A stretch of DNA of 64,000 nucleotides from a virus: positions 14,926-78,925 of the IMG/VR virus record IMGVR_UViG_3300044832_000053, one strand, 5' to 3'. How positions within the stretch are numbered: the stretch's first letter is position 1; each line of letters opens with the position of its first letter. This document shows, piece after piece, positions 1 through 64,000 of this stretch. The translations under genes were made by a program, and so were the position numbers. Under the pieces are notes generated by a model that was given only the letters and a program-made list of their open reading frames with translations, did no database searches and had not been told where the DNA came from.

Positions 1-441
1 ATGGAGCACCCCGCCAAGGTGCCGGTAGGCGTCGATGAACTGGGTGGCGGTGCCGATGCCGGGGGCAGAGAAGTAGGCCGAGACAGGGGCGGCCCGCAGC
101 GCCGTGGCCACGGCGCTGACCGAGTGCCCGAGATCATGTCCCTCGCCGTCTCCCTCGGACAGCTTGAGGGCCGACCCGACGGGCTCGATGTCAAGCATCA
201 GCGGGGTGCCGGACCCGACGATCGTGTGGGCCAGCTTCGCCTGGCTGGCCGGGTCCGAGCGGGACTCCAGGAAGTGGTAGCCGAGCTGGAAAGCGTTGTG
301 CTGGCGGGCCTGGAGGACATGGCCTCCGTAGGCAATGTCAGTCAGCCAGTTCCCCTCGCTGGAGCGGGCACATACCGCCACCGCGCCGGAGAGGCTGATC
401 CCCCGCTGGAACTGGGACACGTCAGGGAAGAAGATCGTCAT
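1..441 (-). CDS. Endolysin, GH25 muramidase family (runs off the left edge; absent from the ORF track)
   Basis: Manual translation from ATG at 441 (SD AGGAG upstream): MTIFFPDVSQFQRGISL...ARSSEGNW...LGYHFL...LMLDIE, matching the GH25 DVSxxQ / SEG / GYHF / LDxE motifs; follows two membrane-protein genes. Confidence 0.85.
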   Translation of the reverse strand, partial: MTIFFPDVSQFQRGISLSGAVAVCARSSEGNWLTDIAYGGHVLQARQHNAFQLGYHFLESRSDPASQAKLAHTIVGSGTPLMLDIEPVGSALKLSEGDGEGHDLGHSVSAVATALRAAPVSAYFSAPGIGTATQFIDAYRHLGGVLH

Positions 442-480
442 CAGTTCTCCTGGTCTTGGATCGTGCTCTGGCCCCGCAGC

Positions 481-900
481 CTACGCTCCTGAGCAATTGG
501 GCGGGTCCGGGACCGGATGGGCGGAGCGCTGCTGGGTGACGACTTTCAGGACGTGCTGGTAATCGTGGTAAGCGGACAGGTCAGCAGCATCCCGCTGCGC
601 CTGGGTCTGCCCTGGCACGATGGTGAACACCGTCGTGATCAGCTTGCTGGTCGCGTTGTTGATGTCATTGGCCAGCGTCGTCCTGATCTTCTGGACATGT
701 GAATAGGCGGTGTTGTACCTGACCTGGCACCGGGTCACCGCCGCGAGATGGCCGGTTGAGTCCGCGAGGTTCTGCTGCCGCCAGGTCAGCCAGCCGGTGG
801 CCACGGCGATCAGCAGCACGAGGGCCGACTCGATGAGGACGATCCGCATGATCCTGGAGGCTTCCTCATGGACCTCCGCGATGCCCGGGGGCACGGTCAT
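481..900 (-). CDS. Lysis-associated membrane protein
   Basis: One N-terminal TM segment, Cys pair in soluble part, immediately upstream of endolysin. Confidence 0.5.
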   Translation of the reverse strand: MTVPPGIAEVHEEASRIMRIVLIESALVLLIAVATGWLTWRQQNLADSTGHLAAVTRCQVRYNTAYSHVQKIRTTLANDINNATSKLITTVFTIVPGQTQAQRDAADLSAYHDYQHVLKVVTQQRSAHPVPDPPNCSGA

Positions 901-919
901 CTCAAGGTTCCCCTTTTGT

Positions 920-1261
920 TCAGTGGAATAGGGTCAGGAAAATGCTTATGACGGTAATGACCGACGCAAGACCGGCGGCAGCGGCGAATACCTTCTGGAA
1001 ATTCGCCCATTTCCTCGCCGCAATATCCCGCTGGGCGTCATCAGCGTCTTTCAGGGCCTCAGCGGTGGCCAGTGTCGTGCTGTCCCGGGACCGTGCCTCG
1101 TCCCGGATCGCCTGCATAGTCAGGTTCATCTGGTGCATCTCGTTACCGAGACGCTCGATGCTGCCATTGATGGCAGTGAAATGCCGGTCATGCTGCGCGA
1201 GTTTCTCCGCAACAGTTCCTGCGTCTCTCCCGCGCTGGAACTCGGAGCCATCTGCCGTCAA
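920..1261 (-). CDS. Coiled-coil protein with C-terminal TM helix (holin-like/lysis-associated)
   Basis: Heptad-like N-terminus, hydrophobic C-terminus, lysis-module position. Confidence 0.5.
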   Translation of the reverse strand: MTADGSEFQRGRDAGTVAEKLAQHDRHFTAINGSIERLGNEMHQMNLTMQAIRDEARSRDSTTLATAEALKDADDAQRDIAARKWANFQKVFAAAAGLASVITVISIFLTLFH

Positions 1262-1280
1262 CCCCCCGTCCCTCCTGCTT

Positions 1281-3767
1281 CTAGTAGACCGGGAGAACCC
1301 CGGCGAACTTCCTGGGCTGCTCGGGGCTTCCGAGGATCTCGGACCAGACGTCGTACGACTGCCCCGGAGTCAGGGTCACAACCCCGCCGGGGCCGACCAG
1401 GCACTGCGCGATATAGCCCTTCCCGGTGCCCCCGGCCAGCCAGGTGGCGGCGTACCAGGTGACCGGCTGGGCCGGGCGGTTCACGTTGCCGCTGGAGACG
1501 GGGAAGGCCGTCATCACCACGAGCCCCCCGGCGACCGGGTCGATCTTCGTGCCGTCCAGGTCAGAGGTCCAGGCAACGTTGACTTCTTCCAGGCTGACGG
1601 AGGCTATGGGGTCGAAGTTAGTCATGATCACCTTCCACCTGAATTCTGCGGTAACGGCTGCCCATCGTCCACTTGCCGCGCTGGCCTGCCAGGCCGCCCG
1701 GGTCGCCTGGGCCGCCCACCTGGCAAATGCCGGTTGCACTTTCCAGCGTGGCGGGCCTGGACCGGCGGCCCAGGTGACCGTTCCGGTGACCCCGATGGCA
1801 ACGAAGAACCCGGAGGCCCCCGAGGCTGAGAAGGCCGTAGCGGTCATGGAGACCGTCAGGGTCATAGTGCCCTGGGCGGCGCTGGGCGTGGCCGCTGTGC
1901 CCGCCAGGGCCTGCGCCAGGGCCAGAATCCCGGAGCCGCCCGAGGTACTGGATGCTGTCCCCGCCAGCGCCCAGGTGGTGCTGCCCGTGACGATCGTGAG
2001 CGCCCCGGTTCCCTCGCTGGCCGTGGCCGATGTTCCGGCCAGCGTCATGGGGGCGAAGGCACCTGAGGCCAGGCTGGCTGATGCTGCGGTCCCGGCCATG
2101 GCCATCAGCAGCGTGAGCGCCCCGGACGCCGCGCTGGCGCTGGCTGCCGTTCCCGCTGCCGGGATGAGCTGGGTGAGCGTGCCCGAGGCCCCGCTCGCGG
2201 CAGCCGCTGTCCCGGCCATGGCCTGGGTGAGCGTGAGCAGGCCCGAGGCCGAGCTGGCCGAGGCCGCTGTGCCCGCGATGACCGCCGGGCGCAGCGTGGT
2301 ATCACCGGAGGCCGTGCTGGTGCTCGCGGCCGTGCCCGCCAGTGTCCAGGTCTGCGGGCCGGAGGTGAGCGTGATCGCCCCGGTGGCGGAGCTGGTGGTG
2401 CTGGCCGTGCCCGCCAGTGTCATGGGGGTGAACGCGCCGGTAGCCGAGCTGGACGAGACAGATGTCCCGGCGAGGGCCATCAGCAGGGTCAGCGTGCCCG
2501 AGGCTGCACTGGCGTTCGATGCCGTGCCAGCCGCCGGGATGCGCTGGGTGATCGTGCCGGAGGCGGTGCTTGTGCTCGACGCCGTCCCGGAGATCAGCAT
2601 CGGCGCGAGATTCAGCGTGCCCGAGGCTGAGCTGGGCGTGCTGGCCGTCCCGGCGATCACCGCCGGGGTGAGGGTCAGGTTGCCGCTGGCCGTGCTGGGC
2701 GTGCTGGCCGTGGCCGCCGCAGCCTCGATGAGATTCAGGGACCCGCTGGCAGAACTGGGCGTGCTCGCGGTCCCGGCCATGGTCTGCGGGGTGAAGGACC
2801 CGGACGCAGAGCTGGCTGAGCTGGCCGTCCCGGCCAGGGCCATGCCCAGGGTCAGGGTCCCGGATGCGGAGCTGGCATTGGCCGCCGTGCCAGCCGCAGG
2901 CACGGCCAGGTTCAGGGTCCCGCTGGCCGCAGACGTGTTCGAGGCGGTTCCGGCCAGGTCCCAGGTAACCGCCGACGGGCCTGGATCTGCTGGCGGGGGC
3001 GTATAGAACGGGGTGACCCCGGGCAGGCCGGGCAGGCCCGGACGCCATCCGGGAGCCACGATGAGCCGGGGAGACACCATGGGCGCAGCCGTGCCAGCCG
3101 GGCCAAGGTAGCCCGTGGTGGACACACCGAAGTCGTCTATCCAGTACGGGCCGACCGCCGAGACTGGCGAGTTGGAGATCCCCCATCCGATGCTGCCAAC
3201 CGACGCGCCCGTGTTCTGGGTTGCGGCGGATGTCTGGGTGTCCGAGGCGGTGGGATCGTCCAGCGTCGGGAACAGCTTGAACTCAAGCTGCCCCACGGTG
3301 GCCGAGGGGATGATGAAGCCCTCGATGCGGAACATCTGGTTGAGCGGGAACGTCGCGGCAGATGTCAGGATCGTGGAAGACCCCGAGTTCTGCATGATGA
3401 TCTTGCCAGCGGTGTTGATCAGCAGCGCGCCGCACTGTGTCCCGGCCGAGGTGGTGGTCCAGAACGTCACCACCCGGGCGTTCGCCGCCGGGGACCCTGT
3501 GGCGTACAGGTAGACGCGGAACCATGTCTGGGCCTGCCCTGCGCCGAGTGAGGGCCCCCAGTAGGCGAAGCTGAATGTGCCCGCCGCCGCCGAGCACTGG
3601 AGAGCCATTCCGCCGTGCGCGGTGTGCGCGCTGTCGGACGCCAGGACCGAGCCCGCGCCGATCGACGCCGTATCGATGGCGTTCCCCGACGCGCCGCCCG
3701 AGTTTCCGGGGCTGATCGTGGTGCCGCTGGGGGTGATGCCCTCAAGGCTGTTGAGCAGGACAGGCAC
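1281..3767 (-). CDS. Large minor tail/fibre-like protein with Ala/Ser/Thr/Gly tandem repeats
   Basis: N-terminal beta-rich domain, about 20 copies of AGTAxxxSxAxGxLT, position at end of tail module. Confidence 0.65.
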   Translation of the reverse strand: MPVLLNSLEGITPSGTTISPGNSGGASGNAIDTASIGAGSVLASDSAHTAHGGMALQCSAAAGTFSFAYWGPSLGAGQAQTWFRVYLYATGSPAANARVVTFWTTTSAGTQCGALLINTAGKIIMQNSGSSTILTSAATFPLNQMFRIEGFIIPSATVGQLEFKLFPTLDDPTASDTQTSAATQNTGASVGSIGWGISNSPVSAVGPYWIDDFGVSTTGYLGPAGTAAPMVSPRLIVAPGWRPGLPGLPGVTPFYTPPPADPGPSAVTWDLAGTASNTSAASGTLNLAVPAAGTAANASSASGTLTLGMALAGTASSASSASGSFTPQTMAGTASTPSSASGSLNLIEAAAATASTPSTASGNLTLTPAVIAGTASTPSSASGTLNLAPMLISGTASSTSTASGTITQRIPAAGTASNASAASGTLTLLMALAGTSVSSSSATGAFTPMTLAGTASTTSSATGAITLTSGPQTWTLAGTAASTSTASGDTTLRPAVIAGTAASASSASGLLTLTQAMAGTAAAASGASGTLTQLIPAAGTAASASAASGALTLLMAMAGTAASASLASGAFAPMTLAGTSATASEGTGALTIVTGSTTWALAGTASSTSGGSGILALAQALAGTAATPSAAQGTMTLTVSMTATAFSASGASGFFVAIGVTGTVTWAAGPGPPRWKVQPAFARWAAQATRAAWQASAASGRWAAVTAEFRWKVIMTNFDPIASVSLEEVNVAWTSDLDGTKIDPVAGGLVVMTAFPVSSGNVNRPAQPVTWYAATWLAGGTGKGYIAQCLVGPGGVVTLTPGQSYDVWSEILGSPEQPRKFAGVLPVY
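1830..2960 (-). repeat. Coding tandem repeat, roughly 18-24 aa unit (AGTAS-x-x-S-x-A-S-G-x-L-T-L)
   Basis: Visible in the translation and as degenerate DNA repeats. Confidence 0.85.
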
Positions 3768-3800
3768 GGGGTCACCGCCTCCCGTTCAGGCCGGGAGGGG

Positions 3801-4397
3801 CTAGCCGACTAGCTGGCAGGTGAATTCGTCTGCGGTGACACTGGTCAGCCCGGTGTTGGTGGCTACGGTCATGCCGAGCTGGGCGACCAGGTTGCCCTGC
3901 GTGTTCAGGCCGGTGATGGTGGCTGTCTGGGTCACGGTGCGTCCCGCGACAGTCGCTGGCAGGGGCTGGATAGCGAACGCCGTGAGTGAGGTTCCGGTCA
4001 TGCACCAGCCCTGGCCGGTGATCTTGCCGGTGGTGGCGTTCTGCCCAACGGCGATCTCGTTGACCACGCCCCAGTAATCCATGATCCACGGGATGCCGGA
4101 CACCGCGACGGCGGCCAGCGGGTTCGTCTCGGCCAGGATCGCGGCGGTCGCGGCCCCGATCAGCCCGCCCGGCGGAGACAGGTAGAAGCCCCACTTGAGA
4201 GTCGATGCCGTGGTGGTGGCGATGTAGCTACCCGAGGCATGCAGGTGGATTCGGGTGGACGAGATCAGCGCCCCGCCGGGAATCAGGTTCTGGATTGGCG
4301 AGATGTCGGTCAGGGTGGCCGTGGTGAACGAGGATGTGACCAGGCTGGAGTCGTTCTGCTCGGGCGAGGCCGGGGCGGTCCAGGAGGCAACAGGCAT
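3801..4397 (-). CDS. Putative virion/tail protein (start MPVASW)
   Basis: Thr/Ala-rich beta protein; ATG at 4397 overlaps upstream stop and follows GGAGG. Confidence 0.55.
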   Translation of the reverse strand: MPVASWTAPASPEQNDSSLVTSSFTTATLTDISPIQNLIPGGALISSTRIHLHASGSYIATTTASTLKWGFYLSPPGGLIGAATAAILAETNPLAAVAVSGIPWIMDYWGVVNEIAVGQNATTGKITGQGWCMTGTSLTAFAIQPLPATVAGRTVTQTATITGLNTQGNLVAQLGMTVATNTGLTSVTADEFTCQLVG

Positions 4398-4693
4398 CAG
4401 GAACCTCCTGCGTGGCCGAGCAGGATCAGGTCTGCCGGGCTGATCATCGCCTGGGCGCTGGTGCCCTTGTCCAGGCATTCGGTGCAGGCCACCAGGCCCC
4501 GGGTGGTCATGGCCGCATGGGTGCCGCACAGCCGCACCCGGCGGCGGTGGTTGTTCAGGCAGTACCGCAGCCACAGGCTGGCCGGGGTCGCACCGCACTC
4601 CTGCGCACCGGGCCCGGTTCCGCCAGCGCGGCATGGCTCCATGCGCGGCTCGTCCAGGCTGGGGACCCTGAAATCGAGATGCTGGATGCTCAT
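4397..4693 (-). CDS. Small Cys/His-rich (Zn-binding) protein
   Basis: Several Cys/His clusters including CGTH and CTEC; coupled to neighbours. Confidence 0.5.
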   Translation of the reverse strand: MSIQHLDFRVPSLDEPRMEPCRAGGTGPGAQECGATPASLWLRYCLNNHRRRVRLCGTHAAMTTRGLVACTECLDKGTSAQAMISPADLILLGHAGGS

Positions 4694-4696
4694 TGG

Positions 4697-5146
4697 TCAG
4701 ACCTGGGCGGTGAAGGCGTTGGCAGCGGCCTGGACGGAGTCGCCCAGCAGCGGGGTACGCGGGGTGGTGACCAGGAACGCGCAGATCAGCTTGGCGGTGG
4801 TGCCCGACCCGGCCCCGGTGTTGTCGGTCAGCATGCCCCAGTTGATCGTCGTGCCGGGGGCGCTGGTGGTCGGGCCGAACGTGATCGTGCCCGTGTTCTT
4901 GATCACCGACGGGGATGCGGCGGTCGGGGTAACCGGGCCGAATGCGATCCGGGCATAGCCGGTCGCACCGTACTCGGTGGCTGCCGCCATGGTGGTGAAG
5001 GTGTTGTCCAGCGACCCGGAGGTGGCGTTGGTCAGCAGCGCCAGCCAGGCGGTGGACGCGGCCGGTCCCTGGGTGAGCCGGAATGTCTGGGCCAGGGCCT
5101 CCTGCTCCGCGAACGTCATGAGCTGCCCGGCAGAGATGGTGCTCAC
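4697..5146 (-). CDS. Minor tail/fibre-associated structural protein
   Basis: EYGATGYARIAF...NTGTITFG pattern typical of small phage tail proteins; position. Confidence 0.6.
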   Translation of the reverse strand: MSTISAGQLMTFAEQEALAQTFRLTQGPAASTAWLALLTNATSGSLDNTFTTMAAATEYGATGYARIAFGPVTPTAASPSVIKNTGTITFGPTTSAPGTTINWGMLTDNTGAGSGTTAKLICAFLVTTPRTPLLGDSVQAAANAFTAQV

Positions 5147-5487
5147 GGGGTCACCTCACGGAAGTTCGCGGCGAAGAAATCAGGCTCGATGCTGGTGCGG
5201 CGCGGGTCCCCGTGCTTGTCGGACCACTCCACGATCTCCAGGTTGCGGCCCTCGTCCCGGCCGGTGTGCTCCACCTCGGTGCCGTGGGTCATGTCCAGGT
5301 CTTCCATCGTGCGGGAAAGGAACGCATCGAGTTCGGCCCGCTGCTCGTCGGTGGGGTTCATCACGTCCGCCACGGCCCGCAGTGCGTCCCCCCCGATCGG
5401 CTCCGCCAGCCGGTTGCCCAGGTGCTCGTCCGCATGGTGCTGGCCGAGGCCCAGCTCCATCGGGTGCTCGTACACGTACCGGGTCAT
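5143..5487 (-). CDS. Hypothetical acidic protein
   Basis: ORF with SD, overlaps next gene by 4 nt. Confidence 0.55.
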   Translation of the reverse strand: MTRYVYEHPMELGLGQHHADEHLGNRLAEPIGGDALRAVADVMNPTDEQRAELDAFLSRTMEDLDMTHGTEVEHTGRDEGRNLEIVEWSDKHGDPRRTSIEPDFFAANFREVTP

Positions 5488-5512
5488 GGCCTCACCCTAA
5501 GTCCTCTCATGA

Positions 5513-6661
5513 TCATCGGCCCTTCTTCTTCTTGTGCGTTGGCTGAGCCCGGACCGGCAGCCGGTCGATCGCTGCGGACAGCAGCGAGGCGAAGTCGTGC
5601 CGCATGCTCTCGAACGGGGTGACGGTGGCCACCCGCGCGGCGTCGTCCCACTCGTAATGCCCGACCAGGAACGTGACCGGGCCCTTGGCCACCTCACCGG
5701 AGAAGGCGAAGTCGGACAGCAGTGCCCGGCACAGCATGACCGAGGCACCGTCCTGGTAGAAACACCCCGGGTCCACCGGGACCCCGCCCATGTTGGTGAG
5801 CTGGCCGTACCTGAGGGTGAATGGGGCGGTGAAGCCAGCCCGGGTGAACCTCTTGAGCACCTGGTTGCCGACGCCCTGCGCAGACCCGGCGGTTTGCACC
5901 CCGGCGCTGGACAGGTCCGTGTAGTCCTCGATCCGGCCCTGGGCATCAATCCGGGCCTGGTTCACCACGCTGGTCAGGCCGTAAACGGCCTTGGCCGCGC
6001 CGTCGGCGGAGGACTGGTAGCGGAGGTAGATCGCGTCCGCACCCGAGGCGATCGTCTGGGCCTCGGGTGCGGTGGCGATCAGGATGCGGTTAGCCGTCGT
6101 GGGCAGCGCGAAGACGCTCAGCACGTTGCCCCGGCCGGTGGTGGTGACCTGCCAGGTCAGCCCGCCCTTGGAGCAGACCAGGTTGAGCAGGTCGGTGACC
6201 GTCTGTGAGCCGGAGTCAATCTGCTGGCCCATCCACATGCCAGAGGGGGAGCCGATACCTGGATTTACCCAGTTCAGGCCCCTTGCTATCGCCGCGTTGA
6301 CCACGTTGTCCGGGGTGCCTGTGCCCCAGGTCCCGGTCCAGATAGCCCGGTAGTCAGCCCCGGTCGTGCCGTCGCCATGCGCGGTGATCGTCCAGCCGGT
6401 GTCGGAGGGTGATGGCTCATCCAGAATGCCGCTCCACACGATCGACCCGCCCCGGTAGGCCAGCACCGTGCGCCCTGTGTTGAGAGCTTCCGCGCGTACC
6501 CGGGGCGGCTTGTCCAGGGTGAGGCTCAGGGAATCGCATCCGCCGGGCGTGGTGAAACTGTAGACGGGCGGGGAGACGTGCCCGAGGTGGGACAGCGACC
6601 GGCCGCTGATCGCCCCGCCACCGGGCGGGAAGGTCACGACATGGGTCAGCCCCGGCTGCAT
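5513..6661 (-). CDS. Minor tail protein (baseplate hub-like)
   Basis: IVWSGILDEP motif, size and position downstream of distal tail protein. Confidence 0.65.
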   Translation of the reverse strand: MQPGLTHVVTFPPGGGAISGRSLSHLGHVSPPVYSFTTPGGCDSLSLTLDKPPRVRAEALNTGRTVLAYRGGSIVWSGILDEPSPSDTGWTITAHGDGTTGADYRAIWTGTWGTGTPDNVVNAAIARGLNWVNPGIGSPSGMWMGQQIDSGSQTVTDLLNLVCSKGGLTWQVTTTGRGNVLSVFALPTTANRILIATAPEAQTIASGADAIYLRYQSSADGAAKAVYGLTSVVNQARIDAQGRIEDYTDLSSAGVQTAGSAQGVGNQVLKRFTRAGFTAPFTLRYGQLTNMGGVPVDPGCFYQDGASVMLCRALLSDFAFSGEVAKGPVTFLVGHYEWDDAARVATVTPFESMRHDFASLLSAAIDRLPVRAQPTHKKKKGR

Positions 6662-6664
6662 GTC

Positions 6665-6955
6665 TCAGATGCCGATGAAGTGGTTGAGGTACAGCCGGTA
6701 GTCCTTGGGAGGCAGGGTCTGGGAATTCTGGACGGCCTGGTAGACCGCATGGATGTCATCGAGCATGCCCAGGATGTTGGACTTCCCGGGCACGTCGCCC
6801 TGGTAGAACGCGGGCAGGTCCAGCGTCCCGGAGGCCAGCTCGGCGGCGCACCTGTCCCGGAGCTTCTCGGCCCGGTCACGCAGCAGCAGGAAGTCGGTGG
6901 CGATCTGGACGGCCGTGGATTCCAGGTTCGCCTTGGTGAAATTGTCCGTGGTCAT
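6665..6955 (-). CDS. Hypothetical protein (tail module)
   Basis: ATG at 6955 after AAGGAG. Confidence 0.55.
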   Translation of the reverse strand: MTTDNFTKANLESTAVQIATDFLLLRDRAEKLRDRCAAELASGTLDLPAFYQGDVPGKSNILGMLDDIHAVYQAVQNSQTLPPKDYRLYLNHFIGI

Positions 6956-6965
6956 GCAGGGCTCC

Positions 6966-7436
6966 TTACAGATCGAGCGGGATGAGGACGTTGCAGTCAA
7001 CCCGGGACGAGTTCACGAAGACCCCGAAGGTGTGGATCGTGCCATCCGCCTGCAACTCGAACCCGGCCATCTCCGCCGGGCCAGCCGTCGGGGTCCCGGG
7101 ACCGCCCTTGACGTCGTAGGTCCATACCGGGAACCGCACGGCGGTGGCGGGCTGGTAGAAGGAGGCCAGCGCCGTGGTGACGATCTGGGTGCCATCCGCC
7201 ACGGTGCCCGGGGTCAGCAGCTTCGCGGACAGGTACAGCCAGTTGGTCCCGTTGATGGTCCAGTGCTGGTACTTAAACCAGCCAGAGCCCTTGCCCCAGC
7301 CGTTGGACATGGCCGAGGTGTCATTCCAGTTCCCGATGGTCACGGTCGGCCCGGCCGGGGCGGCCTCCAGCGCGGCCACCCGGGCCACCAGCGCGTCGAT
7401 CCGGGCGGCGTTGTCGTAACTCTTCTCGCTGGTCAT
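6966..7436 (-). CDS. Minor tail/receptor-binding-like protein
   Basis: Short coiled coil (RIDALVARVAALEAA) followed by beta-rich head; ATGA overlap. Confidence 0.6.
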   Translation of the reverse strand: MTSEKSYDNAARIDALVARVAALEAAPAGPTVTIGNWNDTSAMSNGWGKGSGWFKYQHWTINGTNWLYLSAKLLTPGTVADGTQIVTTALASFYQPATAVRFPVWTYDVKGGPGTPTAGPAEMAGFELQADGTIHTFGVFVNSSRVDCNVLIPLDL

Positions 7437-10400
7437 GCCAGCCGCTCCGTCCACCACTGCGGCGGGTAGAACGCGGTGAGCCCGGGTGCACCCTGGGCGG
7501 AGTAGGCGAACAGCCGGTTGCTGGAGTCCGGGTAGACCGCCAGCGGCCCGCCGGAGAACCGCTCGGCGTACTGGAGGATCGAGGCGGCCTGGTCCCGGTC
7601 GGCGTTGGACCCGAGGATGCGGCCCAGGTCCCGGGTGGCGTCCGGCTGGTCGATCCAGATGTTGTTGTAGATCGTCGCCCCGCCGATGTTGACCAGCACC
7701 AGGGACCCCTTGGTGTCGATCAGGATCAGGTCCAGGAAGCGGTCCGCAGTCAGGGTGGATGTCACGGTCGCCGCGAAGTAGGCCGACACTGAGCCGGGGG
7801 GCAGATCAGCCAGCGGGAGGGTGACCGGGCCCATGTCCACGAAGGTCTGGGTGCCGGTCAGGTCGGTGGTCGGGGTCAGGCCCTTGCGGGACACGTTGAG
7901 GGTGGCCGCCGTGCCCCCGGTGTAGGGGTACTGGCGGATCTGCACGGTCAGGTCCCGGGAGCTGGACGGGGCGGAGAACGTGCTGGCCACCAGGTACATC
8001 GTGTAGGTGCCGTCGTAGCGGGCGTTCAGGTTCCCGATGTCCGGGATCGGGTATTCCGTGGCCCCGTTGGGGGTGTCAGCGCCGTTACCCACCGGGCACA
8101 GCGGGTTGAACAGGTCGGGGGCATCCCGGGGCGGGGAGTGGATCAGCAGGCTCTGGAGTGGCAGCAGGCCGGTCGCGCCATAGGACAGCCGGACCCGGCC
8201 ATCACGCCCGGCCGCCCCGGCGTTGGACCCGGAGATCTTTGCCCCGCCGCCGCCGCCGCCGCCGGGGCCCTTGCTGGGCTGGCTGCCCGCGTGCGGGGAA
8301 CCTGAGACCGTGAACCCGCCCTCGCCGCCGGGCCCGCCATCGAACACGGCCGTGGCAGCGGAGCGGTCCGTCGCGTCCCGGCCGCCTGAGGCCGACCCGC
8401 CGGAGGACCCGCCGCCGCCGCCCCGGTTCCCGTTCCCGTTGACGTTGTTCTGCGCGCCATCCCCGCCGTCGTAGTGGGAATAGTTGGACGAGCCGGTTCC
8501 CCCCTTGCCGCCGCCCCAGGTCGCGGACTGCCAGCCACCCCGGCCGCCATGGCCGCGCACGGTCGGCCCGGAGTCCCCGGCGAACGTGGAGTCCCCGGCG
8601 TTGTTTCCCCCGTTGCCCACAGAGCCACCGGACCCGGCCGCACCGACCACCGGGTGATAGGTGGCCAGCGCGGTGACCGGGATGTTGAGGTCCATGGCAT
8701 ACTCGCCCGCGCCGCCGCCTCCGCCTCCGCCCGTGCCGGAGCCCTCGCCAGCCCCGCCAGCGCCGCCTCCCCACGTCTCGGCCTTGTCCACCTTGGTGAG
8801 CCCGGCAGGCGCGGTCCAGTTCTGGGTGCCGCCCGTGATGAAGTCGGCCACGGTGCTGAACGAGCTGGGCCCCGGGGCGGCCTGGATGGCCAGGGGGGCC
8901 CTCGCAGTGCCGACCACGCCGGGCAGGAAGTACCAGCCGCCCCGGGGGCCTGGTGTCCCGGTGGTCGTCGGCACGGCCTGCACCAGGTTGAAGTAGGCCC
9001 CGGACTGGAGAACCTGCTGGCCAGAGAGACCCGTGTCGGGATTGACCTTGGGGTTCCACAGGTTCCACGCCTTGATCACGTACCGGGACACGGTGGTGTA
9101 GTCGAACCCGCTGGCCATCTGGGGTACATGCACGGAGACGTACTGCCAGTGCGGGCTGTTCTCCAGCGCGCTGGCGTGGCAGACCCGCTTAACCCCGAAC
9201 GACAGTGAGGCCCCGGCGGCGTCGTACAGGGTGATCGCGAAATGCACGGTGCCCCGGTGCCAGACCGGCCACTGGTTGGAGCTGGTTCCGAGCCCGAACC
9301 AGAAGCCCCACTTGGTCCGGCCGGTGATGTCTACGGCGGCGGCCAGCACGTGGTCATAGACCGGGTAGTCCTTCCAGCGCCGGGTCCACTTGGCGCTGAA
9401 CGAGCCGAACGCGGCGGTGCCAGCGCGGGACCAGGACCAGGAGTCGTTGGAGCTGTAGACCGCGCCCCGGTCCATGGTCACGTCGTCTGTGAAGTGCTGC
9501 TCACCGCCTGCGGCGGTGGACACTACCTGCGGGTTGGCCCGCGCGTAGGCTGTCCCGCCCGGGGCGGTGACCGCAGCGGTTGCCTGGGTCTGCCCCACGG
9601 TGGTGTCGGTGATGTTCGAGCCGCGCAGGGTGGACCCGATCTGGGTGCCGTTGATGTCGTAGAAGTCGGCCCCGATGTTGCATGAGCGGCCCACGGTGGC
9701 GGCCCGGAACCACGCCTTGAGGTTGACCGTGTCGCCCGCGTTGCACTTCATGCCCAGCCCGGGAACGCCAGTCAGGGTGTCGAACACCTGCGCAGCCCCG
9801 CAGGATGCGGCCTGCATGTTCCCGGCCGCCACCGACGTCAGGCTCAGGCTGGCCACGCCGGAGTGGAACTGGGCCGTGGACCGTGCAATGGTCGCGTTGC
9901 CTGCGCCGGTCCAGTTGGCGATCCCGGCCTCGAAGGTGGAGGCATCCCCGGTCAGGAAGCTGGAGGCCACGGAGTGGTCGTCAATGAGCACCGTGCTCGG
10001 CGGGGCGGTCCACACCTGGGATGGCGAGTTGAACTGGACAACTTCCTGGGTGTCGCTGCGGCCGTAGGGGAACGCCTGGAAAGTGACGTCCACCAGGGAG
10101 AACAGGGCTTCCTCGGTGAGGATCGAGTAGTGGACCACCACGGTGGACAGCCCCATGCAGTCCATGATCAGCGGCTCCGCGCCATCCCGGGTCCAGGTCA
10201 GCTCCCAGTTGTCCTGGGACACGGTCTGGAGCAGCAGCTCGCGGGCCCCGGCCAGGGTGGCGCGGTCGGCCTGGGCGTTGCCGGTGGACGGGACGTACAT
10301 CACCACGGGGATGGTGGGCGTGCGGTTGGAGGCCCGGACCCCCGTGACCACCTCGCCGTCGAGCAGCAGCCCGGCCACCTGCTCGTTGGTGAGCTGCGGC

Positions 10401-10519
10401 GCGGACAGGTCGAACGAGGTGCCGAGCCGGAAGTACGCGCCGGGGCACTGCGGGTGGACCGAGGCCACGCCGCCGCCGAGCAGCTCGATGACGCCGCCGA
10501 GGACCAGGGAGTCAGTCAC
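7433..10519 (-). CDS. Large minor tail protein (distal-tail-like with carbohydrate-binding-like and Gly-rich inserts)
   Basis: Directly after tape measure; DASTFEAGIANW CBM-like segment; long GGGG-rich domain. Confidence 0.7.
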   Translation of the reverse strand: MTDSLVLGGVIELLGGGVASVHPQCPGAYFRLGTSFDLSAPQLTNEQVAGLLLDGEVVTGVRASNRTPTIPVVMYVPSTGNAQADRATLAGARELLLQTVSQDNWELTWTRDGAEPLIMDCMGLSTVVVHYSILTEEALFSLVDVTFQAFPYGRSDTQEVVQFNSPSQVWTAPPSTVLIDDHSVASSFLTGDASTFEAGIANWTGAGNATIARSTAQFHSGVASLSLTSVAAGNMQAASCGAAQVFDTLTGVPGLGMKCNAGDTVNLKAWFRAATVGRSCNIGADFYDINGTQIGSTLRGSNITDTTVGQTQATAAVTAPGGTAYARANPQVVSTAAGGEQHFTDDVTMDRGAVYSSNDSWSWSRAGTAAFGSFSAKWTRRWKDYPVYDHVLAAAVDITGRTKWGFWFGLGTSSNQWPVWHRGTVHFAITLYDAAGASLSFGVKRVCHASALENSPHWQYVSVHVPQMASGFDYTTVSRYVIKAWNLWNPKVNPDTGLSGQQVLQSGAYFNLVQAVPTTTGTPGPRGGWYFLPGVVGTARAPLAIQAAPGPSSFSTVADFITGGTQNWTAPAGLTKVDKAETWGGGAGGAGEGSGTGGGGGGGAGEYAMDLNIPVTALATYHPVVGAAGSGGSVGNGGNNAGDSTFAGDSGPTVRGHGGRGGWQSATWGGGKGGTGSSNYSHYDGGDGAQNNVNGNGNRGGGGGSSGGSASGGRDATDRSAATAVFDGGPGGEGGFTVSGSPHAGSQPSKGPGGGGGGGAKISGSNAGAAGRDGRVRLSYGATGLLPLQSLLIHSPPRDAPDLFNPLCPVGNGADTPNGATEYPIPDIGNLNARYDGTYTMYLVASTFSAPSSSRDLTVQIRQYPYTGGTAATLNVSRKGLTPTTDLTGTQTFVDMGPVTLPLADLPPGSVSAYFAATVTSTLTADRFLDLILIDTKGSLVLVNIGGATIYNNIWIDQPDATRDLGRILGSNADRDQAASILQYAERFSGGPLAVYPDSSNRLFAYSAQGAPGLTAFYPPQWWTERLA

Positions 10520-10523
10520 GGGT

Positions 10524-13500
10524 TCACCTGGCCGTGTACGCGGATCGGTAGGCTGCGCCCCGCGCGGCGCTGTTGAGTGCGTCGGCCATGGCCCCGCCCG
10601 TGCGGGCCGAGCTGGCTTCCACGGTCCTGATCAGCCGGTCCAGCTTCCGCTCGATGGCATCGGTGGACAGCAGCCCGCCGGGCCCCGGCTTGCTGACCGC
10701 GTCCGCGAGCGCGAGGAACGCATCGGACTGGCCAGGGTTTAGCACGGCCTCCCGGCGGCCGGTGCCGTTCATCATCCCGGGCTCCAGCCAGCCGCCCGTG
10801 TCGTACCAGTTGTGGGCCTGGTGGAACGCCCACGCCGAATTGGGGTCGTGGAAATTGTGGTTGAACCGGATGTACTCCATCATCCAGCGGAGCTGCGTGT
10901 ACGGGCTGGTCCGCCAGTCGGCCCCGGCACTGGCCATCTTGTTGCCGGGCAGGGCCTGGGGGATGCCATAGGCCCCGGACGACGGGTTGGAGATCAGCGG
11001 GTTCCAGCCGGATTCGGACATGACCAGGGAGTTGAACGCCGACCACTCGCCACCCCACCCGAACGAGGAGAGCAGCCTGCGGGCGAACTGCTGCACCGGG
11101 CCCTTGGCGGCTACTCCGCTGCCCGCCCCGAATCCTCCGGGCGGGGTGCCGGTCCACAGCAGGGGCAGTCCGTGCATGGCCATGACCTGGGGTCCCATGC
11201 CTCCGCCCTGGCTGATCACCGACGCGGCATTCCTGATGATCGCCACGTGCCCGGGGTCCGGGCCGCCGGGCGGGGAGTGGTAGAAGGCCAGCCCGCCAGC
11301 CTGCGGTGATCCCCGCTTCACCCACGCTCCCTGCTCCTCCGAGGTGCGCGGGGCGTCGATCCCGAAGTGCTTGTAGATGGCCTGGACAAAGCCTGAGCAG
11401 TCTGCCCCGCCCGGGACCGTCGTGCCGCCCCAGACGTACGGGACCCTGCCGATGAAGCGCTGGGCGTAGCTCACGATGTCAGCGCCGCTGCCGGAGACCC
11501 CGCCGAGCCCGATCAGGGTGCTTACCGCGTCCTTGATCAGCGTCTTGGGGATGTCAACCAGCAGGCTGGCCATGTCGGCCACCGCGCCGCCGGTCCCGCC
11601 GGGGATCAGGTCGGTGATCGCATTGGTCAGCGCCCTGGTGTTGCCGCTGAACACCGCAGCCATGATCCGGGCCGTGTCCGTGGCCGTGTGGACGATCCCG
11701 CCGATGATCGAGCCGATCCCGCCTCCCGGGCTGGCCTGGCCATGGGGCAGGTGAGGGTTGCCTGTCTGGCCGACATGCCCGCCCGCCTGCATGCCCGGGA
11801 TGCCCACGGCCTTGGCCCAGGCCCGGAACCCGGGGTCGCGGCTGCCCTCCTTGTGCACCACTGTCTCGCCGGACTCCAGCATGGCCAGGTGCTGGTCGCC
11901 GCCGCCGTACCCGGGCAGGTGCCCGCCCTTGGCCAGCCCGAATGGGTGAATTGGCTTGATGTTCGGGCCGCCGACTTTGCCGGAGATCCAGTCGAAAGCG
12001 CTGATCAGCCCGTTGACCACGTGGTCGATGACCCAGGCAACCGGGACACGGACAGCATCCTTGATGGCGCTCCATGCCCGGCCGATGCCCCGCACGGCTG
12101 AGTCGAAGATCCCGGGAATGGTGACCGTGAACAGGTCTTTTACATCATTGCCCCAGGTCTTGAGGTCCCCCCACAGGGTGTTGAACCCGCTCTTGATGGG
12201 GTTCCACAGCCTGCGGTTGGTGAACCCGATGAAGCTGTCCCACAGGCCGGGAAGGGTGTGCGTGAAGAAGTTGAGGATCTTGGCCCCGAAGTCGGTCCAC
12301 AGCCAGGTCCAGAAGTCCCTCCCGATCTGGGTCATGGTATTCCAGGCGGCCCGCCAGTGGTCCCGCACGAATGCCACGGCCATGCGGATCAGGGTCAGCC
12401 CCGGGACCAGGTACTGGCCCCAGCCGTGGGTAAGGAACTCCCAGGCGTCCTTGGCCCAGTTCCTGACGTCGTTCCAGACCTGCTTCCAGTGCGTGGACAG
12501 GTAGATGATCGCGGCCACCAGCAGGGCGATCCCGGCGATGATGCCCAGGGTGGCCGCGTTCTCCGCGATGAACGCGGCCGTGGCCGCAGCCGCGTTGGCG
12601 ATCCAGGCGGTGGTCTGCGCCCAGATCGAGGCGATGGTGGTCCCGATGGCCACCATCACCTTGCGGATGTTGCCCCCGATGGTGCCCATGACCCCGCTGG
12701 CGGCGTCCTCGGCCTTGGCGCTGTCCAGGAACCCGCCCGCCAGCATGCCCAGCCCGCCGACCGTCGAGGCGATGGCCCCGCCGAACGTGCCCATGATCCC
12801 GGTGGCCTTGGAGGCAGCCGCATCGCTGTCACGGATGCCCTTGGACAGGTTGGAGATCCCGGTCGCCGCGTCCTTCCCGGTGCTGATCAGCGGGGACATC
12901 TTGGAAACCAGGCCGCCAAGTGCCAGCCCGTACAGCAGCAGCCTGGTGACGTCGGAGTTCTTGGAGATGGACAGCAGCACCGGGGAGATCTGGAGCAGGA
13001 GCTGGAGCAGCGCCTTGGAGTTTCCGACCCCCGACAGCCCGGTCAGTGACTTGCCCAGGTTGATGACCACCTCACCGAGCTGGGTGATCAGCTTGACCGC
13101 CAGTGGGGTCTCGGTCTTGAACATGGTCATCAGCGACTGGAATCCGGTATGGCTCTGGAGGGTCTGACCCCAGGTGGCGAACTTGGCCGTGGCCCCGTCC
13201 AGCCAGGCCAGCATCTTGAGGCCCTCGGGCAGGAAGGCATGGAGCACCCCGACAAACCCCTCGAACAGGTGCCCGACGATGCCCATGATCGATGCCAGGG
13301 CCGGTCCGCTGGCCCTGGCGAAATCGCCCATCTCCTTGGAGAAGACGGTGCCCGGGGCGATGCCGTCCTTGAGATGCCCGATCACCATGCCCAGGGCCTT
13401 CTCTACCGGGCCGAGGAACGGCTGCATCAGCTTGAGGATTTCCGGCAGCAGCCCCAGGCCCTTGGATAGCACGGTGGCCACCCCGGGGGTGTTCAGCGAG

Positions 13501-14345
13501 ATGAAATGCTTCCATTCCGCGTCGGCCGCCTTGAGCGCGGTCAGCATCCCCATCTGCGCGGTGGTCAGGTGAGCCGTGGACGCGGCCAGCGCGGCCTGGG
13601 CGGATGCGGCCTGGGCAGGCGTGGAGGCATTGGACAGCGCGGTCTGGGCAGCCGTCTGCTTGGCCATGGCGGCGGTCACGGGGCTGATCGCGCCCTTGGC
13701 CACCGCTCCGAAGACACCCAGGCCCATCAGCCCGGCGGAACCTGCTGCGGCCAGGCCGCCGCCCGCCACAAGCCCTCCCGCCAGCAGCGGTTCCCCGAGC
13801 CCGGTGGCCAGGTTCAGTGCCGCGAGCGCGCCAGCCGGGGTCTTGCTGATGGCCCCGATGCCGAGCGCGGACCCGGCCCCGCCGACCAGCCCCCTGGCCG
13901 CGTTGCCGAAGAACGATCCTGAGGGGCTATTCCCGCCCGCTGAGGCGGACTGCCTGGCGATGGAGCTGGACGTGGAGTTGCCGACCAGCGCGCCCAGGAC
14001 CCCGCCGCTGGAGTTCCCGCCGCCCACGAGCTGCGCAGCCGCAGAATCGCCCAGGAGCGATCCGATGATGCCGTACCTGCTGGACCGTGCCGACGCGGCT
14101 GCTGAGCCGCCTCCGGCCGCCCCGGGACCGCCGCCGGTCACATTGGCGCGGATGGTCATCGTGCGGTCGCGGGTGATCTTCGCTATCTGCGCCTCGATCT
14201 GCGAGGCGTTGCCCAGCTTCGCCGTGAAGGTGACCGAGCGGGGCTTCTCGAAATCGTGGACGCGGCGCTCGGCCGTGGTCATGTCCCGGTCGAACTGCTG
14301 GAGGCTGACACGGAGCTGGGCCTCTATCGCACCGGCATCAAAGAT
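10524..14345 (-). CDS. Tape measure protein with C-terminal NlpC/P60 and lytic transglycosylase domains
   Basis: Helical Ala/Gly-rich body with W/F-spaced repeats; PYVWGG..DCSGFV..GH (NlpC/P60); SESGWNP..GAYGIPQALP (SLT). Frame is open to ATC at 14345 (IFDAGAIEA); first ATG is 14282. Confidence 0.9.
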   Translation of the reverse strand: MFDAGAIEAQLRVSLQQFDRDMTTAERRVHDFEKPRSVTFTAKLGNASQIEAQIAKITRDRTMTIRANVTGGGPGAAGGGSAAASARSSRYGIIGSLLGDSAAAQLVGGGNSSGGVLGALVGNSTSSSIARQSASAGGNSPSGSFFGNAARGLVGGAGSALGIGAISKTPAGALAALNLATGLGEPLLAGGLVAGGGLAAAGSAGLMGLGVFGAVAKGAISPVTAAMAKQTAAQTALSNASTPAQAASAQAALAASTAHLTTAQMGMLTALKAADAEWKHFISLNTPGVATVLSKGLGLLPEILKLMQPFLGPVEKALGMVIGHLKDGIAPGTVFSKEMGDFARASGPALASIMGIVGHLFEGFVGVLHAFLPEGLKMLAWLDGATAKFATWGQTLQSHTGFQSLMTMFKTETPLAVKLITQLGEVVINLGKSLTGLSGVGNSKALLQLLLQISPVLLSISKNSDVTRLLLYGLALGGLVSKMSPLISTGKDAATGISNLSKGIRDSDAAASKATGIMGTFGGAIASTVGGLGMLAGGFLDSAKAEDAASGVMGTIGGNIRKVMVAIGTTIASIWAQTTAWIANAAAATAAFIAENAATLGIIAGIALLVAAIIYLSTHWKQVWNDVRNWAKDAWEFLTHGWGQYLVPGLTLIRMAVAFVRDHWRAAWNTMTQIGRDFWTWLWTDFGAKILNFFTHTLPGLWDSFIGFTNRRLWNPIKSGFNTLWGDLKTWGNDVKDLFTVTIPGIFDSAVRGIGRAWSAIKDAVRVPVAWVIDHVVNGLISAFDWISGKVGGPNIKPIHPFGLAKGGHLPGYGGGDQHLAMLESGETVVHKEGSRDPGFRAWAKAVGIPGMQAGGHVGQTGNPHLPHGQASPGGGIGSIIGGIVHTATDTARIMAAVFSGNTRALTNAITDLIPGGTGGAVADMASLLVDIPKTLIKDAVSTLIGLGGVSGSGADIVSYAQRFIGRVPYVWGGTTVPGGADCSGFVQAIYKHFGIDAPRTSEEQGAWVKRGSPQAGGLAFYHSPPGGPDPGHVAIIRNAASVISQGGGMGPQVMAMHGLPLLWTGTPPGGFGAGSGVAAKGPVQQFARRLLSSFGWGGEWSAFNSLVMSESGWNPLISNPSSGAYGIPQALPGNKMASAGADWRTSPYTQLRWMMEYIRFNHNFHDPNSAWAFHQAHNWYDTGGWLEPGMMNGTGRREAVLNPGQSDAFLALADAVSKPGPGGLLSTDAIERKLDRLIRTVEASSARTGGAMADALNSAARGAAYRSAYTAR

Positions 14346-14351
14346 GGCCCA

Positions 14352-14681
14352 TCACCTCCCGCTGTCCCGCTTCCGGCGCTGGGCTTCCAGCTCCTCCCGC
14401 ATGGCCGTCAGGTCGATCACGCCCACCCCGGCATCGACGCCCTCGCGAACCGCCGGGCCTTCCAGGCCCATTTCGCCGGGCTCGGGCCCGGCTTCCCGGA
14501 ACTCGAAGATCCCCTCGGCCTCCAGGCCCTCCAGGTATGCCTTCTGCACGTACCAGGGCTCGGCGTCCCACTGTCCCGGCGACATCCCGAAGTAGCGCCG
14601 GGCGATGTAGATGATTACCCGGCGGCTGCGCCTGGCAGGCGAATTACCTGCGCGGTCCCAGCGCCGGGCCCGGCTTCCGGG
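14352..14681 (-). CDS. Tail assembly chaperone, -1 frameshift extension (G-T type)
   Basis: Overlaps chaperone in -1 frame, lies immediately before tape measure, contains GMSPGQWDAEPW. Confidence 0.65.
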   Translation of the reverse strand, partial: PGSRARRWDRAGNSPARRSRRVIIYIARRYFGMSPGQWDAEPWYVQKAYLEGLEAEGIFEFREAGPEPGEMGLEGPAVREGVDAGVGVIDLTAMREELEAQRRKRDSGR

Positions 14682-15052
14682 TTGAGTACCTCCTTGGAGA
14701 TCCACTGGAAGAAACGGTTGCGGATGCGCTGCGGGAGCAGGCGGATCTCATCAGCCGTCGGTTTCCCCGAGCACAGCAGGGCATAGACGTCAGCCATCTG
14801 GTCCATCTGGGCCCGGATCTTGGCCGGGTCCAGCGAGTCGAGCGCCTCCAGGAACTTCTCCGGCCCTTCATCCCCCGTCATGCCCGGCATGTCGGTGGAC
14901 GCCTGGACCTCCTTCATCAGGGACTGCATCGCCCCGGTGAATGCCTCGATCTGGTCGTCGGTGGGCTCGGGAATGGTGCCGTGCGAGGCAACGTGCGGCT
15001 CGAACGTGTAGTCGAGCGGGTCTACGACAGTTGCGGCATCGAAGCCAGCCAT
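14615..15052 (-). CDS. Tail assembly chaperone
   Basis: Acidic 145-aa protein between major tail and tape measure genes. Confidence 0.75.
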   Translation of the reverse strand: MAGFDAATVVDPLDYTFEPHVASHGTIPEPTDDQIEAFTGAMQSLMKEVQASTDMPGMTGDEGPEKFLEALDSLDPAKIRAQMDQMADVYALLCSGKPTADEIRLLPQRIRNRFFQWISKEVLNPEAGPGAGTAQVIRLPGAAAG

Positions 15053-15064
15053 GTGACCTCCTGG

Positions 15065-15673
15065 TCAGCTCGTGGCGATAGCGGTCAGGTCCGTCCAGGT
15101 GATCTGGTTGTACGGGCAGACCGCGTTGAGGGTCAGGGGATAGATCCGCTGGCTGGCCGCGCGGCGGTAATCCGTCTGCACCTGGCCAGCCGAGACGAGC
15201 TGCGGGATGAACAGCACCCGGGCGAAGCCGAGCTGGTTCTTCCCGATGACCACCGCCGCCACCTGGGCGAAGTTGGTGGACAGGGTCAGCACGGACTTGC
15301 CGGGCTGGCCAGCGCCGGGCGCGGTGACCGCGACGGTGCCCGCGTTGCCCCAGGCCAGGTTGACGTTGGTCAGCGTCTCCTCGGACAGGTTCGAGGTGAC
15401 GGTGAGATCGGCCGTCTGCACGGCCACGCCGACAGGGGTGGGCTGCTCCTCGATCATGATGTTGGTGGTGTGCGGGTTGAACGTCACCCGCACGCCGTCG
15501 GTGGTCGCCCCGATGTAGCCCCAGCCCAGGCCGGTCCAGGCCGAGGCCACGCCCAGGTTCTGGTCCGAGGGCATGGCGGTGCCCACGATGGCGGTGAACA
15601 GGATGCCCGTGCCGTACAGGACGTTGTTGACGTTGTAAGCGGGCGGTGTGTAGACGAGCGGGGGTCCTGCCAT
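15065..15673 (-). CDS. Major tail (tube) protein
   Basis: WGYIGATTDGV...LSEETLTN motifs and position. Confidence 0.8.
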   Translation of the reverse strand: MAGPPLVYTPPAYNVNNVLYGTGILFTAIVGTAMPSDQNLGVASAWTGLGWGYIGATTDGVRVTFNPHTTNIMIEEQPTPVGVAVQTADLTVTSNLSEETLTNVNLAWGNAGTVAVTAPGAGQPGKSVLTLSTNFAQVAAVVIGKNQLGFARVLFIPQLVSAGQVQTDYRRAASQRIYPLTLNAVCPYNQITWTDLTAIATS

Positions 15674-15677
15674 GGGT

Positions 15678-16001
15678 TCAGCCCTCCTGGATCAGTTCGA
15701 CGCCCGCGTCCGCAGCCGCCTGGCTGAGAGCGGCCTGGTGATGCACGGGCACGTCGGAGAACTCGCTGGTGATGGTCACCCCGCCGTAGCTCATGGATGA
15801 GTGCGGCCCGCCTACCCTGAGCCGGACAGTCTTGCCACCCCCGGCTGCCGCCTTGAGCTGCGCGGCAGCCAGCTCCCGGTTGAGCCGCTCTACCTCGGCC
15901 AGCGGGTCCCCGGCGGCCTTGGCCGCTGCTGCCTCGTCCTTGATTGCCGCCTCGTCCCTGACCACCGGGTCAGGAGCTGGGGCCTTGTCTGCTGCTGCCA
16001 T
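15678..16001 (-). CDS. Hypothetical virion-module protein
   Basis: ORF with SD AAGGAG in structural operon. Confidence 0.55.
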   Translation of the reverse strand: MAAADKAPAPDPVVRDEAAIKDEAAAAKAAGDPLAEVERLNRELAAAQLKAAAGGGKTVRLRVGGPHSSMSYGGVTITSEFSDVPVHHQAALSQAAADAGVELIQEG

Positions 16002-16011
16002 GCCTGGCTCC

Positions 16012-16473
16012 TTATGGGGTCACGGGGACGAGTTGCATGAGGCGCACCGCGAGGGTGCCTGTTGCGGAGAAGTCGATGCAGGTCAGGCCCACACCGGCGG
16101 CCCCGATCACACCGCCGGGGGAAGCAGTGTGGATAGCCGCGTCCTGCTGGTTGTACGCCGCCGGGGACCAGGGACCCAGCCAGCCGTACCCGGTGGTGTT
16201 CAGCACTACCTGGACGGTGCTCCACAGCACGGGCTGCCCGGCAGCCTTGTCACCTACCAGGTAGCTGGCTGTGCAGGCGGTCGCGCCGTTGTAGTACCAG
16301 AGCCACAGCAGGCCGTTGTTGGAGAACTGGACACCTGTGGCCGCGCCCGCCCAGGCCGTGGCGAAGGTGGTGCCCACGGCTGCGGCGTCGATGCCGGTGG
16401 CAGGCGCGGTAGGGAATGTCCCGCCGACCACTGAGTTGAGGGTGACCGGCTGGATGATGGTCCGAGCAGCCAT
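16012..16473 (-). CDS. Putative tail-associated structural protein
   Basis: Beta-rich Ala/Thr/Gly protein between terminator and major tail. Confidence 0.55.
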   Translation of the reverse strand: MAARTIIQPVTLNSVVGGTFPTAPATGIDAAAVGTTFATAWAGAATGVQFSNNGLLWLWYYNGATACTASYLVGDKAAGQPVLWSTVQVVLNTTGYGWLGPWSPAAYNQQDAAIHTASPGGVIGAAGVGLTCIDFSATGTLAVRLMQLVPVTP

Positions 16474-16477
16474 GGGT

Positions 16478-16903
16478 TCAGACTCCCGTCGTCATGGTGT
16501 AGTCGCACGTGTACTCCCAGCGCAGGGCATCATCGGGCCCCGAGCCGAGAGGGGACGGGCCGCTGCCGAACCGGCTGATCAGGACGATCTTCACGCCGTC
16601 AACCAGGGCCGGGTACAGCGCGCTGTAGATGAGGAAATCGAGCTTCTCGGCGGCCAGCTCGGCGGAGAACTGGTCGTTCTGGCCGCCCCGGACGCGGGCC
16701 TGGAAGTTGCTGGCGTCTGCGGCTCCGTCCAGCACGTATCCAGGCCCGCCGGCCCCGGTGATGAACACGGCCTTGTCGGGGCTGCGCTCGATGAACGGGC
16801 CTGGGAACAGCGGGAAACCCAGTTCCTGCCGGTCATCCCAGCCCTGCCCGGCGATGAAGTCCATGATCACCTGGGTCTGCGCTACCAGTGGCATGCTCAT
16901 CAC
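16478..16903 (-). CDS. Tail terminator-like protein
   Basis: PDKAVFIT.AGGPG, FQARVRG motifs; position. Confidence 0.7.
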   Translation of the reverse strand: MMSMPLVAQTQVIMDFIAGQGWDDRQELGFPLFPGPFIERSPDKAVFITGAGGPGYVLDGAADASNFQARVRGGQNDQFSAELAAEKLDFLIYSALYPALVDGVKIVLISRFGSGPSPLGSGPDDALRWEYTCDYTMTTGV

Positions 16904-17406
16904 GGCCTCCGGGGAGGCGGCTTGGTGTTATGCATGACGTGCCACCAGATCCAGCCCAGGAGCTGCGGGGGCATGGGCCGCAGCCGGGACTTGGCCGCCA
17001 GCTCGGCCTCGGTCAGGCGGCGCACGTGAGGCTCGCGGTCAAAGATGACCCGCTCGCCCAGCCGCACGCTCGGGTGCCCGCTTTTGCGCAGGTCCCCGAA
17101 CTCCACCGGGGCGTGGGTGGCGACCCCCCCGTTCCCGGCCAGGTCTTCCACGGCGTGGATCATCTCGCCCTGCCCGCCGTCGTCTAGGGCGGTGCGGGCG
17201 ATGTGGGCCAGGTAGCTGCGGAAATTGTGCAGCAGCGGGGCGGTGAGGTACTTGGCCTGGCCGCCCCGGGGGTGATGCAGGTCCAGGCCCTCGTGCTGGT
17301 AGTGCGCGTAGACCTGGTCCACGATCACGCTGCCCACCAGCCAGCCGCTGGCGCTGCCGGTCTTACGGCGCAGCTCCTCCATCCGCCGCTCGAAGATCCC
17401 GCTCAT
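16900..17406 (-). CDS. Neck/tail completion protein (HK97 gp10-like, apparently permuted)
   Basis: YAHYQHE...GQAKYL and APVEFGDLRKSG motifs. Confidence 0.6.
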   Translation of the reverse strand: MSGIFERRMEELRRKTGSASGWLVGSVIVDQVYAHYQHEGLDLHHPRGGQAKYLTAPLLHNFRSYLAHIARTALDDGGQGEMIHAVEDLAGNGGVATHAPVEFGDLRKSGHPSVRLGERVIFDREPHVRRLTEAELAAKSRLRPMPPQLLGWIWWHVMHNTKPPPRRP

Positions 17407-17915
17407 GCGAAGTCCGGCCCGAGCCCGGAGATCAGGCTCTGGTTCTCGCCAGCCACCTCGCGCCGCCCGGTGAACGGGTCGTAGAAGGTGTTCGAGTCGT
17501 CGTCGGAGAACACGCCCGGGATGCGGTTGATGACCCGCCCGGATTCCAGCACCGCTCCGCCAGTTTGCGGGTCCAGGCGCACCTTGCCGTCGCGGACGTC
17601 GTTGAGCACCTTCATGGCGTCCATGTACGCCAGCCGCACCGGGTCATCAGCGCCCAGCGGCTTGCCCTTGAGGTAGGTCAGCGTGGCGTAGTAGCAGGCC
17701 AGGGACAGGGCCAGGTCCGACACCAGCGGAGGGACCGGGATGGTGAGATCAGCCGAGTCGTAGACCGTGCCCGCATAGGCGGACACCATGTCGCTGCCCC
17801 GCACCGTGGCCTGGACGAGCTGGGCATCGCTGAGCTGGGCGGCCGTGCCCGTGCCCGCATCCGTCCCGCCCAGGGCGTTGCGGATGTCTGCTGGCAGGCA
17901 GTAGGGCGCGACCAT
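17403..17915 (-). CDS. Head-tail adaptor (Mu gp36/DUF1320-like)
   Basis: PYC..ADI, VPPLVSDLALSLACYY, YMDAMKVLNDVRDGKVRL. Confidence 0.75.
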   Translation of the reverse strand: MVAPYCLPADIRNALGGTDAGTGTAAQLSDAQLVQATVRGSDMVSAYAGTVYDSADLTIPVPPLVSDLALSLACYYATLTYLKGKPLGADDPVRLAYMDAMKVLNDVRDGKVRLDPQTGGAVLESGRVINRIPGVFSDDDSNTFYDPFTGRREVAGENQSLISGLGPDFA

Positions 17916-18196
17916 CAGTTGCTGAGCCCGTCCCTTCCGACCACATCAGCCGCCGTGGCGGCCCGCAGGTTAGCCGTGCCGATCGCGTTCTCCAGCGCCG
18001 AGCCGACCGCGACGTCCAGCAGCGAGCCCTTCTTCCAGAGCGCGCCGGGGACCGTGTAGTTGGTGCCGGTCACGCCAGCCGCGCCGACCACGGTGGTGGT
18101 GGTCTTCCCCCCGTTGCCGACACCGGACGTGGTGTCCTGGACGACCGTCCCCGACGGGGGAATCGTGACGTCGCTGGTGACCACCCGCAGGGTCAT
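17915..18196 (-). CDS. Small virion-module protein (paralog of 20707-20934)
   Basis: ATG at 18196 after GAGGAG; KKGSLLDV..AIGTANLR. Confidence 0.6.
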   Translation of the reverse strand: MTLRVVTSDVTIPPSGTVVQDTTSGVGNGGKTTTTVVGAAGVTGTNYTVPGALWKKGSLLDVAVGSALENAIGTANLRAATAADVVGRDGLSN

Positions 18197-18206
18197 GGCG
18201 CTCTCC

Positions 18207-18380
18207 TCAGTTGCTGACCGACGCGCCGGACAGGCCGGGCATGCCCCCGACAGAATGGACGGTCTCGGTGACCGGGGTGGTTTCCTCATCGCCCATGCGG
18301 ATGCTGTCCGTGCCCTCATCCGGGACTGCTGCCCCGTCCCCGGCCGGGGCCGCGTCCTTGCTGGCTGGCTTGGTGGCCAT
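18207..18380 (-). CDS. Small hypothetical protein (57 aa, below track cutoff)
   Basis: MATKPASKDAAP... fills gap between genes. Confidence 0.45.
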   Translation of the reverse strand: MATKPASKDAAPAGDGAAVPDEGTDSIRMGDEETTPVTETVHSVGGMPGLSGASVSN

Positions 18381-18383
18381 GGG

Positions 18384-18827
18384 TCATCCCCCTGTCAGGT
18401 TGGGCGAGAGCGGGTACTGGGCCTGGACCTGCTCAGTCCCGTACCCGGCGGCCACCGTGGCCCCGTAGGTCAGGGCGAAGGCGAGCTGGCCGAACGTGGC
18501 CCCGGTGAGGTGGGCCTTGAGCGCGGCGGAGACCGGGATGTTGGTGCCGGTCGCGCCCGCGCCGACGGTCAGGATCTCCGCCAGGGCCCCGGTGTCGTAC
18601 AGCACCTGCATGCCAGCCGTGAAGCTTGCGCCGCCCGCTGCCACCGTGATCGCGGTGCCGCCGAGTGCCAGCAGCGCGGTCGCCGCGCCAGTGGGTGCCT
18701 GGGTGGCGAGTGTCGAGCTGAACGAGCAGCCCGAGCACTGCCCCAGGGTGCCGGTGAGGTTGACGAACATCCTGGTCACCCGGCAGCGCGGGCATACCAG
18801 GTTCAGGCTGACCGGGATGAACACCAT
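18384..18827 (-). CDS. Zn-ribbon-containing structural-module protein
   Basis: CPRC...CSGC followed by beta-rich domain. Confidence 0.55.
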   Translation of the reverse strand: MVFIPVSLNLVCPRCRVTRMFVNLTGTLGQCSGCSFSSTLATQAPTGAATALLALGGTAITVAAGGASFTAGMQVLYDTGALAEILTVGAGATGTNIPVSAALKAHLTGATFGQLAFALTYGATVAAGYGTEQVQAQYPLSPNLTGG

Positions 18828-18830
18828 GGC

Positions 18831-19268
18831 CTACCTCCGGCGGGTCGCGGGACCGCGCGTGGGCGGGATGTCGATCGCGTCTGACAGCTCACTGCGCGGA
18901 TGCGGGTCATTGGCCTCCGGCGCGCGGTTGGCGCGGGCACCCTGGAGTGCGCCCACCCGCTCCAGGATCTCCGGCTGGGACACGATCAGCTCCGAACTGC
19001 CATCCGGGTCCGGCCGTGCCGGGACCCCGCCCACAGCGAAGGTCTCGGCCCGGGGCCGGTCGTTGTAGAGCATCCGGCCGGTCAGCCTGGGCATGGGCTC
19101 GCCCGCCTGGGCAGCCTTCCGCAGCACAGGGACACGGTGGCGGCGGTTGATCGCCTCGGCGTCCGCGTCGGGATACTCGAACGTCTCGCCCGCGAAGACC
19201 AGGTCGGTCTGCTTGTCCGGCCCCTTCTGCGGGATCGAGATGTTGTTCATCGCCTGCCACTTGCTCAC
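18831..19268 (-). CDS. Hypothetical protein downstream of major capsid
   Basis: ORF directly following capsid gene. Confidence 0.55.
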   Translation of the reverse strand: MSKWQAMNNISIPQKGPDKQTDLVFAGETFEYPDADAEAINRRHRVPVLRKAAQAGEPMPRLTGRMLYNDRPRAETFAVGGVPARPDPDGSSELIVSQPEILERVGALQGARANRAPEANDPHPRSELSDAIDIPPTRGPATRRR

Positions 19269-19271
19269 GGC

Positions 19272-20183
19272 TCACACCCCCGAGAGCAGGCAGATGGACA
19301 GCGGCTGGTCCAGGCCGATGGCGCTGGCCCGCTGCGTGTCGGAGCGGAAGGTCTTCTTGGGCTCGTCGCGGTACAGCGGGCCCGCCATGAACGGCAGCTC
19401 GTCGGCGTAAAAGCCGCAGCGCTTGCGCTGCATGATGATCGCGTTGCCCGCCGGGAGCTGGCGGGAGACCATCACGTCCAGGTTGAAGATCTTGTTCGGC
19501 AGGACCCCGGTGTACTGGAGGTTCTCCGACGCGATGTCACCGATGTACGGCGCGGCGAACGTGCTGCTCTGGAGCAGGGTGTTCTTCGTGCCGTGGTTGA
19601 TGATCAGCGTGTCGGCCTCGAAGCCCAGCCACTGCGTGATACCCAGCGGGCTCACGATATTGGCGTTCTCCACGAGGAAAACGCCTTGTGCCAGGTCGGC
19701 CCGGATGGTAGCGGCGGCGCTGGCCCAGGCGTTGGCCACCGAGAGGGTCTGGATCGAGGCGTTCGCGATCACCGCCGAGAAGAAGGCGGTGTTCCACGAG
19801 TAGACCATCGTGTTCTTGACCTGGAGCAACTGCCGGGTCACGGGGTCGATGGACTGCCTGCGGCGCATCTCGTCGGAGACCATGATCGCCATGGCCCGCT
19901 CATGGGTGAACACCACCCGGGGGATGCCGAGGCTGGTCGGCACGACGGGGACCTCACCGAACTCGGGACGGATCTCGGGGAAGTCGTCCGCGTACAGAGG
20001 CGTGCTCTCGCTGTAGCGCACGGCACCGCTGGTCGCGGCCCCGCCATCGCGCAGCACCGAGTCCACGATGAACTCGTTCTCCGTCATGTCGAGGATCAGC
20101 GCCGGGATGACCAGCGGGTCCTTGAGCAGCTCGCTGACAGTGATCCGTGGGGAATCACTGACGCTGGTTGCCGTGGTGGGCAT
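19272..20183 (-). CDS. Major capsid protein
   Basis: 303 aa, EIRPEFGEVP, ADTLIIN and C-terminal DQPLSICLLSGV typical of HK97-fold capsids; position. Confidence 0.85.
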   Translation of the reverse strand: MPTTATSVSDSPRITVSELLKDPLVIPALILDMTENEFIVDSVLRDGGAATSGAVRYSESTPLYADDFPEIRPEFGEVPVVPTSLGIPRVVFTHERAMAIMVSDEMRRRQSIDPVTRQLLQVKNTMVYSWNTAFFSAVIANASIQTLSVANAWASAAATIRADLAQGVFLVENANIVSPLGITQWLGFEADTLIINHGTKNTLLQSSTFAAPYIGDIASENLQYTGVLPNKIFNLDVMVSRQLPAGNAIIMQRKRCGFYADELPFMAGPLYRDEPKKTFRSDTQRASAIGLDQPLSICLLSGV

Positions 20184-20196
20184 CGGTCACGTCCTC

Positions 20197-20688
20197 TCAG
20201 AAGATCCGCACTCGTGCGAGGCGGAAGGTAGCGCCACCGATCCCGCCGATCGCCTGGTTGAGCATGGCGGCGGACACGCCGCCGGGGTGCACGCAGCGTC
20301 CGACGACCTGGTCGAACGTGCCTGCGCCTACCACAACCAGGGTTCCGTTGGCCCCGGCTACCACGAGCGATCCCTGCGGGACGGCCCCGGAGTACCAGGC
20401 CCAGATGTCCACCCCGCCGAAGTAGACCGGCACGTAGTCCTGGAGGACCGAGATGTCGATCAGCGGCTGGCCGTAGGTGTTGGGTGCGCCGGTCTGCGCG
20501 GCGAGCACGTTGCCGTCGGCCCCGGCGATGCCGAGCGCGAACTTGGTGCCCGCTGCGGCTGGCTTGACCGTGAGGTCAGTGGTCGGGTTGGTGACGGTGG
20601 TGTACTCGACAAGCTGGCCGCCGAAGATCAGCGTGCTGACCTGCGCGTTCTGTGGTCCGGTCTTGTAGTGCGGAAGCGTTCCGGGCAT
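20197..20688 (-). CDS. Capsid decoration/cement protein
   Basis: VKPAAAG..LGIA, GSLVVAGANG..VVGRC pattern; directly upstream of capsid. Confidence 0.7.
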   Translation of the reverse strand: MPGTLPHYKTGPQNAQVSTLIFGGQLVEYTTVTNPTTDLTVKPAAAGTKFALGIAGADGNVLAAQTGAPNTYGQPLIDISVLQDYVPVYFGGVDIWAWYSGAVPQGSLVVAGANGTLVVVGAGTFDQVVGRCVHPGGVSAAMLNQAIGGIGGATFRLARVRIF

Positions 20689-20706
20689 GTCTGGCGTTCC
20701 TTCCTG

Positions 20707-20934
20707 TCAGCTTGAGTTCGAGACGGCGAACGCCAGGCCCTGCTGCTCGCGCAGCCCGCCCCCGTAGCCGGTGATAGACGGGTCACGCATGTTGCCCGAG
20801 CCGATCGCGGCGATGATCGCGGTGGCCGTCGCCCCGGAGCCGACGTCGATGATCGCCCCGGCCTTGAGCACCTCGGTCTTGCCACCCCAGGTGAACGAGG
20901 TGGTAGCGAGGATGACCCGCTTCTGGCTGGCCAT
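20707..20934 (-). CDS. Small virion-module protein (start MASQKRV)
   Basis: ATG 1 nt after protease stop; similar to 17915-18196. Confidence 0.6.
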   Translation of the reverse strand: MASQKRVILATTSFTWGGKTEVLKAGAIIDVGSGATATAIIAAIGSGNMRDPSITGYGGGLREQQGLAFAVSNSS

Positions 20935-20935
20935 C

Positions 20936-22153
20936 TCAGACGCCCGTCTGCTGGCGGTAGCGGGCCACCAGGGAGGCCCGGCCCTGGTGGGCGGCGGCGG
21001 CGTCCTCGCCAGGCTCGGCCCCGAGGGCGGACCCCAGCTCGTTGCCGAGGTCCAGCATCTTGGCCATCTTCCCGAACTCGGAGAAGATCTGGCGGACGAT
21101 CGCGCCCGCGTCCACCTCGGTGCCGTTGGACAGCTCCACGGTGCGCCCGGTGCCCTCCAGCAGCGGCCGGGCCAGGTCGCAGATGTAGGGCGCGATGCCG
21201 TAGGTGGCCATGAACCCGTGGCGCTCGGTCTCGTACCGCTGGGCGTCGAGCTGGTCGGTGACCGCACGGAGCTGGCGCTCGTTCTCCTCGCTCCGGGCGT
21301 TGGCCAGCTCGATGGCGAGCTGGGCGGACCCCGAGAGCTGGGCCCCGGCCCCGGCCTCCTGACCGGCGAGCAGCTCCGCGAGCTGCTCGTCAGACAGGGG
21401 ACCGCTGTCGGCCGGGCCGTCGAGGGCCTCGGCTGCGGCGATCAGCTCGGCCAGCTCCTCGTCGGTCAGCTCGGCGTCCGCCGCCGGGCCAGCCGTGGGA
21501 CCGGCCGGTGGCGTGGTGTCGAGGCTGGCGATGAGCTTATCCATCTTGTCGTCGGGAACGTCCAGGAGCCTGGCCAGCCGGGCCTGCTGCTCCGCGTTCA
21601 GCTCGGGCATCATGTCTCCTTCTGAATCGGGAGCGTCAAACGTGGCGTCGGAAAGGTCGATGACCGGGAGGTCATCGTTGGCAAGGTCCACCTGCTGCCA
21701 CGGCCCGAGGCCAGGCAGGCGGGGGTCGAGGGTGCCGAGGACGTGCTGGATGGCGGCCGGGAAGAACTGGCCGTCGGCGCGCTGGTAGTCCTCCACGATC
21801 CGGGCACTCACGCCCAGCCGTGGGTTGTCCTTGAGGATCTTGGAGCCCTCGTCCGTGGTGGACAGGGTGAGCCAGAGCCCGTCGGGCTCGGCGGTCATGG
21901 CGGCTACTTCCCCGCCGAAATTGCGGACATCGTTATTGTGCTTGTTGTCCGCCGACGCGAGCTGGAAGGGCACCTGGCCATAGGCCCGCTGGTGGAATGT
22001 CTCAGCCAGCCCGGCCAGGTAGTCCGCCGTGAAGTCGATCTTGCGGCCCTTGTAGTCGATGGAGCCCACCGGCAGCACCCGCTTGCGCCAGAAGCGCGGC
22101 CCGGCGACCCTGGCCGGGGAGCGGGTGTACGGCGTGAGGACGGCGGCTGTCAC
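20936..22153 (-). CDS. Prohead protease/scaffold (Mu gpI-like)
   Basis: N-terminal protease-like domain (H in NKHN, GVSA, HVLGTLDPRLPGL) plus acidic helical scaffold C-terminus. Confidence 0.8.
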   Translation of the reverse strand: MTAAVLTPYTRSPARVAGPRFWRKRVLPVGSIDYKGRKIDFTADYLAGLAETFHQRAYGQVPFQLASADNKHNNDVRNFGGEVAAMTAEPDGLWLTLSTTDEGSKILKDNPRLGVSARIVEDYQRADGQFFPAAIQHVLGTLDPRLPGLGPWQQVDLANDDLPVIDLSDATFDAPDSEGDMMPELNAEQQARLARLLDVPDDKMDKLIASLDTTPPAGPTAGPAADAELTDEELAELIAAAEALDGPADSGPLSDEQLAELLAGQEAGAGAQLSGSAQLAIELANARSEENERQLRAVTDQLDAQRYETERHGFMATYGIAPYICDLARPLLEGTGRTVELSNGTEVDAGAIVRQIFSEFGKMAKMLDLGNELGSALGAEPGEDAAAAHQGRASLVARYRQQTGV

Positions 22154-22785
22154 GAGCTGCCCCCGAAGCTCTGGGCCCGGCGGGCGAACGCCAGCGCGCG
22201 GGCGGCGGGCATCTTCTTGATCAGCTTCTTGTAGATGGCCACGCCCTTGGGATTCAGCCCGGCCACGGACCCGCCGGAGTCCGAGCTGCCCGAGTCGTCG
22301 CTGCCGGAGTCGGTGGTGCGCGGCCCGTCCGAGGATGAGTTCGCCGCCGTGGCCAGGGCGATGGCCCGGTGCTGGCCATTGGAGAAGGTCTGCACGGCCG
22401 GGATGCCGAACTGCCCCATCAGGGGGGTCTGGACCGCCCGGGGCTGCACCTCGCTCGGCGGGCGGCTCACCTCCTGGTTGTGCGTCCCGATCAGCTCATA
22501 CAGCGCGGCCCGCTGCTGGGTATGCGGGCTCAGCACCCGCTCCCCGAGCTTGCCCGCGTACCTGCCGTCCGCGAGCTTGATCATCTCCCCGATCTTCTGG
22601 CCAGCCCGGCGGTGCACCACGATGGCCCGGCCATCAGCACCCCGGGTCACGTGCAGGTCGAACGGGGAGGTCACCTTGGTCCGTCCCGGCTGGGACCTGG
22701 CCCGCTGCCCGGCAGTCATCGAGCGGACAATCGCCGCCCTGCTGGCACTATCCACGACAGAGCCTCCGTTATCCGGCTGGTTCAT
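22150..22785 (-). CDS. Hypothetical head-module protein
   Basis: Overlaps both neighbours by 4 nt; basic C-terminal helix pair. Confidence 0.6.
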   Translation of the reverse strand: MNQPDNGGSVVDSASRAAIVRSMTAGQRARSQPGRTKVTSPFDLHVTRGADGRAIVVHRRAGQKIGEMIKLADGRYAGKLGERVLSPHTQQRAALYELIGTHNQEVSRPPSEVQPRAVQTPLMGQFGIPAVQTFSNGQHRAIALATAANSSSDGPRTTDSGSDDSGSSDSGGSVAGLNPKGVAIYKKLIKKMPAARALAFARRAQSFGGSS

Positions 22786-22943
22786 TCGCCCTCCCCGGCC
22801 ACGGCCCGCCTGACCAGGTCATCGGCCATCTTGGCGGCCAGGTCAGTGGCCATTCCCTTGCTGATGAGCAGTTTCCCCAGGATCTCGGTCGCCCTGGCCT
22901 GCTGGTCGTCCGTGGCGTCTGCGGCCCGGGGCAGGGGAGCCAT
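22782..22943 (-). CDS. Small helical protein (53 aa, not in track)
   Basis: MAPLPRAADATDDQQARATEILGKLLISKGM...; overlaps both neighbours. Confidence 0.55.
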   Translation of the reverse strand: MAPLPRAADATDDQQARATEILGKLLISKGMATDLAAKMADDLVRRAVAGEGE

Positions 22944-23500
22944 CACAGCTTCTTCGCGGCGTCGGTGAGTTCCATGATCACTAGCGGGCCGAACGAGGCA
23001 CCCAGGCCCAGCAGGAGCGGAGCGCCGAACGTGGTGGCCAGGGCAACCAGGATCGCGGCGGCCACGATGGTCCCGATGTGGACAGCGAGCTTGATCCGGG
23101 CCTTCCTGGCTTCCTTCTCGGCAGCCAGCCTCTCCAGCTTCTGCTTGTCCATCTCGATCGCAGCGAGCTTTTTCGCCACGTCTGAGGCATGTGCCTCGCG
23201 GGCGGCTTCCTCGGCCCTGACTTCCTTGAGGACGGGGGCCTGCATGGCCGTGATGGCTATCAGGGACTGGAGCTGTGCCGCTCCCTGGGCCCTGGCAGCC
23301 TGGCTGGCCATGGCAGCGCGCGGGGTTGAGCCGCCCTTGATCCAGCGGCCGTGTGAATCCCGCAGCTCCAGTTCCATCTGGGCCAGCTCAATGGCTTCCC
23401 GCTCTGTCTCAAGAACGTCAACAGCCATGAGAAACGGGAGGCCAGCGGCGGTGAGGGTGCGGAAATCACGGAGCTGTCGCTGCGTGATCTGCGTGGGCAT
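22943..23500 (-). CDS. Head-module protein with IELA / RDSHGRW motif, coiled coil and C-terminal hydrophobic hairpin
   Basis: Translation shows AIELAQMELELRDSHGRW, then coiled coil and two hydrophobic segments. Confidence 0.65.
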   Translation of the reverse strand: MPTQITQRQLRDFRTLTAAGLPFLMAVDVLETEREAIELAQMELELRDSHGRWIKGGSTPRAAMASQAARAQGAAQLQSLIAITAMQAPVLKEVRAEEAAREAHASDVAKKLAAIEMDKQKLERLAAEKEARKARIKLAVHIGTIVAAAILVALATTFGAPLLLGLGASFGPLVIMELTDAAKKL

Positions 23501-23539
23501 CAGTGGTGACCCTCTCACTTGATCACTGATGCTACGCGC

Positions 23540-23812
23540 CTAGCCTGCTGTATGCATGCCCACAGAAGCGGCAGTAGCCAGGACACGGTACTGATCTGCC
23601 GTGATCCGGCCCGCGTTGAATGCCAGCTCGACCTCGTACCATGATCCTTCACCGGGCCACGGGCGTCCAGTCAGATCGCTGGCAATTGTCTCGTGATACC
23701 CGGCCGCCGGGGTGGTCTTTTCCCAGCTCAGGTGCGCGAATTTCACCGCTGCCTCAGCCAGGTCCATGTTCCCCGAGGTCAGGGCATCAAGGATGTCCCT
23801 CACATTGCCCAT
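23540..23812 (-). CDS. Small protein overlapping the end of the polyprotein gene (candidate zeta-toxin immunity)
   Basis: 90 aa, starts within last codons of the 1751-aa ORF; function inferred from position only. Confidence 0.5.
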   Translation of the reverse strand: MGNVRDILDALTSGNMDLAEAAVKFAHLSWEKTTPAAGYHETIASDLTGRPWPGEGSWYEVELAFNAGRITADQYRVLATAASVGMHTAG

Positions 23813-26800
23813 GAGAACTCCAGGCCCTGGCCGGAGCTGGACACGAGCTGCGGCTCGCGGCCGGTCACGGAGTTGTCGAACTTGTCCCAGGAGTCGAACA
23901 ATGGCAGGGCCATGGCGAATGTCATCTCGTTCACCGAGATCTCCGGGTCTGAGGTTCCCCAGATCTTCACGATGTCCGCCGGGGGGACATGCCGCCCGCC
24001 GAGCCCCTTGCCCGCCAGCCAGCTCTCCAGCCCCGCGCGGTAGCGGGCCAGCGCCCGGTCGATCGAGACCTGGAGCGGGACGTCAACATAGACGCCGTGC
24101 ACATGCCCGTAGCCAGCCGACCGCAGCCGGGCGATGTGCCCGGCCATGTCATCGGCCGGGAGCATGGTCAGGTCCACGATGATGTTCTTGCGCATCGCCA
24201 TCGAGCGGTCCAGCGCCATCTGGGCCAGGTGATGTGCCTCGTCGCTCACCAGCGGGCTGGCTTCCATGGGTGACAGGTTCCCGACGTGGGGCACCAGCCC
24301 GCGCTTGGCCAGCTCGGCCTTGAAATCATCCGGGGCGATGGGCAGGTAGTCGTCCATGTTCATGCCGGGCAGCTTGCCCAGTGCGGTGGTCTTGCCCGCG
24401 CCTGGCAGGCCGCCGCCGAAGATCGCCCGGCCCCCGTTGGGCACTGCGGCCGAGCGCGCCATGACCGCGTCGATGATCTCCTTGTGGATCGCGGCGCGCT
24501 CGGGGGTGTAGATCTGCCCGTCCCCGCTCACGGACTGGGTAACCGCCGTGTTCTGCCCGGCCGCGAAGGCGTCAGTCAGGGTCTGCTCCACTACGTGCTG
24601 CCGTCCCGTGAACTCGGCGTCCGTCAGCGGCCGGGCTGCCTGGCCGCTGATCCCGTGCGCGACCGTGGGTGATTCCTCGTAGTCGAGGTTGTCGTCTTCC
24701 TCGTCCCAGCGGTGGGTGTAGGCGGACGGCGTGATGTACGGGCCAGCGGAGATCAGGCCCTTGTCCCCGGCCGGGGGCGGCCCGGCCTTGACCGGCTTCC
24801 AGCCGTGCGTGTAGACGAAGGGCGTGCCCGGGATGTGACGGCCATGGCCGTCGCCGGTCAGGTCTAGCTGGGCGCTGACCGTGGCAGTGCCGCGACCGAG
24901 TCCGCCAGGGCCCGTGCGATCTCCAGCCGCCTGGCCTCCGGCAGCTCGCGATAGCTGGACGGGACCGGCCCCGCCACCACCTTGGGCGTGGGCTCCGCTG
25001 GCTGCTCCACCGCTACCTCCTGCCTGGATCTCCCGGCCGCCGGTCACGTCCCAGATAGCCGCCTGGCCGCGCTTCCTGCCCTCCGCGAGCGCCTGCTCCC
25101 GGCTGGCAATGTTGTCGCTCGGCTCCAGCCAGAGCTTACCGTCGTGCACCCATCCGCCCAGGTAGGTGTCTTTCCCGGCGAACGCCTGGTGCTCGCTCAT
25201 GATCATGCCGTCAATGGCACGGGCCAGCTTCTCCCGGTCATCGAGGATCTCAGCCGGGAAGGTGTGCGTGTGCCCGGCCTGGGCAACCATGAACCCGCTG
25301 GCTGGCTTGCCGCCGGTCCGCATGCTGACCGAGAATCCTCCCCGGTTCTGCGCGGCCGAGGCTGCCTTGCTGCGGATGGTGAACGGGCCGGGCCGGGGCG
25401 GCCCGGGTGAGGGGCGGAACATGCCCGCGATGGCCTGCTGCATCCGGGGGGGTTCCCCGCTGGGCAGGTTCACCCAGCGGCCCCGGAAGTCACGGGGCTC
25501 GTGAGCACTGAACGCCAGGTCGATGCCCGCTGCCTGGCCGCTCAGTGTGGTAGTCCCCGGGACCACCGGAACGTGATGGGCAGCGGCGAACTTCTTCCAG
25601 ATCCCCCAGTCCCGGGCGGTGTTGGCGGTGCGCCCGCGCTCCCGGGCCGTGACCGCTGCCGCGTCGGCCGCCTGGTTGGCGGCCTGCTGGTGCAGCCAGG
25701 TGATCGCCTGGAGCTGGGATGGGGTGACCAGGTGACCCTGCCGGGACAGCTCCGCAGCCGCCAGCCGGTAGGTGTCCGCGACGTGCTCGTAGTAGCGCTT
25801 GTCCCCGATGGGCGAGGCGTCGATCTCCTCCGTGGTCACCCGGTGCCCGGCCGCGACGGACAGGGCGTGCCGGTCAATGACCACCTGGCCGAGCCGGTCG
25901 GAGGATGCGTCCCCGCCGTGAGCGATCAGCTTCGCGAACGCCCGGGTCTTGGGGGACTTGAGGGCGTCGATACTGCCGGTGTCCATGGCCCGCTGCGCGG
26001 CCCGCTGCTCGGGGCGGCTGATGAAGCCCTCACCGGGGCCCAGGGCGCGGCCCAGCTCCAGCGAGCGGGCCGCGTTGAACAGGTTCTCCGGCCAGTTCAC
26101 CTGCGGGGAGAACGCGGCCAGCACCGCCGCGCCCTTCTCCGCATCCCCGCCCGCGATGGACCGGGCCACCATCTGTGCGTCGGCGTACCAGCGCATCCCC
26201 TGGGCCTTCTCAGCCGGGGCAGCCGCGCTGTAGGCGGCAACGATGTTCGCCGGGCTGACCGGCACCGACTTGAAGAACGGGTGATCCGCCGGGCTCACGA
26301 TGGAGCTGCGCGGGTTGGCCAGCCGGGAGGGGTCCGGGGCCGCGTACTCATGGCCGCTCACGCTCCACCGGCCATGAGGGTCCCGCAGCTCGGCGGGGTT
26401 GTAGTGCCAGCCGCCCGCCAGGTCAACGCTGAACTCCCGGAACTGGCCCAGCGCCACCCGGTCCGCGTGCGTGTATCCCTTCACCGGCTTGTAGGAGTGG
26501 ATGAACTCCGGGGGCAGCGGCTTGCGGATCGCCCGGTATCCCATGTGGCTGGTGCTGGGATACAGGAACTCAGCTTCCCTGGCCTTGGGCACCCGGATGT
26601 CGATCAGCATGCCCGGCTTAGACGGCCATTCAAGATCATCGTGCCGCTCGTACGCGACGATCTGCGACTCGTTGCTGTCTGGGGACAGCACTGGGTCGTA
26701 CCCGTCATACCCGGCTGCGTGCAGGCCCTGGTCCCGGATCGACCGGGCGGCCTCCGGCGTGGTGCCGTGGAAGAACTGGGTGTAGCTGGACGGGTCAGCC

Positions 26801-29055
26801 TCCGGCCCGCCCCGGGTCCACTCGCCATGCTCGTTGCGCAGCTCGTGCACCCAGTTGCCTGCGCTGGGCCTGGGGCTGGGGCTGCCGGAATCCTTCTTAT
26901 TCCACCAGCTCAGCTCAACACTGAACTCCCCGCCGCCGGGTCCCAGCTCACCGGCCCGCTCCATCATGTCCGAGTACCACATCTGGTGACCCAGCCGCTC
27001 GAACTGGGGCTCCAGCTTGGCCAGCTCCGCCCGGATCTTGTTGGCGTAGTCCTGCGGGATGTTCGAGGGCTCCTCATTCCAGAACGTGGTAGAAGCCGCG
27101 CCATCTCCGGCATATATGAAGCCCGAGCTGTTGTCGATGGCCACCGGGCTGCCGGACGGGGTGACCATCCAGTTATTGGAGTGGCGGTCCGGGTTCTGGA
27201 TCAGGAAGTCCAGCAGCCCGATCTTCTGGCCGTCCTCTGACTGGGTCAACTCGCTCTGGGCTCCGTAAGGTGCATCAGCCAGGTACCGCGAGGCGGTCGT
27301 GCCCGGGACAAAGCCCATGACCTCCTCAGCAGGATCACCCCCGCTGACGCGGGCGATGGGCGGTGAGGGTGCCCCGATGGCCTGGGCGACGTAGTAGGCC
27401 AGCTCGTCGGTGTCCGCCATCTCCTCATAACCGGAGTGGTAGATCTTGTGCACCACCTTCTCGCCATTGGGCAGGGTCACGATGTCCACATTGCCCTGGA
27501 CCCCCTGCTGAGGGTGCATGGACTCGCCCTCTGCGAGCTGATCCGGGGTAGCGATCTGCTCCAGGTGCTGTACGGCCGGGCTGGACGGTCCCAGCCCTCC
27601 CGGCTGCGGCATGCCCGGCAGCAGGTATTGCTTGACGCCCGTCGTGACCATCACCCCGGGGGCGGTCTGCCGGGGAGGCTCAGGCAGTCCCGCCAGGATC
27701 TTGGACGCCGGGACCGGGGTGCCCAGCAGGCCGTTGACCCGCCTGACCAGTTCAGGTCCGGCCTGGTACTCCCCGCCCGCGACAAACTGCCGGGCAAGCT
27801 GCTGGGCCCGGCCCTCGTTGATCGCCTGGTGCCGCTCCGCTCCTGCGGCGCGGGCGGATACCCGGTGCTCCATGACCGCAGCCCAGGTCTGCCCCTGGAT
27901 ACTGGGCGGGATCTGGGATAGCTGCTGGGCCTGGAGGACGTTACCCCCGTTCCGCCAGTCCACCAGGTAGCGGTTCCCGTCATCGGATTCGACCACCACG
28001 TTGCTGCTGGTCATGGCGGTGACCCGGCCTACCCCGCCATGGCCGTCGCGGGCCATGTCCCCGAGCTTCGGCTCCCGGTTGCCGGGCAGGAAGGCGGCCC
28101 CGGCCCCGCTGCCGTGCGGGCCGATGAATTCCCACTGCTTCCCGCCCGGGGATGGGCTGGGCGTCTCCGCCTGCGGGTTGAATGCGGGCCGGGGCGTGCC
28201 CATCTTCATCCCGCCCAGTCGCGGGCCAGCCTGGCTGAGCGGGACGGTGTGCACGGGGGCACCACCGTTGCGCCAGTCCACCAGGTGACGCTTCTGGTCG
28301 TTGGCGTCGATCACCGCATGGCCGCCGCCTTTGTTGACGACCCTCCCCCAAACGCCCTGGCTGTTGCGTGCCTGGTCATTGACCTGCGGCTCCGCCACTA
28401 CCTGGGAGCCACCCCGGATGAACTGCCAGCGGCCGAGGATCGCGGGCCCGGCGACCTCATCCGCCAGCAGCGCCCGGTGCAGCCTGGATTCCTGGTTCAG
28501 GGCACTTACCTGGGCAGCGGTGCCTGAAACCTGCCGGAAATCAGCACCGTGCACGGGCTGGAGCTGGGCCGCGACCGAGTCCGGTGCCTGGCCGTGTATT
28601 CCCGGGTGTGCGCCCCGGATGATCTGGCCCTGCTCATCCACTGTCCAGGTGTCGAGATTCTCCCGGCGGTTGTTGTGCTGGACCCGCCGCAGTCTCTGGG
28701 CGTTGACCAGCCGGTCCTCGCCTATCTGATCCCGGATCGACTCCGGCCCCATCCCACGGGCCCGCAGGACCCGGGCCCGGTTAATCTCCGCCCCGTCGCG
28801 GAGGCCCTTGGGGGTCGGGGCCTGCTTCATCCGGTCTGCCCGCTCCTGGGCCGCCGCCGCGTCATGCTTGGCCTGCCACATGATCCCGTTGATGGCGGTC
28901 GGGCCGTAACCCCGTGCCGCGAGTGCAACGCGCTTGCGCTGGTCCTCCAGGGCCGTGGCGGAGAATCCGGGCCTCTTCGCCCAGCGCCCGTGGGTGTCAC
29001 GGAGCTGATTGGGCTGGAAGTGCCAGGCCAGGTCCACCTGCTCGCTGATGCTCAC
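23800..29055 (-). CDS. Multi-effector (polyvalent) protein: SH3-like repeats, HipA/PI3-4-kinase-like, ADP-ribosyltransferase-like, HhH-glycosylase-like, SAM-lyase-like(?), zeta-toxin P-loop kinase
   Basis: Motifs LLDFLIQNPDRHSNN/VAIDN; FFHGTT..AARSI..QGL..PLPPEFI; GMRWY..SPQVNW..KTRAF..VVIDRHA..LQAITW; YLGGW..GRKRGQAAIWD; GGLPGAGKTT..IAPDDFK..GGRHVP. Confidence 0.85.
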   Translation of the reverse strand: MSISEQVDLAWHFQPNQLRDTHGRWAKRPGFSATALEDQRKRVALAARGYGPTAINGIMWQAKHDAAAAQERADRMKQAPTPKGLRDGAEINRARVLRARGMGPESIRDQIGEDRLVNAQRLRRVQHNNRRENLDTWTVDEQGQIIRGAHPGIHGQAPDSVAAQLQPVHGADFRQVSGTAAQVSALNQESRLHRALLADEVAGPAILGRWQFIRGGSQVVAEPQVNDQARNSQGVWGRVVNKGGGHAVIDANDQKRHLVDWRNGGAPVHTVPLSQAGPRLGGMKMGTPRPAFNPQAETPSPSPGGKQWEFIGPHGSGAGAAFLPGNREPKLGDMARDGHGGVGRVTAMTSSNVVVESDDGNRYLVDWRNGGNVLQAQQLSQIPPSIQGQTWAAVMEHRVSARAAGAERHQAINEGRAQQLARQFVAGGEYQAGPELVRRVNGLLGTPVPASKILAGLPEPPRQTAPGVMVTTGVKQYLLPGMPQPGGLGPSSPAVQHLEQIATPDQLAEGESMHPQQGVQGNVDIVTLPNGEKVVHKIYHSGYEEMADTDELAYYVAQAIGAPSPPIARVSGGDPAEEVMGFVPGTTASRYLADAPYGAQSELTQSEDGQKIGLLDFLIQNPDRHSNNWMVTPSGSPVAIDNSSGFIYAGDGAASTTFWNEEPSNIPQDYANKIRAELAKLEPQFERLGHQMWYSDMMERAGELGPGGGEFSVELSWWNKKDSGSPSPRPSAGNWVHELRNEHGEWTRGGPEADPSSYTQFFHGTTPEAARSIRDQGLHAAGYDGYDPVLSPDSNESQIVAYERHDDLEWPSKPGMLIDIRVPKAREAEFLYPSTSHMGYRAIRKPLPPEFIHSYKPVKGYTHADRVALGQFREFSVDLAGGWHYNPAELRDPHGRWSVSGHEYAAPDPSRLANPRSSIVSPADHPFFKSVPVSPANIVAAYSAAAPAEKAQGMRWYADAQMVARSIAGGDAEKGAAVLAAFSPQVNWPENLFNAARSLELGRALGPGEGFISRPEQRAAQRAMDTGSIDALKSPKTRAFAKLIAHGGDASSDRLGQVVIDRHALSVAAGHRVTTEEIDASPIGDKRYYEHVADTYRLAAAELSRQGHLVTPSQLQAITWLHQQAANQAADAAAVTARERGRTANTARDWGIWKKFAAAHHVPVVPGTTTLSGQAAGIDLAFSAHEPRDFRGRWVNLPSGEPPRMQQAIAGMFRPSPGPPRPGPFTIRSKAASAAQNRGGFSVSMRTGGKPASGFMVAQAGHTHTFPAEILDDREKLARAIDGMIMSEHQAFAGKDTYLGGWVHDGKLWLEPSDNIASREQALAEGRKRGQAAIWDVTGGREIQAGGSGGAASGAHAQGGGGAGPVQLSRAAGGQAAGDRTGPGGLGRGTATVSAQLDLTGDGHGRHIPGTPFVYTHGWKPVKAGPPPAGDKGLISAGPYITPSAYTHRWDEEDDNLDYEESPTVAHGISGQAARPLTDAEFTGRQHVVEQTLTDAFAAGQNTAVTQSVSGDGQIYTPERAAIHKEIIDAVMARSAAVPNGGRAIFGGGLPGAGKTTALGKLPGMNMDDYLPIAPDDFKAELAKRGLVPHVGNLSPMEASPLVSDEAHHLAQMALDRSMAMRKNIIVDLTMLPADDMAGHIARLRSAGYGHVHGVYVDVPLQVSIDRALARYRAGLESWLAGKGLGGRHVPPADIVKIWGTSDPEISVNEMTFAMALPLFDSWDKFDNSVTGREPQLVSSSGQGLEFSWAM

Positions 29056-29273
29056 GGGTGCACCCAGACGTACCCGTTGCTCCAGCCGTCCAGGGACTCG
29101 AACGCGATCTCCGCATCACCGCCAGCCCGGCGCAGCGCTGAGTCCGCGATGGCCTGGCTGGACTCGCTGCTGCCGGTCAGGCGGTCCGTGTCCAGCCTGA
29201 TGGTGCCGAGCTGGCCCTGCTCATCGAAGACCCCCAGCGTCAGCGGCTCACCGGCCTGGCTGGAGATGCTCAC
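29052..29273 (-). CDS. Small acidic protein (ends WSNGYVWVHP)
   Basis: Overlaps both neighbours by 4 nt. Confidence 0.6.
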   Translation of the reverse strand: MSISSQAGEPLTLGVFDEQGQLGTIRLDTDRLTGSSESSQAIADSALRRAGGDAEIAFESLDGWSNGYVWVHP

Positions 29274-30958
29274 AGCTTGCTGGCCGCGAAAGTGAGCTGG
29301 GCGGCCTGGGTACGGAGCTGGGAGATCTGCTTGCGGACCGCCAGGATACGGCTGGTCAGGTTAGCCGTGGCACTGGCCTTCGTGGTCTTGGACGCGGCCC
29401 TGGTCACGGCCTTCTTCGCGCTCGCGGCCGTGGTCTTCTTCGAGGTGGCAGCCTTCCTCGCCGCTGCCGCCGTGGTCTTCTTCGACCCGGTGGTGTGCTG
29501 CTTGGTGTGCGCCGCGTGCTGGGCCCTGAGCTGTGCTTCCAGCCCCTTGAGAACGATGGACAGTGCGTTGGCCTTCTGCCGGTCCGCCTTGGCCCGGGAT
29601 AGCAGCTTGCGCTTCTTCACCTGCTTCGAGCCCCCGGCCGGGGCCGCGCCACCCGCGCCCCAGGTCCCGCCAGCGGTCCGGGGCTCAGCCGGGTTGAATC
29701 CGGCCAGCTCGACGGACTCATACCACTCATTGGAATGGCTGGAATCCTGGGCATGAGCCCGTGCGGACATCGAGGCCAGCCCGGCCAGGGCCTTCACCGC
29801 AGCCGCCCTGACCTCGGGGTGCACGCTGCCGCCTCCGGCCGCCCACTTGCGGATCGAGCCCCAGGTGATCGCCGTGGCCGACCCCTCGCTGTGCCCGGCC
29901 CGGATCAGTGCGTTGCGGACGTTCTGGAAGTAGGGCGGGAACTCCATGCCCTTGACGTGGTAGGCCCCCGGCCCGCCTGGCTTCCCGATCGGGGCGGGCG
30001 TGACCGCCAGCCGGGCGGTGTCGGCGGACATCTCCAGGGCCTGGGAACTGATGGTTGAGTACCCCTGCGGAGGGGGTGCCTGGGTGTGGGCAGCCATGGA
30101 GTACGGGGCGGTCATCCCCGGCCCGGTGACCCGGTAGTCATGAGTTATCGCGCCCACCCCGGCGGGCACGCCTGCCAGGCTGGCGCGGACCGCCCGGACA
30201 TCCTGGACCGCCAGCGGGCTGGTGTGCCGGGCGGCCCACTCGGCCGAGTCCAGCGCCTTGCGTGCGTGCCCCATCTTGCGCATCGCGGTGAACCGGGCGG
30301 CGGCGCGCATCGAGGTGCGCAGCATCTCAGCCGCCGGTCCGGGACTTGCGTTGTTGCGCAGCTCGCCCTGGGGCTGGTACTTGTCACCGACGCCCTCGAT
30401 GGCCCGGATATGCGAGAACCCGCCGGGTGCACCGGAGTAGCTGAATGAGCTGTGCCCGCCCGGCCCGAGGACCCACCGCCCGTCCGGGCCCCGGAGCTGG
30501 TCAGGGTGGAAGGCCAGCTCGATGCTGTAGTCCTGCTGGCCGGTGCCGGTTCCGTTCAGGTTCGCGATGTCAAAACCCCCGGGCTGGTCCCCGGCCGCCC
30601 CGGGCCGTATCCCGCTGCCTTTCACGTCGGCCCTGGCCGCCGCCTGCTGGTCGCGGTACGCCTGGTTGGATGCCTCAGCGTCCTCGATGTCCTTGATCAG
30701 CAGGCAGTGCCGGTTGATCATGTCCATGTGCCGCTTGGCGTGGGCGTGCCCGTCATCGTCGGTGATGCCGTGCCGGTACAGCGACAGCGGGGCCAGGGTG
30801 TGCATCGCGGCGGCCAGGTGCCTCCCGGCCGACTCGGTCTTGCCCCGGTGCATCGAGTTCGCCGCGTCCCGCAGGTGATCCCCGACGCCCAGCTCGGGCA
30901 GCACCTGGTCGGTGCGATGGGCCACGCCCCGGATGGATGTGGCCACGGCCTGCTTCAT
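29270..30958 (-). CDS. Modular head-associated protein with Lys/Ala-rich C-terminus
   Basis: Likely start MKQAVAT (30958) just after MuF stop; contains IELAFHPDQLRGPDGRW, ISSQALEMS, VELAGFNPAEPRTAGGTW. Confidence 0.7.
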   Translation of the reverse strand: MKQAVATSIRGVAHRTDQVLPELGVGDHLRDAANSMHRGKTESAGRHLAAAMHTLAPLSLYRHGITDDDGHAHAKRHMDMINRHCLLIKDIEDAEASNQAYRDQQAAARADVKGSGIRPGAAGDQPGGFDIANLNGTGTGQQDYSIELAFHPDQLRGPDGRWVLGPGGHSSFSYSGAPGGFSHIRAIEGVGDKYQPQGELRNNASPGPAAEMLRTSMRAAARFTAMRKMGHARKALDSAEWAARHTSPLAVQDVRAVRASLAGVPAGVGAITHDYRVTGPGMTAPYSMAAHTQAPPPQGYSTISSQALEMSADTARLAVTPAPIGKPGGPGAYHVKGMEFPPYFQNVRNALIRAGHSEGSATAITWGSIRKWAAGGGSVHPEVRAAAVKALAGLASMSARAHAQDSSHSNEWYESVELAGFNPAEPRTAGGTWGAGGAAPAGGSKQVKKRKLLSRAKADRQKANALSIVLKGLEAQLRAQHAAHTKQHTTGSKKTTAAAARKAATSKKTTAASAKKAVTRAASKTTKASATANLTSRILAVRKQISQLRTQAAQLTFAASKL

Positions 30959-30984
30959 GCCGCCGGTCGCGATCAGCCTGCTGC

Positions 30985-31608
30985 CTACGCGGCCAGGCGC
31001 ACCAGGGTTGGCAGGAGCGGCGCTCCCCTGAACGGGGCCACCGGGTGGCACCGGCAGTGCGGGTGCACCGTTCCCGGGTACCCGATTGCCGGGGGGATTG
31101 CGGCCAGGAAGTTGCGGCCGTCCGCTGCCTTGCACTCGGGCGACGTCCGGGCGTCGTGTACTGACTGCCATCCGAGAACCTTTCCCCATCTGTAAGCCGC
31201 GCCGTCGATGGCCGACCCGGCCATGATGCGCCCCTGGTTGGCCTCGAAGTGCTGGCCGAAGTAGCGGGATTCGGTCTCGGCCAGCCGGTCAAGCGCCTCG
31301 GCACGTGGCTCGCCCCGGCTGGCGGCCCCGGCCAGGCCGTCCTGGATGCGGTGGGCGGCGGCCACGAAGAACGCTGAGCGCCGGGCGATGTTGGCGTGCG
31401 CAGCCCATCGGGTGGCCGGGCCGACGCCCTCGATCCGGTCAGGCGGGTAGCGGGTCTCGATGGCGATCACCGCGCGCAGCGCCGGGCCGCTGATGCCCGC
31501 GCCATGGAACGTCCCGGCGATCTGCGTGAAGATGCCAGCCGCCGACGGGTAGGCCGCGAACGCCCGCGCTGCGGTAAGCGCGAGCATGGCATCGCTGCGG
31601 GCGCTCAT
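30985..31608 (-). CDS. MuF-like minor head protein
   Basis: WQSVHDARTSPEC..DGR..PGTVHPHCRC; ATG at 31608 in ATGA overlap; follows portal. Confidence 0.85.
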   Translation of the reverse strand: MSARSDAMLALTAARAFAAYPSAAGIFTQIAGTFHGAGISGPALRAVIAIETRYPPDRIEGVGPATRWAAHANIARRSAFFVAAAHRIQDGLAGAASRGEPRAEALDRLAETESRYFGQHFEANQGRIMAGSAIDGAAYRWGKVLGWQSVHDARTSPECKAADGRNFLAAIPPAIGYPGTVHPHCRCHPVAPFRGAPLLPTLVRLAA

Positions 31609-31802
31609 ACCGGGTGGACCGTCCCGTCCCGGGCGAAGTGCTCGTCCACGGTGTGCCCGTACTCCATCGCGTGCATCGCGGCGTCGTTGAGCACCCCGGG
31701 GATGGTCATGGGGTAGCTGGTGGTGCTGGCGGTCTCGGTGAAATCGCCGTCCTGGCAGGTCACGGTCATGGTCTCGGTTGAGTCGATCCTGATGGGGGTC
31801 AT
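31605..31802 (-). CDS. Small hypothetical protein (65 aa, MTPIRID...)
   Basis: ATGA overlaps with portal and MuF. Confidence 0.55.
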   Translation of the reverse strand: MTPIRIDSTETMTVTCQDGDFTETASTTSYPMTIPGVLNDAAMHAMEYGHTVDEHFARDGTVHPV

Positions 31803-33370
31803 GCCATCTTCCCGGGTGGCGGCACCATGGGCGGCTTGCCCGGCGGCCGTGGCGGCCCGGCAGCACTCTGGCGCGGTGGCATCTGCCCGGGGGCGGGGAC
31901 CTGGCCACCCGTGGCCTGGTGGGCGATGCCCAGCGCGGTGCTGGCCATGCCGTTGAGCGCGCCCACCCCGGCCAGGGCCGAGGGGGGCATGCCGGGAGGG
32001 GCCCCGGCGGCCCCGGCGAGCTGGGCGGCCCGCTGGGACGCTGAGTTGACCAGCGCGGTGTGCACCTGGTCGATGTCGAGCTGGAGGACCGAGGCCATCC
32101 GCTCGGCCAGCAGGTCCACGAACTCGATGGGGATGTGCAGCGCGGGGGCGGCGACGATCTGCCCGAACAGGGTCAGCAGCGCCTGGATCTGCTCGTCCTG
32201 GAGCGGCCCGAACTTGAACTTGGGGAAGGCGGCGTCGGGCCCGAAGTTCAGGATGATCATGGGAGCGATGACGTCGTGGCTGATCCACCCGGCCATCTCC
32301 TTGGCCACAGCCTGCCGGGACTTGAGGTAGAAGCTGGACTGGTCCTGGGACAGCGCGTAGCTTCCCTTGCCGCCCGTGGATGCCCCGGTCAGGCCCATGA
32401 ACCCGGCCAGTACCGAGCCGATCTGCCACTGCTCCAGGAAGCCCAGGGCCTCCTTGAAGATCGCGCCGCCCTCGCCAGCCGCCGGGATGGTCTCGAACGA
32501 CTTCTGGCCCGCCTCGGGATGGACCAGGCCCACCACGCCGGAGGACCGCAGCGAGGCAATGTCATCCGCGCGGGTGTTGGCCTCGGGCTGGTCATTGCCG
32601 TAGACGATCGTGCGCGGCAGGGCCAGGTTTTCGAGGTAGTTGTACCAGAGGAACAGCAGCTTCATCTTGGTCTGGTAGCACCAGTAGGCGATCTCCATCT
32701 CGCTGACCCCGACCAGGGGCTCGCGGTGGGTGCCGTGGGTGTAGATGGCGCTGCGGATCTTGGGGATGTCCACGTACCCGGGGACCTTGGACTTGGCCTG
32801 GAGGGTGTTGGCCTGGCCGAACATCCACACGAGCTGGCGGAACCCGTTCGGGTTCCCGCTCCGCTCGTTGAACGCGCTCTGGCAGGTGGACGGCGGCCGG
32901 TAAGCGAGCTTGTCAAGCACCACCCGCTCGTCGCTGGCCCGGATCTTCCAGACCTTCTCGAAGAACGCCTTCTTGTAGATCTGCCCGGACGTGACCTGGC
33001 CGATGAACTGCTCGATGGGCGTCTGCATGCCGCCCTCGGTGTCCGGGGTCATCAGCACCGAGTTGGCCAGGTCGGCCTCGCCCTTGTCGCCCTTGGCGGG
33101 CTCGATGGACTGGTCAGCCTCGCGGACGGGCAGGGTCAGCACCATCTCGATGGCCGAGCACTGGCCATCGCGGCGGAACATGGTTTTCATGTCCCGCGCG
33201 CCCCACTCGCCATAGTCGAAGACGTCGCCGGAGCCGAAGTAGGCGAACAGCTTCTGGCCGTAGTCGAACGCGGTCCCGATCTCCGGGCCCATCAGGTCCC
33301 GGCGGTCACCGGGCTTGAGGTCGGGGAACTTGAGGATGCGGGCGGTGGACGGGTCGCGGGCTGCCATCAC
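31799..33370 (-). CDS. Portal protein (Mu gp29/DUF935-like)
   Basis: FFEKVW, KGSYALSQDQSSFY, LNFGPDAAFPKFKF; follows terminase. Confidence 0.9.
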   Translation of the reverse strand: MMAARDPSTARILKFPDLKPGDRRDLMGPEIGTAFDYGQKLFAYFGSGDVFDYGEWGARDMKTMFRRDGQCSAIEMVLTLPVREADQSIEPAKGDKGEADLANSVLMTPDTEGGMQTPIEQFIGQVTSGQIYKKAFFEKVWKIRASDERVVLDKLAYRPPSTCQSAFNERSGNPNGFRQLVWMFGQANTLQAKSKVPGYVDIPKIRSAIYTHGTHREPLVGVSEMEIAYWCYQTKMKLLFLWYNYLENLALPRTIVYGNDQPEANTRADDIASLRSSGVVGLVHPEAGQKSFETIPAAGEGGAIFKEALGFLEQWQIGSVLAGFMGLTGASTGGKGSYALSQDQSSFYLKSRQAVAKEMAGWISHDVIAPMIILNFGPDAAFPKFKFGPLQDEQIQALLTLFGQIVAAPALHIPIEFVDLLAERMASVLQLDIDQVHTALVNSASQRAAQLAGAAGAPPGMPPSALAGVGALNGMASTALGIAHQATGGQVPAPGQMPPRQSAAGPPRPPGKPPMVPPPGKMA

Positions 33371-34960
33371 TCACCGCCAGGAGCGGACGTTCGGCCGTTC
33401 GGGACGATCTTGATCATCCCCCTCACCGTCTTTGGGCGCGAAGGATTCGAGATCCCAGCGCTGGTCCTGATCGTAGGCCCCTCCGTGCGCGTAGGCGAGC
33501 CGCCGGGACGGTAGCTGCCCAAGCGGCTTGCTGAATTCCTCCAGATCCTGGCTCGCTGCCCACCGCCGCACGGACGCCGGGACCCCCCGGGTGTCGAAGC
33601 TGCTCTTGAGAAACGGGTGCACTGCCCAGCACAGCGAATCGAGCCGGTCAGGGCTGCGCTCGTTGGCCGCCCCGGTGAAGGAGCACATCTGGTCCTCCAG
33701 CTCCACGAACGGCCCGTAAGCGTGCCGGACCAGGCCCCGCTCGTACAGCGCGGCGGCGGGCTCGGCCCGGGTCCGCTTGCCGAGGCTGGCGTGCACGGTC
33801 TTCACGTGCGGGACATGGTCCGCCAGCCGCCCGGCCTTGGTCAGCTTCTTCTTGACCTGGGAGAACACCTCGGCCAGCCAGGCCCCGCCGTGGTTCTTCT
33901 CCACCACCAGGCTGGCTCTCCACTCGTGGGCCGCCAGCAGGGCCTTCTCCGCGAACTGGGCCGGGCCGATCCGGCCGCCCCAGCTATCAAGGATGTAAAC
34001 AAATCCGTCGTTGCCCATCCCGGCCACCGTGTACGCCTGCTCATCGGAGTCCTCGGTGCCGTCCGAGGGGTCAACACCGACGTAGATAGTGAGCATGGAG
34101 ACCGGGCGGCCGTCGTCCAGCATGGGCTTGCCTACCTGGATGGACTCCAGCAGGTCCCGGGTCCACAGCGCATTCTCGACGTCATCGAGCAGCTCGCCTT
34201 CCAGCTCCTGGCGTTCCAGCCGGGTGCCCTTGGCCAGCGCGATGACGCCCTGGAAGAACGCCTCGGACAGGTTGGCGATGTTGTCGATGGTCCGCAGGCG
34301 GCGGATGACCATGCCGGGCTCGTCGCCCCGCAGGAACCGGCGGATCAGCGCGGCGGCGGGCCGGGAAACCTTGGGTGTCCCGGTGGTGATGATCTTGGAC
34401 GCGCCGAGCCGGACCGCGAACTTGATTGACTCGTCCCAGGCGATGGCCCACTTCTGCCAAAGCCCGATCTCATCCCCCCACAGGCCCTTGAGGTTCTTGC
34501 CCTGGACCCGCAGCGCACCGTCGTCGGCGGAGTCCACGAAGATGATGTGACCGTTGCGGAGCCCGATCTCGCCGTAGCTGCGGTGTGCATAGGCAACCTG
34601 CTTGGAGCTGTGGTCCTTGACCTCCCCGGCCGAGGTTCCCAGTGCGGCCAGAATGCCAGCCCGGCCCTCCACGCAGACGGTCCAGGCGTCCCGGTAGGTG
34701 GGCGCGACGATGCCCCACTCCCCATCGGCCTCGCCGTCGTCCAGGATGAGCTGAGCGAGGCCCTGAGCCCCCGCACGGGTCTTCCCGCTGCCACGGCCGC
34801 CCTGGTAGTACACCTTGGACCATGGCTCCTCAGGGAGCCGCTGGGACGGCCGGGCGGTGTCCAGCCAGGCCATCCGGGGATCGACGGCAACCGAGTCGAG
34901 CGCGTCCGCGACCGCGCTGAGCAGATCCTGGTCAGCCGGTGGGACGTAGATGGCGGACAA
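33371..34960 (-). CDS. terL: Terminase large subunit
   Basis: GGRGSGKTRAG Walker A, LWGDE Walker B, TGTP, VGVDP and SPDRLDS nuclease motifs. Confidence 0.95.
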   Translation of the reverse strand: MSAIYVPPADQDLLSAVADALDSVAVDPRMAWLDTARPSQRLPEEPWSKVYYQGGRGSGKTRAGAQGLAQLILDDGEADGEWGIVAPTYRDAWTVCVEGRAGILAALGTSAGEVKDHSSKQVAYAHRSYGEIGLRNGHIIFVDSADDGALRVQGKNLKGLWGDEIGLWQKWAIAWDESIKFAVRLGASKIITTGTPKVSRPAAALIRRFLRGDEPGMVIRRLRTIDNIANLSEAFFQGVIALAKGTRLERQELEGELLDDVENALWTRDLLESIQVGKPMLDDGRPVSMLTIYVGVDPSDGTEDSDEQAYTVAGMGNDGFVYILDSWGGRIGPAQFAEKALLAAHEWRASLVVEKNHGGAWLAEVFSQVKKKLTKAGRLADHVPHVKTVHASLGKRTRAEPAAALYERGLVRHAYGPFVELEDQMCSFTGAANERSPDRLDSLCWAVHPFLKSSFDTRGVPASVRRWAASQDLEEFSKPLGQLPSRRLAYAHGGAYDQDQRWDLESFAPKDGEGDDQDRPERPNVRSWR

Positions 34961-35666
34961 GCGCCTTGCGTGCCTTCACCTGCCCTTCAAGCGGCACGCC
35001 CGCCTCGTTCAGCGCCAGGTCCAGGGCGCGCTCGAACAGCCGCACCTGCTCGGCCCTGATCTTCGCCAGCCGGGCCTCGATGTTCAGCTTGATCAGCGAG
35101 ATCAGGATGCCCGCCAGCCGCTCCTGGGACCGCTCGTACAGCAGCACCTCGGCTCGGACCTGCTCCCCGATCCGTGAGCGGGTGTACCGCCAGCTCGCGA
35201 TGTCGATCTTGCTGACCATCTCGCGCAGCAGGTCTTTCAGCGCCTTGATCTCGGCCGCGACGGCCAGCAGCTCGGTCAGCGGGTCGTCCATGGGCGGCGG
35301 GGACATCAGCTTCGCCCCGTGCTCGGTCATGATCTCGGCCAGCCGCCCGCTAGCGTTGGACTGGACCACGTTCGCCGCCGCCCGCTTGGACCGCACGCTC
35401 CCGGCGTTCGCCCCGTGGTCCTTGCAGACCGGGGGCTCGGTGCCGGTGGTGGCGGTCTTCCGGCAGCGGTCGATCGTCCCGCTTACCCGGGTGGCATTCG
35501 TGCAGCGCCGCATTCCGGTAATCTGCTCAGCCTCGTCCAGCATCTCCTCGGGGACGTGGGTGAAGCAGAACTCCATGCCCTCGATCTCGGGATAGCCGCA
35601 TGCCGTGCCGTCCCGGTTGGTGCCGGTGCACGGCTCGGTGCCTTCCCAGGAGTGCAGCTCGCGCAT
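34932..35666 (-). CDS. Terminase small subunit-like protein
   Basis: Cys-rich N-terminus (C..HG), helical C-terminus, overlaps terL start. Confidence 0.65.
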   Translation of the reverse strand: MRELHSWEGTEPCTGTNRDGTACGYPEIEGMEFCFTHVPEEMLDEAEQITGMRRCTNATRVSGTIDRCRKTATTGTEPPVCKDHGANAGSVRSKRAAANVVQSNASGRLAEIMTEHGAKLMSPPPMDDPLTELLAVAAEIKALKDLLREMVSKIDIASWRYTRSRIGEQVRAEVLLYERSQERLAGILISLIKLNIEARLAKIRAEQVRLFERALDLALNEAGVPLEGQVKARKALVRHLRPTG

Positions 35667-35689
35667 ACCAGGAAGGATAGACGCACGTC

Positions 35690-36319
35690 GTGATCAAGGA
35701 CCTGATCTCACCGGCCAAGGTTCTCGCTGCGGCCCTGGCCGCAATGACCGTGGCGACGGTCTCCAGCTTCGCCGGGGACCTCGGCACGATCCTGGGCGCG
35801 GGCCTGACCGCCGTGGTCGGGGGGACGGCGGCGGCGCTGTACGAGCACGCTGCGCGCAGGGCCCCGGTGATGCTGCGCCGCCGGGGACTGTGGTTCACCC
35901 TGCGTCACATGCGCAGGCCCGGCCGCCAGGTGGTCCTGGCCGCGCTGGCCAGCTCAGCCGTGGTCGCCGGGGGCTCCTACGCGGTGATCACCGTGGTCAC
36001 GGCGTCCGCCGGTCAGTCCCTGCACACGATCGTCACGGGTGATCATGCTGGCAGGGCGGCCCCTGGTCCTGGCGGTGACGCCCCAGCACCCACAGTCCCG
36101 CCAGCGCCGCGAAAGTCGCGGTCACCCAGCCCCAGCGCCTCACCTTCGGCCACGCCATCCTCAGTTGCTCCCTCAGATACCAGCGCACCACCGTCTGTCC
36201 CGCCCTCACCGTCGCCCTCAGCCAGCACGACTGCGCCGCAGGTTACGCCGTCAGCTTCCCCGGATGCCAGCCCTGGCGTCCCGCTGGCCAGCCCGGTGCC
36301 GTCTCAGGCTCCGTCGTAG
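35690..36319 (+). CDS. Membrane protein with Pro/Ser-rich C-terminal tail
   Basis: Three hydrophobic segments, SD AGGAAGGA upstream, only credible ORF in this interval. Confidence 0.6.
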   Translation: MIKDLISPAKVLAAALAAMTVATVSSFAGDLGTILGAGLTAVVGGTAAALYEHAARRAPVMLRRRGLWFTLRHMRRPGRQVVLAALASSAVVAGGSYAVITVVTASAGQSLHTIVTGDHAGRAAPGPGGDAPAPTVPPAPRKSRSPSPSASPSATPSSVAPSDTSAPPSVPPSPSPSASTTAPQVTPSASPDASPGVPLASPVPSQAPS

Positions 36320-36594
36320 CGGGTCTTGATACTGATCTCCAGGTACGGGACCTGGGCCTCGCCGCTGTGCCCGTGGGCGGATACCTCAAAGCGGATTCGC
36401 TCGTCGGCGGATGCATCGCTGATGATGCCGCGCACGAGCTGGCGGGCCTTCTCCCCGTCCGGCTGGGTGAGCGGGGCAGACAGTGACTTGAGGGTCTCGG
36501 CCCTGGTGCCGCCTGCGTTGAACGAGAAGCTCACGGGGTTCCCTTCATCGAGCTGATCCGGCGGCGGGACCGCCGCTTCCGCATATTCCACCAC
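36304..36594 (-). CDS. Hypothetical protein
   Basis: Plausible composition; fills gap. Confidence 0.45.
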   Translation of the reverse strand: MVEYAEAAVPPPDQLDEGNPVSFSFNAGGTRAETLKSLSAPLTQPDGEKARQLVRGIISDASADERIRFEVSAHGHSGEAQVPYLEISIKTRYDGA

Positions 36595-36667
36595 CAGCAG
36601 CGCCAGCAGAGCCTCCGGGTGCAGAGGAGCTGGACAGCCCGGTCATCCATCGGGACACGCCGGTACC

Positions 36668-37267
36668 TCATCCCAGGCCCAGTACCTTCTCAGCGGTCAG
36701 CCAGTCACGGGCGATGGCTAGCTGCGCGGTGAGCAGGGGCACCTCGCCGGAGCACACTGCCGCCCGCAGTGCGGACTCGACACCATCCTTGGGGTTGGGG
36801 ATGGTGCCGGTCTCGGGCCACAGGTTGGCCGCGTCATTGGCCCCGCCCAGCTCCAGTGGCACCAGGTGGTCCAGCTCACTCTTCGCGCGGGCCGGGATGC
36901 CGTAGGCCGGGTAGGCCACGTTGAACTTGAACGCCGACGTCTGCGTCTCCGGCGGGCGGACCGTGGCCGTCCAGCCGTGCACGCAGATTGTCGCGAAGAT
37001 CGTTTTCGGGTTCACGGCCGGGTCGATCGCGCCGGGCGTGCAGGCCGGGTCGGGCAGGACGGAGGTTCCCGAGCCCCGGACCTGGCAGTGCAACGGCTCG
37101 GAGCCGGTCACCTGGCCCGGGTCGTGGACCTCCTTGAGCGCACCCGACGACGGGGCCGGGCTGGACGGGGACAACGTGGGCCGGGTCACGGCCGGGGGTA
37201 CCGACGTGCAGGCGGCCAGTGCGAGTGCCGCCAGCACTGCTGCGGCTGCCTGCCTGATCATGATCAT
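36668..37267 (-). CDS. Lipoprotein with HNH-like nuclease motif
   Basis: Lipobox LAAC; ELDHLVPLELGGAND..NLWPE..K; paired Cys. Confidence 0.75.
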   Translation of the reverse strand: MIMIRQAAAAVLAALALAACTSVPPAVTRPTLSPSSPAPSSGALKEVHDPGQVTGSEPLHCQVRGSGTSVLPDPACTPGAIDPAVNPKTIFATICVHGWTATVRPPETQTSAFKFNVAYPAYGIPARAKSELDHLVPLELGGANDAANLWPETGTIPNPKDGVESALRAAVCSGEVPLLTAQLAIARDWLTAEKVLGLG

Positions 37268-37389
37268 TTCCTTCCGGGGGTGCTCGGGCGGCTCCCCCCG
37301 GCGCGGGAGCGCACCAGGGGGAAGCCGTCCAGGGCGGGCCAGGCATCAGGAGAGACGGGGGTGACTCCCTCCGCCTGGCCAGCCCCTGC

Positions 37390-38418
37390 TCATCTGATGT
37401 AGCCGGTTTCGAGCAGGAGCTTCTTGCTGGCCTGGGCCATGGCCTTATTGAGCCCGTAGTGCCGTTCACGGGTCCAGGGCAGGGCCGTCCGAGACCAGTC
37501 AGCTACCGCGAGCGCCGGGTCCGCCCCCGGTGGTAGCGGCGGGGTGACCGGCGCTGGGACAGGGGCCGGGATCGGTGCCGGTGGCGGCGCGGGGACCGGA
37601 ACCGGAAACACCTTCCCCGTGATCGAGGTGTAGGCCGAGGCCAGCGTCGGCACGTCAACTCCCGTCAGGAAGGCCGGGTGCTCCAGGTGGGCCTGGTAGA
37701 TGACCGCGTAGCACTCGCTGTCCTGGTGGGCGATGAACGGGTCGGTCATCCCGACCGGCTGCTGCCAGGTGATATTGGTGACGTCAGCCGCGTGGTCGCC
37801 CGGGGGCATCACGTACTTGCCGCCCATGGTGGCGTGCCCGCCCCAGTCGGGGGACGGCGTGTAGTCCCACAGGCCCGCGCTGGTCTGGGACTGCTGGGAA
37901 ATCTCCAGGTCCAGCCCGAACAGCACCCCGCCCATGAGCGCGGTGACGTCCTTGATGTAGGCCAGCCCGTTCGGCTGGAGCGGGACGGAGGCGAACGCCA
38001 GCGGCTTCACCACCTGGGTGACCCCGCCCGGCAGGGTGATCTCCAGTCCTCCGGCCAGGGCCGCGCTCAGCATCACGGTCATGTCCACGCCGCCGTCGCC
38101 GCGCCCGGTGGCCGGGTCAAAGGTGGGGTTGCCACTGCGCTGGTAGAGGTCGAAGATCGCCGCGTCGGAGACGGTGATGTCGATGCCGAGCAGGTACTTC
38201 CACACCATGATCGTGTAGTTGGCCAGGGCGCACGGGCCGCAGGTGCCGAACTTGATGTTGGTCCGGCCGTTCCACTCCGCCACGTCGGCCAGGTGATCGT
38301 CCACGGGCGGGATGGCCGGGAGGGTCCCGGTCAGGAAGTCGGTCATCAGCAGGACGGGCCTGCTGCGGTCGGGCTTCCGGCGGCCCAGCCGCTGGCCGGG
38401 CAGGCGGTGCTCACTCAT
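37390..38418 (-). CDS. Papain-like cysteine protease
   Basis: GTCGPCA, WGGHA, ITW catalytic-type motifs; Pro-rich linker and small C-terminal domain. Confidence 0.7.
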   Translation of the reverse strand: MSEHRLPGQRLGRRKPDRSRPVLLMTDFLTGTLPAIPPVDDHLADVAEWNGRTNIKFGTCGPCALANYTIMVWKYLLGIDITVSDAAIFDLYQRSGNPTFDPATGRGDGGVDMTVMLSAALAGGLEITLPGGVTQVVKPLAFASVPLQPNGLAYIKDVTALMGGVLFGLDLEISQQSQTSAGLWDYTPSPDWGGHATMGGKYVMPPGDHAADVTNITWQQPVGMTDPFIAHQDSECYAVIYQAHLEHPAFLTGVDVPTLASAYTSITGKVFPVPVPAPPPAPIPAPVPAPVTPPLPPGADPALAVADWSRTALPWTRERHYGLNKAMAQASKKLLLETGYIR

Positions 38419-38491
38419 CGCGCTCCTTGTTCATGATCAGTGATCTTCGGGCGGGCTGGCCCCCGGCACGAGGTTCCGGGGGCCAGCCTGA

Positions 38492-38656
38492 TCATAGGCC
38501 CCGTCGGAGGTACTGCCCGGGGATGATCCCGGCCAGTGCGATCAGCAGCCCGATGATCCCGATGAAGATCGCCAGTGCGTGCGCGGTGGAGACATCCCCC
38601 AGCCACAGCACCACGGCGACAATCACCAGGGCAATCCCGACGAGGATGGCGACCAT
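38492..38656 (-). CDS. Small two-TM membrane protein (54 aa, not in track)
   Basis: MVAILVGIALVIVAVVLWLG...IFIGIIGLLIALAG; SD AGGAG. Confidence 0.65.
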   Translation of the reverse strand: MVAILVGIALVIVAVVLWLGDVSTAHALAIFIGIIGLLIALAGIIPGQYLRRGL

Positions 38657-38665
38657 GATCTTCTC

Positions 38666-39106
38666 CTAACGGATACGCCAGTAGGTTGGCGAGCCCCACA
38701 GCCGGTGCCAGCCGACCCGGGTACCGGGCTGCTGTGCGCCGAAGCTGCCGTGCATCGTCACGAACTCGACGTGGTAGTTCCCCCAGAAGACAAGATCACC
38801 CCGCCGCCGCTGGCTGGCGGGAATCCGGTAGATCCGGCCACTGGACAGCATCTGGCCAGTGGTCCGGGGCATGCCGTATCCCGCGTGATTGAGGGCGGAC
38901 ATCACCAGGCCGGAGCAGTCATACCCCTGGGCACAGGACGTGCCGCCGTAGGAGTACCAGCAGCCCGCCTTGCCCTCGGCCCAGTTGAGGGCCGAGTAGC
39001 TGACCGAGCGGGCACTGGCACTGGCCGGGGCGGCCTGGCCGGGCCCTGCGGACATGAAGAGAACACCAGCCAGGACCAGAGCCGCAAGCGCAGCCGTGCG
39101 CCTCAC
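38666..39106 (-). CDS. Secreted NlpC/P60 peptidoglycan endopeptidase
   Basis: Signal peptide; YSYGG..GYDCSGLV..MPRTT..GDLVF..HV. Confidence 0.9.
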   Translation of the reverse strand: MRRTAALAALVLAGVLFMSAGPGQAAPASASARSVSYSALNWAEGKAGCWYSYGGTSCAQGYDCSGLVMSALNHAGYGMPRTTGQMLSSGRIYRIPASQRRRGDLVFWGNYHVEFVTMHGSFGAQQPGTRVGWHRLWGSPTYWRIR

Positions 39107-39585
39107 CGGGCCAGCTCCGACGCTATCTCGATCTGGGCCGCGAGCTGGCTGACGTTCAGGCCGCCCCAGCAGTTCACGGAGGCCCAGGACGGTGACTCCG
39201 CCGGGCCCAGGTAGCTAGTGTCATCGACACTGATGTCATCCATCCAGAACCCGGGCCCCGGCTCGGGCTCCGCGTCGGTGGTGGTGCCTATCTCACTCCA
39301 CCCGCGAGCAGCCCACGGCTCCGCGACCACGGGCTCGTTGCGGATCACCGGGAAGCTGACCGTCTCAGTCACCGGCATGAAGCTGTCCGGGACCGGCCGC
39401 TCAACCGGGACCGGGTGCGTGTCGTCGTCGGTCATCAGCGGGCCGGAGGGCACGTAGTTCCAGCGCCGCCAGCGGCGGTAGCGCCTGATAACGAACCAGG
39501 CGGCCTCGGCCAGGGTGACTGCCAGCCCGATCCCCAGCACCCACTGGGCGGTCAGCAGGACGTGCGGGGGAAGGTCAGCAGCCAT
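39103..39585 (-). CDS. Single-pass membrane protein
   Basis: N-terminal TM followed by Arg-rich stop-transfer and acidic tail. Confidence 0.5.
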   Translation of the reverse strand: MAADLPPHVLLTAQWVLGIGLAVTLAEAAWFVIRRYRRWRRWNYVPSGPLMTDDDTHPVPVERPVPDSFMPVTETVSFPVIRNEPVVAEPWAARGWSEIGTTTDAEPEPGPGFWMDDISVDDTSYLGPAESPSWASVNCWGGLNVSQLAAQIEIASELAR

Positions 39586-40306
39586 CGTAAGCACTCCAGG
39601 CGCTCGTGCCGCCCGCCGCATACTCAGCCGCGAAGGCGGCGTTCTGGGTGGCCACGGAGGCGTTCTCAGGCAGCCCGGAGAAGCCCAGCCCGGCCCAGGT
39701 GGACGGGAGGAAGCCGTACAGGCCCCCGGCCCCGCTGGAGGCGTTGACGGCCGCCGGGTTGCCCCCGGACTCGGCCTGGATCACGCACGCCTGGAAGCTG
39801 CCCATCCCCGAAGTCCCAACAGACACCGTCGTTGAGTTGGAACCAGGGGCCGATGCTCCAACGGAAGTTGAGGGCTGCGCCGGGGCCGGGGATGTTTCAC
39901 GTGGAACCGGCGGGGGAGCGGGGTGCGTATGCCGGGGAGGAGGAGGCACCGCGTCGGGCATGGCCGGGATAGTCAGCACCGTGCCAGCCGGGACGATGTC
40001 CGCCCAGTGCACGGGCGGGTGGTTGGCCCAGTAGATCACTGGCCAGGTGGCCGGGTTCCCGTACTGGGAGCCCGCGATCGAGGACAGCGTGTCGCCCTCG
40101 CGGACCTTGTAGGGGTGAGGGTAGATCACGGCTGCGGCAGCCGCCCGGCGGGGTGGTGCGTGATGGAAGATGATCTCGTTCCGGGCCTGTGCCGTATTCG
40201 CGATCTGCGCTACTACCGGAGCCGTGCTGCCCTGGGCCACAATGACCGCAGCGGCGGCTGCGGTGATCACGGGGGCAGCACTGAGAAAGATCTTGCGGGT
40301 CAGCAT
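39575..40306 (-). CDS. Secreted LysM + Rpf-like lytic transglycosylase
   Basis: Signal peptide; YKVREGDTLSSIA (LysM); CVIQAESGGN..GLYGFLPSTW..ASVATQ..AW..C (Rpf/lysozyme-like). Confidence 0.85.
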   Translation of the reverse strand: MLTRKIFLSAAPVITAAAAAVIVAQGSTAPVVAQIANTAQARNEIIFHHAPPRRAAAAAVIYPHPYKVREGDTLSSIAGSQYGNPATWPVIYWANHPPVHWADIVPAGTVLTIPAMPDAVPPPPRHTHPAPPPVPRETSPAPAQPSTSVGASAPGSNSTTVSVGTSGMGSFQACVIQAESGGNPAAVNASSGAGGLYGFLPSTWAGLGFSGLPENASVATQNAAFAAEYAAGGTSAWSAYDGC

Positions 40307-40341
40307 CGAGCTGCTTCCTGCCGTAGTTCGCCCTGCTGCGG

Positions 40342-40384
40342 CGAGACCCGCTGACCGGCGTGCAGGCCGGTTCAGCGGGCCTCG
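40342..40384. promoter_or_regulatory. Stem-loop in leader of LysM-Rpf gene
   Basis: CGAGACCCGCTGACCGGC / GCCGGTTCAGCGGGCCTCG near-perfect inverted repeat. Confidence 0.45.
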
Positions 40385-40480
40385 TCTGGGGGCCTTAATC
40401 CCGGGCTGGCGTCACCCGGTCAATCGAGTTGAGCCATGCGACCATCCGGGCCGCCTCCTCATCACCTGTCCACCATTCCG

Positions 40481-40759
40481 CTAGGCGGCCTCGGGCTTCA
40501 CGGGTGAACTGCCACGGAGCGGCGGCAGCGCGAGCCGCGCGGCGGCATCCACGGCCGCCACAGCGCCGGACAGCATGGACCGCCCCATCCCTGACTGGGC
40601 CGGGGGGATGATCCCGATCTGCTCCACCACCAGGACTGGCTCCCCGCCCGCTGGCTCCAGCAAGGCGGTGATGCAGCCGGTGATAAGTGAGCCCGGCGGC
40701 AGCAAGCTGGCGTCGGACTCGATGCGGGACCCTTCGGAGTCCACGAACATGATCTTCAT
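40481..40759 (-). CDS. Hypothetical protein
   Basis: SD GGAG, plausible composition. Confidence 0.5.
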   Translation of the reverse strand: MKIMFVDSEGSRIESDASLLPPGSLITGCITALLEPAGGEPVLVVEQIGIIPPAQSGMGRSMLSGAVAAVDAAARLALPPLRGSSPVKPEAA

Positions 40760-41050
40760 CTGTCTCCATCTTGATCTTTCCCGTGAAAGGGGCTACCCCG
40801 GCACCAGCGTGGTTCAGCTCTGGTGCCCTGCCGGACGTGTCCGGGGCCGGGGACATGAACCGGACCCTAGCCCGGTCACCGGGTGTACGCCAGGGGGTTG
40901 CGGGTTCTCACGCTCCGCATCCGCTCGCAGGAGCAGGCCGTGCACCCGCAGGCGCACCCGGGCTCGCAGCCGCATAGTTCCTGCTTGCGGCGGGTCTCCG
41001 CCGGGGGGCAGCACCGCACCGGCCACGGCCTGTGGCGCAGCCCCCGCCGG

Positions 41051-41374
41051 TTACGCCGGGGCATCCGCCATCAGCACCCAGCTCCCGCCCTCGTTCCCGG
41101 TCAGCGTCCACTCGAACGTCTTGTGCGTGTCGGTGGTCCGCAGCAGGTCACCCGGCGCGGTGCCCTCGGCCTGGCCCATGTCCCGCTCCATGCAGTGCTG
41201 GAGATCCCGTCCCCGCCAGCCTGCCAGCTCGCCGGTCAGCGCCTCAACTTCGGCCTGCTTCTCGCTGATCACCCGCAGGGCCAGCTCCAGCATGTTCCGC
41301 ATGCCGTGGCTCAGGCTGGCCTGGCGCATCGCCAGCAGCCGCTCGTAGTCCGTGGGCTCGCCGTTTACCGTCAT
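41051..41374 (-). CDS. Hypothetical protein
   Basis: ATG directly after AGGATGTCAACA box. Confidence 0.55.
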   Translation of the reverse strand: MTVNGEPTDYERLLAMRQASLSHGMRNMLELALRVISEKQAEVEALTGELAGWRGRDLQHCMERDMGQAEGTAPGDLLRTTDTHKTFEWTLTGNEGGSWVLMADAPA

Positions 41375-41402
41375 TGTTGACATCCTCTCGTATGACATGC
41401 AG

Positions 41403-41446
41403 ACGGGGCAGCCGGTTCGTGTCATGGTGATCCCCGGCCGCCCCGT
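41403..41446 (-). terminator. GC-rich hairpin after gene 41471-41842
   Basis: ACGGGGCAGCCGG...CCGGCCGCCCCGT inverted repeat in intergenic space. Confidence 0.35.
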
Positions 41447-41470
41447 TCCCCTGGAGGGGGCTTCCTCGGG

Positions 41471-41842
41471 CTAGCTGCCCGCCTTCGCCATCTCGGCCAG
41501 CTTGTTCGACGTGTCCTTCTGGATGATGTCGAAGATCTCTGGGTCAAACCCATCGTGCGCCCCGTCGATCATCGCCTGCACGGCCTCCTGGCCGCCGCGC
41601 CTGGCCACCTCGGCCACCAGGTTCTGGGCGAAGAACCACAGCTCGTGGCCGAGCACGTCATGCGGCTGGAAACTGCCGCCCGCGTCACCCATGCGGATCT
41701 TGGGTGCCTGGCCGGGGACCTGCGGGGCCTTGCTGCGGATGAAGTACAGGCAGTCGCCTGCGTAGCTGGAGCAGAACGTGATCGCGCCCTCGGGCAGGTT
41801 CAGCTTCTCCAGCGGCGACGGGACAGGCTGCTCAATTGCCAT
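41471..41842 (-). CDS. Hypothetical protein
   Basis: ATG directly after AAGGATGTCAACA box. Confidence 0.55.
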   Translation of the reverse strand: MAIEQPVPSPLEKLNLPEGAITFCSSYAGDCLYFIRSKAPQVPGQAPKIRMGDAGGSFQPHDVLGHELWFFAQNLVAEVARRGGQEAVQAMIDGAHDGFDPEIFDIIQKDTSNKLAEMAKAGS

Positions 41843-42206
41843 TGTTGACATCCTTCTCTTGATGCTCCGGGCCGGTCTGGCCGGGAGTTCCTTCCGGGCA
41901 CGTGCGGCCCCGGCCAAGATCGTTGGCCTGGCGCTCGTGCTCGATGATCACGGCTGCCCACTCGGGCAGCCTGCTGTAGGGGAACTTGCTGGCCACCCGG
42001 CCTGCCTGGCCGATCTTGTCCCCGTGCACCAGGATGGCGATCGGGTCTTCCTCGCCCAGGCGGATCGTGAAGGTGATCGTGTCCGGGGCCAGCCAGCGGG
42101 TCAGGGTGCCCCGGACCCGTTCCTTCTCCGGCCAGCCTTCGTCGCCCACGGCGCACTCGATGCGGACGAACCAGCTCTCGCTGTGCTGGACGGTGGTGTC
42201 GGGCAT
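41832..42206 (-). CDS. Hypothetical protein
   Basis: Coupled ORF in minus-strand run. Confidence 0.5.
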   Translation of the reverse strand: MPDTTVQHSESWFVRIECAVGDEGWPEKERVRGTLTRWLAPDTITFTIRLGEEDPIAILVHGDKIGQAGRVASKFPYSRLPEWAAVIIEHERQANDLGRGRTCPEGTPGQTGPEHQEKDVNNGN

Positions 42207-42360
42207 CAGCGGATCTCCAGCATCGCGATGTCGAAGTCACCCTCCGGGCCGCTGGCCTCGTCCAGCTCAACAGTGATGTTCAGCTCGTTTCCGTCGATGT
42301 CCGTCACGGGCGGGTCACCGGGGATCTCCTCCAGCCTGCGGATCAGCTCGCTCTTGCGCA

Positions 42361-42885
42361 TCAGGCACCGTCCTGGTCGGCGTCCACGGCCTCCTGGATG
42401 GCCTGGGTGACCGCAGCATCCAGCCGGGTCACCCGGCCCTTGCGGTAGGCGCTCAGGGCGTTCTGGGCCTCTGAGACGGCCTCGGTCAGCCGGATGATCT
42501 CAGCCGCCTCGTCGTCGGTCAGCGGCGGCACGAAGTAGTCGGAGCTGTACCGCTCGGTGATCTGCTCGCTCTTGCCGCCCGCGCCGTCCCAGCGGGCCAG
42601 GACGTTGCCGTTGGCCTGGTGGATGCCGGTCGCGGTGCCGATGCGGTTGTAAAGGCTCCCGCCGCTGTAGCCGCCCTTGCGGTCGATCCGGCTGAACCGG
42701 ACAGAGACCTTCGCGGCGGCCTTCTTGGTCAGCACCAGGAGCTGCTCACGCAGGTGCTCCTTGGTGTCGGATGCCCTCATCGCGTCCTGGTAGACGGCAA
42801 GCCAGCGGCCAGCGTCGTCCACGCGGACCTGGTACCTGGTGCCCCGGACCTCGATCTCGCCAGCCGGGTAGTCGTTGCTGCTCAT
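42361..42885 (-). CDS. Hypothetical protein
   Basis: Strong SD GAGGAG; overlaps neighbours. Confidence 0.6.
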   Translation of the reverse strand: MSSNDYPAGEIEVRGTRYQVRVDDAGRWLAVYQDAMRASDTKEHLREQLLVLTKKAAAKVSVRFSRIDRKGGYSGGSLYNRIGTATGIHQANGNVLARWDGAGGKSEQITERYSSDYFVPPLTDDEAAEIIRLTEAVSEAQNALSAYRKGRVTRLDAAVTQAIQEAVDADQDGA

Positions 42886-43175
42886 GATCGTTCTCCTCGT
42901 CTTTGATCTTGATCTTGAAGGGGGTTGTCCCGGATCAGCGTCCAGTGGTAGGCCCCGGTGCCTGACATTACCCTGCGCGACACCCTGCCCTCGGCCAGCA
43001 GCGTCTTAAGGACACGGCGCACTCCAGGCAGCATGCCCGCAGTGTCCGGCTTCCCGGGGTGGTGGGGCTCCCGCCGGGCCAGTGCCTCCGCGATGCCCTT
43101 GGCGTCCTGGCCCCTGCTGGCCGGGTTGTAATTGGCCAGCTCAGCCAGGACCCTCTGGTACAAGTCGTCGCTCAT
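42882..43175 (-). CDS. Winged-helix-like DNA-binding protein
   Basis: AKGIAEAL...VRRVLKTLLAEGRVSR..YHW. Confidence 0.5.
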   Translation of the reverse strand: MSDDLYQRVLAELANYNPASRGQDAKGIAEALARREPHHPGKPDTAGMLPGVRRVLKTLLAEGRVSRRVMSGTGAYHWTLIRDNPLQDQDQRRGERS

Positions 43176-43585
43176 GATCCGCTCATCCTGGCCAGCTCGC
43201 ACTGGCCGGTGTTGTCAGCGTGGCTGGCCCGCCAGTGGGTGATCGTCTTGTCGGTCATCCCGCCTGGCCGCCCCAGCATCGTGACCGTCTCGAACTGCCA
43301 CAGCCCCTTCTCCACGGCCATGGCCGCCAGAATCTCGGATACGTCCTGGGACAGGCGGCACTCGCGCTGGATGTCGCGGGCCAGCACCGTGCTGCCCGCC
43401 GAGGACCAGGTCTGGACAGCGACCCGCCGCCGCGCCCTGCGGGCCTCGCCGTCGGCGCGGCTCTGGCACTGCCTGGTCCCATCGGCGTGGCTCCACCTGC
43501 CAGCCGGGTCAGCCGTGTCTGGCTTCACGGGATCGCCGCAGTCACCGCATCGGGTGACGGGCTCGTACTCGTACTCCCCGGTCAT
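43172..43585 (-). CDS. Hypothetical Zn-finger protein
   Basis: CGDC..WSH..C; ATGA overlaps. Confidence 0.5.
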   Translation of the reverse strand: MTGEYEYEPVTRCGDCGDPVKPDTADPAGRWSHADGTRQCQSRADGEARRARRRVAVQTWSSAGSTVLARDIQRECRLSQDVSEILAAMAVEKGLWQFETVTMLGRPGGMTDKTITHWRASHADNTGQCELARMSGS

Positions 43586-44034
43586 GCCCAGTCACCTGCC
43601 CTCGGGGGCTCCCAGTCCAGGGCCAGGTCGCCGGTCCGCAGCTCGTCCACCAGCTCATACAGGGGCCAGAACGCTTCCATGCCCCCGGTGGTGGTCACCC
43701 AGAGGAAGGCGTCCCGGACGTCGTCCCGCTCGGTCAGGAAGTAGGCGTTCTGGGCGTCCTTGACCAGGGCCCGGACGGTGCCGGTGACGATGCCAGCGGC
43801 GGTCATCCGGCCGACCTTGGCCTTGCGCTCGGCCGCGCCGAGGATGTCCCCGATCCGGCCCGCCTCGCTGATGCCGAGGGTCCGGCGGCCAGCCTGGCGC
43901 AGGTCCAGCGCGGGCCATGCCTCGCCGCGCACCGCGATGGTGGGCGACAGGCCCATCTCGCGGCCGTGCTCGGCCAGCTCGCCCTCCATGTTCTCGGCGT
44001 CCAGGTCGGCCATCTCGAACTGGTAGCTCCTCAT
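43582..44034 (-). CDS. Hypothetical protein
   Basis: ATGA overlaps. Confidence 0.55.
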   Translation of the reverse strand: MRSYQFEMADLDAENMEGELAEHGREMGLSPTIAVRGEAWPALDLRQAGRRTLGISEAGRIGDILGAAERKAKVGRMTAAGIVTGTVRALVKDAQNAYFLTERDDVRDAFLWVTTTGGMEAFWPLYELVDELRTGDLALDWEPPRAGDWA

Positions 44035-44624
44035 CGGGTGCCCCCGTAGTTCATGATCGCCTCGGCCGTCTCGTCGTAGCTCAGGCCGGGCTTGTAGATG
44101 TCCAGCCCCGCCAGTGCCTCGCCCAGGTCGCTCAGCGAGAGAGTGAGACGCCGCAGGGTCCCGGCCTCCTCATACACGGTGCCCCGGGCATCCTGGATGT
44201 TCTGGTAGATCCGCTCCTCATCGGCAGCGGTCATGGGCCCGTAATTGCCCTGGGCGTCCGGGATGAACAGGGGCTCAGGCCCAGGAGCGGGCCGCAGTGC
44301 CTTCCTGCCGGGGTTGTCGCGCTCGTACGCGGCCTCGGTCTCAGTCAGCGCCTCACGCGCCCGCTCCGCCACGTTGTCATCGGCCTCGGTGCGGAACAGC
44401 CACCAGCCCTTCTGGCCCTCATGCGTGTGGCGGGCGAAGGTACTGAACCGCCCATCCAGGGCAGGCACGCACTCAGCGTGCATCTGGCCGGGCCCGCTGG
44501 TGCACGCCGGGTCGCTGACCCCGGACGGGTACTGCTGCTCGTAGCCCTGCTCAGCGCGGGCGTCCCTCTCTTCATCGGTCTCCGGCCGGATCTCCCGGCA
44601 CGGGCAACCCAGGTTGTCAGGCAT
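44031..44624 (-). CDS. Hypothetical protein
   Basis: First gene after putative promoter at about 44.67 kb. Confidence 0.55.
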   Translation of the reverse strand: MPDNLGCPCREIRPETDEERDARAEQGYEQQYPSGVSDPACTSGPGQMHAECVPALDGRFSTFARHTHEGQKGWWLFRTEADDNVAERAREALTETEAAYERDNPGRKALRPAPGPEPLFIPDAQGNYGPMTAADEERIYQNIQDARGTVYEEAGTLRRLTLSLSDLGEALAGLDIYKPGLSYDETAEAIMNYGGTR

Positions 44625-44666
44625 GTCTTCCTTCTTTGATCTTGGATCGTGGCTGAACTTGCACCT

Positions 44667-44692
44667 AGCATAACACCTCTGTTGACATCCTT
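44667..44692 (-). promoter_or_regulatory. Putative promoter with operator-like box (AAGGATGTCAACA ... TATGCT)
   Basis: AT-richer intergenic gap with repeated box and a TAnnnT -10 hexamer. Confidence 0.5.
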
Positions 44693-44703
44693 ATTCCCGC
44701 AGG

Positions 44704-45297
44704 TCAGCGCCGGTTCTGGAGCTTGATCAGGTCCAGGGCCTCGCCGTTCTCCAGCTCATACTGGGCCAGGAAGGCGTCGATGTCGCGGTCATGCTGGGCG
44801 TCATGCAGTGCATGGTGCTCGGCCGCCGGGTCCTGGTCCGGGACCGCCGGGCTGCCCAGCCGGTCGTTTTCCTGCTTGAGGTCCCGGGTCCACATCGGGA
44901 TGCCCTCGGGCCGGTCGATCATGGACCCCCAGAGCTGCATCAGGGCCACGTGATCGTAGGCGGCGTACCAGGCATTGAGCTGCGGCTCGCCAGCCGCAAG
45001 GATGAAGTCCCGGACCTCGTCCGCGATCTGCGGCTGGGGACGCACGGCGGCGAACTCGGGGTGCTCGGTGTCCCAGGCCCAGCCGCCATACCTGCTCTCA
45101 TCGAAGACCACCGGCAGGTGCGGCAGCACGTTGGCGGCCAGCCACTTACGCCGGACTACCTGGTCCATGGTCATCCGGTCATCAGTGACCGCGTAATAGG
45201 CCAGGCCGTCCTCTCGGACCAGCCCGATGGAGACCAGCTCGATGGTGACCCCGTTCTCCACGAACTCGGTGTCGTAATAGATCCTGGTCATGATCAT
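44704..45297 (-). CDS. DEDD 3'-5' exoribonuclease (RNase AS / Rv2179c-like)
   Basis: YYDTEF..IELVSIGLV, AWYAAYDHVAL, HHALHDA. Confidence 0.85.
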   Translation of the reverse strand: MIMTRIYYDTEFVENGVTIELVSIGLVREDGLAYYAVTDDRMTMDQVVRRKWLAANVLPHLPVVFDESRYGGWAWDTEHPEFAAVRPQPQIADEVRDFILAAGEPQLNAWYAAYDHVALMQLWGSMIDRPEGIPMWTRDLKQENDRLGSPAVPDQDPAAEHHALHDAQHDRDIDAFLAQYELENGEALDLIKLQNRR

Positions 45298-45602
45298 TCC
45301 TTCCGTGCACCGGGCGGGGTCTCCTCCCCGCGCAGCCAGAACAGCTCAGGGTCGTGCTCGATCCGCCGCAGCAGCCCCGGGTCGATGCCCATCAGGGCCC
45401 CAGGGCGCGCGGCCTCCAGCAGCTCGCGGGCGATGCCGCGCGCCTGGTCCACCCAGCTCGGGATGACCTTGATGGTGCTGGTGAAGCCCATCTGGTGGCA
45501 GACATGCTGGCACGGCACGTCGCAGTATTTACAGCTCCGGCGGCAATCACCGCACTGTGCGTGGAAGCAGGCGGTGGAGACGTACTCGTGCCCGGCGGCC
45601 AT
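45294..45602 (-). CDS. Cys/His-rich small protein
   Basis: STACFHAQCGDCRRSCKYCDVPCQHVCH. Confidence 0.55.
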   Translation of the reverse strand: MAAGHEYVSTACFHAQCGDCRRSCKYCDVPCQHVCHQMGFTSTIKVIPSWVDQARGIARELLEAARPGALMGIDPGLLRRIEHDPELFWLRGEETPPGARKE

Positions 45603-46039
45603 CAGGCAGGCTTGTTCTCGCCCTTGCGGCGCTCGGCGTCGTCGGCCAGCACTGCGCTGGCCGCCGCCTCCCAGGCGTCCCGGATGTCCCCGGGAACCAG
45701 GCCCCAGTCCGGCAGCTCCGCACCGCTGACCAGGCTCCTGCCGTCCGACTTGGCCAGGTACGCCTCGTAGGCGACCTGGCCGGGTGACTTGTCCATTGCT
45801 GGCATCCTTTCGGCCGGGGTGATGTTCTTCCCGCTCAGCCCCGTTCCGCCGGGAGCGTGCCGGTGCCCGTACCAGTCCTCCCGCAGGCGGCTGGCGATCT
45901 CGAACGACTCCAGCGCCCTGACCATGTGCTCGGCCAGGATGAAGTCGGGGGTGTCGGACTCGTTCTCCGCACTCTGCTCGTTCAGCGCTGACTCGATGGC
46001 GCTGATCAGCCTGTCCCGGGCCAGGGGTGACCGGGTCAC
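45602..46039 (-). CDS. Hypothetical two-domain phage protein
   Basis: SAENESDTPDFILA domain plus PGQVAYEAY..W..AWEAAA domain. Confidence 0.55.
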   Translation of the reverse strand: MTRSPLARDRLISAIESALNEQSAENESDTPDFILAEHMVRALESFEIASRLREDWYGHRHAPGGTGLSGKNITPAERMPAMDKSPGQVAYEAYLAKSDGRSLVSGAELPDWGLVPGDIRDAWEAAASAVLADDAERRKGENKPA

Positions 46040-46416
46040 GGCTGGTCATCCCAGCGCTTGAGGGCATCCATCATCCCCAGCTCCGGGACGACGGTGTTCC
46101 CGTACTTCCCGGTGGTGGCGTGCGCGGCGACCCGGATGTAGCACCACATGACCAGCTTGCGCGGAAGATGCCAGACGATCTTCATCAGGATCTTCTCCCG
46201 CTCCCGGGAGAGCAGGTAGCGGCGGTCCCGCCAGGCGTAGACGATGTTCACGACGTGCCTACCTGGATGGGTCCCTGGCCAAGCTGGTCCACTTCCCAGC
46301 CGGGCATCGACACCGGGCACTGCTGGCCCCCGGCGGCTGACTCCGTGCACTGCCACAGGTCCCGGTCCTCGAAGTAAGACATCTTGGTCTTGTGCACGCC
46401 GCAGACCACCTCGACG

Positions 46417-46830
46417 TCAACGTGGGCCACGGCGCGGCCCATCCAGGAGAACCGCTCCCGAGGGGGCCTGGGGCATCTGGGCGGCCGTGGCCGGGAGCAG
46501 CCCGGAGGTCAGGGACAGGCCCATCATGTGGCTCCAGCACAGCGGCACCGGCAGCGGCATCATCCCGTTGCCGCCAAGGCCGGGCGGGCCCAGCGGAGGG
46601 TAGACCCCGACGCCCACCGCGATCTCGATAGGGATGGGGCAGGCCCCGGCAGCCTTGTTCAGGTCCACCACCACCTGGTCACCGTCCCCGGCCAGCGCCA
46701 GCCGCTTCTGGGTCTCGTCGTTCAGGGCCTGGGTAGTTGAGCCCTTGAAGACCGCCGCGCACACCGCGCAGAACTGCGCCCCGGGTGGCGGCTTAGGCCC
46801 TTTGAAGATCAGCGCTGCTGGCACGGGCAC
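46417..46830 (-). CDS. Hypothetical protein
   Basis: SD AAGGAG; CAVC..CWSH. Confidence 0.5.
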   Translation of the reverse strand: MPVPAALIFKGPKPPPGAQFCAVCAAVFKGSTTQALNDETQKRLALAGDGDQVVVDLNKAAGACPIPIEIAVGVGVYPPLGPPGLGGNGMMPLPVPLCWSHMMGLSLTSGLLPATAAQMPQAPSGAVLLDGPRRGPR

Positions 46831-47086
46831 TCTCCTTGATCTTGGCTTTGTACCGGAAGACCGTCCGCTGGCTCACGCCGAGCAGCTCCGCCTGCTCGGC
46901 GGTGCTGAGAACCGCGACGGCGGGCCGGTTCAGCTCAGCCAGCCTGGATATCCTAGCGGCCTGCGAGCTGTCCATGCGGGCCGTGATAGCCCCGCAGCGC
47001 ATCAGTTTCTGGTAACAGCCGTGGCACCACCGGCTGCGCCGGAGGACCGCGCCCCGGCACCCGCATCTCTCACAGGTGCCGGTCAT
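46793..47086 (-). CDS. Zn-finger + HTH DNA-binding protein
   Basis: CERC..CHGCY, then STAEQAELLGVSQRTVFRY. Confidence 0.65.
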   Translation of the reverse strand: MTGTCERCGCRGAVLRRSRWCHGCYQKLMRCGAITARMDSSQAARISRLAELNRPAVAVLSTAEQAELLGVSQRTVFRYKAKIKESARASSADLQRA

Positions 47087-47144
47087 GGCTGCGGGCCTTT
47101 GCATAGCGGTCCAGCACGCCCCGCACGGCCGCCCTGGACGCAGG

Positions 47145-47963
47145 TCATCCTTCCTCCCCGTCGCAGACCACCCAGGGCAGCCGGTTGCCGGGGGAGGGCC
47201 GCTTGTGCGGGTACAGCTCGCCGTCATCGTTGATGCCGACCTCCTGGGCGCAGCTCGGGCAGCGGTTGACAGTGAACGAGCTGGTCGTGCCGGACCCCCC
47301 GCCGCCGCCCCCGCCAGGAAGCTCGTTGTGCTCGGGCAGCCCGATGTAGCGGGTCGTGTTTGCCTGCTGGCCCCGGTACCACCAGCCGTCCCGCTGATGC
47401 CACCAGAGGCCGTCCTCAAAACCCAGCACCCATTTCATGCCAAGGCCGTTGGTAATGAGCTGGCCAGGCGGCGGGTTCATGAACGCCCCGGGTGGCCTGC
47501 GCCTAATCTCCGTCTCCAGCCTGTCCAGGGTAGCGAGCCGGGCCATCTCCGCCCCCTCGGCTGCCTTGCGCTGGCAGGTGCCGCAGGGCTGGCGCTGGCT
47601 GGGCATCGGCGGCCTGCACCCGATCACCACCGGCTCGAAATCCGCCGGAAGCTGGTCGCCACAGCGCCAGCACAGCCAGGCCAGCGGCTCATCCCCGGGC
47701 AGCTCGTGCAGCCTGGAGACCGGCACCGCGTAGGCGTGGTTGCAGGCCGGGTGGGTGACCACCGGAAGCGGGGCCTGCGTGATCTGCGTGACCTGCTTAG
47801 CAGGCAGCCGGTGATGGCGCGGCCGGGGTCCCGCCAGCAGCAGGGCGGCAGCGAGCAGCGGGATCATCAGGAGGGGCATCAGGTGCGAGACCACCGGAAT
47901 ACCCACTGACAGGATCAGGACGGCCAGGACCATCCGCAGGTTCCCCGCTGTCGGCCTGGTCAC
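47145..47963 (-). CDS. Hypothetical membrane-anchored Cys-rich protein
   Basis: Two N-terminal hydrophobic segments, several CxxC. Confidence 0.4.
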   Translation of the reverse strand: MTRPTAGNLRMVLAVLILSVGIPVVSHLMPLLMIPLLAAALLLAGPRPRHHRLPAKQVTQITQAPLPVVTHPACNHAYAVPVSRLHELPGDEPLAWLCWRCGDQLPADFEPVVIGCRPPMPSQRQPCGTCQRKAAEGAEMARLATLDRLETEIRRRPPGAFMNPPPGQLITNGLGMKWVLGFEDGLWWHQRDGWWYRGQQANTTRYIGLPEHNELPGGGGGGGSGTTSSFTVNRCPSCAQEVGINDDGELYPHKRPSPGNRLPWVVCDGEEG

Positions 47964-48301
47964 GGGAGCAGCTCTATCCGGTCAGCCTGGATCGCCTTCG
48001 GCTTGCCCGCGTCCAGCACGGTCCGCTTCTCGGCGTCCTCGCGCTCCCAGCGCTGGAAGACCCAGCCCAGGCACTCCCCATAGCTGTGCCCGTCCCTGAT
48101 CAGCACGTTGATCATCCGGCCAGTCAGGTTCCACCCGGCCTCGTAGTTCTCCACCTCGGCCCGGAACTGGGCCCGGGACAGGCTCCGGGTCGCGTACAGC
48201 CGGTAATCGCCGCCCGCACTGCCCGGGGGCCGCCTGACGAACACCAGGATGGCCTCGGGGCTGAACTTGCCCGCGTCGGCCAGGCTCACCACCTCAGTCA
48301 T
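47960..48301 (-). CDS. Hypothetical protein
   Basis: SD GGAGGAG; overlap with next gene. Confidence 0.5.
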   Translation of the reverse strand: MTEVVSLADAGKFSPEAILVFVRRPPGSAGGDYRLYATRSLSRAQFRAEVENYEAGWNLTGRMINVLIRDGHSYGECLGWVFQRWEREDAEKRTVLDAGKPKAIQADRIELLP

Positions 48302-48454
48302 CGATCTCCTCCCAGAGCCTGGTGCGGACCCGCCGCCGGGCCCGGGACGGCAGCGGCTCCTCGTTCTCAAACGGCGGGGGCCGGAACACCACCTCGAACT
48401 CAGGAGGCTTCCGGGGTTCCTCCTGCGGGCCGCTGGGCTCAGAAGGCACCCGGG

Positions 48455-50266
48455 TCATGACGTCTCCAGCACCGTGACGATCAGCAGGAACACGCCCCAC
48501 AAGGCCACGGCGGCAGCCAGCGTGCCGCCGCAGACCAGCGCGATGATCACCGGGACCTTCCACCATGGCTCCTGGTCCGGCGTGGCCATCAGAACGGGTC
48601 GCCGGAGTGATTGGCGCAGTGCGGCCAGAACGCGGCCCACGCCGCCGGGCTCCGGCCCCCGCCAGCCGCCATGACCTCGCGGTACGCGGTATGCGAGCTG
48701 GACGGGCCTCCGAACAGCCAGCCCCTGGCAGCGCCGGGGATGAGCCAGTAGGCGTGGATCATCTGGGATGGGCTCAGCCCGAGCGCGGCCCCGGCCCGCG
48801 CGATGCGGGCCGCGCCGTGGGAGTTGCGTGCCTGCCAGCGGTTCTGGGTCCGGCGGCGCGGTTTTGCGATCCTGGTCGTGGCAGTCACAGGAAATTCCCT
48901 TCTTTATCGGCCAGGTAAACCGAGTGGATGGGGCACCCGTCATGCGGGTTGGGGATCTCCTGCCCGCGCGCCCACCAGGAGCGGCAGCAGCACAGCACGG
49001 CCTCGAACCGGCGGACCTGCTGGCGGTCCTCCATCATCAGCTCGTACCGGCGCTCCTCGAACGCCGCGAACTGGGCCTGGATCTCCCGCATCTGGTCCTC
49101 GCCGGGATAGCCACCCGGCGGGAAGGGCATGCTCACTCCGGCACCTGGGACGGGTCAACGAACATGGCCCCCATCGGGGCAGGGGTGATCGGGCCTGGCC
49201 CCCCGGCCTGCCTCCGGGCCTCGGCAGCCAGCTCGTCCATGGTCACGCCCGCGATCTTCGCCAGCGCCACCAGCCCGGTCACGTCGTACTGATTGGTCAC
49301 CATCGCTACCTCGCGGTTGTCCGAGTGCTGGTGCATCAGGATCGAGGCGATGTGCATCAGCAGGCCCAGGGCAGCCAGGCCGGTGAGCGACAGGACAGCC
49401 AGCAGCACGGTGATGGCAAGGATCATGAGGCGTCTCCGGTGATAGGTATCTCCCTGATCAGGACGGCCGGGGTGGTGGTCCCGGCTTTCATGCAGAACTC
49501 GCAGCTCACCATGCCCGACCTGATCACGGACCGGACCCGGTCCAGGTGCCCCGCACAGACATCCACCGGGCCCACGTGCTCGCCCTTGCACCCCACCCAG
49601 AGCTGGGCGGCGCGATCCTCCGGGCAGCGGCTGGACCCGGGCGGGAACGGTGCTCCCGGCGGGTTGTAGCTGTTGCCCCGGCCGCCGTCGCGGATGTCAC
49701 ACCGGGTGTCGGACCCGGGCATCGGCCCGGCGTGCTTCCAGGAGCCAGAGACAGTCCGGGACTCGGTCATGGCCTCCCGCGAGCCCGCCCACTCAGCGGG
49801 CTCAGCCAGCGGGTCCGGGCGCTCGGCCATTCCCGTCCACCTCCTCCCAGACTCCGGCGGTCAGTTTCTCGATTCGCACTTTCCGCACGAACTCAGCATC
49901 GGTTACTGCCCAGCCATGCAGCGTCCGGTACTGGTCCGAGGCGGAGCGCCAGTTCAGGTCCATCCGGCTCTCGGGCTTCCAGTAGCTGTCCGGGATCTTG
50001 CTGTTGGGCGTGGCCTGGTCGCCATCGGTGTCCAGGAACCTGTCAATCTGGGAAGGCCGGACCATCTCCCAGCTCACCCGGTAGACGGTGTCCTCCGGCG
50101 GGGGCCCGCCCCAGTTCCCGGCCAGTGCGTAGCAGTCGCCGTTCCCGCAGATGATCCGCCCGTCCGGGACCAGGATGAACTCGCTGCCGTCGCACTCCTG
50201 GCAGGCCAGTGCCTCAGTGAGACCCTGGCTGGGTCTGGGCTCGCGCTGCGCCAGCCAGCCGGTCAT
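48455..50266 (-). other. Run of about six small overlapping hypothetical genes (48455-48589, 48589-48888, 48885-49136, 49133-49426, 49423-49770, 49802-50266)
   Basis: Mostly 1-4 nt stop/start overlaps; several have TM or CxxC motifs. Confidence 0.5.
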
Positions 50267-50399
50267 GATCCGTGCCCCAGGCAGCAGGCCAGGCAGAGCA
50301 GGCAGACCGGGCACAGCTCGTAGTCGGTGCACAGGTGGCGCTCGCCGTCCGGGTCCAGCCCGGTGTTGACCAGCGCCTGCCGCATCGCCTCGGCCAGCG

Positions 50400-50975
50400 T
50401 CACGACGGGATCTCCGATGCCAGCATGCACTCGCCCCGGGCGTTGCGGATCACCAGCCGGTCCCCGGCGTAGCCGACGACCTCCATCATCTGCGGCGGCT
50501 CGCCCACCATGAACCTGTCCCAGGAGTGCTGCTCCGGCTTCGCGGTCACGGCCGGGCTGTCCGCGCCCTTGCGGGCCAGCCGTCCCGGACCGCCGGGCGT
50601 GTAGGTGTAGATGTGCTCGCCGTAGCTGCCCCCCTTGGCGCTCCGGGTGACGTCGTCGCGCTCGTCGGAGAACCGGCGCAGCACCTTCTGCACCCCGTTG
50701 GTGGTCAGCCCGGTGGCGGTGGCCAGCTCCTTGGAGGTGAACCCCCGGCGGGGATGGGACTGGAGGAAGTCCGCGACGATCAGCATGGACGTGTGCTTCC
50801 CGCCCGCCGTGCCCCGCAGCCCGTACTTGCGGGCCCGCTCGGTCAGCGGCCCGTCGCTGACCGATCGGGCATTCAGCCCTGCGCCTGCATCTGCCAGCGC
50901 ACGCCCGGCCGGGCTGTCCGGGTGCACCAGGGCATGCTCCGGGAGTGGCCCGTAGCCCTCCACGGGGGCGGTCAC
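50400..50975 (-). CDS. HTH DNA-binding protein
   Basis: FTSKELATATGLTTNGVQKVLRR. Confidence 0.65.
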   Translation of the reverse strand: MTAPVEGYGPLPEHALVHPDSPAGRALADAGAGLNARSVSDGPLTERARKYGLRGTAGGKHTSMLIVADFLQSHPRRGFTSKELATATGLTTNGVQKVLRRFSDERDDVTRSAKGGSYGEHIYTYTPGGPGRLARKGADSPAVTAKPEQHSWDRFMVGEPPQMMEVVGYAGDRLVIRNARGECMLASEIPS

Positions 50976-51364
50976 CGTGACCTCGCCCCGGCCAGCTTCA
51001 TGAACAGGTCGGCCTTCTCCCGCCCGGTCAGCATCCCGCCTTCCTCCATCAGGTAGCCCTTGCGGTGCTTGTAGCGGTTCTGCTCCCGGAAGCCGTGCCG
51101 GTCGCGGGGCTTGGTGATCTCCGCCCCGCAGGAGACGCAGGTGAACACCGTCTGCCAGCCCCCGCCCGGCGCGGCGTAGATCTCGTAGCTGTCCGGGTCG
51201 ATGGAGTGGTTGCCCATCAGCACCCGGCAGATGATGTCCGAGTTGCTCATGTTCGCGAGCTGCCGCGACCGGGGCACCGGCTTCGGCCTGGCCTTGCGGC
51301 CCTGGCCCTGGCCCCTGATGACGGTGAGTGGCGGCGCTTGGCGCGCGGCTGATCCCTTAGGCAC
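50972..51364 (-). CDS. Basic Zn-ribbon protein
   Basis: C..H..CVSC; GTG after AAGGGAG, downstream of TAGGCT and the repeated box. Confidence 0.55.
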   Translation of the reverse strand: MPKGSAARQAPPLTVIRGQGQGRKARPKPVPRSRQLANMSNSDIICRVLMGNHSIDPDSYEIYAAPGGGWQTVFTCVSCGAEITKPRDRHGFREQNRYKHRKGYLMEEGGMLTGREKADLFMKLAGARSR

Positions 51365-52167
51365 TGCGTGCTCCCTTGATCGTGATCTGTTTACATCCTT
51401 GCTAGGCATCCAGCCTATGACAAGTTCCGCGATCTGTACGCCATTTCATCGGTGAGCAGCATGAGGCCGCAGGACGGGCAGCACCAGGCGAACCGGCACT
51501 GCTCCCAGACGGCCGGGAGTCCGCAGTGCTCCGGGATGGTGACGTACCAGCGCTTCATGCGCTCTCCTGCCGCTCCCGGGCGGCCCGTGCTGCCTGTTTC
51601 CGGCGGCGGGTATCCGCCTTCCGCTCCTCCCGCCACTCCCGGTTGGTCCAGTACCTCCGCATCAGCAGGGCCGCCTGGCTCTCCCGCCTGATCCCCGCGC
51701 TCAGGGCCCGCTCGTGGCGGAACACCTCACCCGGTGTCATGTCCCGGTCGGGGAAGCGTGACGGCGGCAGGTAGATGACCTCGGGGGTCACGTCCGGGGC
51801 CGTTTCCACCGCAGCTTCATGAAGCCCCGGGACTGCACCTGGCTGGCCTGCTTCTCCGTCTTGTCCTGCTGGCGACCGATGTCCCTGATCTGCTCGAAGA
51901 GGTCGGTCATCGGCCTGCCGGAGCTGCGCCATACCTCCGGCTCGGGCTGCTTCGCCGGGGTGAGGGCTGGTCCCCGGGCCCGCTGGCCGGAGCGGGTCGC
52001 GATGTTGCGGGACAGCTTCTTGCGGCAGCGCCGCCGCTGCGGCCCGGTCGCGGCTGTGAGCGAGGTGACGCCATAGTGTGCCAGCCGGGTGGCGTTGGCC
52101 ATCGGCTGGACCGGCTCCAGCTTCACGTTCTGCTCGGGATGCAGCGCGCAGGGTCTCCCGCCGAGGC

Positions 52168-52443
52168 TCACGGGCCATCCTGGTGTGCTTCGGTGTACCC
52201 CTTGCTAGCCGGGACCTGCACCTGGTCAGGGTGCTCGTCCTGCCAGGCGTCGATCTCGTCGTGCCGGGTGCTGACCAGGTCCAGGTGAGCCTGCGGCGAT
52301 CCTGCCTGCTGGCACAGGTTCCAGTAGAGGCCGATCAGCTTCGGCAGCAGAAGGTCACGGCCCCGGAACACCATCACCGGCTCGTCATCGGGGATGTGCC
52401 CGTGCTCCAGCGTCACCTGGCCGTACTTCTTGTCCTGGGCCAT
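52168..52443 (-). CDS. Conserved-looking small phage protein
   Basis: IPDDEPVMVFRGRDLL..Y pattern. Confidence 0.55.
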   Translation of the reverse strand: MAQDKKYGQVTLEHGHIPDDEPVMVFRGRDLLLPKLIGLYWNLCQQAGSPQAHLDLVSTRHDEIDAWQDEHPDQVQVPASKGYTEAHQDGP

Positions 52444-52639
52444 CAGCGCCCCTGCCTCTCCAGCTCGATGATCTTGTCGATGATCCGCTCGTTCGACCAG
52501 CCCGGCATGCACTCGTGGATCACCCTGCCGGACAGGGTGTCCTGGGAAGCCAGCCCGGCCAGCCTCGCCATCAGGTCCATCCTGCCCATCCGCCCCAGCT
52601 CGTGCACCCGGCTCCGTGGCCGCATCCCGCCCGTGATGC

Positions 52640-53428
52640 TCATGCTGCCCCGGCCTTCTTCACGGCGTACGCCGATCCGTCGAGCTGGACCAGCGACAGC
52701 CAGTGCGCCCCCGCTGGCGCTGGCAGCTCGCCGTTGACGCAGATCAGCACCCCGCCGGGCCGCAGCGCGACCCGCACCCGGTTCTCCAGCGCCTGGGTGG
52801 CCTCCGCCCCGGCAAGGGGATGGTTGAGGTAGATGATCCCGTACAGCGCCAGGCGGGATGCTGCCATGTGCCGGATGTCCCCGGGCCGGACGTCCGCGCC
52901 GATCCGCTCCGCCTCGGCCAGGTACGCCGGGACCAGCTCGATGCCGTGCGCGTCCAGCCCGGCCTCCTTCGCGGCCAGCACCTTGGTGCCGATCCCCGCG
53001 CCCAGGTCCAGGAACGGCCCGCTGCCGTGCGCCATGGCCGTCTCCAGCAGCAGCCGGAACCGGCCCATCGGGTAGGGGATGAACCGGATGCAGTCCAGCG
53101 GGACGTCTTCCACAGGGCGGCCCGCCCATTCCATCTCCAGCGCGTGCAGGCCGGTCATCCGGAACTCCTTCGCGGCCTGGTACTCCCGCTCGTAAGCGCG
53201 GCCGGTGTAGGCGCTGACTCCGACCGCATCGGCTGCTGCGGGCCCGGTCTTGCCCGCGTCCCGCAGGTCGGTGTAGAAGGCCAGCCGCTCCTGCTTGTCC
53301 TCCCGGGCCGGGTTGGCGGCATGGTTCTCGTACAGCTCCATCCGGCGGTCATGGATGTCCAGCTCCTCGCGCTGGCTGGCCGATACCCGCTTCGGGTCAC
53401 GCCAGACATAGCCCTCGCCCAGGCTCAT
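52640..53428 (-). CDS. HTH + class I SAM-dependent methyltransferase
   Basis: AADAVGVSAYTGRAY (HTH); FLDLGAGIG, GIE, GD, IIYLNHP, LRPGG. Confidence 0.75.
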   Translation of the reverse strand: MSLGEGYVWRDPKRVSASQREELDIHDRRMELYENHAANPAREDKQERLAFYTDLRDAGKTGPAAADAVGVSAYTGRAYEREYQAAKEFRMTGLHALEMEWAGRPVEDVPLDCIRFIPYPMGRFRLLLETAMAHGSGPFLDLGAGIGTKVLAAKEAGLDAHGIELVPAYLAEAERIGADVRPGDIRHMAASRLALYGIIYLNHPLAGAEATQALENRVRVALRPGGVLICVNGELPAPAGAHWLSLVQLDGSAYAVKKAGAA

Positions 53429-53582
53429 AGCTGGCCCCTCTTCCGCAGGGCCGCCCGGCACCGCAGGCAGTCTGCCCGGGCCGGGTCACCAGTGAGCCGG
53501 GGCCTGTCACCGAAGATGGTCCTCCCGCACAGCGTGGCCAGGCCGTTGCCCTGGCTGTAGTGCAGCCGACCGCTGGGCGCGC

Positions 53583-54624
53583 TCACCGGGCTGCCCTCAC
53601 CCAGTCCGTGATCGCGCGCCCCGCGTTCGGGCAGCCGCCGCCATGGCCGCCACCGCCGTAGGCGCGGCAGACCGGGCACACCACGACCGACGGGTCCGGG
53701 CCCGATCCGCCGGGGCCGACCCGGGTACCCGCAGGCGGGCTCCATTCCGCCAGGCGCTTCCAGGACGGGTAGGCCAGGTACATCGGGCCAGCGCCACTTA
53801 TGATCCCGGGCATCCTCAGGTACCGGGAGTAGTCATCCATCTGCCCGGTCAGCGCGCTGTCCTGTTCCCTCAGGTCCGGCGCGGACCCGGTCACCTGGTA
53901 GCTGGGCGGGCCTTCCTCCACCATCACCTGGGCCGCCAGGCCCGGCACCACAGTCCAGCCGCCTGCCTGGTCGGTCATGGACGCGGCAGCCAGCGCCGCC
54001 TCATCGGGCCCGTCAGCGTCCACGTCGGCGGACACGATCCCGCACCCCATCACGTAGAGGTAGCAGTGCCATCGGGAGGCGCTCATGACGTCGCCCGGCC
54101 CAGCTCATCAAGCGGGCAGCCCGCCGTGTGGCCGGTACCCGGCGCGGTCGGGCAGCACCGCCGGGGGAGGCCCGCGCCCGCACGGGTGACGCCAGGACCC
54201 CCGGTCGCACCCGGGACCTGGGGATTGCCTCTCCCGCCCCCTCCGCCTCCGCCAGTCGCGGTCACGCTGACCGCCGTGGCCCGGACGCCGAAGACGACGA
54301 TGGGCGAGACCTGGCTGCCGGGCAGCTCCATCAGCAGGCGGCGTCCCCGGATCAGCGCGGCCAGGGCCTGGCGGCGGGTCAGCCGGACACCGTAGCTGCG
54401 GTAGGCAGGAATCAGGATCTCCTCGCGCTCGCTCACGGGTTGCCCCCGTGGTCCCAGTCCGAGATCCCGGCGAGGAACGCGGACGCCTGGCCCGCCTCCA
54501 GCAGCCCCAGGGCCTCACGGGCGGTCGGCTTCGTCCGGCCGGTCACGCGGCACAGCCGGTAGCGGGCATGATCGGGAATCAGCAGCCAGGCCCGCACGAT
54601 TGCGGCCAGCATCCTGGTCTTCAC
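53583..54624 (-). other. Three small overlapping hypothetical genes (53583-54086, 54083-54436, 54433-54624)
   Basis: 4-nt overlaps; C-x2-C..H..C motifs in the first two. Confidence 0.45.
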
Positions 54625-54800
54625 CCAGGGTCCTCCTTGATCGTTATCTGCACTGGATACCCCTGCGGCCCGCGCTCCCTGGTCAGGGCACGGGCCGCAG
54701 GGGCCGCCCGGCTCCTCGCCTGCCTGCCCCCCGGGGACGGCGGCGTGTATGCCGGGAACTGGTTACATCCTAGGCACGGACGAGCGTGCAGCGCGCCATG

Positions 54801-55061
54801 TCAGGGCCGGGCGAACAGGACCCAGTGGTGCAGCAGCCATACGGTGGCCAGGACGCAGAATGTCCCGCTCATCATGGCGAATGGGAAGAGAATGGCCGCG
54901 ATAAGCCAGCCGTTAACCGTCCTATGTGCGGCCTCGCCTATATGGAAATTGGCTACCTGCCTGTCCCCGCCATTCCTGGTGCGCATTTCCGGGATTATCC
55001 CGATGCTCATGAGATCCGTTCCTGACTCGCGCCGCACAGGCTGGGTGAGCTGATTGTCCAC
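54801..55061 (-). CDS. Small membrane protein, lower GC
   Basis: C-terminal hydrophobic segment. Confidence 0.4.
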   Translation of the reverse strand: MDNQLTQPVRRESGTDLMSIGIIPEMRTRNGGDRQVANFHIGEAAHRTVNGWLIAAILFPFAMMSGTFCVLATVWLLHHWVLFARP

Positions 55062-55085
55062 GCCATTTTCCCCCCCTTGAGCATG

Positions 55086-55117
55086 ATGGTGGCCCGGCGT
55101 CATTGCCGGGCCACCAT
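55086..55117. terminator. 13-bp perfect hairpin
   Basis: ATGGTGGCCCGGC-GTCATT-GCCGGGCCACCAT just after stop of 55130-55339. Confidence 0.55.
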
Positions 55118-55129
55118 GCAGCCTATTGC

Positions 55130-55339
55130 CTAACCGCCTGGCCGCGCGGCCAGTACCCGTGAGATCGCCCGGTCCAGGTCGTCATCGGTTGCCTGGTTTG
55201 CATTCCAGGCATCGCGGGTGCGCTCCAGCGCCTCCAGCGCCTGCCACATCTCCATCGCCTTCGGCATCAGCCGGGTCACCATATCGGGCATGGCCCGGCT
55301 GGCTGCACGTTTCGGTGACAGTCCCGCCGGGAGTCTCAT
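55130..55339 (-). CDS. Hypothetical protein
   Basis: ATGA overlap, SD GGAGGA. Confidence 0.5.
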   Translation of the reverse strand: MRLPAGLSPKRAASRAMPDMVTRLMPKAMEMWQALEALERTRDAWNANQATDDDLDRAISRVLAARPGG

Positions 55340-56562
55340 GCCTGGTCCTCCCGCGCCGCCGCGTCGTGATCGGCCGCCGCGTACAGCGAGGGCCAGTGGT
55401 AGAACGGGCCCGGCCCGCGCTCAGACGGCGGCGGCCCGTCCGCCACGTAGCTTCCCGGCAGGTACTGACCTGATCGGTGGTGTGCTTCCACACCAGCAGT
55501 CCGCATGGCCGCACGCGCATCAGCGTCACCATACGCCTCAACCGCATGCCGCATGGTCGCGGCTACCTCCGCGCTGACGTGACCGGCCGCCTGGGCGATC
55601 GGCACAACCGGGGCCAGCCGGTCGCCAGCAGCCGCCTGATCGGTCCAGAGTGCCCCCGGCGGTGCACCGGGAGGGCCAGCCGCCATGACAGCCTCCTGGG
55701 CCCGCTCAGGCCCGCCGTAGGCTGCCGACTGCGTCCAGGGCTCGATCAGCTCGATCTTGTGCCAGGGCACCACGGCCCAGGTCCCGGCATCGCCTTCCAG
55801 CCGGACGTACCGATCGGTGATCTCCAGGAGCTGGCCCGCATCGGCGTGGGAGGCCCCGGCGGGCGTGATCCAGTGCACGACCGCCCAGGAGCCCGCCTCG
55901 AACGGCGCAACCGGCGGGGGCACGGCCATGGCCGTGGCGATGGCCGGGGGCTCCCGGCCGGTCTGCTCGTCCAGGTCCCGGCCAGCCGCAGCCAGGGCTG
56001 CGCTGACCTCCAGGGCCTGCTCCAGGGTGGCGTCCGGGTTGACGTTCAGCCGGGCCCGCAGCTCCGCCTCGATGTCGTTGAGGACCCCCACCGACACCCG
56101 CACCGGGATGCCCCGGTCCCGGGCCCCCTGGATGTTCATGGCCTGCTCGATGCCCATCCAGGCGGCCTGCTCAACCAGCACCGCGCCCCGGCTCCCGTCG
56201 GCAAGGTCGGCGGCCATGCCCAGGGCCGCGCGTCCCGGGCTGATCGGTGACTCCGGGAGGTTCCCCTGATCGGTCACGCCGGGCAGCTCAGGCTGCTCCG
56301 ATGTTTCCACACTGGTGCTGACCTGGGCTTCCGTGCGCTGCCGCCGCCACTCCCCGACCGCCTGGTCAGCCGCCTGCTGCACGGTCAGCCCGAAGGCGGG
56401 CAGCACGTCCCGGTAGGTGTCCCAGCTCTCGACGTGGGCGAGGTAGCCCTTGATCGAGCTGATGTTCCCCCGGGTCGGGTCCTCGGCCCACATCCTGGCG
56501 ACCGTCCCGGTCGCGTCCTCGCGGTCCTTCTGATCGGTCAGCCACTTCGCGAAGCTCACCAT
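55336..56562 (-). CDS. Hypothetical protein with N-terminal YozE-like domain
   Basis: Start MVSFAKWLTDQKDRED..G.VAR after GAGGAGG. Confidence 0.55.
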   Translation of the reverse strand: MVSFAKWLTDQKDREDATGTVARMWAEDPTRGNISSIKGYLAHVESWDTYRDVLPAFGLTVQQAADQAVGEWRRQRTEAQVSTSVETSEQPELPGVTDQGNLPESPISPGRAALGMAADLADGSRGAVLVEQAAWMGIEQAMNIQGARDRGIPVRVSVGVLNDIEAELRARLNVNPDATLEQALEVSAALAAAGRDLDEQTGREPPAIATAMAVPPPVAPFEAGSWAVVHWITPAGASHADAGQLLEITDRYVRLEGDAGTWAVVPWHKIELIEPWTQSAAYGGPERAQEAVMAAGPPGAPPGALWTDQAAAGDRLAPVVPIAQAAGHVSAEVAATMRHAVEAYGDADARAAMRTAGVEAHHRSGQYLPGSYVADGPPPSERGPGPFYHWPSLYAAADHDAAAREDQA

Positions 56563-56598
56563 CGGTTCCTCCTCGTTGATCTTGCTCAGATTTATCTG

Positions 56599-56938
56599 GT
56601 GAAGGCGTGAAGGCGTGAAGGGAGATCCTACCCTGGCCCCTAGGGAACACAGGGGGGCGTGTATCCCCCGATCACATACCTCACATACAACTATACCTGA
56701 CCTGCATGAACATACATATCTCATATATATCTGAGCCCACATATATATACATATATCTGTACCTCCTTCTCCTGATGCGTACTTACTACCTACCCTTCAC
56801 ACCCTTCACAAGATATATAGAGAGAAGAGAAGTAGCAGGTCAGAGAGGGTTTTTGCGCGTGAAGGGTCCGGCCGGTCATCCTTCACCAGCCTTCACCGTC
56901 GTTCACGCTTCAAGATCATCTGTGAAGGGTTGTGAAGG
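56599..56938. other. Putative replication origin: GTGAAGG iterons around an AT-rich core
   Basis: Ten GTGAAGG/CCTTCAC copies; ATATATAT-rich tract at about 56710-56760; directly after helicase stop. Confidence 0.7.
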
Positions 56939-56945
56939 GTTGCGG

Positions 56946-58541
56946 TCAGCGCGGGACCCAGGTCTCCTTGGCCATCACGAGCCCGGTGAACCTGTTCCCG
57001 TCCCGGGTGTGCACCACCGGGTTGCGGCGTCCCACCTTGGCGCTGAACGACTTCTGGGTGCCCGGGTAGTCGATGCCCTGGGCCTCGCACCAGGCCCGGT
57101 AGAGCAGGTACAGGTGGCTGCTGCGGGCCCAGGCCGACGGATCGGTGCCGGACGCCTGGGCCAGCACCTCGTCGTTGATCATCTCGGTGATGAAGGCCAG
57201 CGGGTTCTCGGTCTGGTCGGCCAGGTCCTCGCGGTGCGCAACCATGGAGGCGGGCAGCTCATCCGGGGTCCAGCCTGCGTCCCGCATGCCCCGCTCGGCA
57301 GCCAGGTGATCCATCAGCAGCCGCAGGATGCCGGGCAGCTCGGCTGACAGGTTCTCAAGCAGGTGCGGGTCGGCCACCCCGTACCCGGCGCTGAACCGGA
57401 CTGGCTCCAGCCGGGCCAGTGAGCCAGCGTCGGCGGTGTTGTAGGGGATCGGGTCGTTGCTCGCGGCCATGATCGTGCCCTGCGGGGTCCACACCACGTA
57501 GCCCTGGTTTTTCGCGGCGGTGCGCTGGGCGTCCCGGCCGGTGATCGCCTTGATCAGGGACTCATCCAGCCGCTTCCCGCTCGGCGGTTCCGACGTCAGC
57601 ACCAGCCTCATGCCGCGCAGCTCGTGCCGGGCAAATCCGCCATCGGTCTTGCCCGCCAGGAACGTCTCCACCGCCACCGGGCCCGCGTACCCCCCGGCGA
57701 GGCGCAGCAGCAGCGCGATCAGGGTTGACTTCCCGCTATCGGGCTCACCGATCAGGTTGAGCCAGCCCTTGCGCGGCATCAGCCCGGCCAGGGCGCAGGC
57801 AGTGCGCCAGCACAGCCACCAGCGCTGCCACGGGTCCGGGACCGAGGTGGCCAGGAAGCGCTCGAAGTGGGGGCACACGGCGTCCGGGTCGTAGGCAAGG
57901 CCCGGGGCCAGCCGCCTGGTGGCCAGGAAGCCGGGCCCGGGAGCATGCGTGATCACCCGGCCCAGTTCGATGGTGGCCGATGCGTCGATCACCTGGCCCT
58001 CGCAGGCGATGTACCCGGTGGTGGCCGCGTCGAGCAGGTCGTCATCGGCGTGGCAGTGCCTCTCCAGGGAGGTGATCAGCGCGCTCTGGCCTGCGCTGCC
58101 CCGGATCTTGGCCGCGTACCCGCGCTGGAGCTTCCAGGCCGACTTGGGACCGTCCCAGGCCAGCATGGCATCGGCGTAGATCTTCTCCCGCTCCTGCGCG
58201 TTCTTGGTGGCGTTGGAGGGGGCGTCCCGGACCGCTGCCGCGATGGCCTCGAAGCCAGCCTGGATGGTCTCCAGCACCCCGGCGTATACCCGGGCCAGCA
58301 GCTCGGCCGCCTTGACCGCCAGCTCGTGGCAGGCGGCCCAGACCGATCCGTCCCACTGACGCCAGGTCCGGGTCTGGGTCCCGTAGCTGATCGGCACGCC
58401 GCTGACCGAGCACATCCAGGCAATGGCGGTAGCCGATGACAGGTCATCAACCGGCAGGGACCTGCGTATATCAGCAGGATGCAGTGGCTGGCCATCGGCG
58501 TGGGTAAACCACTCCGGCCCGATCGGCAGGTAACTGACCAT
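56946..58541 (-). CDS. SF3 (D5/P4-type) DNA helicase
   Basis: WRQWDGSVW, YDPDAVCPHFERFL, GEPDSGKST, IKAITG.D, ASN. Confidence 0.9.
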   Translation of the reverse strand: MVSYLPIGPEWFTHADGQPLHPADIRRSLPVDDLSSATAIAWMCSVSGVPISYGTQTRTWRQWDGSVWAACHELAVKAAELLARVYAGVLETIQAGFEAIAAAVRDAPSNATKNAQEREKIYADAMLAWDGPKSAWKLQRGYAAKIRGSAGQSALITSLERHCHADDDLLDAATTGYIACEGQVIDASATIELGRVITHAPGPGFLATRRLAPGLAYDPDAVCPHFERFLATSVPDPWQRWWLCWRTACALAGLMPRKGWLNLIGEPDSGKSTLIALLLRLAGGYAGPVAVETFLAGKTDGGFARHELRGMRLVLTSEPPSGKRLDESLIKAITGRDAQRTAAKNQGYVVWTPQGTIMAASNDPIPYNTADAGSLARLEPVRFSAGYGVADPHLLENLSAELPGILRLLMDHLAAERGMRDAGWTPDELPASMVAHREDLADQTENPLAFITEMINDEVLAQASGTDPSAWARSSHLYLLYRAWCEAQGIDYPGTQKSFSAKVGRRNPVVHTRDGNRFTGLVMAKETWVPR

Positions 58542-58767
58542 TCCCGCTGTCTCCTAGCCGGGAAGGATGTCAAGACTGGGATGCGGATTCCGGTGCCGAT
58601 GTTGTATCGTGCTCACGGATGGTCTCCAGGTGATCGGTTTTCGCAGACGGAACACCGATGGGGCTTTGATATAGCGGGGCCGCGCCAGGGGCTGGAGCGC
58701 GGCCCCGCAGCATCGGTTCAGGGGCTCCAAGGGTGGGGTCAAGGATGCCACTGCGGCGGGGGTGGCG

Positions 58768-59763
58768 CTACCTTCCCAGGGAACGCCAGCGGTTCACCAG
58801 CTCGCGCTCGTGCAAGACCTTGGCCGCATGGAACTTATGTGCCGACTCGATGAGCACCAGCACCTCGCGCCAGCCGAAACCTGTCCTGTCTGACGCCTCC
58901 CACACGGAACGGATGTCCGCAGTGACCTGGGTTAGATCGCCGTTGCGCTTACGGAACCTTGAGCAGGCCAGACGATAGAGAACCTCGTTGCGCTCGCCGT
59001 AGGGGACTCCCACCGACTGGAGCTGCTCGAAGTCAGCATCGGAACTGCCCAGGCCAGTCTGTGCAGCTACCTGGGCCGCCAGCTTTTCCGGGTCAGGAGG
59101 CGGGGTCCAGGCCAGCCAGTCAAAGATCCACTCGGGAGCCTCGGGCACACTGCACGGGCAGCCCCTGGTCCATATGTAGGGCACGAGCACGGGTTCAGGC
59201 ATAGATTCCCCGGGTGGCTGCAATCCTGCTGTCATCTTGCGTGATGGCGGGGCGACCACCAGGCCGCCGTCCCCTTTCACATCCACCCCGGGCAGGATGG
59301 CCGGGCGCTCCGGGATCTTGAGGCCAGCCGGGGTCCGCAGCCAGATGTGCTGGCCCCCCGACGGGGTCAGCACGGCGGGCGGGGGTTCCCAGCCGATCGA
59401 AAGCCTGTACTCGGCCATGAAGCGGGCGAATTCCTCGATCCCGTTCGGGCCGCTCTTGACATCCAGGTCGATGACCATCAGGCAGGAGGACGATCCGGTG
59501 GCCACCCCGACGTTGGCGGCCGGGTCAAGGTCGCGCCAGGCCCACGGCACCAGGCGCTCGTCGCGGGTGGCCCAGTGCACGCCGCCAAGGCCGCCAGGGC
59601 CAGGCCCGCGCAGGGGGAGCATCGGGTGCGGCTTCTTGCCCCCGCGCACCAGGGGCAGCACCGCGTACCCCATCCGCTGGTAGCGCAGCGCGGCGCTGCC
59701 GAAACCGCCGATCTCAGGTGAGATCGCGCTGGCGTCCTCGAAGCCGGGGCAGCCGCAGGTCAT
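58768..59763 (-). CDS. Bifunctional primase/polymerase (Prim-Pol) with C-terminal PriCT-like domain
   Basis: ANVGVATG..VIDLD, TPSGGQHIW, DVKGDGGLVVAPPS, GERNEVLY. Confidence 0.9.
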   Translation of the reverse strand: MTCGCPGFEDASAISPEIGGFGSAALRYQRMGYAVLPLVRGGKKPHPMLPLRGPGPGGLGGVHWATRDERLVPWAWRDLDPAANVGVATGSSSCLMVIDLDVKSGPNGIEEFARFMAEYRLSIGWEPPPAVLTPSGGQHIWLRTPAGLKIPERPAILPGVDVKGDGGLVVAPPSRKMTAGLQPPGESMPEPVLVPYIWTRGCPCSVPEAPEWIFDWLAWTPPPDPEKLAAQVAAQTGLGSSDADFEQLQSVGVPYGERNEVLYRLACSRFRKRNGDLTQVTADIRSVWEASDRTGFGWREVLVLIESAHKFHAAKVLHERELVNRWRSLGR

Positions 59764-59880
59764 GCCCGGCCCCCGTAGTACAGGCACCAGCTCCAGTGCA
59801 CCGTGGTGGCCGCGCCAGGCCGGGCGACCCCGCAGAACCCGCACGGGGGCTCGCGGTCGTCCCTGACCGGGACCGGGGGC

Positions 59881-60270
59881 TCAGGCGGCTGCGCAGGCAT
59901 CGCACACCCCGTAGATGATCGAGACCGGCGGGGCCAGGATTCCCGCCTTCCCGCTGATGCCCATGATCAGGCCGGGCAGCTCGATGGAGCGGACCGCTAC
60001 CCGCCGGTCATCAGGGACCCTGAAACAGACGTCGCACGCCTCGTTATCGGTGACCGCGATCACCTGCTGGGCGCAGGACGCGCACAGCACCATCGGGTGC
60101 CAGGCCAGAATCCAGGCGGCATCGGTCCCGGCCAGCGGACTGTGGGCGCAGGTGAACCCATCGGTCCCGGCCTTCTCCCTGATCCAGGCCCGCAGGCGGG
60201 CGGCGACCGCCAGGTCAGGTTTCCCCGGCTCGATCGGCTCAGAATGGAACTGCGGCGTGGCTGCGGCCAT
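59881..60270 (-). CDS. Cys-rich hypothetical protein
   Basis: CAH, CASC, CDVC, CDAC. Confidence 0.5.
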   Translation of the reverse strand: MAAATPQFHSEPIEPGKPDLAVAARLRAWIREKAGTDGFTCAHSPLAGTDAAWILAWHPMVLCASCAQQVIAVTDNEACDVCFRVPDDRRVAVRSIELPGLIMGISGKAGILAPPVSIIYGVCDACAAA

Positions 60271-60309
60271 GGCTGTATCGTCTCCTGGGATCGTGGATCG
60301 TGTTGCGCG

Positions 60310-60395
60310 CAAGGAATACTACCCCCTGTTTCTCTGTTGACATCCTTGTATGCCCTCAAGCCAAGATCAAGATCGACAAGGAGAACAACACCCGG
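60310..60395. promoter_or_regulatory. Divergent promoter region with repeated box at 60335-60347
   Basis: Strand switch; TAGTAT on minus strand; TGTTGACATCCTT. Confidence 0.55.
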
Positions 60396-61346
60396 ATGAG
60401 CAAGATCGCTTACCTGCCCGATGTTTTCAACGCGGTCCAGCTCGATGTCATCGAGCGGGCCGAGCAGATCTGCCAGGACTACGCGGCCCAGGGCTACTCC
60501 CTGACGCTGCGGCAGCTCTACTACCGATTCATCGCCACCGATGCCTTTCCTGAGTCACGCCGGAACGCGGCCGGGACCAAGAACAACCAGCAGAACTACA
60601 AGTGGCTGGGTGACCTGGTGGCCCGTGCGAGGGTGGCCGGGCGGATCGACTGGCGGCACATCGAGGACCGGACCCGCGAGGCGTCGGGCGGGGACGCGGG
60701 CTGGGATTCCCCCGGCTCGGCGGTCGGCTCGATCAGCGACTGGTACTCGATCTCCAAGTGGGACGGCCAGGAGAACTACACCGAGGTCTGGGTGGAGAAG
60801 GAAGCCCTGATCGACGTCATCTCCCGGCCCGCCAGCCGGTGGAACGTCCGGCACTTCGCGTGCAAGGGCTACGTGAGCGTGTCCGCGATGCACGACGCGG
60901 CCCAGCGGCTGCGCCGCGAGGAGCGCGCGGGCAAGACCACCTCGGTGATCCACCTGGGCGACCACGACCCGAGCGGGATCGACATGACCCGCGACATCCA
61001 GGACCGGCTGGCCACGTTCCGCTCCACCGCGACGGTGGACCGGATCGCGCTCAACATGGATCAGGTGACGGCGCTGAACCCGCCGCCTTCCCCGGCCAAG
61101 ATCACTGACAGCCGGGCCGCCGACTACATCGACACCTACGGGGACGACTCCTGGGAGCTGGACGCGATCGAGCCAGCCGATCTGGAGGCCCTGGCCGAGC
61201 GGGCGATCCTGGCCCTCCTTGACCGGGGCATGTGGAACGCCCGGGTGGAGCAGGAGGAGGCCGAGAAGCGCATCCTGACCGCCCTGAGCACTAACTGGGA
61301 CGAGGTCCAGGAGTTCATCACCGCCAACGGAATGCTCGATGAGTGA
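60396..61346 (+). CDS. Toprim-domain protein (TopoVI-A/Spo11-like)
   Basis: TLRQLYYRF, EVWVEKEAL, HLGDHDPSG, RIALN, WELDA. Confidence 0.8.
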   Translation: MSKIAYLPDVFNAVQLDVIERAEQICQDYAAQGYSLTLRQLYYRFIATDAFPESRRNAAGTKNNQQNYKWLGDLVARARVAGRIDWRHIEDRTREASGGDAGWDSPGSAVGSISDWYSISKWDGQENYTEVWVEKEALIDVISRPASRWNVRHFACKGYVSVSAMHDAAQRLRREERAGKTTSVIHLGDHDPSGIDMTRDIQDRLATFRSTATVDRIALNMDQVTALNPPPSPAKITDSRAADYIDTYGDDSWELDAIEPADLEALAERAILALLDRGMWNARVEQEEAEKRILTALSTNWDEVQEFITANGMLDE

Positions 61347-61454
61347 TCATGGTTCTACCAGGACGGCTGCCGTGTGCCAGACGGCGGCCGTCCTGCTTCC
61401 TGGTAGCCTCCAGGTGAGCGAGAGCACTGCAACGGATCAAGATCGAGGTGGGAG

Positions 61455-62009
61455 GTGAGCCCGCAAATGACCCTTGTCAAGATTGAGCTGGAACACCAGG
61501 TCAAGACCTTCGAGGGACGCGAGATCGGGCGGGTTTCGACCCGCGACTTCCCCGAGGAGAACTCCGCATTCCGCGCCCGCTGGGTGGACATGGCCCTGTA
61601 CGCGCTGGATTCCGGCGGCTACGTGCTGCACCGGGTCGGCCGGTCGGTTGTTTACCACGTCAAGGGGGGAGCCTGCGGGGCGGGCGAGCCCAATACCCGC
61701 ACCGCCGGATCGGTGAGGGTGACCGTGGACGGGCTGCCCGATGACGCCGAGCCCTGCCGGATCTGCAAGCCCGAGGACCCCGAGTACCTGCCCGAGAAGG
61801 TGCAGGTACTGCTGGAGCAGCCCCGGCATACCGTTGACAGGTGCGCCGATGTGGCCACGGTGATCCGCCGGATCACCATCGCCCGGCACCGGGGGTCCGG
61901 GATCACCTCCACGGCCGTCTCCCGGCCGGTGGGCGACCTGATCGCCCAGGCCATGGCCAACGACGAGGGTTTCGCCAGCGCGCCCAAGCCCGAAGAGAAG
62001 ATCGGCTGA
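61455..62009 (+). CDS. Hypothetical protein
   Basis: RW..MALY..GYV..RVGRSVVYH..C..CRIC. Confidence 0.6.
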   Translation: MSPQMTLVKIELEHQVKTFEGREIGRVSTRDFPEENSAFRARWVDMALYALDSGGYVLHRVGRSVVYHVKGGACGAGEPNTRTAGSVRVTVDGLPDDAEPCRICKPEDPEYLPEKVQVLLEQPRHTVDRCADVATVIRRITIARHRGSGITSTAVSRPVGDLIAQAMANDEGFASAPKPEEKIG

Positions 62010-62027
62010 CCAGGAGGAAGATCCAGG

Positions 62028-62324
62028 ATGGGCAAGTCCACGATCACGGTGTCCCGCCAGCAGATCCCCTACACCACCGAGCTGGAGACGCTGTCCTGCG
62101 GGGAGTGCGAGATCCCGTTCGCGATACCGTCCTCCCGGCACCGCAAGCTGGAGACTGATCAGCGCAAGGCGGCCGAGCGCAAGTCCAGCGCCCGCAAGGG
62201 CGTGATCACCCGGATGCGCGGCAAGCTGGCCCAGGGCAAGTGCACCGAGTGTGACACCGACTTCCCGGACCTGGCCGGGCACATGCATGAGGCTCATCCT
62301 GATTTTGAGAAGGCCGACTCATGA
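62028..62324 (+). CDS. C2H2 Zn-finger protein
   Basis: CTECDTDFPDLAGHMHEAH; SD AGGAGG. Confidence 0.6.
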   Translation: MGKSTITVSRQQIPYTTELETLSCGECEIPFAIPSSRHRKLETDQRKAAERKSSARKGVITRMRGKLAQGKCTECDTDFPDLAGHMHEAHPDFEKADS

Positions 62325-62887
62325 CCCCTGAACCTGGTGATTTCTTCGTCACCTCAACCGGCGGGCTTGGCGGCCTGACGATCGGCGTGCTGGAGTCCGC
62401 CATCATGGACGACTGGGACAAAGGCCCGTCGAAATGGCGTCACGCCGGGATATACCTAGGTGGCGGAATGGTCCTCCAGGCTGAACCCGGTGGCGCTGTG
62501 ATCGTTGCCCGCAGGCCCAATCCCGCTGACATATGGAGCACCGGGGTCCTGCCTCTCACCCCGGCACAGAGGGCCCTGGTGCCCGCGCTCGCGGAGTCCT
62601 ACCGGGGCATCGGCTACTCGTGGCTGGATTACGCGGCGCTCGGCGCGCACCACGGTCACGTCCCTGACCTGCCAGTGTGGCCTGAGGGGGATCACCTGGT
62701 GACGCTCCAGCAGTTCATCGAATCCACCCACCACCAGATGTGCAGCTTCATGGTGGACAATTTCCGGCTCCGGCTCGGTGATCACCTGTTCGGCACGCAG
62801 GCTAAGCCGCCGACCCCGTCCCGCTGGTCTGGGTACGTCATGCCCTGGGACCTTGGGCACCTGCTGGAAACACAAGGGGCAAAATAG
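62321..62887 (+). CDS. Permuted papain-like amidase (NlpC/P60, YiiX/YaeF type)
   Basis: PGD..WRHAGIY..A..G.GYSW..MCS, His before Cys. Confidence 0.75.
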   Translation: MTPEPGDFFVTSTGGLGGLTIGVLESAIMDDWDKGPSKWRHAGIYLGGGMVLQAEPGGAVIVARRPNPADIWSTGVLPLTPAQRALVPALAESYRGIGYSWLDYAALGAHHGHVPDLPVWPEGDHLVTLQQFIESTHHQMCSFMVDNFRLRLGDHLFGTQAKPPTPSRWSGYVMPWDLGHLLETQGAK

Positions 62888-63039
62888 TGGCCGGAGAGCA
62901 CAAGAAGCACCTTCCCCAGGAGAAATACAACAAGAAGGTGAAGAGTGATGACGCTACTCCAAAATCTCTCCGCCGTCTTTCCCGAGGCCAAGGCGAGCAG
63001 ACAAAGCGTGACGCCAAAACCCCCCAGCGGAAAAAGTAA
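62887..63039 (+). CDS. Small basic protein (50 aa, not in track)
   Basis: GTG overlapping previous stop; Lys/Arg-rich; ends 3 nt before polymerase ATG. Confidence 0.45.
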   Translation: MAGEHKKHLPQEKYNKKVKSDDATPKSLRRLSRGQGEQTKRDAKTPQRKK

Positions 63040-63042
63040 GGA

Positions 63043-64000
63043 ATGACCACTGCCGCGCCAGCGCGGGCGATCGCGGTCGCCGGGCGGCTGGCCGGTGTCG
63101 GCCTGCACCTGGTGAACAACCTGGACGAGCTGGATGCCTGCCGGAGGTGGGCGGGCGAGCAGCGTGAGACCCCACTGTGCTACGACACCGAATCGGCGGG
63201 CCTTGACCCGCACCGGCACGAGGACCGGCTGATCCAGCTCGGGGACAAGCGGCACGGGTGGGCGTTCCCGTCGCGGGGCTGGTCCGGGGCCGCGATCGAG
63301 ATCCTGAACAGGTACAACGGCCCCCTGGCCGCGCACAACAGCCCGTACGACAACCGGGTGCTGGCCGTCAACGAAGGCTGGAAGCCGCCCTGGGAGCGCA
63401 TTGACGACACGCTGATCATGAGCCACCTGGTCAACTCGATGCGCCCGGCCGCGCTCAAGACCCTGGGCAAGATGGAGATCGACCCGATGGCCGCCGCCGC
63501 CGAGGAAGTGCTCAAGGCGGCCATGACCCGCAACCACTGGACCTGGGCCACCGTCCCGGCAGACTACCCCGGCTACTGGTGCTACGGTGCGCTGGACCCG
63601 GTGATCACCGCCTGGGTGTGGGAGGCCAAGGCCCCGATCGTCTTCGGCAGCTACCGCCAGCCCTATGACCTGGAGCGGGCCACCGCCCGGATCGCGGTGG
63701 ACATGATGACCGCCGGGCTGGCGGTGGACGTGCCCTTTGTGGAAGCCACCATCGCGGAGTGGATGACCTGGGAGCGCCAGGCGATGGACTGGCTCGGGCG
63801 CTACCACAACATCGGATCGGTGAACTCCAACGCCCAGCTCGGCGCGGCCTTCAACCTGGCCGGGATTCCCACCGCGTTCTGGACGGCCACCGGCCAGCCG
63901 CAGATGGACAAGGAGGCCCTGGGCTTCTACCTGTCCCAGTACCCGGCCCAGCGGGACCTGGTGGCCACGGTGATCAAGGCCCGCAAGGTCGATGACGTGG
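63043..64000 (+). CDS. Family A DNA polymerase, N-terminal 3'-5' exonuclease part (runs off right edge; absent from ORF track)
   Basis: Manual translation: CYDTESAGL (ExoI), AHNSPYD (ExoII), DDTLIMSH, YGALD (ExoIII), GLAVD, NSNAQL. Confidence 0.85.
   Translation, partial: MTTAAPARAIAVAGRLAGVGLHLVNNLDELDACRRWAGEQRETPLCYDTESAGLDPHRHEDRLIQLGDKRHGWAFPSRGWSGAAIEILNRYNGPLAAHNSPYDNRVLAVNEGWKPPWERIDDTLIMSHLVNSMRPAALKTLGKMEIDPMAAAAEEVLKAAMTRNHWTWATVPADYPGYWCYGALDPVITAWVWEAKAPIVFGSYRQPYDLERATARIAVDMMTAGLAVDVPFVEATIAEWMTWERQAMDWLGRYHNIGSVNSNAQLGAAFNLAGIPTAFWTATGQPQMDKEALGFYLSQYPAQRDLVATVIKARKVDDV

What the first reader, a model, noticed from the sequence alone, without database searches (positions are those of the whole stretch)
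20936..30530. Shared [VIL]-[DE]-L-[AST] site across head-module proteins, including the protease/scaffold junction
Seen: QQVDLAN (about 21680) exactly where the protease domain ends and AIELAN (about 21305) in the scaffold; AIELAQ (about 23390); SIELAF (about 30520), ALEMSA (about 30035) and SVELAG (about 29710) in the 29270-30958 protein; AIALAT in 22150-22785; plus the five polyprotein sites. Several are preceded by [IVL]-S-x-Q (MSISEQVDLA, TISSQALEMS, TLSGQAAGIDLA, TVSAQLDLT). Inference: a protease recognition code readable from the genome, which lists its substrates.
Basis: partly seen in the sequence, partly recalled or inferred. Interest (0 to 1): 0.82.

Follow-up and report, generated by a model that had tools for sequence, protein, structure and literature searches.

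The report
Phage cargo tag with protease-site core
An uncultured actinobacterial phage marks each module of its capsid-loaded effector proteins with a conserved two-part peptide. The first part matches conserved sites in the phage's own capsid protease, so it is probably where the protease cuts, though no cutting has been measured.

Summary
The sites exist and exceed chance. [VIL][DE]L[AST] occurs 14 times in 3,360 aa of head-module proteins, against 5 in the other 18,673 aa of the 78.9-kb phage genome (shuffles give 1.2).

The 4-mer is only part of the signal. In cargo proteins it forms the first half of a 25-30-aa tag: ([ST][IL][ST]xQ)-phi-[DE]-L-[AGS], then about 10 aa, then E-x-R-[DG]-x-x-G-[RE]-W. 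Seven full tags occur in the genome, all in g639, the 1751-aa polyprotein and g191. They bound modules that recur in relatives as separate ORFs. A tag profile finds 988 protein clusters in 1.84 billion.

The N-domain of the 405-aa protein has the T4 gp21/herpesvirus protease fold (Z 10.2). Its tail carries six phi-[DE]-L-[AS] sites conserved across 65 homologues.

The protease-code reading is therefore plausible and partly supported. Three limits apply:
- Cleavage is unproven.
- The bare 4-mer is a poor substrate list: cargo in relatives holds 1.6 per 1000 aa against 1.0 background.
- AIALAT is not a member of the motif.

The closest known systems are the T4 capsid-targeting sequence with gp21, and the SPN3US/phiKZ A-X-E code. 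This scan has noted similar tag-plus-site cassettes, with different motifs, in other phage genomes.

The parts
21719..22153 (-). g405 N-terminal domain (aa 1-145): prohead-protease fold, with invariant His72, Ser116 and His137
   Evidence: Domain model has pLDDT 84 and pTM 0.81. T4 gp21 5jbl_A scores Z 10.2, rmsd 3.5 over 129 aa; VZV protease Z 7.3; HCMV protease Z 5.6; the best unrelated chain Z 4.9. Foldseek gives 5jbl E 1.2e-3, prob 1.0. Invariant residues. No Pfam or NCBIfam hit.
20936..21718 (-). g405 C-terminal extension (aa 146-405): acidic and mostly helical, scaffold-like, carrying six conserved phi-[DE]-L-[AS] sites
   Evidence: Secondary structure. Site logos over 65 homologues. The scaffold role is inferred from position and composition only.
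21680..21691 (-). Site a, VDLA (aa 155-158). Family consensus A-[VI]-E-[AML]-[AS]-N, in a disordered linker after the protease fold
21650..21661 (-). Site b, IDLS (aa 165-168). Asp166 and Leu167 are invariant. Predicted as a short strand. Retained in homologues down to 32% identity
21302..21313 (-). Site c, IELA (aa 281-284). Family consensus A-[IL]-[ED]-[LM]-A-N
21170..21181 (-). Site d, CDLA (aa 325-328).
21128..21139 (-). Site e, VELS (aa 339-342). Family consensus [TV]-V-[DE]-L-[AS]-N-G
21044..21055 (-). Site f, LDLG (aa 367-370). Family consensus M-L-D-L-[SG]-V-E-L-G-S
23800..29055 (-). 1751-aa polyvalent cargo protein: PI3/4-kinase-like, DUF7178 and Zeta-toxin-like modules
   Evidence: Pfam and PHROGs hits. 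Modules recur separately in relatives.
28966..29055 (-). Polyprotein tag 1 (aa 1-30): VSISEQ-VDLA-WHFQPNQLRDTHGRW
   Evidence: HMM hit E 2.8e-7
26803..26925 (-). Polyprotein tag 2 (aa 711-751): FS-VELS, a 22-aa insert, then HELRNEHGEW
26341..26433 (-). Polyprotein tag 3 (aa 875-905): FS-VDLA-GGWHYNPAELRDPHGRW, opening the DUF7178 module
25459..25551 (-). Polyprotein tag 4 (aa 1169-1199): TLSGQAAG-IDLA-FSAHEPRDFRGRW
24796..24885 (-). Polyprotein tag 5 (aa 1391-1420): TVSAQ-LDLT followed by a different second half, GDGHGRHIPGTPFVYTHGW. It opens the Zeta-toxin module
   Evidence: The same pairing is seen in P0151 and P0160.
23803..23835 (-). C-terminal half-tag SSSGQG-LEFS-WAM at the end of the polyprotein
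29270..30958 (-). g639 (562 aa from Met78): cargo protein next to MuF, with two full tags and one half-tag
30458..30529 (-). g639 tag (aa 221-244): YS-IELA-FHPDQLRGPDGRW
   Evidence: HMM hit E 2e-10
30026..30055 (-). g639 half-tag (aa 379-388): TISSQA-LEMS, with no second half
29648..29719 (-). g639 tag (aa 491-514): ES-VELA-GFNPAEPRTAGGTW
   Evidence: HMM hit E 1.4e-6. The junction is conserved in relatives.
23327..23398 (-). g191 tag (aa 41-64): EA-IELA-QMELELRDSHGRW
   Evidence: Best HMM hit, E 4.6e-11
23606..23632 (-). g90 degenerate tag: VELAFNAGR
   Evidence: Not detected by the HMM.
29232..29273 (-). g73 N-terminus VSISSQAGEPLTLG: SxQ prefix without a clear core
30985..31908 (-). MuF-like minor head protein, untagged
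   Evidence: Weak hits below each family's curated cut-off: PF04233 E 1.3e-5 and TIGR01641 E 1.1e-5

Best explanation
The phi-[DE]-L-[A/G/S] core, usually preceded by a small residue, is the substrate site of the phage's own prohead protease, the N-domain of the 405-aa protein.

The site is used in two places:
- In the protease's own C-terminal tail, about six conserved copies let the enzyme free itself and break down the scaffold-like tail.
- In cargo proteins, the core is the first half of a two-part tag at the N-terminal edge of each module. Cutting there would release the modules of the polyprotein inside the capsid.

The second half of the tag, E-x-R-[DG]-x-x-G-[RE]-W, would stay on the new N-terminus. 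It is inferred to be a separate capsid-loading or retention element.

Shown here: the motif, its enrichment and conservation, the modularity, and the protease fold. Inferred: the cleavage itself, the enzyme responsible, and the exact bond. I slightly favour a cut after the acidic residue, as in T4 gp21 and SPN3US gp245. A herpesvirus-like cut after the small residue is also possible.
For: - Enrichment in the window genome and in protease homologues: 7.1 against 0.99 per 1000 aa, p 4e-62.
- Six sites are conserved in 65 homologues. Three of them (a, b, c) are conserved islands in otherwise variable or disordered sequence.
- Site b persists in homologues down to 32% identity.
- The N-domain has the gp21/assemblin fold with invariant His, Ser and His.
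- There are exactly seven full tags in the genome, all in cargo genes.
- In relatives the tag occurs 107 times in cargo and 0 times in 107,000 aa of downstream genes.
- The same DUF7178 module occurs as a standalone ORF, at an N-terminus or internally, and is bounded by tags except in the standalone L064 ORF, where the strict pattern found none.
- The core is kept while the second half is swapped: GDGHGxHIPGTPFVYxHGW, and RYVRTxAGAxRYGxPIG in Mwe-JY05.
- The P3-P1 pattern A/S/T-phi-E/D fits the measured A-X-E rule of SPN3US gp245.
Against: - There are no proteomic or biochemical data.
- The 4-mer is only 1.6-fold enriched in the cargo of relatives.
- Only 158 of 569 tags in the wider family have a strict core, and the most distant tags lack it.
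- Sites d, e and f lie in a generally conserved, folded part of the tail, so they may be structural.
- Five of 33 related loci with enough upstream sequence have no tag.
- The Streptomyces phage Marky polyprotein has at most one core-like site.
- The sequence just upstream of tags is not enriched in flexible residues.
Confidence: 0.55

Rival explanations
1. The whole 25-30-aa tag is a docking peptide that is not cut. It would bind the scaffold-like tail, the capsid interior or the portal to load cargo. The resemblance to the g405 sites would then reflect a shared binding surface or a shared strand-forming habit rather than proteolysis.
For: - The R-x-x-x-G-x-W half is the most conserved and most specific part of the tag.
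- Distant tags keep only that half.
- Site b of g405 is predicted as a strand packed on the domain.
- Targeting peptides without cleavage are known: the HK97 protease tail and the P22 scaffold-binding domain (from general knowledge, not checked here).
Against: - One tag per polyprotein would be enough for loading, yet each module has its own.
- The core is retained when the second half is replaced by unrelated motifs.
- Half-tags with only the core exist.
Confidence: 0.25
2. The tags are cut by a different enzyme. Candidates are a host protease or another phage protease, for example the papain-like gene noted by another first-stage reader in the 36.7-40.3 kb region. The cut might happen after injection into the host cell.
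For: - The polyvalent-protein paper (PMC5512222) predicts processing by proteases other than the prohead protease.
- Nothing here ties g405 to the cargo sites except motif likeness.
Against: - No peptidase domain was found in the polyprotein.
- The same core recurs in the head protease's own conserved tail.
- The tags co-occur with this protease in 28 of 33 loci.
Confidence: 0.1
3. The tags are conserved DNA linkers that promote recombination between modules, and the peptide has no function. Alternatively, the 4-mer is a composition artefact of a genome with 69% G+C.
For: - Modules are shuffled between phages at tag boundaries.
- Ala, Leu, Asp, Glu and Val are common in this proteome.
Against: - Tag DNA is only 50-80% identical, and synonymous codons differ.
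- Amino-acid shuffles never reach the observed count.
- The tag is absent from all non-cargo proteins.
Confidence: 0.04

Closest known systems
Phage T4 internal proteins (IPI-III, Alt) with the capsid targeting sequence, processed by prohead protease gp21 (PMC3012670, PMC9026906)
   Same: - Otherwise unrelated, fast-evolving anti-host proteins share a short leader that loads them into the prohead.
- The protease shares the fold (Z 10.2 to gp21).
- The scaffold and the protease itself carry the same kind of site.
   Different: - Here the putative cut site comes before the conserved peptide, so that peptide would stay on the mature cargo.
- The tags are internal and repeated, up to 7 in one related locus and up to 8 matched stretches in one protein of the wider set, and they join modules into polyproteins.
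- The protease has no detectable sequence similarity to gp21.
- The host is an actinobacterium and the phage is about 79 kb.
SPN3US gp245 and phiKZ gp175 prohead proteases with an A/S/G-X-E cleavage code read across many head proteins (PMC10052503, PMC5694885)
   Same: - A short motif shared by the protease's own propeptide and many head or ejection proteins.
- A small residue at P3 and an acidic residue at P1 fit the cores here.
- The protease removes its own C-terminal part.
   Different: - In those phages cleavage is measured by mass spectrometry; here it is not.
- They show no conserved tag after the site, and no tag-punctuated polyproteins are described for them.
- Here Asp is accepted as well as Glu, and Leu follows.
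Polyvalent proteins of phages and conjugative elements (Iyer et al. 2017, PMC5512222)
   Same: - Giant multi-effector proteins in the virion gene cluster next to MuF.
- The domain set matches (Zeta toxin, ART-PolyVal, ParB, GNAT), and the tagged proteins also carry Acb1.
   Different: - That paper predicts processing by built-in zincin metallopeptidases.
- Term searches of its text did not find a repeated inter-module tag or a head-protease site.
- No peptidase domain is found in this polyprotein.
Herpesvirus assemblin maturation and release sites (general knowledge, not checked in the library)
   Same: - The protease fold is shared (VZV Z 7.3, HCMV Z 5.6).
- The protease is fused to a scaffold and cuts itself free.
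- The site has a hydrophobic residue and then a small residue.
   Different: - The assemblin consensus is (V/L/I)-X-A then S.
- The acidic residue and the Leu found here are not part of it.

Membership tests
Prohead (capsid maturation) serine protease of the T4 gp21 / HK97 / herpesvirus assemblin fold | The assemblin-type fold | tested here: met
   5jbl_A scores Z 10.2, rmsd 3.5 over 129 of 165 aa. 1vzv scores Z 7.3 and 8j3s Z 5.6; the next unrelated chain scores 4.9. Foldseek gives 5jbl prob 1.0. The model has pLDDT 84.
Prohead (capsid maturation) serine protease of the T4 gp21 / HK97 / herpesvirus assemblin fold | Conserved catalytic Ser and His | tested here: inconclusive
   His72, Ser116 and His137 are invariant in 60 sequences. 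Whether they superpose on the catalytic residues of gp21 or assemblin could not be checked, because no model coordinates were available.
Prohead (capsid maturation) serine protease of the T4 gp21 / HK97 / herpesvirus assemblin fold | Gene in the head module between portal and major capsid protein | tested here: met
   The gene order is terminase, portal, MuF, cargo, g211, g405, g163, capsid protein. The order is the same in phages Marky and Mwe-JY05.
Prohead (capsid maturation) serine protease of the T4 gp21 / HK97 / herpesvirus assemblin fold | Match to a curated protease sequence family (Pfam S77, S78, U35, Mu-I; NCBIfam) | tested here: not met
   No Pfam or NCBIfam hit (E up to 10 and up to 1). 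No PDB sequence hit with the profile.
T4-type capsid-targeting-sequence system | A short shared leader on otherwise unrelated internal head proteins | tested here: met
   Seven full tags in three cargo genes and none elsewhere in the genome. In relatives, 107 in cargo against 0 in downstream genes.
T4-type capsid-targeting-sequence system | The leader ends at the protease site and is removed | tested here: not met
   The order is reversed. The putative site lies 10-14 aa upstream of the conserved R-x-x-x-G-x-W, so the conserved peptide would remain on the cargo.
T4-type capsid-targeting-sequence system | Demonstrated cleavage and packaging | not testable with these tools
   This needs virion mass spectrometry or a reporter fused to the tag.
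Polyvalent proteins (Iyer et al. 2017) | Two or more unrelated effector domains in one polypeptide, in a virion-gene context | tested here: met
   The polyprotein carries PI3/4-kinase-like, DUF7178 and Zeta-toxin domains. Tagged relatives carry ART-PolyVal, ParB_N, GNAT and Acb1.
Polyvalent proteins (Iyer et al. 2017) | A built-in zincin metallopeptidase for self-processing (frequent, not obligatory) | tested here: not met
   No peptidase family was found in the 1751-aa protein.
A-X-E type prohead-protease code (SPN3US, phiKZ) | Small residue at P3 and Glu at P1, shared by the protease tail and its substrates | tested here: inconclusive
   Logos show A81-[VI]-E81, A78-I-[ED] and [TV]-V-[DE] in g405, and A/V-[IL]-[DE] in tags. 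This is compatible, but the cut position is unknown and Asp is as common as Glu.

The most novel reading that the evidence does not exclude
A large, undescribed family of actinobacterial phages uses a two-part plug-in cassette: a head-protease site followed by a retained E-x-R-[DG]-x-x-G-[RE]-W peptide. The tag profile finds 988 protein clusters. Any effector module could be added to the capsid cargo through this cassette and released as a separate protein. The first half would be read by the protease, and the second half would act as a loading or ejection address. The address is interchangeable, with at least three variants seen.
Probability: 0.4. Interest if true: 0.75.

Novelty: new variant of a known kind. 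Interest (0 to 1): 0.62.

Why it matters
If the core is cut and the second half is an address, then the cargo of a whole group of uncultured actinophages can be read directly from sequence. That cargo includes anti-defence enzymes such as Acb1, ADP-ribosyltransferases and Zeta-type kinases.

It would also answer how polyvalent proteins are separated into working units when they have no built-in peptidase. The tag could further serve as a handle for loading foreign proteins into capsids.

The prediction is concrete and cheap to test by virion mass spectrometry.

Tried and rejected
Contexts came from the search for related loci instead.
- Pfam, NCBIfam and PHROGs gave nothing for g405. A profile search against PDB sequences gave nothing.
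- The full-length g405 model was poor (pLDDT 68) and its fold hits were weak. The domain-only model resolved the fold.
- A DNA-repeat or recombination-linker reading is rejected, because tag DNA is only 50-80% identical.
- The composition of the 30 aa upstream of tags did not differ from the rest of the proteins, so that test was uninformative.
- AIALAT in g211 and ILDMT in the capsid protein are rejected as sites.
- tblastn with two tags found no cultured phage. The DUF7178 module occurs untagged in cluster A mycobacteriophages.
- A test for co-variation between site a and the cargo cores was not informative. Site a is mostly V-E-A-A-N in relatives, while cargo cores keep Leu.
- Term searches of the polyvalent-protein and MuF-toxin papers (cleav, linker, conserved motif, GRW, tryptophan and others) did not find this tag.


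Full report
**Setting.** The window is most of a single 78.9-kb contig with 69% G+C. Its late genes lie on the minus strand in this order:
- large terminase, 33371-34960
- Mu-type portal, 31799-33370
- a weak MuF match, 30985-31908
- a 562/639-aa protein (g639), 29270-30958/31189
- a 73-aa ORF (g73)
- a 1751-aa protein, 23800-29055, with PI3/4-kinase-like, DUF7178 and Zeta-toxin matches
- 90-, 191- and 211-aa ORFs (g90, g191, g211)
- a 405-aa protein (g405), 20936-22153
- a 163-aa protein (g163)
- the major capsid protein, 19272-20183

Streptomyces phages such as Marky and the record Mwe-JY05 have the same gene order. Related contigs are binned with Actinomycetota MAGs.

**The observation.** Taking g639, g73, the polyprotein, g90, g191, g211 and g405 together, [VIL][DE]L[AST] occurs 14 times in 3,360 aa. 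It occurs 5 times in the other 18,673 aa. Shuffling the same proteins gives 1.23 +/- 1.11, and 0 of 2000 shuffles reach 14 (Fisher p 2e-8).

Two cited items do not hold up:
- AIALAT lacks the acidic residue and lies in an insertion absent from 55 homologues.
- The VDLT at polyprotein aa 1627 is inside the Zeta domain.

**What the sites are in cargo proteins.** Seven sites are followed within about 10-26 aa by R-x-x-x-G-[RET]-W; the strict pattern R-[DGN]-x-x-G-[RET]-W matches six of them and is absent from the rest of the genome (6 against 0).

In 79 related IMG/VR loci the same arrangement recurs. The logo is ([ST][IL][ST]xQ)-[AV]-[IVL]-[DE]-[LM]-[AG], then 0-5 aa, then [WF]..E-x-R-[GD]-x-[HR]-G-[RE]-W-[TIV]-[KR]-G. 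The core lies 10-14 aa before the Arg in about 70 of 97 distinct tags.

An HMM of the tag, run over all six frames of the whole genome, finds exactly seven copies. All are in g639 (2), the polyprotein (4) and g191 (1). The next hit has E 0.03.

In the deduplicated relatives the second half occurs 107 times in cargo and never in 107,000 aa of downstream structural genes. The prefix plus core occurs 34 times against 0.

By itself it does not list substrates.

Tag DNA is only 50-80% identical, so selection acts on the peptide.

**Modularity.** Polyprotein aa 877-1195 (DUF7178) lies between two tags. In relatives it recurs as a standalone 363-364-aa ORF (one starting with the tag; in the other, L064, the strict pattern finds none), at the N-terminus of larger proteins, or internally, and in the larger proteins it is bounded by tags. 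Twenty of 97 tags open an ORF, typically as M/V-S-I-S-E-Q.

The core can be separated from the second half:
- At polyprotein aa 1391, TVSAQ-LDLT is followed by GDGHGRHIPGTPFVYTHGW, a pairing also seen in two other proteins.
- In Mwe-JY05, VELA is followed by RYVRTxAGAxRYGxPIG in both the MuF-like protein and the polyprotein.
- Half-tags with only the first element occur at g639 aa 379 and at the polyprotein C-terminus.

**Breadth.** The tag profile finds 988 cluster representatives at E <= 1e-3 among 1.84 billion, and 203 at E <= 1e-10. Most are 500-3000 aa with 2-8 tags, and the median spacing between tags is 263 aa.

Thirty-five of them carry DUF7178 (24), ParB_N, PI3/4-kinase-like, alpha/beta hydrolase, Zeta toxin, GNAT, ART-PolyVal, Acb1, histidine phosphatase or Arr domains. 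This is the repertoire of polyvalent proteins (PMC5512222).

In the wider set only 158 of 569 tags have a strict core, and the most distant tags keep only the second half. No deposited phage matched two tag queries.

**The protease.** g405 has no Pfam, NCBIfam or PHROG family.

A domain-only AlphaFold model built from 60 sequences (pLDDT 84, pTM 0.81) matches:
- T4 gp21, at Z 10.2 (rmsd 3.5, 129 aa)
- VZV protease, at Z 7.3
- HCMV protease, at Z 5.6

The best unrelated chain scores 4.9. Foldseek agrees. His72, Ser116 and His137 are invariant. Their order, His then Ser then His, recalls the assemblin triad, but that is a resemblance from memory, not a test.

Residues 146-160 are low-confidence, and residues 164-166 (IDL) form a strand.

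**The protease's own sites.** In 65 homologues at about 50% identity the tail keeps six sites:

| Site | Residues | Family consensus |
|---|---|---|
| a | 154-159 | A-[VI]-E-[AML]-[AS]-N |
| b | 164-168 | [VT]-[IL]-D-L-[ST], with Asp and Leu invariant |
| c | 280-285 | A-[IL]-[ED]-[LM]-A-N |
| d | 324-330 | I-T-[DE]-L-A-R-P |
| e | 338-344 | [TV]-V-[DE]-L-[AS]-N-G |
| f | 366-375 | M-L-D-L-[SG]-V-E-L-G-S |

The motif density in these homologues is 7.1 per 1000 aa against 0.99 in downstream genes (p 4e-62). Sites a, b and c are conserved islands in variable or disordered sequence. Sites d, e and f lie in a generally conserved region and could be structural.

Site b persists in homologues down to 32% identity. 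Those distant homologues add an N-terminal A-I-E-L-[SA] site that the window lacks.

**Mechanism.** The simplest account is that phi-[DE]-L-small is the protease's substrate site. The tail would be self-processed and degraded, as scaffolds are in T4, and cargo modules would be cut apart at their tags.

The pattern of a small residue, a hydrophobic residue and an acidic residue fits the A-X-E (P3-P1) rule measured for SPN3US gp245 (PMC10052503). The nearest fold is gp21, which cuts after Glu (general knowledge). I therefore slightly favour a cut after the acidic residue. A cut after the small residue, as in herpesvirus proteases, cannot be excluded.

The second half of the tag would remain on each released module. 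It is inferred to be a loading or retention address.

None of this is measured. The main rival is that the whole tag is an uncut docking peptide.

**Comparison and novelty.** The logic is that of the T4 capsid-targeting sequence with gp21, and of the phiKZ/SPN3US code. It differs in three ways:
- The site precedes the conserved peptide.
- The tags are repeated inside polyproteins.

Term searches of the polyvalent-protein paper and the MuF-toxin paper did not find such a tag.

Other readers of this scan noted the same tag on this genome. Follow-up agents have reported analogous site-plus-tag cassettes with different motifs in other phage genomes. No look-alike stretch of this DNA was indexed elsewhere.

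**Verdict.** This is a real, conserved signal and a new variant of a known kind. The protease-code reading is plausible (about 0.55) but untested.

Noticed in passing
window 22943-23518 (-): After its tag, g191 has a coiled-coil stretch and a C-terminal hydrophobic segment of about 40 aa that looks like two membrane spans. It may be an ejected membrane-inserting protein.
   Followed up: no
window 29270-29650 (-): The last module of g639 is a Lys/Ala/Thr-rich, histone-H1-like tail encoded partly by a 42-nt tandem duplication (29402-29485). It may be a DNA-binding internal protein.
   Followed up: no
window 22150-22785 (-): g211 is a conserved gene directly upstream of the protease in 69 of 80 loci. 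It has its own motifs (VSRGxDGxAVIRHRQGG and LATP..SDGPR) and no known family.
   Followed up: partly
window 29270-29273, 29052-29055, 22150-22153: There are four-base stop/start overlaps between g639 and g73, between g73 and the polyprotein, and between g211 and g405. This suggests translational coupling, and it makes fusing or splitting modules easy.
   Followed up: no
L002 (Microcystis phage Mwe-JY05) 5199-11741: This record shares the head module. It repeats VELA-RYVRTxAGAxRYGxPIG in its MuF-like protein and its 1669-aa polyprotein, which is a different second half after the same core. The cyanobacterial host label looks odd for a phage group otherwise tied to Actinomycetota.
   Followed up: partly
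P0121-P0156: One tagged polyprotein carries an Acb1 anti-CBASS domain, and others carry ART-PolyVal and Arr-type ADP-ribosyltransferases. The tag therefore marks candidate anti-defence cargo.
   Followed up: partly
Mycobacteriophages Kimona, HINdeR, Rockstar and others: The DUF7178 module occurs as a small untagged gene near the right end of cluster A mycobacteriophage genomes, sometimes annotated as a glycosylase. The same effector is therefore used both as capsid cargo and as an ordinary expressed gene.
   Followed up: no
L001 gene 14; L087-L089: Distant protease homologues have an extra A-I-E-L-[SA] site about 15 residues from the N-terminus, before the fold begins. This is a possible N-terminal propeptide site, and the window lacks it.
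   Followed up: partly
window 27590-29000 (-), polyprotein aa 26-488: The polyprotein region before the kinase-like module has no tag at the point (around aa 489) where relatives start a separate tagged module. Not every module junction is tagged.
   Followed up: no

Follow-up and report, generated by a model that had tools for sequence, protein, structure and literature searches.

Seven copies of a short peptide, R-x3-G-x-W, were found in three adjacent head-module genes of a virus (IMG/VR record IMGVR_UViG_3300044832_000053), within the 64,000 nucleotides analysed here (positions 14,926 to 78,925 of that record, further called the window). We tentatively regard them as copies of a widespread header of about 20 residues at the N-terminal edge of swappable payload modules carried in the phage head. 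Effectors packaged in heads and polyvalent proteins were already known; new is a single short peptide that flags their payload modules.

An earlier note on this DNA had located seven copies of the peptide in three genes, each shortly after a [VI][DE]L[AS] site. All seven were recovered in frame where it had placed them, in genes on the minus strand, and the pairing held without exception. The motif stands at aa 19, 740, 891 and 1188 of a 1751-aa protein (23800..29055), at aa 233 and 504 of a 639-aa protein (29270..31189) and at aa 53 of a 191-aa protein (22943..23518). These proteins hold exactly seven [VI][DE]L[AS] sites, each paired with one tag; the site is always upstream, with its distance to the tag Arg being 10 to 27 residues, and the tags start 3 to 20 residues downstream of the putative cut site (7/7 in both cases). 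When the residues of the three proteins were shuffled 20,000 times, 0.007 tags and 0.35 sites were expected and not one trial gave a site-plus-tag pair; chance thus accounts neither for the motif nor for its one-to-one pairing with the sites, by a wide margin. When the whole 78.9-kb genome was scanned in six frames with the tag profile, only these seven scored, with 26–33 bits against 7 bits for the next-best match, the seven being themselves among the 115 training rows of the profile. Synonymous codons vary between the copies approximately as codon usage predicts, which places the conservation at the peptide level and rules out a DNA repeat or recent duplication as the origin of the tag; selection acts on the tag peptide and not on the DNA.

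The gene order in the head region is TerL, portal, MuF ORF, 639-aa protein, 1751-aa protein, 191-aa protein, protease-scaffold protein, scaffold and major capsid protein; the features given below all lie on the minus strand. The portal protein is of the Mu type (31799..33370; PF06074, E 2.9e-30). The adjacent ORF (30985..31908) holds a MuF-like domain at aa 224–288 with an HPHCRC motif, scoring 26.4 bits, which is under the Pfam cut-off, and extends over the beginning of the 639-aa ORF in a different frame. The 639-aa protein consists of three segments and gave no family match. Its first junction (30473..30523) is composed of IELA at aa 223–226 and the tag FHPDQLRGPDGRW at aa 227–239 (32.7 bits). 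The second (29660..29713), with VELA at aa 493–496 and FNPAEPRTAGGTW at aa 498–510 (29.6 bits), heads a very basic tail rich in Ala, Lys and Thr, in which 28 Lys and Arg residues stand against two Asp and Glu residues over 123 aa.

The 1751-aa protein is a polyvalent cargo protein of five modules: PI3/PI4-kinase-like (PI3_PI4_kinase-like Pfam match at aa 611–646), ART-like, DUF7178, a phrog_17808 domain and a zeta-toxin kinase. A leader of 8 residues precedes its junction 1 (28981..29037), with VDLA at aa 7–10 and the tag FQPNQLRDTHGRW at aa 13–25 (30.0 bits). Junction 2 (26818..26919), with VELS at aa 713–716 and the short-form tag WVHELRNEHGEW at aa 735–746 (26.4 bits), heads the ART-like module, which was labelled by eye and gave no family match. 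This short form is a recurrent subtype, W-x-HELR-x3-GEW, also present at the orthologous junctions of relatives (L087 and L002). Junction 3 (26365..26427; VDLA at aa 877–880, YNPAELRDPHGRW at aa 885–897, 30.2 bits) heads the DUF7178 module (Pfam match at aa 936–1121), and junction 4 (25474..25524; IDLA at aa 1178–1181, FSAHEPRDFRGRW at aa 1182–1194, 28.1 bits) a module matching phrog_17808 (aa 1261–1338). Beyond the seven junctions listed earlier, an eighth and degenerate one was found as junction 5 of this protein (24799..24867, aa 1397–1419), where LDLT at aa 1397–1400 is followed by GDGHGRH...THGW; it has no tag-profile score and lies upstream of the zeta-toxin kinase module (Pfam Zeta_toxin, aa 1544–1695). 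In the 191-aa protein, a leader of 44 residues is followed by the putative cut in IELA at aa 43–46 and by MELELRDSHGRW at aa 48–59 (23342..23392, 29.9 bits), which heads a helical segment with a hydrophobic C-terminal stretch.

A candidate enzyme for these sites is encoded next to the tagged genes. The 405-aa protein (20936..22153) showed no sequence match in Pfam, PHROG or PDB; its AF2 model matched 5JBL (probability 1.00, TM 0.55 on target) and herpesvirus proteases, identifying the N-terminal domain as a gp21/assemblin fold, fused to a helical scaffold-like half. Residues H72, S116 and H137 are invariant among 51 homologues. A disordered linker at aa 147–181 holds VDLA155 and IDLS165, of which D166-L167 is invariant, and further conserved sites are IELA281 and VELS339. 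Judged indirectly, by the invariant D166-L167 in the disordered linker and the conservation of the three other sites, the protein may cut at [VI][DE]L[AS], probably also within its own scaffold half. It carries no tag, and these conserved sites indicate that a site can exist without one. The proposal that the tag sits near the new N-terminus of a released fragment agrees with these data, as each tag closely follows a site of the kind that the protease linker conserves too; upon cleavage the tag would stay on the released fragment. Among seven related loci, which are not phylogenetically independent, the residues just upstream of the tag vary with the protease type and the tag itself is constant.

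The seven peptides are the form that a header some 20 residues long takes in this phage, [FY]-[DNS]-P-x-[QE]-[PL]-R-D-x-x-G-R-W-[TS], followed by a Gly-rich linker. At a threshold of E≤1e-3 its profile matched 4,079 representative proteins, with up to nine copies per protein. Positions that the search pattern had left free were conserved in 108 viral instances, with F/Y at −2 in 93% and D/N/S at −1 in 92%; T/S follows the Trp in 75%, and then a Gly run. The peptide is conserved from 36% to 75% GC while the codons vary freely. An AF2 model places the tag apart from the folded domain, where it forms a small hairpin (pLDDT 65–71) followed by a disordered linker. No model in Pfam, PHROG or NCBIfam covers the header, and cluster look-ups returned no names. 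Megablast of the region against cultured phages gave no match, tblastn of the 1751-aa protein retrieved only single-module relatives, and with tag peptides as tblastn queries 50,697 phage records yielded 16 and 2 weak matches, useful only in the cluster-H mycobacteriophages and Nocardia phage P3.1. No description of the header was found in text searches of the literature or in PMC5512222, PMC5576092, PMC3482391, PMC9503650 and PMC13483052.

In viral contigs the header is linked to head modules, a co-occurrence for which the earlier note had suggested a profile search. Portal domains were present in 14 of 94 host ORFs and MuF domains in 11, as were MuF-tag-payload fusions (11/94), and the ORFs adjoining tagged ORFs encode portals, capsid proteins, terminases and head proteases; a regular expression for the MuF motif HPxCRC was too crude for co-occurrence per locus. 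The header is placed behind portal and MuF domains, between effector modules or at N-termini. The order portal domain, tag, payload was found with four portal families; the order MuF, tag, ART also occurs, and several proteins begin directly with the tag (MAFNP..., MFNP..., MSFNP...). The best 25 profile matches include MuF (7) and portal (1) proteins, GNATs, ARTs, DUF7178, Acb1, 2H phosphoesterases and one zeta toxin. All of the best 25 multi-tag matches are phage-type and no conjugation markers were found among them, on which ground a tag common to conjugative polyvalent proteins was rejected. Tags also head non-enzymatic basic proteins such as gp10 (starting with MSFNPRQPRDRFGRW) of the cluster-H Mycobacterium phage Damien; Konstantine, of the same cluster, has the tag as well. 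Such basic proteins, the tail of the 639-aa protein included, and the 191-aa protein are of the kind expected inside heads. The tag is portable, as had been supposed, since modules move among relatives together with it. Portal, capsid and protease families differ widely among the tagged phages, with at least four capsid families represented, so that no partner common to them can be made out. Near tags, head proteases of the S78 and Mu-like_Pro types and of the type of the 405-aa protein (p405) were seen.

The same tag heads toxin domains in chromosomal proteins of alphaproteobacteria (the Nitrospirillum/Azospirillum family). Their N-domains are 80–96% identical and their C-termini differ, with the tag at the border, followed by EC869-like, Tox-REase-5, Ntox44, PBECR3 or NlpC/P60 domains. 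There are up to six paralogues per genome, and the neighbours are mostly housekeeping genes (29 loci). For the N-domain no clear fold match was obtained (Foldseek E>1; best VIA, Z 3.5). Out of four genomes checked, three had no MuF, two no DUF2460 and two neither; genomes with the tagged family can thus be without MuF and a GTA-type tail gene, and bacterial genomic tags occur without a head protease gene nearby. MuF, one of the binding partners suggested in the earlier note, is therefore not a universal partner of the tag, and, because of the two genomes without MuF and DUF2460, carriage of these proteins in trans by a resident GTA or prophage was rejected as a general rule. The family does adjoin phage or GTA-like structural genes on 11 viral contigs. 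Given this chromosomal family, the function of the tag may not be specific to capsids.

As a possible explanation, put forward with reserve, the header would be retained on cargo modules released by the protease and would act there as a docking or hand-over peptide. Between them, the three tagged proteins, whose genes lie between those for MuF and the head protease, string together about ten modules (kinase-like, ART-like, DUF7178, zeta-toxin kinase, the very basic tail and the hydrophobic-tailed helical protein, among others), each opening with a [VI]-[DE]-L-[AS] site and with the header within a few residues after it. We infer that the long proteins enter the procapsid, where the gp21-like head protease would cut them at the acidic sites, so that every module would come free with a header as its new N-terminal end. 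Presumably a small Arg/Trp hairpin on a flexible Gly-rich tether, the header could then retain its module among the cargo within the head, offer it for exit along with the DNA, or both. It is rather doubtful that this extends to a universal, transferable address label for particle-borne delivery, chromosomal toxin families included, by which any protein would stay in the head and be passed on to the recipient cell, provided that it carries the header behind a site suited to the head protease of that phage.

The original proposal of a packaging or ejection tag thus stands as far as the tag is portable and head-linked in phages, and is weakened by its presence on portal- and MuF-fused modules and on chromosomal toxins. 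A distribution unrelated to head modules, which would have spoken against that proposal, was not seen in phages and was partly seen in bacteria. Capsid targeting as such found no support: an address or loading signal should be superfluous on modules that are covalently part of a portal or MuF protein, and one tag per polyprotein would be enough for loading, yet every module has one. The analogy with T4 drawn in the earlier note applies to the setting, in which a gene for a gp21-fold protease lies beside the cargo genes, the putative cuts fall after an acidic residue that follows a hydrophobic one, and the stretch ahead of the first cut is a short N-terminal leader, with 8 residues (1751-aa protein) or 44 residues (191-aa protein). 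It fails for the peptide. The T4 capsid-targeting signal of IPI–III and Alt, the case closest to this one that has been studied, lies in the leader before the gp21 cut and is discarded on maturation, whereas the header lies after the putative cut, would be kept, repeats inside polyproteins and is common to phages with unrelated portals and capsids.

Several of these findings would also follow if the peptide were a generic payload header or pre-toxin element whose role lies at or beyond delivery rather than in the capsid. Such an element could set off translocation or refolding of the payload, or interact with a conserved recipient-cell factor, and hence be common to phage cargo and chromosomal toxins. 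The alphaproteobacterial proteins, in which the tag splits a conserved N-domain from variable toxins in up to six paralogues, mostly among housekeeping genes and in genomes that can be without MuF and DUF2460, are explained in this way, as is the tag on modules anchored to portal or MuF. We nevertheless consider this unlikely, as the conjugative polyvalent proteins, which are also delivered to cells, left no markers among the best 25 multi-tag proteins, some tagged proteins are basic or membrane-like and no toxins, and the alphaproteobacterial family itself lies beside structural genes on 11 viral contigs. Less probable still is a role as processing determinant, with the tag as a P'-side docking site which assemblin-fold head proteases, or another release protease, need for cutting the adjacent junction. 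The tag does always adjoin a putative cut site in this phage and is found at every junction, including portal-payload and MuF-payload junctions that need release but not loading, and the three protease types seen near tags are fold-related, as we take S78 and Mu gpI to be. However, the four conserved sites of the protease-scaffold protein have no tag, some proteins start at the tag with nothing upstream to remove, and tags are found in bacterial genomes where no gene for a head protease lies close by. The cut signal is probably not the header itself.

There is little to recommend a passive joint, that is an insulating linker with short homology that eases module exchange and binds nothing, in spite of the coincidence of tags with module boundaries, the shuffling of modules among relatives and the presumed role of VENN-like demarcation motifs of polymorphic toxins in cassette exchange. 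A spacer has no use for near-invariant Pro, Arg, Asp, Gly, Arg and Trp residues, nor for conservation of the peptide over such a range of GC content with freely varying codons, and thirty bases at about 60–70% identity are a poor recombination substrate. An autoproteolytic site, at which for instance the breakage of a labile Asp-Pro or Asn-Pro bond would free the payload, is hardly credible. In 92% of the viral instances the first Pro follows Asp, Asn or Ser, which would suit it, but the dipeptide is absent in three of the seven window copies and replaced by Gln-Pro or His-Pro in two more, all with Arg, Gly and Trp kept, and tags at the extreme N-terminus would free nothing. Self-cleavage at Asp-Pro was rejected, as this dipeptide is not kept in the copies of the window. 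The idea that the new Leu or Phe N-terminus serves as an N-degron was likewise set aside.

Whatever the portal, capsid or protease family, the header flags payload modules in thousands of phage proteins and connects phage cargo with a bacterial polymorphic toxin family, so that injected anti-defence and toxin cargo could be listed from sequence alone. If the address-label reading were true, the cargo of uncultured phages would be predictable and chosen proteins could be loaded into virions; should the header turn out to be no more than a joint or an aid to processing, annotation would still gain a useful marker for the borders of modules.

Packaging and injection have been predicted for phage-type polyvalent proteins and for effectors fused to MuF, portal or head protease, with built-in metallopeptidases as the proposed means of release (Iyer et al. 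2017, PMC5512222; Zhang et al. 2012, PMC3482391; Jamet et al. 2017, PMC5576092; PMC9503650); no metallopeptidase match was found in the 1751-aa protein. Like the phage-type proteins, it combines unrelated effector domains in one polypeptide (ART, zeta toxin, kinase-like and others, of which three by Pfam and one by PHROG), its gene belongs to the late virion genes, close to those for MuF, portal and terminase, and the domain repertoire of the tagged proteins matches the published phage-type polyvalent set. Different are the header and the head-protease sites at the module boundaries, for neither of which a mention was found in the main texts of those papers.

The header resembles VENN of CdiA, DPxGL of Rhs and the PT domains (PMC3482391) as a short motif between a constant carrier and a variable C-terminal toxin. 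The likeness is clearest in the Nitrospirillum/Azospirillum family, where a conserved motif at the border of a constant N-part and a variable toxin recurs in several paralogues, an arrangement absent from the window. It differs from VENN and DPxGL in its sequence, its many repeats per protein, its mostly phage-head-linked occurrence and the lack of an attached release peptidase domain. Encapsulin cargo-loading peptides, each of which binds one cognate HK97-fold shell protein, are alike by description, being short peptides on a flexible linker that bring unrelated cargo to the interior of an HK97-fold shell; their sequence is unrelated to that of the header, which spans phages with at least four capsid families.

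The virus record is a single contig of 78.9 kb with a G+C content of 69%, of which the window covers 64 kb. The head module lies on the reverse strand and consists, in order, of the large terminase (33371-34960), a Mu-type portal (31799-33370; PF06074, E 2.9e-30), an ORF with a weak MuF domain (30985-31908), a 639-aa protein (29270-31189), a 73-aa ORF, a 1751-aa protein (23800-29055), a 90-aa ORF, a 191-aa protein (22943-23518), a 211-aa protein, a 405-aa protein (20936-22153), a scaffold (phrog_673) and, at its end, the major capsid protein (phrog_1650). The MuF and 639-aa ORFs overlap by about 205 nt in differing frames (30985-31189, reverse strand), and a candidate -1 frameshift fusing the two is proposed. 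Matches to a PI3/PI4-kinase-like segment, DUF7178, phrog_17808 and a zeta-toxin kinase were found in the 1751-aa protein and place it among the phage-type polyvalent proteins as defined by Iyer et al. (PMC5512222).

An earlier note had described seven copies of a short peptide in the 1751-aa, 639-aa and 191-aa proteins, each shortly after a [VI][DE]L[AS] site. All seven were found at their places and in the coding frame, and the three proteins contain exactly seven such sites, the Arg of the tag following 10-27 residues later in each case. In 20,000 shuffles of these proteins, a mean of 0.007 tags and 0.35 sites was obtained and a site-plus-tag pair was never seen. With a tag profile run on six frames of the whole genome, only the seven copies scored (26-33 bits, next best 7). 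Codon choice at synonymous positions differs between the copies about as codon usage predicts, so the conserved entity is the peptide. An eighth, degenerate junction precedes the zeta module (LDLT, then GDGHGRH...HGW). The residues E-F-S stand ahead of two junction sites, EFSVELS (26919-26940, reverse strand) and EFSVDLA (26427-26448, reverse strand), and the 1751-aa protein itself ends in ...GLEFSWAM, resembling half a junction (23800-23823, reverse strand), which may be the trace of a C-terminal module loss or gain.

Pfam, PHROGs, NCBIfam and PDB sequence searches gave no family name for the 405-aa protein; over 750 homologues, also unnamed, lie on uncultured contigs of up to about 84 kb. 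H72, S116 and H137 are invariant in 51 homologues, as is the Asp-Leu pair at 166-167. In the AF2 model (mean pLDDT 77.6, most of the N-domain above 90), the N-domain best matches T4 gp21 (5JBL; probability 1.00, TM 0.55 on target), then herpesvirus proteases, and is followed by a helical C-terminal half. On this model, the protein joins a head protease of the gp21/assemblin type to a scaffold-like part. Enzymes of the gp21 type cut after an acidic residue. VDLA155 and IDLS165 lie in the disordered linker (147-181) and two more conserved sites, IELA281 and VELS339, in the helical half; the protein thus bears the same type of site where such proteins usually self-process, and would presumably be cut there.

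The residues ahead of the tag were compared between loci encoding this protease type and the others. Of the 12 distinct tags from seven retrieved loci with a 405-aa-type protease, 10 follow a hydrophobic-[DE]-[LMF] sequence, versus 15 of 145 elsewhere, where Lys or Arg stands at -3 or -4 in 85 of 145. Because the seven loci are relatives, the Fisher p-value (1e-7) exaggerates the evidence. The pre-tag residues thus differ from one lineage and its protease to another, whereas the tag remains constant. Each portable payload starts with a composite junction made up of a lineage-specific site, then a universal header with a flexible linker.

In IMG/VR, at least 119 loci matched a degenerate DNA pattern written for P-x-[QE]-[PL]-R-D-x-x-G-R-W. 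Nearly all the matches listed fall within long ORFs; the contigs range from 36 to 75% GC, and two or three copies are present at several of these loci. At positions left free in the pattern, Phe or Tyr stands at -2 in 100 and Asp, Asn or Ser at -1 in 99 of 108 distinct instances; Thr or Ser follows the Trp in 81, then a glycine run. A profile of 115 instances retrieved 4,079 representative proteins at E<=1e-3 among 1.84 billion, 590 of them at 1e-10 or better, with up to nine copies per protein. No model covering the tag was found in Pfam, PHROG or NCBIfam, nor a description in a literature search. Polyvalent effectors that are packaged in the head and processed by its protease are a known kind of system; the header itself appears to be undescribed, and is very common and readily testable.

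Among 94 tag-bearing ORFs on viral contigs, a portal domain is present in 14 and MuF in 11; others have ARTs, DUF7178, Acb1, zeta toxin, ParB, pesticin-type lysozyme, pyrophosphatase, topoisomerase IB and nuclease toxins, one S78 protease and one scaffold domain. ORFs with coordinates showed the order portal domain, tag, payload in the Mu, lambda, HK97-type and portal_3 families, and also MuF, tag, ART. Neighbouring ORFs at 26 loci encode portals, four capsid families, terminases, MuF and head proteases (S78, Mu-like_Pro). Among the best 25 multi-tag proteins, seven have MuF and one a portal, with GNATs, ARTs, DUF7178, Acb1 and 2H enzymes also present and conjugation markers absent. In relatives, module 3 of the 1751-aa protein begins at position 24, 181, 227, 464 or 489; module 4 also occurs as a stand-alone tagged gene, and orthologous junctions all retain the tag in long or short form; modules move together with their tag. 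Some proteins begin with it (MAFNP..., MFNP...). Mycobacterium phage Damien gp10 (NC_024371; L120:5995-6768) is tag-headed and very basic, starting MSFNPRQPRDRFGRW; no protease features are visible in its sequence, and its record annotation as "head maturation protease" may be wrong. Two further loci (L036, L049) encode small, basic proteins of this kind, likewise headed by the tag.

A scan of bacterial genomes gave about 53 true tags among 122 matches, mostly in Alphaproteobacteria, in proteins whose N-domain, of about 125 residues, is conserved and is followed by the tag and then by a variable toxin domain (loci L158:135-1097, L123-L237; proteins P0271-P0308). The toxin domains include EC869-like, Tox-REase-5, Ntox44, PBECR3 and NlpC/P60. 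Nitrospirillum and Azospirillum carry several paralogues per genome, with N-domains 80-96% identical and C-terminal parts unlike in length and in source-given names; one MAG has six. The N-domain gave a confident AF2 fold with no clear match to a solved one, the tag lying outside it as a small hairpin (pLDDT 65-71) before a disordered linker. The family looks like an undescribed polymorphic-toxin family. Housekeeping genes surround the family at 29 bacterial loci, where terminase and tail matches number one each; MuF was not found in three of four bacterial genomes checked, and neither MuF nor the GTA-type gene DUF2460 in two of the four. The family is not wholly detached from phage particles, because 11 viral contigs place it beside phage or RcGTA-like structural genes (DUF2460, BR0599, Phage-tail_3, GTA_TIM, S78, connectors), raising the question whether its toxins ride on phage or GTA particles. 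In the IMG/VR loci L241-L255, these genes adjoin RcGTA-like or phiJL001-like structural genes and head-tail connectors. Some family members have a differing junction peptide, ...TQPRIPAG-x5-PGTWT (L251:5338-7023, L255:5854-7227), and the sequences suggest a wider set of related headers with a common Pro-Arg ... Gly-x-Trp-Thr.

The tag had been read as a packaging address for the capsid, which is supported in part only. Payloads fused to portal or MuF are already anchored and still tagged, each polyprotein module has a tag though one would be enough for loading, and tags occur in bacterial chromosomes. The T4 address peptide is a leader removed by cutting; leaders of this kind are also present on proteins of this phage, which counts against the tag as a pure capsid address. 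Tentatively, we propose that tagged proteins would be loaded and that the gp21-like protease would then cut them at these sites, every module so separated retaining the header. As a docking or hand-over peptide, the header would serve the modules' retention and exit. This is favoured over a role in cutting because the protease-scaffold protein has sites without tags, some tags stand at the extreme N-terminus and the tag is constant across different proteases; docking of the protease is quite unlikely, and self-cleavage highly improbable.

The main rival, a payload header acting during or after delivery, is itself rather unlikely: it accounts for the chromosomal toxins, but the best multi-tag proteins are phage-only in make-up and tags also head basic and membrane-like non-toxin proteins. 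That the tag is a passive joint is less probable than either this or protease docking.

Three segments of the tagged proteins have features of their own. Module 1 of the 1751-aa protein contains a repeat of about 100 residues, present twice (...GRV...D...R.LVDWRNGG...; 27900-28400, reverse strand, about aa 220-385), upstream of the kinase-like part and with no family match. The final tagged segment of the 639-aa protein is an Ala/Lys/Thr-rich tail (29270-29659, reverse strand, aa 511-639) with 28 K+R versus 2 D+E in 123 residues. Similar in character to histone-H1-like DNA-binding tails, this segment is a candidate for an internal protein associated with DNA. Past its tag, the 191-aa protein has a long helical stretch with many charged residues and then a hydrophobic, membrane-like end of about 40 residues (22943-23341, reverse strand), the build of a membrane-inserting ejection protein.

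Follow-up and report, generated by a model that had tools for sequence, protein, structure and literature searches.

It is assumed that polyvalent proteins enter the host cell ahead of all other phage proteins, and we know of no sequence-level explanation so far for how they are loaded and separated, except for the metallopeptidases embedded in some of them. As described by Iyer, Burroughs, Anand, de Souza and Aravind in 2017 (PMC5512222), such proteins combine unrelated conflict-type domains (ART, kinase, zeta kinase and nucleic-acid enzymes) in one polypeptide, are encoded in a late/head gene setting, undergo extensive domain shuffling and have a predicted place inside the capsid. The analogy with polyproteins was already drawn by these authors, and release is assigned to embedded peptidases, either a Zn metallopeptidase or a C-terminal assemblin-like domain; in that paper we came across neither a conserved peptide between modules nor a site in common with the scaffold. 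Virions of phi24B contain a polyvalent protein (bioRxiv 10.64898/2026.04.10.717836).

In T4, the cargo consists of single proteins (IPI-III and Alt), each with one discarded N-terminal leader, the CTS, of 4–12 residues that ends in a hydrophobic-acidic pair. The T4 prohead protease prefers Glu at P1 (L/I-x-E), and this one enzyme cuts both the cargo, which includes an ART-like enzyme, and the scaffold core. In that phage, gp21 strips the internal proteins and Alt of short targeting peptides at the N-terminus and breaks down the core (PMC9958956). The gp21-like proteases of the giant phages phiKZ and SPN3US (gp175 and gp245) cut many head-internal proteins at a short motif after Glu, and long propeptides are removed from structural and ejection proteins, with cuts at several sites (PMC10052503, PMC5694885). 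The preference for Glu at P1 is noted for the giant-phage relatives; in SPN3US, Glu is the residue after which gp245 cuts ejection proteins (PMC10052503). In MuF polymorphic toxins a variable toxin-type domain, such as zeta-type or ART-type, is tied to the head module and is expected to be carried inside the capsid (Jamet et al. 2017, PMC5576092).

Here we analyzed P0001, a head-operon protein of an uncultured phage with a high-GC, ~79-kb siphovirus-type genome. The window, a stretch of 64,000 nucleotides, forms part of a 78,925-bp IMG/VR virus record with a CheckV completeness of 100%. The gene order on the minus strand is TerL, Mu-type portal, a weak MuF, the 639-aa protein P0002, a 73-aa ORF, P0001, a 90-aa ORF, 191-aa and 211-aa proteins, a 405-aa protease-scaffold, a 163-aa protein and the major capsid protein (MCP); TerL, portal, MuF, protease and MCP thus all share the strand of P0001. 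The 1751-aa ORF of the original prediction is real and has a GTG start; its location between MuF and the protease was given correctly, but further genes also intervene. PHROG matches of the MuF-like ORF are to minor head and head morphogenesis families. In one relative (L042) the 73-aa ORF is fused onto the N-terminus of the polyprotein. The 90-aa ORF, which overlaps the end of P0001 and was considered as an epsilon-type antitoxin or immunity gene for the zeta kinase, has no family match in Pfam or PHROGs and no homologue across 80 related loci.

Table 1. Features of the P0001 locus, in gene order; positions refer to the window, and an arrow (↓) marks the putative cut.
Feature	Position	Strand	Description
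MuF-like minor head protein	30985..31908	(-)	Pfam Phage_Mu_F E 1.3e-5, 26.4 bits, under the 29.6 cut-off
P0002, 639-aa protein	29270..31189	(-)	True start uncertain; overlaps MuF 3′ end
73-aa ORF, conserved	29052..29273	(-)	GTGA overlap couples it to P0001 start
P0001, multi-module (polyvalent) head-operon protein, 1751 aa	23800..29055	(-)	Identified by ORF, homologues P0004–P0009, Pfam domains
Joint 1, aa 1–25	28981..29055	(-)	8-residue leader MSISEQVD, putative cut before L9, tag LAWHFQPNQLRDTHGRW
Module 1, aa 9–714	26914..29031	(-)	Helical N-region, two repeats, PI3/PI4-kinase-like domain
Joint 2, aa 706–747	26815..26940	(-)	EFSVE↓LSWW, Ser/Pro insert, WVHELRNEHGEW
Module 2, aa 715–878	26422..26913	(-)	ART-like (FFHGT...); fold not established
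Joint 3, aa 869–903	26347..26451	(-)	EFSVD↓LAGGWHYNPAELRDPHGRW
Module 3, aa 879–1179	25519..26421	(-)	DUF7178, Pfam 4e-37; HhH-GPD glycosylase-like fold (model)
Joint 4, aa 1170–1200	25456..25548	(-)	QAAGID↓LAFSAHEPRDFRGRW; in low-confidence segment aa 1174–1228
Module 4, aa 1180–1398	24862..25518	(-)	Alpha/beta domain (phrog_17808, PHROG 3.7e-7), then Gly-rich spacer
Joint 5, aa 1390–1425	24781..24888	(-)	VSAQLD↓LTGDGHGRHIPGTPFVYTHGWKP; cut-site half alike, second half different
Module 5, aa 1399–1751	23803..24861	(-)	Zeta-toxin-type P-loop kinase, Walker A GGLPGAGKTT
191-aa protein	22943..23518	(-)	One joint, EAIE↓LAQMELELRDSHGRW; C-terminus hydrophobic
Prohead protease (aa 1–145) and helical scaffold-like region, 405 aa	20936..22153	(-)	AF2 model, gp21 fold match

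P0001 consists of five modules, and the expectation of a modular multi-enzyme protein in the head operon was borne out, with the PI3/PI4-kinase-like, DUF7178 and zeta modules identified independently. Module 1, which has homologues in related proteins, contains the predicted internal repeat, two ~80-aa units within aa ~208–390 (aa ~208–290 against ~306–390, local alignment score 129), followed by a kinase-like domain at aa ~460–700 with a catalytic loop DRHSNN. The kinase-like label holds as well: PI3_PI4_kinase (PF00454) matched the isolated module at 27.5 bits, just above the cut-off of 27.1 and with an alignment covering the catalytic-loop region only, and scored 39.5 bits in P0005 and 45.2 bits in P0006. 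For Module 2 the ART-like label is a lead only: Atlas features gave 0.92 to Tox-ART-HYD1 clusters at a low shared-feature count, but Pfam had no match at E below 5, and AF2 pLDDT was below 50. Homologues of this module occupy other positions in P0223, P0224 and P0138.

Judged by its AF2 model, the DUF7178 domain of Module 3 has the two-lobed helical HhH-GPD glycosylase fold that had been proposed for it. The VIA search gave Z 9.7 to Tm1821 OGG (172 residues aligned, rmsd 3.5), and the top 22 rows are all glycosylases (MagIII, OGG1, EndoIII, MutY, AlkA); Foldseek alone was weak (E 1.1), and the queuine-salvage enzyme DUF2419 scores equally well against the module (Z 8.0). Module 4, homologous modules of which occur in 17 matched proteins, had been labelled as possibly SAM-lyase-like; it gave no clear fold match in VIA (best Z 3.6), and the label is not supported. 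Module 5 is a zeta-type kinase, as predicted, with a Zeta_toxin (PF06414) match at aa 1544–1695 (2e-14, 53.8 bits against a cut-off of 22.3) and 42% identity to the C-terminus of P0009.

P0001 shows the features by which polyvalent proteins are recognized: at least two unrelated effector-type domains, portal, terminase and head genes as neighbours, and mosaic shuffling. The domain repertoire (kinase, zeta kinase, a candidate nucleic-acid enzyme and, as a lead, ART) is also shared, and the original claim of a new system was overstated, since polyprotein-like packaging and release of polyvalent proteins are already published (PMC5512222). P0001 differs in that it has no peptidase domain recognizable by Pfam, PHROGs or NCBIfam profiles, such an embedded peptidase being frequent in polyvalent proteins and not obligatory, and in that the protease is encoded by a separate gene. 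Unlike MuF toxins, with which it has a zeta-type and a possible ART-type domain in common, P0001 contains no MuF domain (no Phage_Mu_F match in Pfam; the weakly matching gene lies separately, two genes upstream) and carries five modules instead of one toxin tip. We put at about 0.6 the probability that P0001 is a phage polyvalent protein in the form of a head-operon polyprotein, whose five effector modules would be packaged, cut apart and injected.

Every module of P0001 starts with a joint, S-x-Q-x-[VIL]-[DE]↓L-[AG] and then W-x-F-N-P-x-E-x-R-D-x-H-G-R-W. The 4-residue sites listed in the original prediction at aa 7, 713, 877, 1178 and 1397 are all present; they are the mere beginning of a ~25-residue cassette. 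Its first half reads, in fuller form, [ST]-I-S-x-Q-x-[VIL]-[DE] and then L-[AG]; the second, (W/F)-x-F-N-P-x-E-x-R-D-x-H-G-(R/E/K/Q)-W, is a form of a widespread tag (R-D-x-x-G-R-W). Beside the five module starts of P0001, the cassette is found twice in P0002 (YSIE↓LAFHPDQLRGPDGRW and ESVE↓LAGFNPAEPRTAGGTW) and once in the 191-aa protein; P0002 has a third, tag-less site, TISSQALE↓MS. The variant at Joint 5 recurs at a module boundary in P0006 and P0139. Matches to [VILM][DE][LM][AGST] number 7 in P0001 against 1.04 expected from shuffles. Five of them sit at module boundaries, as had been claimed for the sites, but two are intramodular, one at aa 999 inside confidently modelled DUF7178 helices and one at aa 1627 within the Zeta_toxin match, in a region without a model. 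The sequence LEFS exists at the C-terminus but is not conserved in the zeta homologue P0009, and its proposal as a site is not supported. When domain limits were compared with motif positions, both modelled joints fell outside folded domains: AF2 gave pLDDT of ~90 for aa 1229–1357 and above 90 for aa 904–1173, and the joints at aa 878 and 1178 and the spacer before aa 1397 lie in segments below 50. At Joint 3, pLDDT stays low up to aa ~902, right before the folded DUF7178.

The boundary motif is conserved, and modules swap at it, both as the original prediction would require. The cassette was found in every P0001 homologue. In a syntenic phage, L003, the capsid protein is 85% identical and the polyprotein only 39% identical, and the cassette copies of P0001, the second joint of P0002 and the joint of the 191-aa orthologue are retained. 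Homologues show modules in another order, in duplicate or replaced; DUF7178, the third module of P0001, comes second in P0005 and opens several other proteins. It starts within 15 residues of a detected joint in 34 of 36 occurrences, and in 29 of 36 no more than 25 residues separate its end from the next joint or from the end of the protein. At 80 loci with this protease family, among ORFs scanned on the protease strand, every tagged ORF lies on the upstream side of the protease. Some loci have a single chain bearing four or five tags, others a set of three or four genes. In several of these split genes, a short leader whose last residues are hydrophobic-[DE] precedes L-A at the start. A leader plus tag as at Joint 1 forms the N-terminus of many homologues, and the tag lies within the first 45 residues in 88 of the 150 best matches. 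Some proteins begin directly at the tag (MAFNP..., MTFNP...; for example MAFNPAEPRD).

The neighbouring gene taken to be the prohead protease is a true one. T4 gp21 (5jbl_A) was the top fold match (VIA Z 10.3, rmsd 3.5, 129 residues aligned), followed by herpesvirus assemblins (Z 5–7). The family has more than 750 homologues, and H72, S116, H137, D166 and L167 are invariant in 37 of them; from their order and spacing, His72, Ser116 and His137 are probably equivalent to the catalytic residues of gp21. The scaffold-like region carries the same site as the cargo, at aa 155–158, 165–168, 281–284, 339–342 and 367–370 (5 copies against 0.59 expected from shuffles, p 0.001), and 4 copies are kept in L003. 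The invariant D166-L167, part of the second copy, lies in a junction, aa 146–181, that is disordered in the AF2 model. Hydrophobic-acidic-Leu-Ala is a short motif that is also common in helices; a chance origin of this kind is disfavoured by the composition-matched shuffles and by the invariant copy in the disordered junction. Across the 80 loci the site density was 11.8 per 1000 aa in the protease-scaffold and 0–1 per 1000 aa in TerL, portal, MuF and MCP, that is, about ten times that of other head proteins. A PSSM built from P8–P2′ only of 143 joints in other proteins gave 1.0 matches per protein for the scaffold and next to none for TerL, portal, MuF and MCP; the scaffold sequence GSAQLAIE↓LAN scored 13.3 bits, the joint median being 13.9.

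These sequence patterns suggest a route for the cargo. In the most likely reading, the phage's own prohead protease, of gp21 fold, recognizes the first half of the cassette. P0001 would be co-assembled into the prohead along with the protease-scaffold; the activated protease would degrade its own scaffold at the sites common to the cargo and cut the chain after the Asp/Glu of each joint into single tagged enzymes, which would exit with the DNA and act on the host. The assignment of P1 to Asp/Glu, and with it the position of the scissile bond, is a guess made by analogy and from the proteins that begin at the tag. The tag half would, most likely, stay on the new N-terminus of each released module, and the most likely role of the tag itself is that of a docking peptide, by which the module is positioned or retained in the capsid or else helped on its way out. 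T4 offers a parallel in a protease of the same fold and in the leader, MSISEQVD↓LA in P0001 and similar on relatives and single-module genes; the sharing of one motif by cargo and scaffold is here read from sequence alone. Unlike in T4, the signal is repeated inside the chain, each product would retain a second conserved peptide, and the site has a hydrophobic residue at P2 and Leu at P1′. The giant phages, too, lack arrays of unrelated enzymes with one repeated cassette.

Alternatively, the packaged chain stays whole and the cassette is purely a multivalent docking peptide for the capsid interior, scaffold, portal or MuF, the scaffold carrying similar peptides through the same receptor and not through shared cutting. 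Such a role would fit the R-D-x-x-G-R-W half, which is conserved over a much wider range than the clade with the [VIL][DE]L[AG] half, and the N-terminal copies, which keep the upstream residues though there is nothing upstream to remove; delivery without cutting is on record for the N4 virion RNA polymerase and for some other polyvalent proteins (PMC5512222). The two halves, however, behave as separate elements, because each occurs without the other: proteins that begin at the tag have no upstream half, and the scaffold and P0002 have copies of the upstream half with no tag. A gp21-fold protease, moreover, needs substrates, for which the joints and scaffold sites are the only conserved candidates, and the invariant scaffold copy sits in the disordered junction right behind the protease domain, the usual place of self-release. 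We consider an uncut chain unlikely.

If the joints are cut, the agent could instead be a host protease after injection, another phage protease or the chain itself. No self-cleaving motif known to us resembles the joint site, searches with Pfam, PHROGs and NCBIfam found no peptidase domain in P0001, and the site is common to the protease's own scaffold. The timing of the cut is fixed by nothing in this analysis, and Iyer et al. suggested post-injection release for some polyvalent proteins (PMC5512222); even so, a cutter other than the prohead protease appears improbable.

The tag peptide was found in 967 protein clusters (50% identity clustering), in genomes of several bacterial phyla and of differing G+C content. 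That the joints are recombination scars or flexible spacers easing exchange at the DNA level, with no signal in the protein, is hardly credible, since this conservation is at the amino-acid level and the peptide also opens single-module genes, which have no need of a recombination partner, even if modules do shuffle at joints. No description of the tag was found in the literature searched, and it is apparently undescribed so far. The [VIL][DE]L[AG] half has a much narrower distribution than the tag, so that the two halves may have unrelated functions.

We tentatively suggest, as a possibility short of an even chance, that tailed phages in general use the cassette as a grammar for their cargo, in which a clade-specific prohead-protease site is combined with a near-universal docking peptide that would direct whatever domain follows it into the capsid and on to ejection. 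The locus offers this grammar in testable form, as a site common to the protease's scaffold plus a portable tag present in about a thousand protein clusters and across genomes from several bacterial phyla. If it is true, the injected payload of uncultured phages would be predictable from sequence, rapid module exchange would be explained, phages could plug enzymes in and out of the payload, and a short peptide could be used for loading chosen proteins into phage capsids; if false, there is still a conserved and unnamed tag in these proteins to be explained. The near-universal form of the tag is [FY]-[NSD]-P-x-[EQ]-P-R-D-x-x-G-R-W-x-x-G-G. Distant proteins carry it as K-Y-S-P-D-Q-P-R-D-D-H-G-R-W, and the domains of distant tag bearers are ART-PolyVal, GNAT, Fic, zeta and His_Phos.

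The IMG/VR virus record that holds P0001, a 1751-aa protein of five modules encoded in the head operon, is 78,925 bp long, is rated complete by CheckV and has a G+C content of ~69%. No close relatives of the phage were found among 50,697 deposited phages: megablast with the head region gave no matches, and tblastn returned just single-module matches at <40% identity. The virion is siphovirus-like, because the phage encodes a tape measure protein of 1252 aa whose C-terminus has a transglycosylase-like region. The order of the genes is given in the table.

Head-region genes and the tape measure gene of the phage (positions in the window)
Feature	Position	Strand	Remark
Large terminase	33371-34960	-	
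Mu-type portal	31799-33370	-	
MuF	30985-31908	-	weak match
P0002, 639 aa	29270-31189	-	follows MuF match
73-aa ORF	29052-29273	-	conserved; between P0002 and P0001
P0001, 1751 aa	23800-29055	-	
90-aa ORF	23540-23812	-	after P0001
191-aa protein		-	after 90-aa ORF; carries one cassette
211-aa protein	22150-22785	-	directly upstream of protease
405-aa protease-scaffold	20936-22153	-	after 211-aa protein
163-aa protein		-	between 405-aa protein and major capsid protein
Major capsid protein	19272-20183	-	
170-aa protein	17403-17915	-	downstream of capsid gene
Tape measure protein, 1252 aa	10524-14282	-	transglycosylase-like C-terminal region

The original prediction placed similar four-residue sites at the module boundaries of P0001, and these were found at aa 7, 713, 877, 1178 and 1397. 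A further proposed cut site at the C-terminus, LEFS, was rejected, as the zeta homologue has no conserved copy of it. The four-residue sites are the opening part of a longer cassette, which in 13 aligned copies from this phage and from the syntenic phage L003 has the consensus x-x-x-[VIL]-[DE]-L-[AG]-(W/F)-x-F-N-P-x-E-x-R-D-x-H-G-R-W-x-x-G, in which L, R, G and W never vary. In joint 5 the first half is retained (VSAQLD/L, the slash marking the putative cut) and the second is different (TGDGHGRHIPGTPFVYTHGWKP); this variant is also found at a module boundary in the homologous proteins P0006 and P0139. Outside P0001 there are two copies of the cassette in the neighbouring P0002 and a single one in the 191-aa protein, and a six-frame search of the window revealed no further copies.

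The recurrence of the cassette exceeds what is expected by chance, as judged by shuffling, profile search, domain content of the matches and a genome pattern search. P0001 contains 7 matches to [VILM][DE][LM][AGST], compared to 1.04 expected from shuffles of each protein. A profile of the 36-column joint alignment matched 967 of 1.84 billion representative proteins at E ≤0.001 and 188 at ≤1e-10. Most matches are 1000-3800 residues long with 3-9 copies each, and those tested bear domains typical of polyvalent proteins (ART-PolyVal, GNAT, zeta, Fic, histidine phosphatase). The exact core P-R-D-D-H-G-R-W-T was present in 43 genome stretches (Alphaproteobacteria, Ruminococcus, Nostoc, Planctomycetia, Sorangium), with all 46 core matches translating to the same wider context, which was absent from the search pattern. 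A DNA pattern for YSPDQPRDDHGRW returned four short loci with one tag each. A search of viral contigs did not recover P0147 or P0009, and full-text literature searches with tag strings retrieved unrelated papers only. In the genome contigs L088-L130 the tag core sits in a K-[YF]-[SND]-P-x-Q context, usually with Lys directly before the tag, compared to [DE]-L-A in this phage; this may point to cleavage by another protease at another site.

The 405-aa protein matches no named family in Pfam, PHROG or NCBIfam, and its homologues number more than 750; MAG names from this homologue search make Streptosporangiales the probable hosts. In the model of the protein, built from 37 sequences, residues 1-145 form a beta-rich domain of high confidence, 146-181 are disordered and the C-terminal region is helical. 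Foldseek ranked T4 gp21, the prohead protease, first, followed by herpesvirus proteases, and a structural aligner gave a Z-score of 10.3 for gp21 (129/165 residues, rmsd 3.5) and 5-7 for assemblins. His72, Ser116 and His137 are invariant among the homologues, and their order and the 21-residue Ser-to-His spacing presumably match the gp21 triad. Thus, given the gp21-like fold and the invariant His/Ser/His, the prohead-protease assignment made from the sequence was right, and the 405-aa protein combines protease and scaffold in a fusion of the Mu gpI type.

The scaffold part of this protein contains five matches to the site, compared to 0.59 expected (p 0.001), and four of the five are conserved in L003. 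D166-L167, within [VIL]-D-L-[ST], does not vary among 37 homologues and lies in the disordered junction directly after the protease domain; further along the scaffold M-A-I-E-L-A-N and x-V-E-L-[SG] are almost invariant. Over 80 related loci, site density per 1000 residues is 11.8 in the protease-scaffold and 3.0 in tag-bearing proteins, compared to 0-1 in terminase, portal, MuF and major capsid protein. A position matrix was prepared from P8-P2' of 143 joints in other proteins, with the tag excluded. It scored the scaffold sequence GSAQLAIE/LAN at 13.3 bits, the true-joint median being 13.9, and found one match per scaffold protein, with practically none in terminase, portal, MuF and capsid proteins. 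The matrix also flagged a tag-less TISSQALE/MS in P0002 (16 bits).

We propose, with a probability of about 0.6, that the prohead protease cuts the chain at the joints. The gp21-fold protease would cleave at the first half of the cassette, and the second half would be a peptide retained on every released module. In the main alternative, which we consider unlikely, the chain stays uncut and the cassettes serve as docking peptides only. Complex prediction for the protease-scaffold with a 36-residue joint (ipSAE 0.00-0.01) makes no call either way on binding. A few proteins start right at the tag (MAFNPAEPRD, MTFNPAEPRD), and the two halves of the cassette are therefore separable. At the start of single-module gene products there is often a leader of 4-12 residues in which a hydrophobic residue and [DE] come last, directly before L-A (VSISDQVE/LAAW, VSVE/LAFDP, VTNPVD/LAFDP). 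Since leaders end in [DE] and some proteins begin at the tag, the proposed cut is likely to fall between [DE] and L. In 88 of the 150 best profile hits the tag lies within the first 45 residues.

Modules swap at the boundary sites: five full-length relatives re-order, duplicate or replace modules. The order is kinase block, ART-like, DUF7178, M4 (module 4) and zeta in P0001; kinase block, DUF7178, kinase, M4 and X in P0005; and short module, DUF7178, M4 and X in P0008. Module alignments among the relatives open at module residues 1-4. The DUF7178 module is found at many positions among the 150 best profile hits, starting ≤15 residues from a detected joint in 34 of 36 occurrences and ending ≤25 residues from the next joint or the protein end in 29 of 36. 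The ART-like module is N-terminal in P0223 (67% identity) and internal in P0224. In the 80 loci, which were fetched via the protease family and scanned for ORFs on the protease's strand, tag-bearing ORFs lie upstream of the protease only, never downstream. In some phages four or five tags sit on a single chain; in others the tags are spread over three or four consecutive genes, each with one or two.

Two internal repeats of ~80 residues each precede the kinase, whose PI3/PI4 catalytic loop narrowly passes the Pfam cut-off in the isolated module (27.5 vs 27.1 bits) and is matched clearly in two homologues (39.5 and 45.2 bits). Pfam also detected DUF7178 (aa 936-1121, 4e-37) and Zeta_toxin (aa 1544-1695, 2e-14). 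AlphaFold2, run on aa 715-1398 with an alignment of 27 rows, folded aa 904-1173 and 1229-1357 at pLDDT ~90. The first of these domains, which includes DUF7178, is in the model an HhH-GPD glycosylase fold, as had been suggested: the top structural match in an all-against-representatives search was Tm1821 OGG (Z 9.7, 172 residues, rmsd 3.5), and rows 2-22 were taken up by MagIII, the queuine-salvage enzyme DUF2419, OGG1, EndoIII, MutY and AlkA. The second, module 4, had no convincing fold match in the structural search (best Z 3.6), and its SAM-lyase label, being unsupported, was dropped. Residues 715-878 resemble Tox-ART-HYD1 clusters (language-model feature match 0.92) and start with FFHGT, which provides a lead only towards an ART-like module. 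Sequence searches of P0001 and the protease against PDB gave no matches, nor did an NCBIfam search.

P0001 is a member of the polyvalent protein class described by Iyer et al. (PMC5512222). These authors predicted capsid packaging and already drew the polyprotein analogy; in their view, release depends on metallopeptidases embedded in the chain or on an assemblin-like domain at the C-terminus. Their text was found to mention neither a conserved peptide between modules nor linkers, spacers or boundary motifs. A polyvalent protein has since been detected by proteomics in phi24B virions (bioRxiv 10.64898/2026.04.10.717836). In T4, a ~10-residue N-terminal targeting sequence delivers Alt and the internal proteins to the core and is cleaved off by gp21 while the scaffold is degraded (PMC9958956), and gp21-like proteases of giant phages cleave ejection proteins after Glu (PMC10052503). 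The processing proposed for P0001 follows both; its modules would be loaded into the capsid, cut apart and injected.

The GTG start of P0001 and the stop of the 73-aa ORF overlap (GTGA). The overlapping conserved gene, also kept in L003, accounts for the amino-acid conservation upstream of the start, and frameshifting or read-through into P0001 was rejected. The 73-aa ORF is translationally coupled to P0001 through this overlap, is kept in L033 and L027 as well, and is fused onto the polyprotein N-terminus in L042; its product may serve the chain as chaperone or N-terminal cap. The final codons of the zeta module lie within the 90-aa ORF, which has no family match and no homologue among the 80 related loci. 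Its occurrence is restricted to loci with the zeta module, which makes it a candidate gene for an immunity protein. With its putative start, the P0002 ORF shares ~200 nt with the 3′ end of the MuF-like ORF (~270 nt for the similar overlap in L003); it encodes a Lys/Ala/Thr-rich C-terminal tail. The 170-aa protein family has about one [VILM][DE][LM][AGST] match per protein, a density of 4.7 per 1000 aa that is higher than in other structural proteins. The 211-aa protein is kept in 73 of the 80 loci and is longer in L017, L037, L041 and L044; the longer homologue begins with a leader-plus-tag cassette in L017, L041 and L044, and has an internal tag at ~aa 339 in L037.
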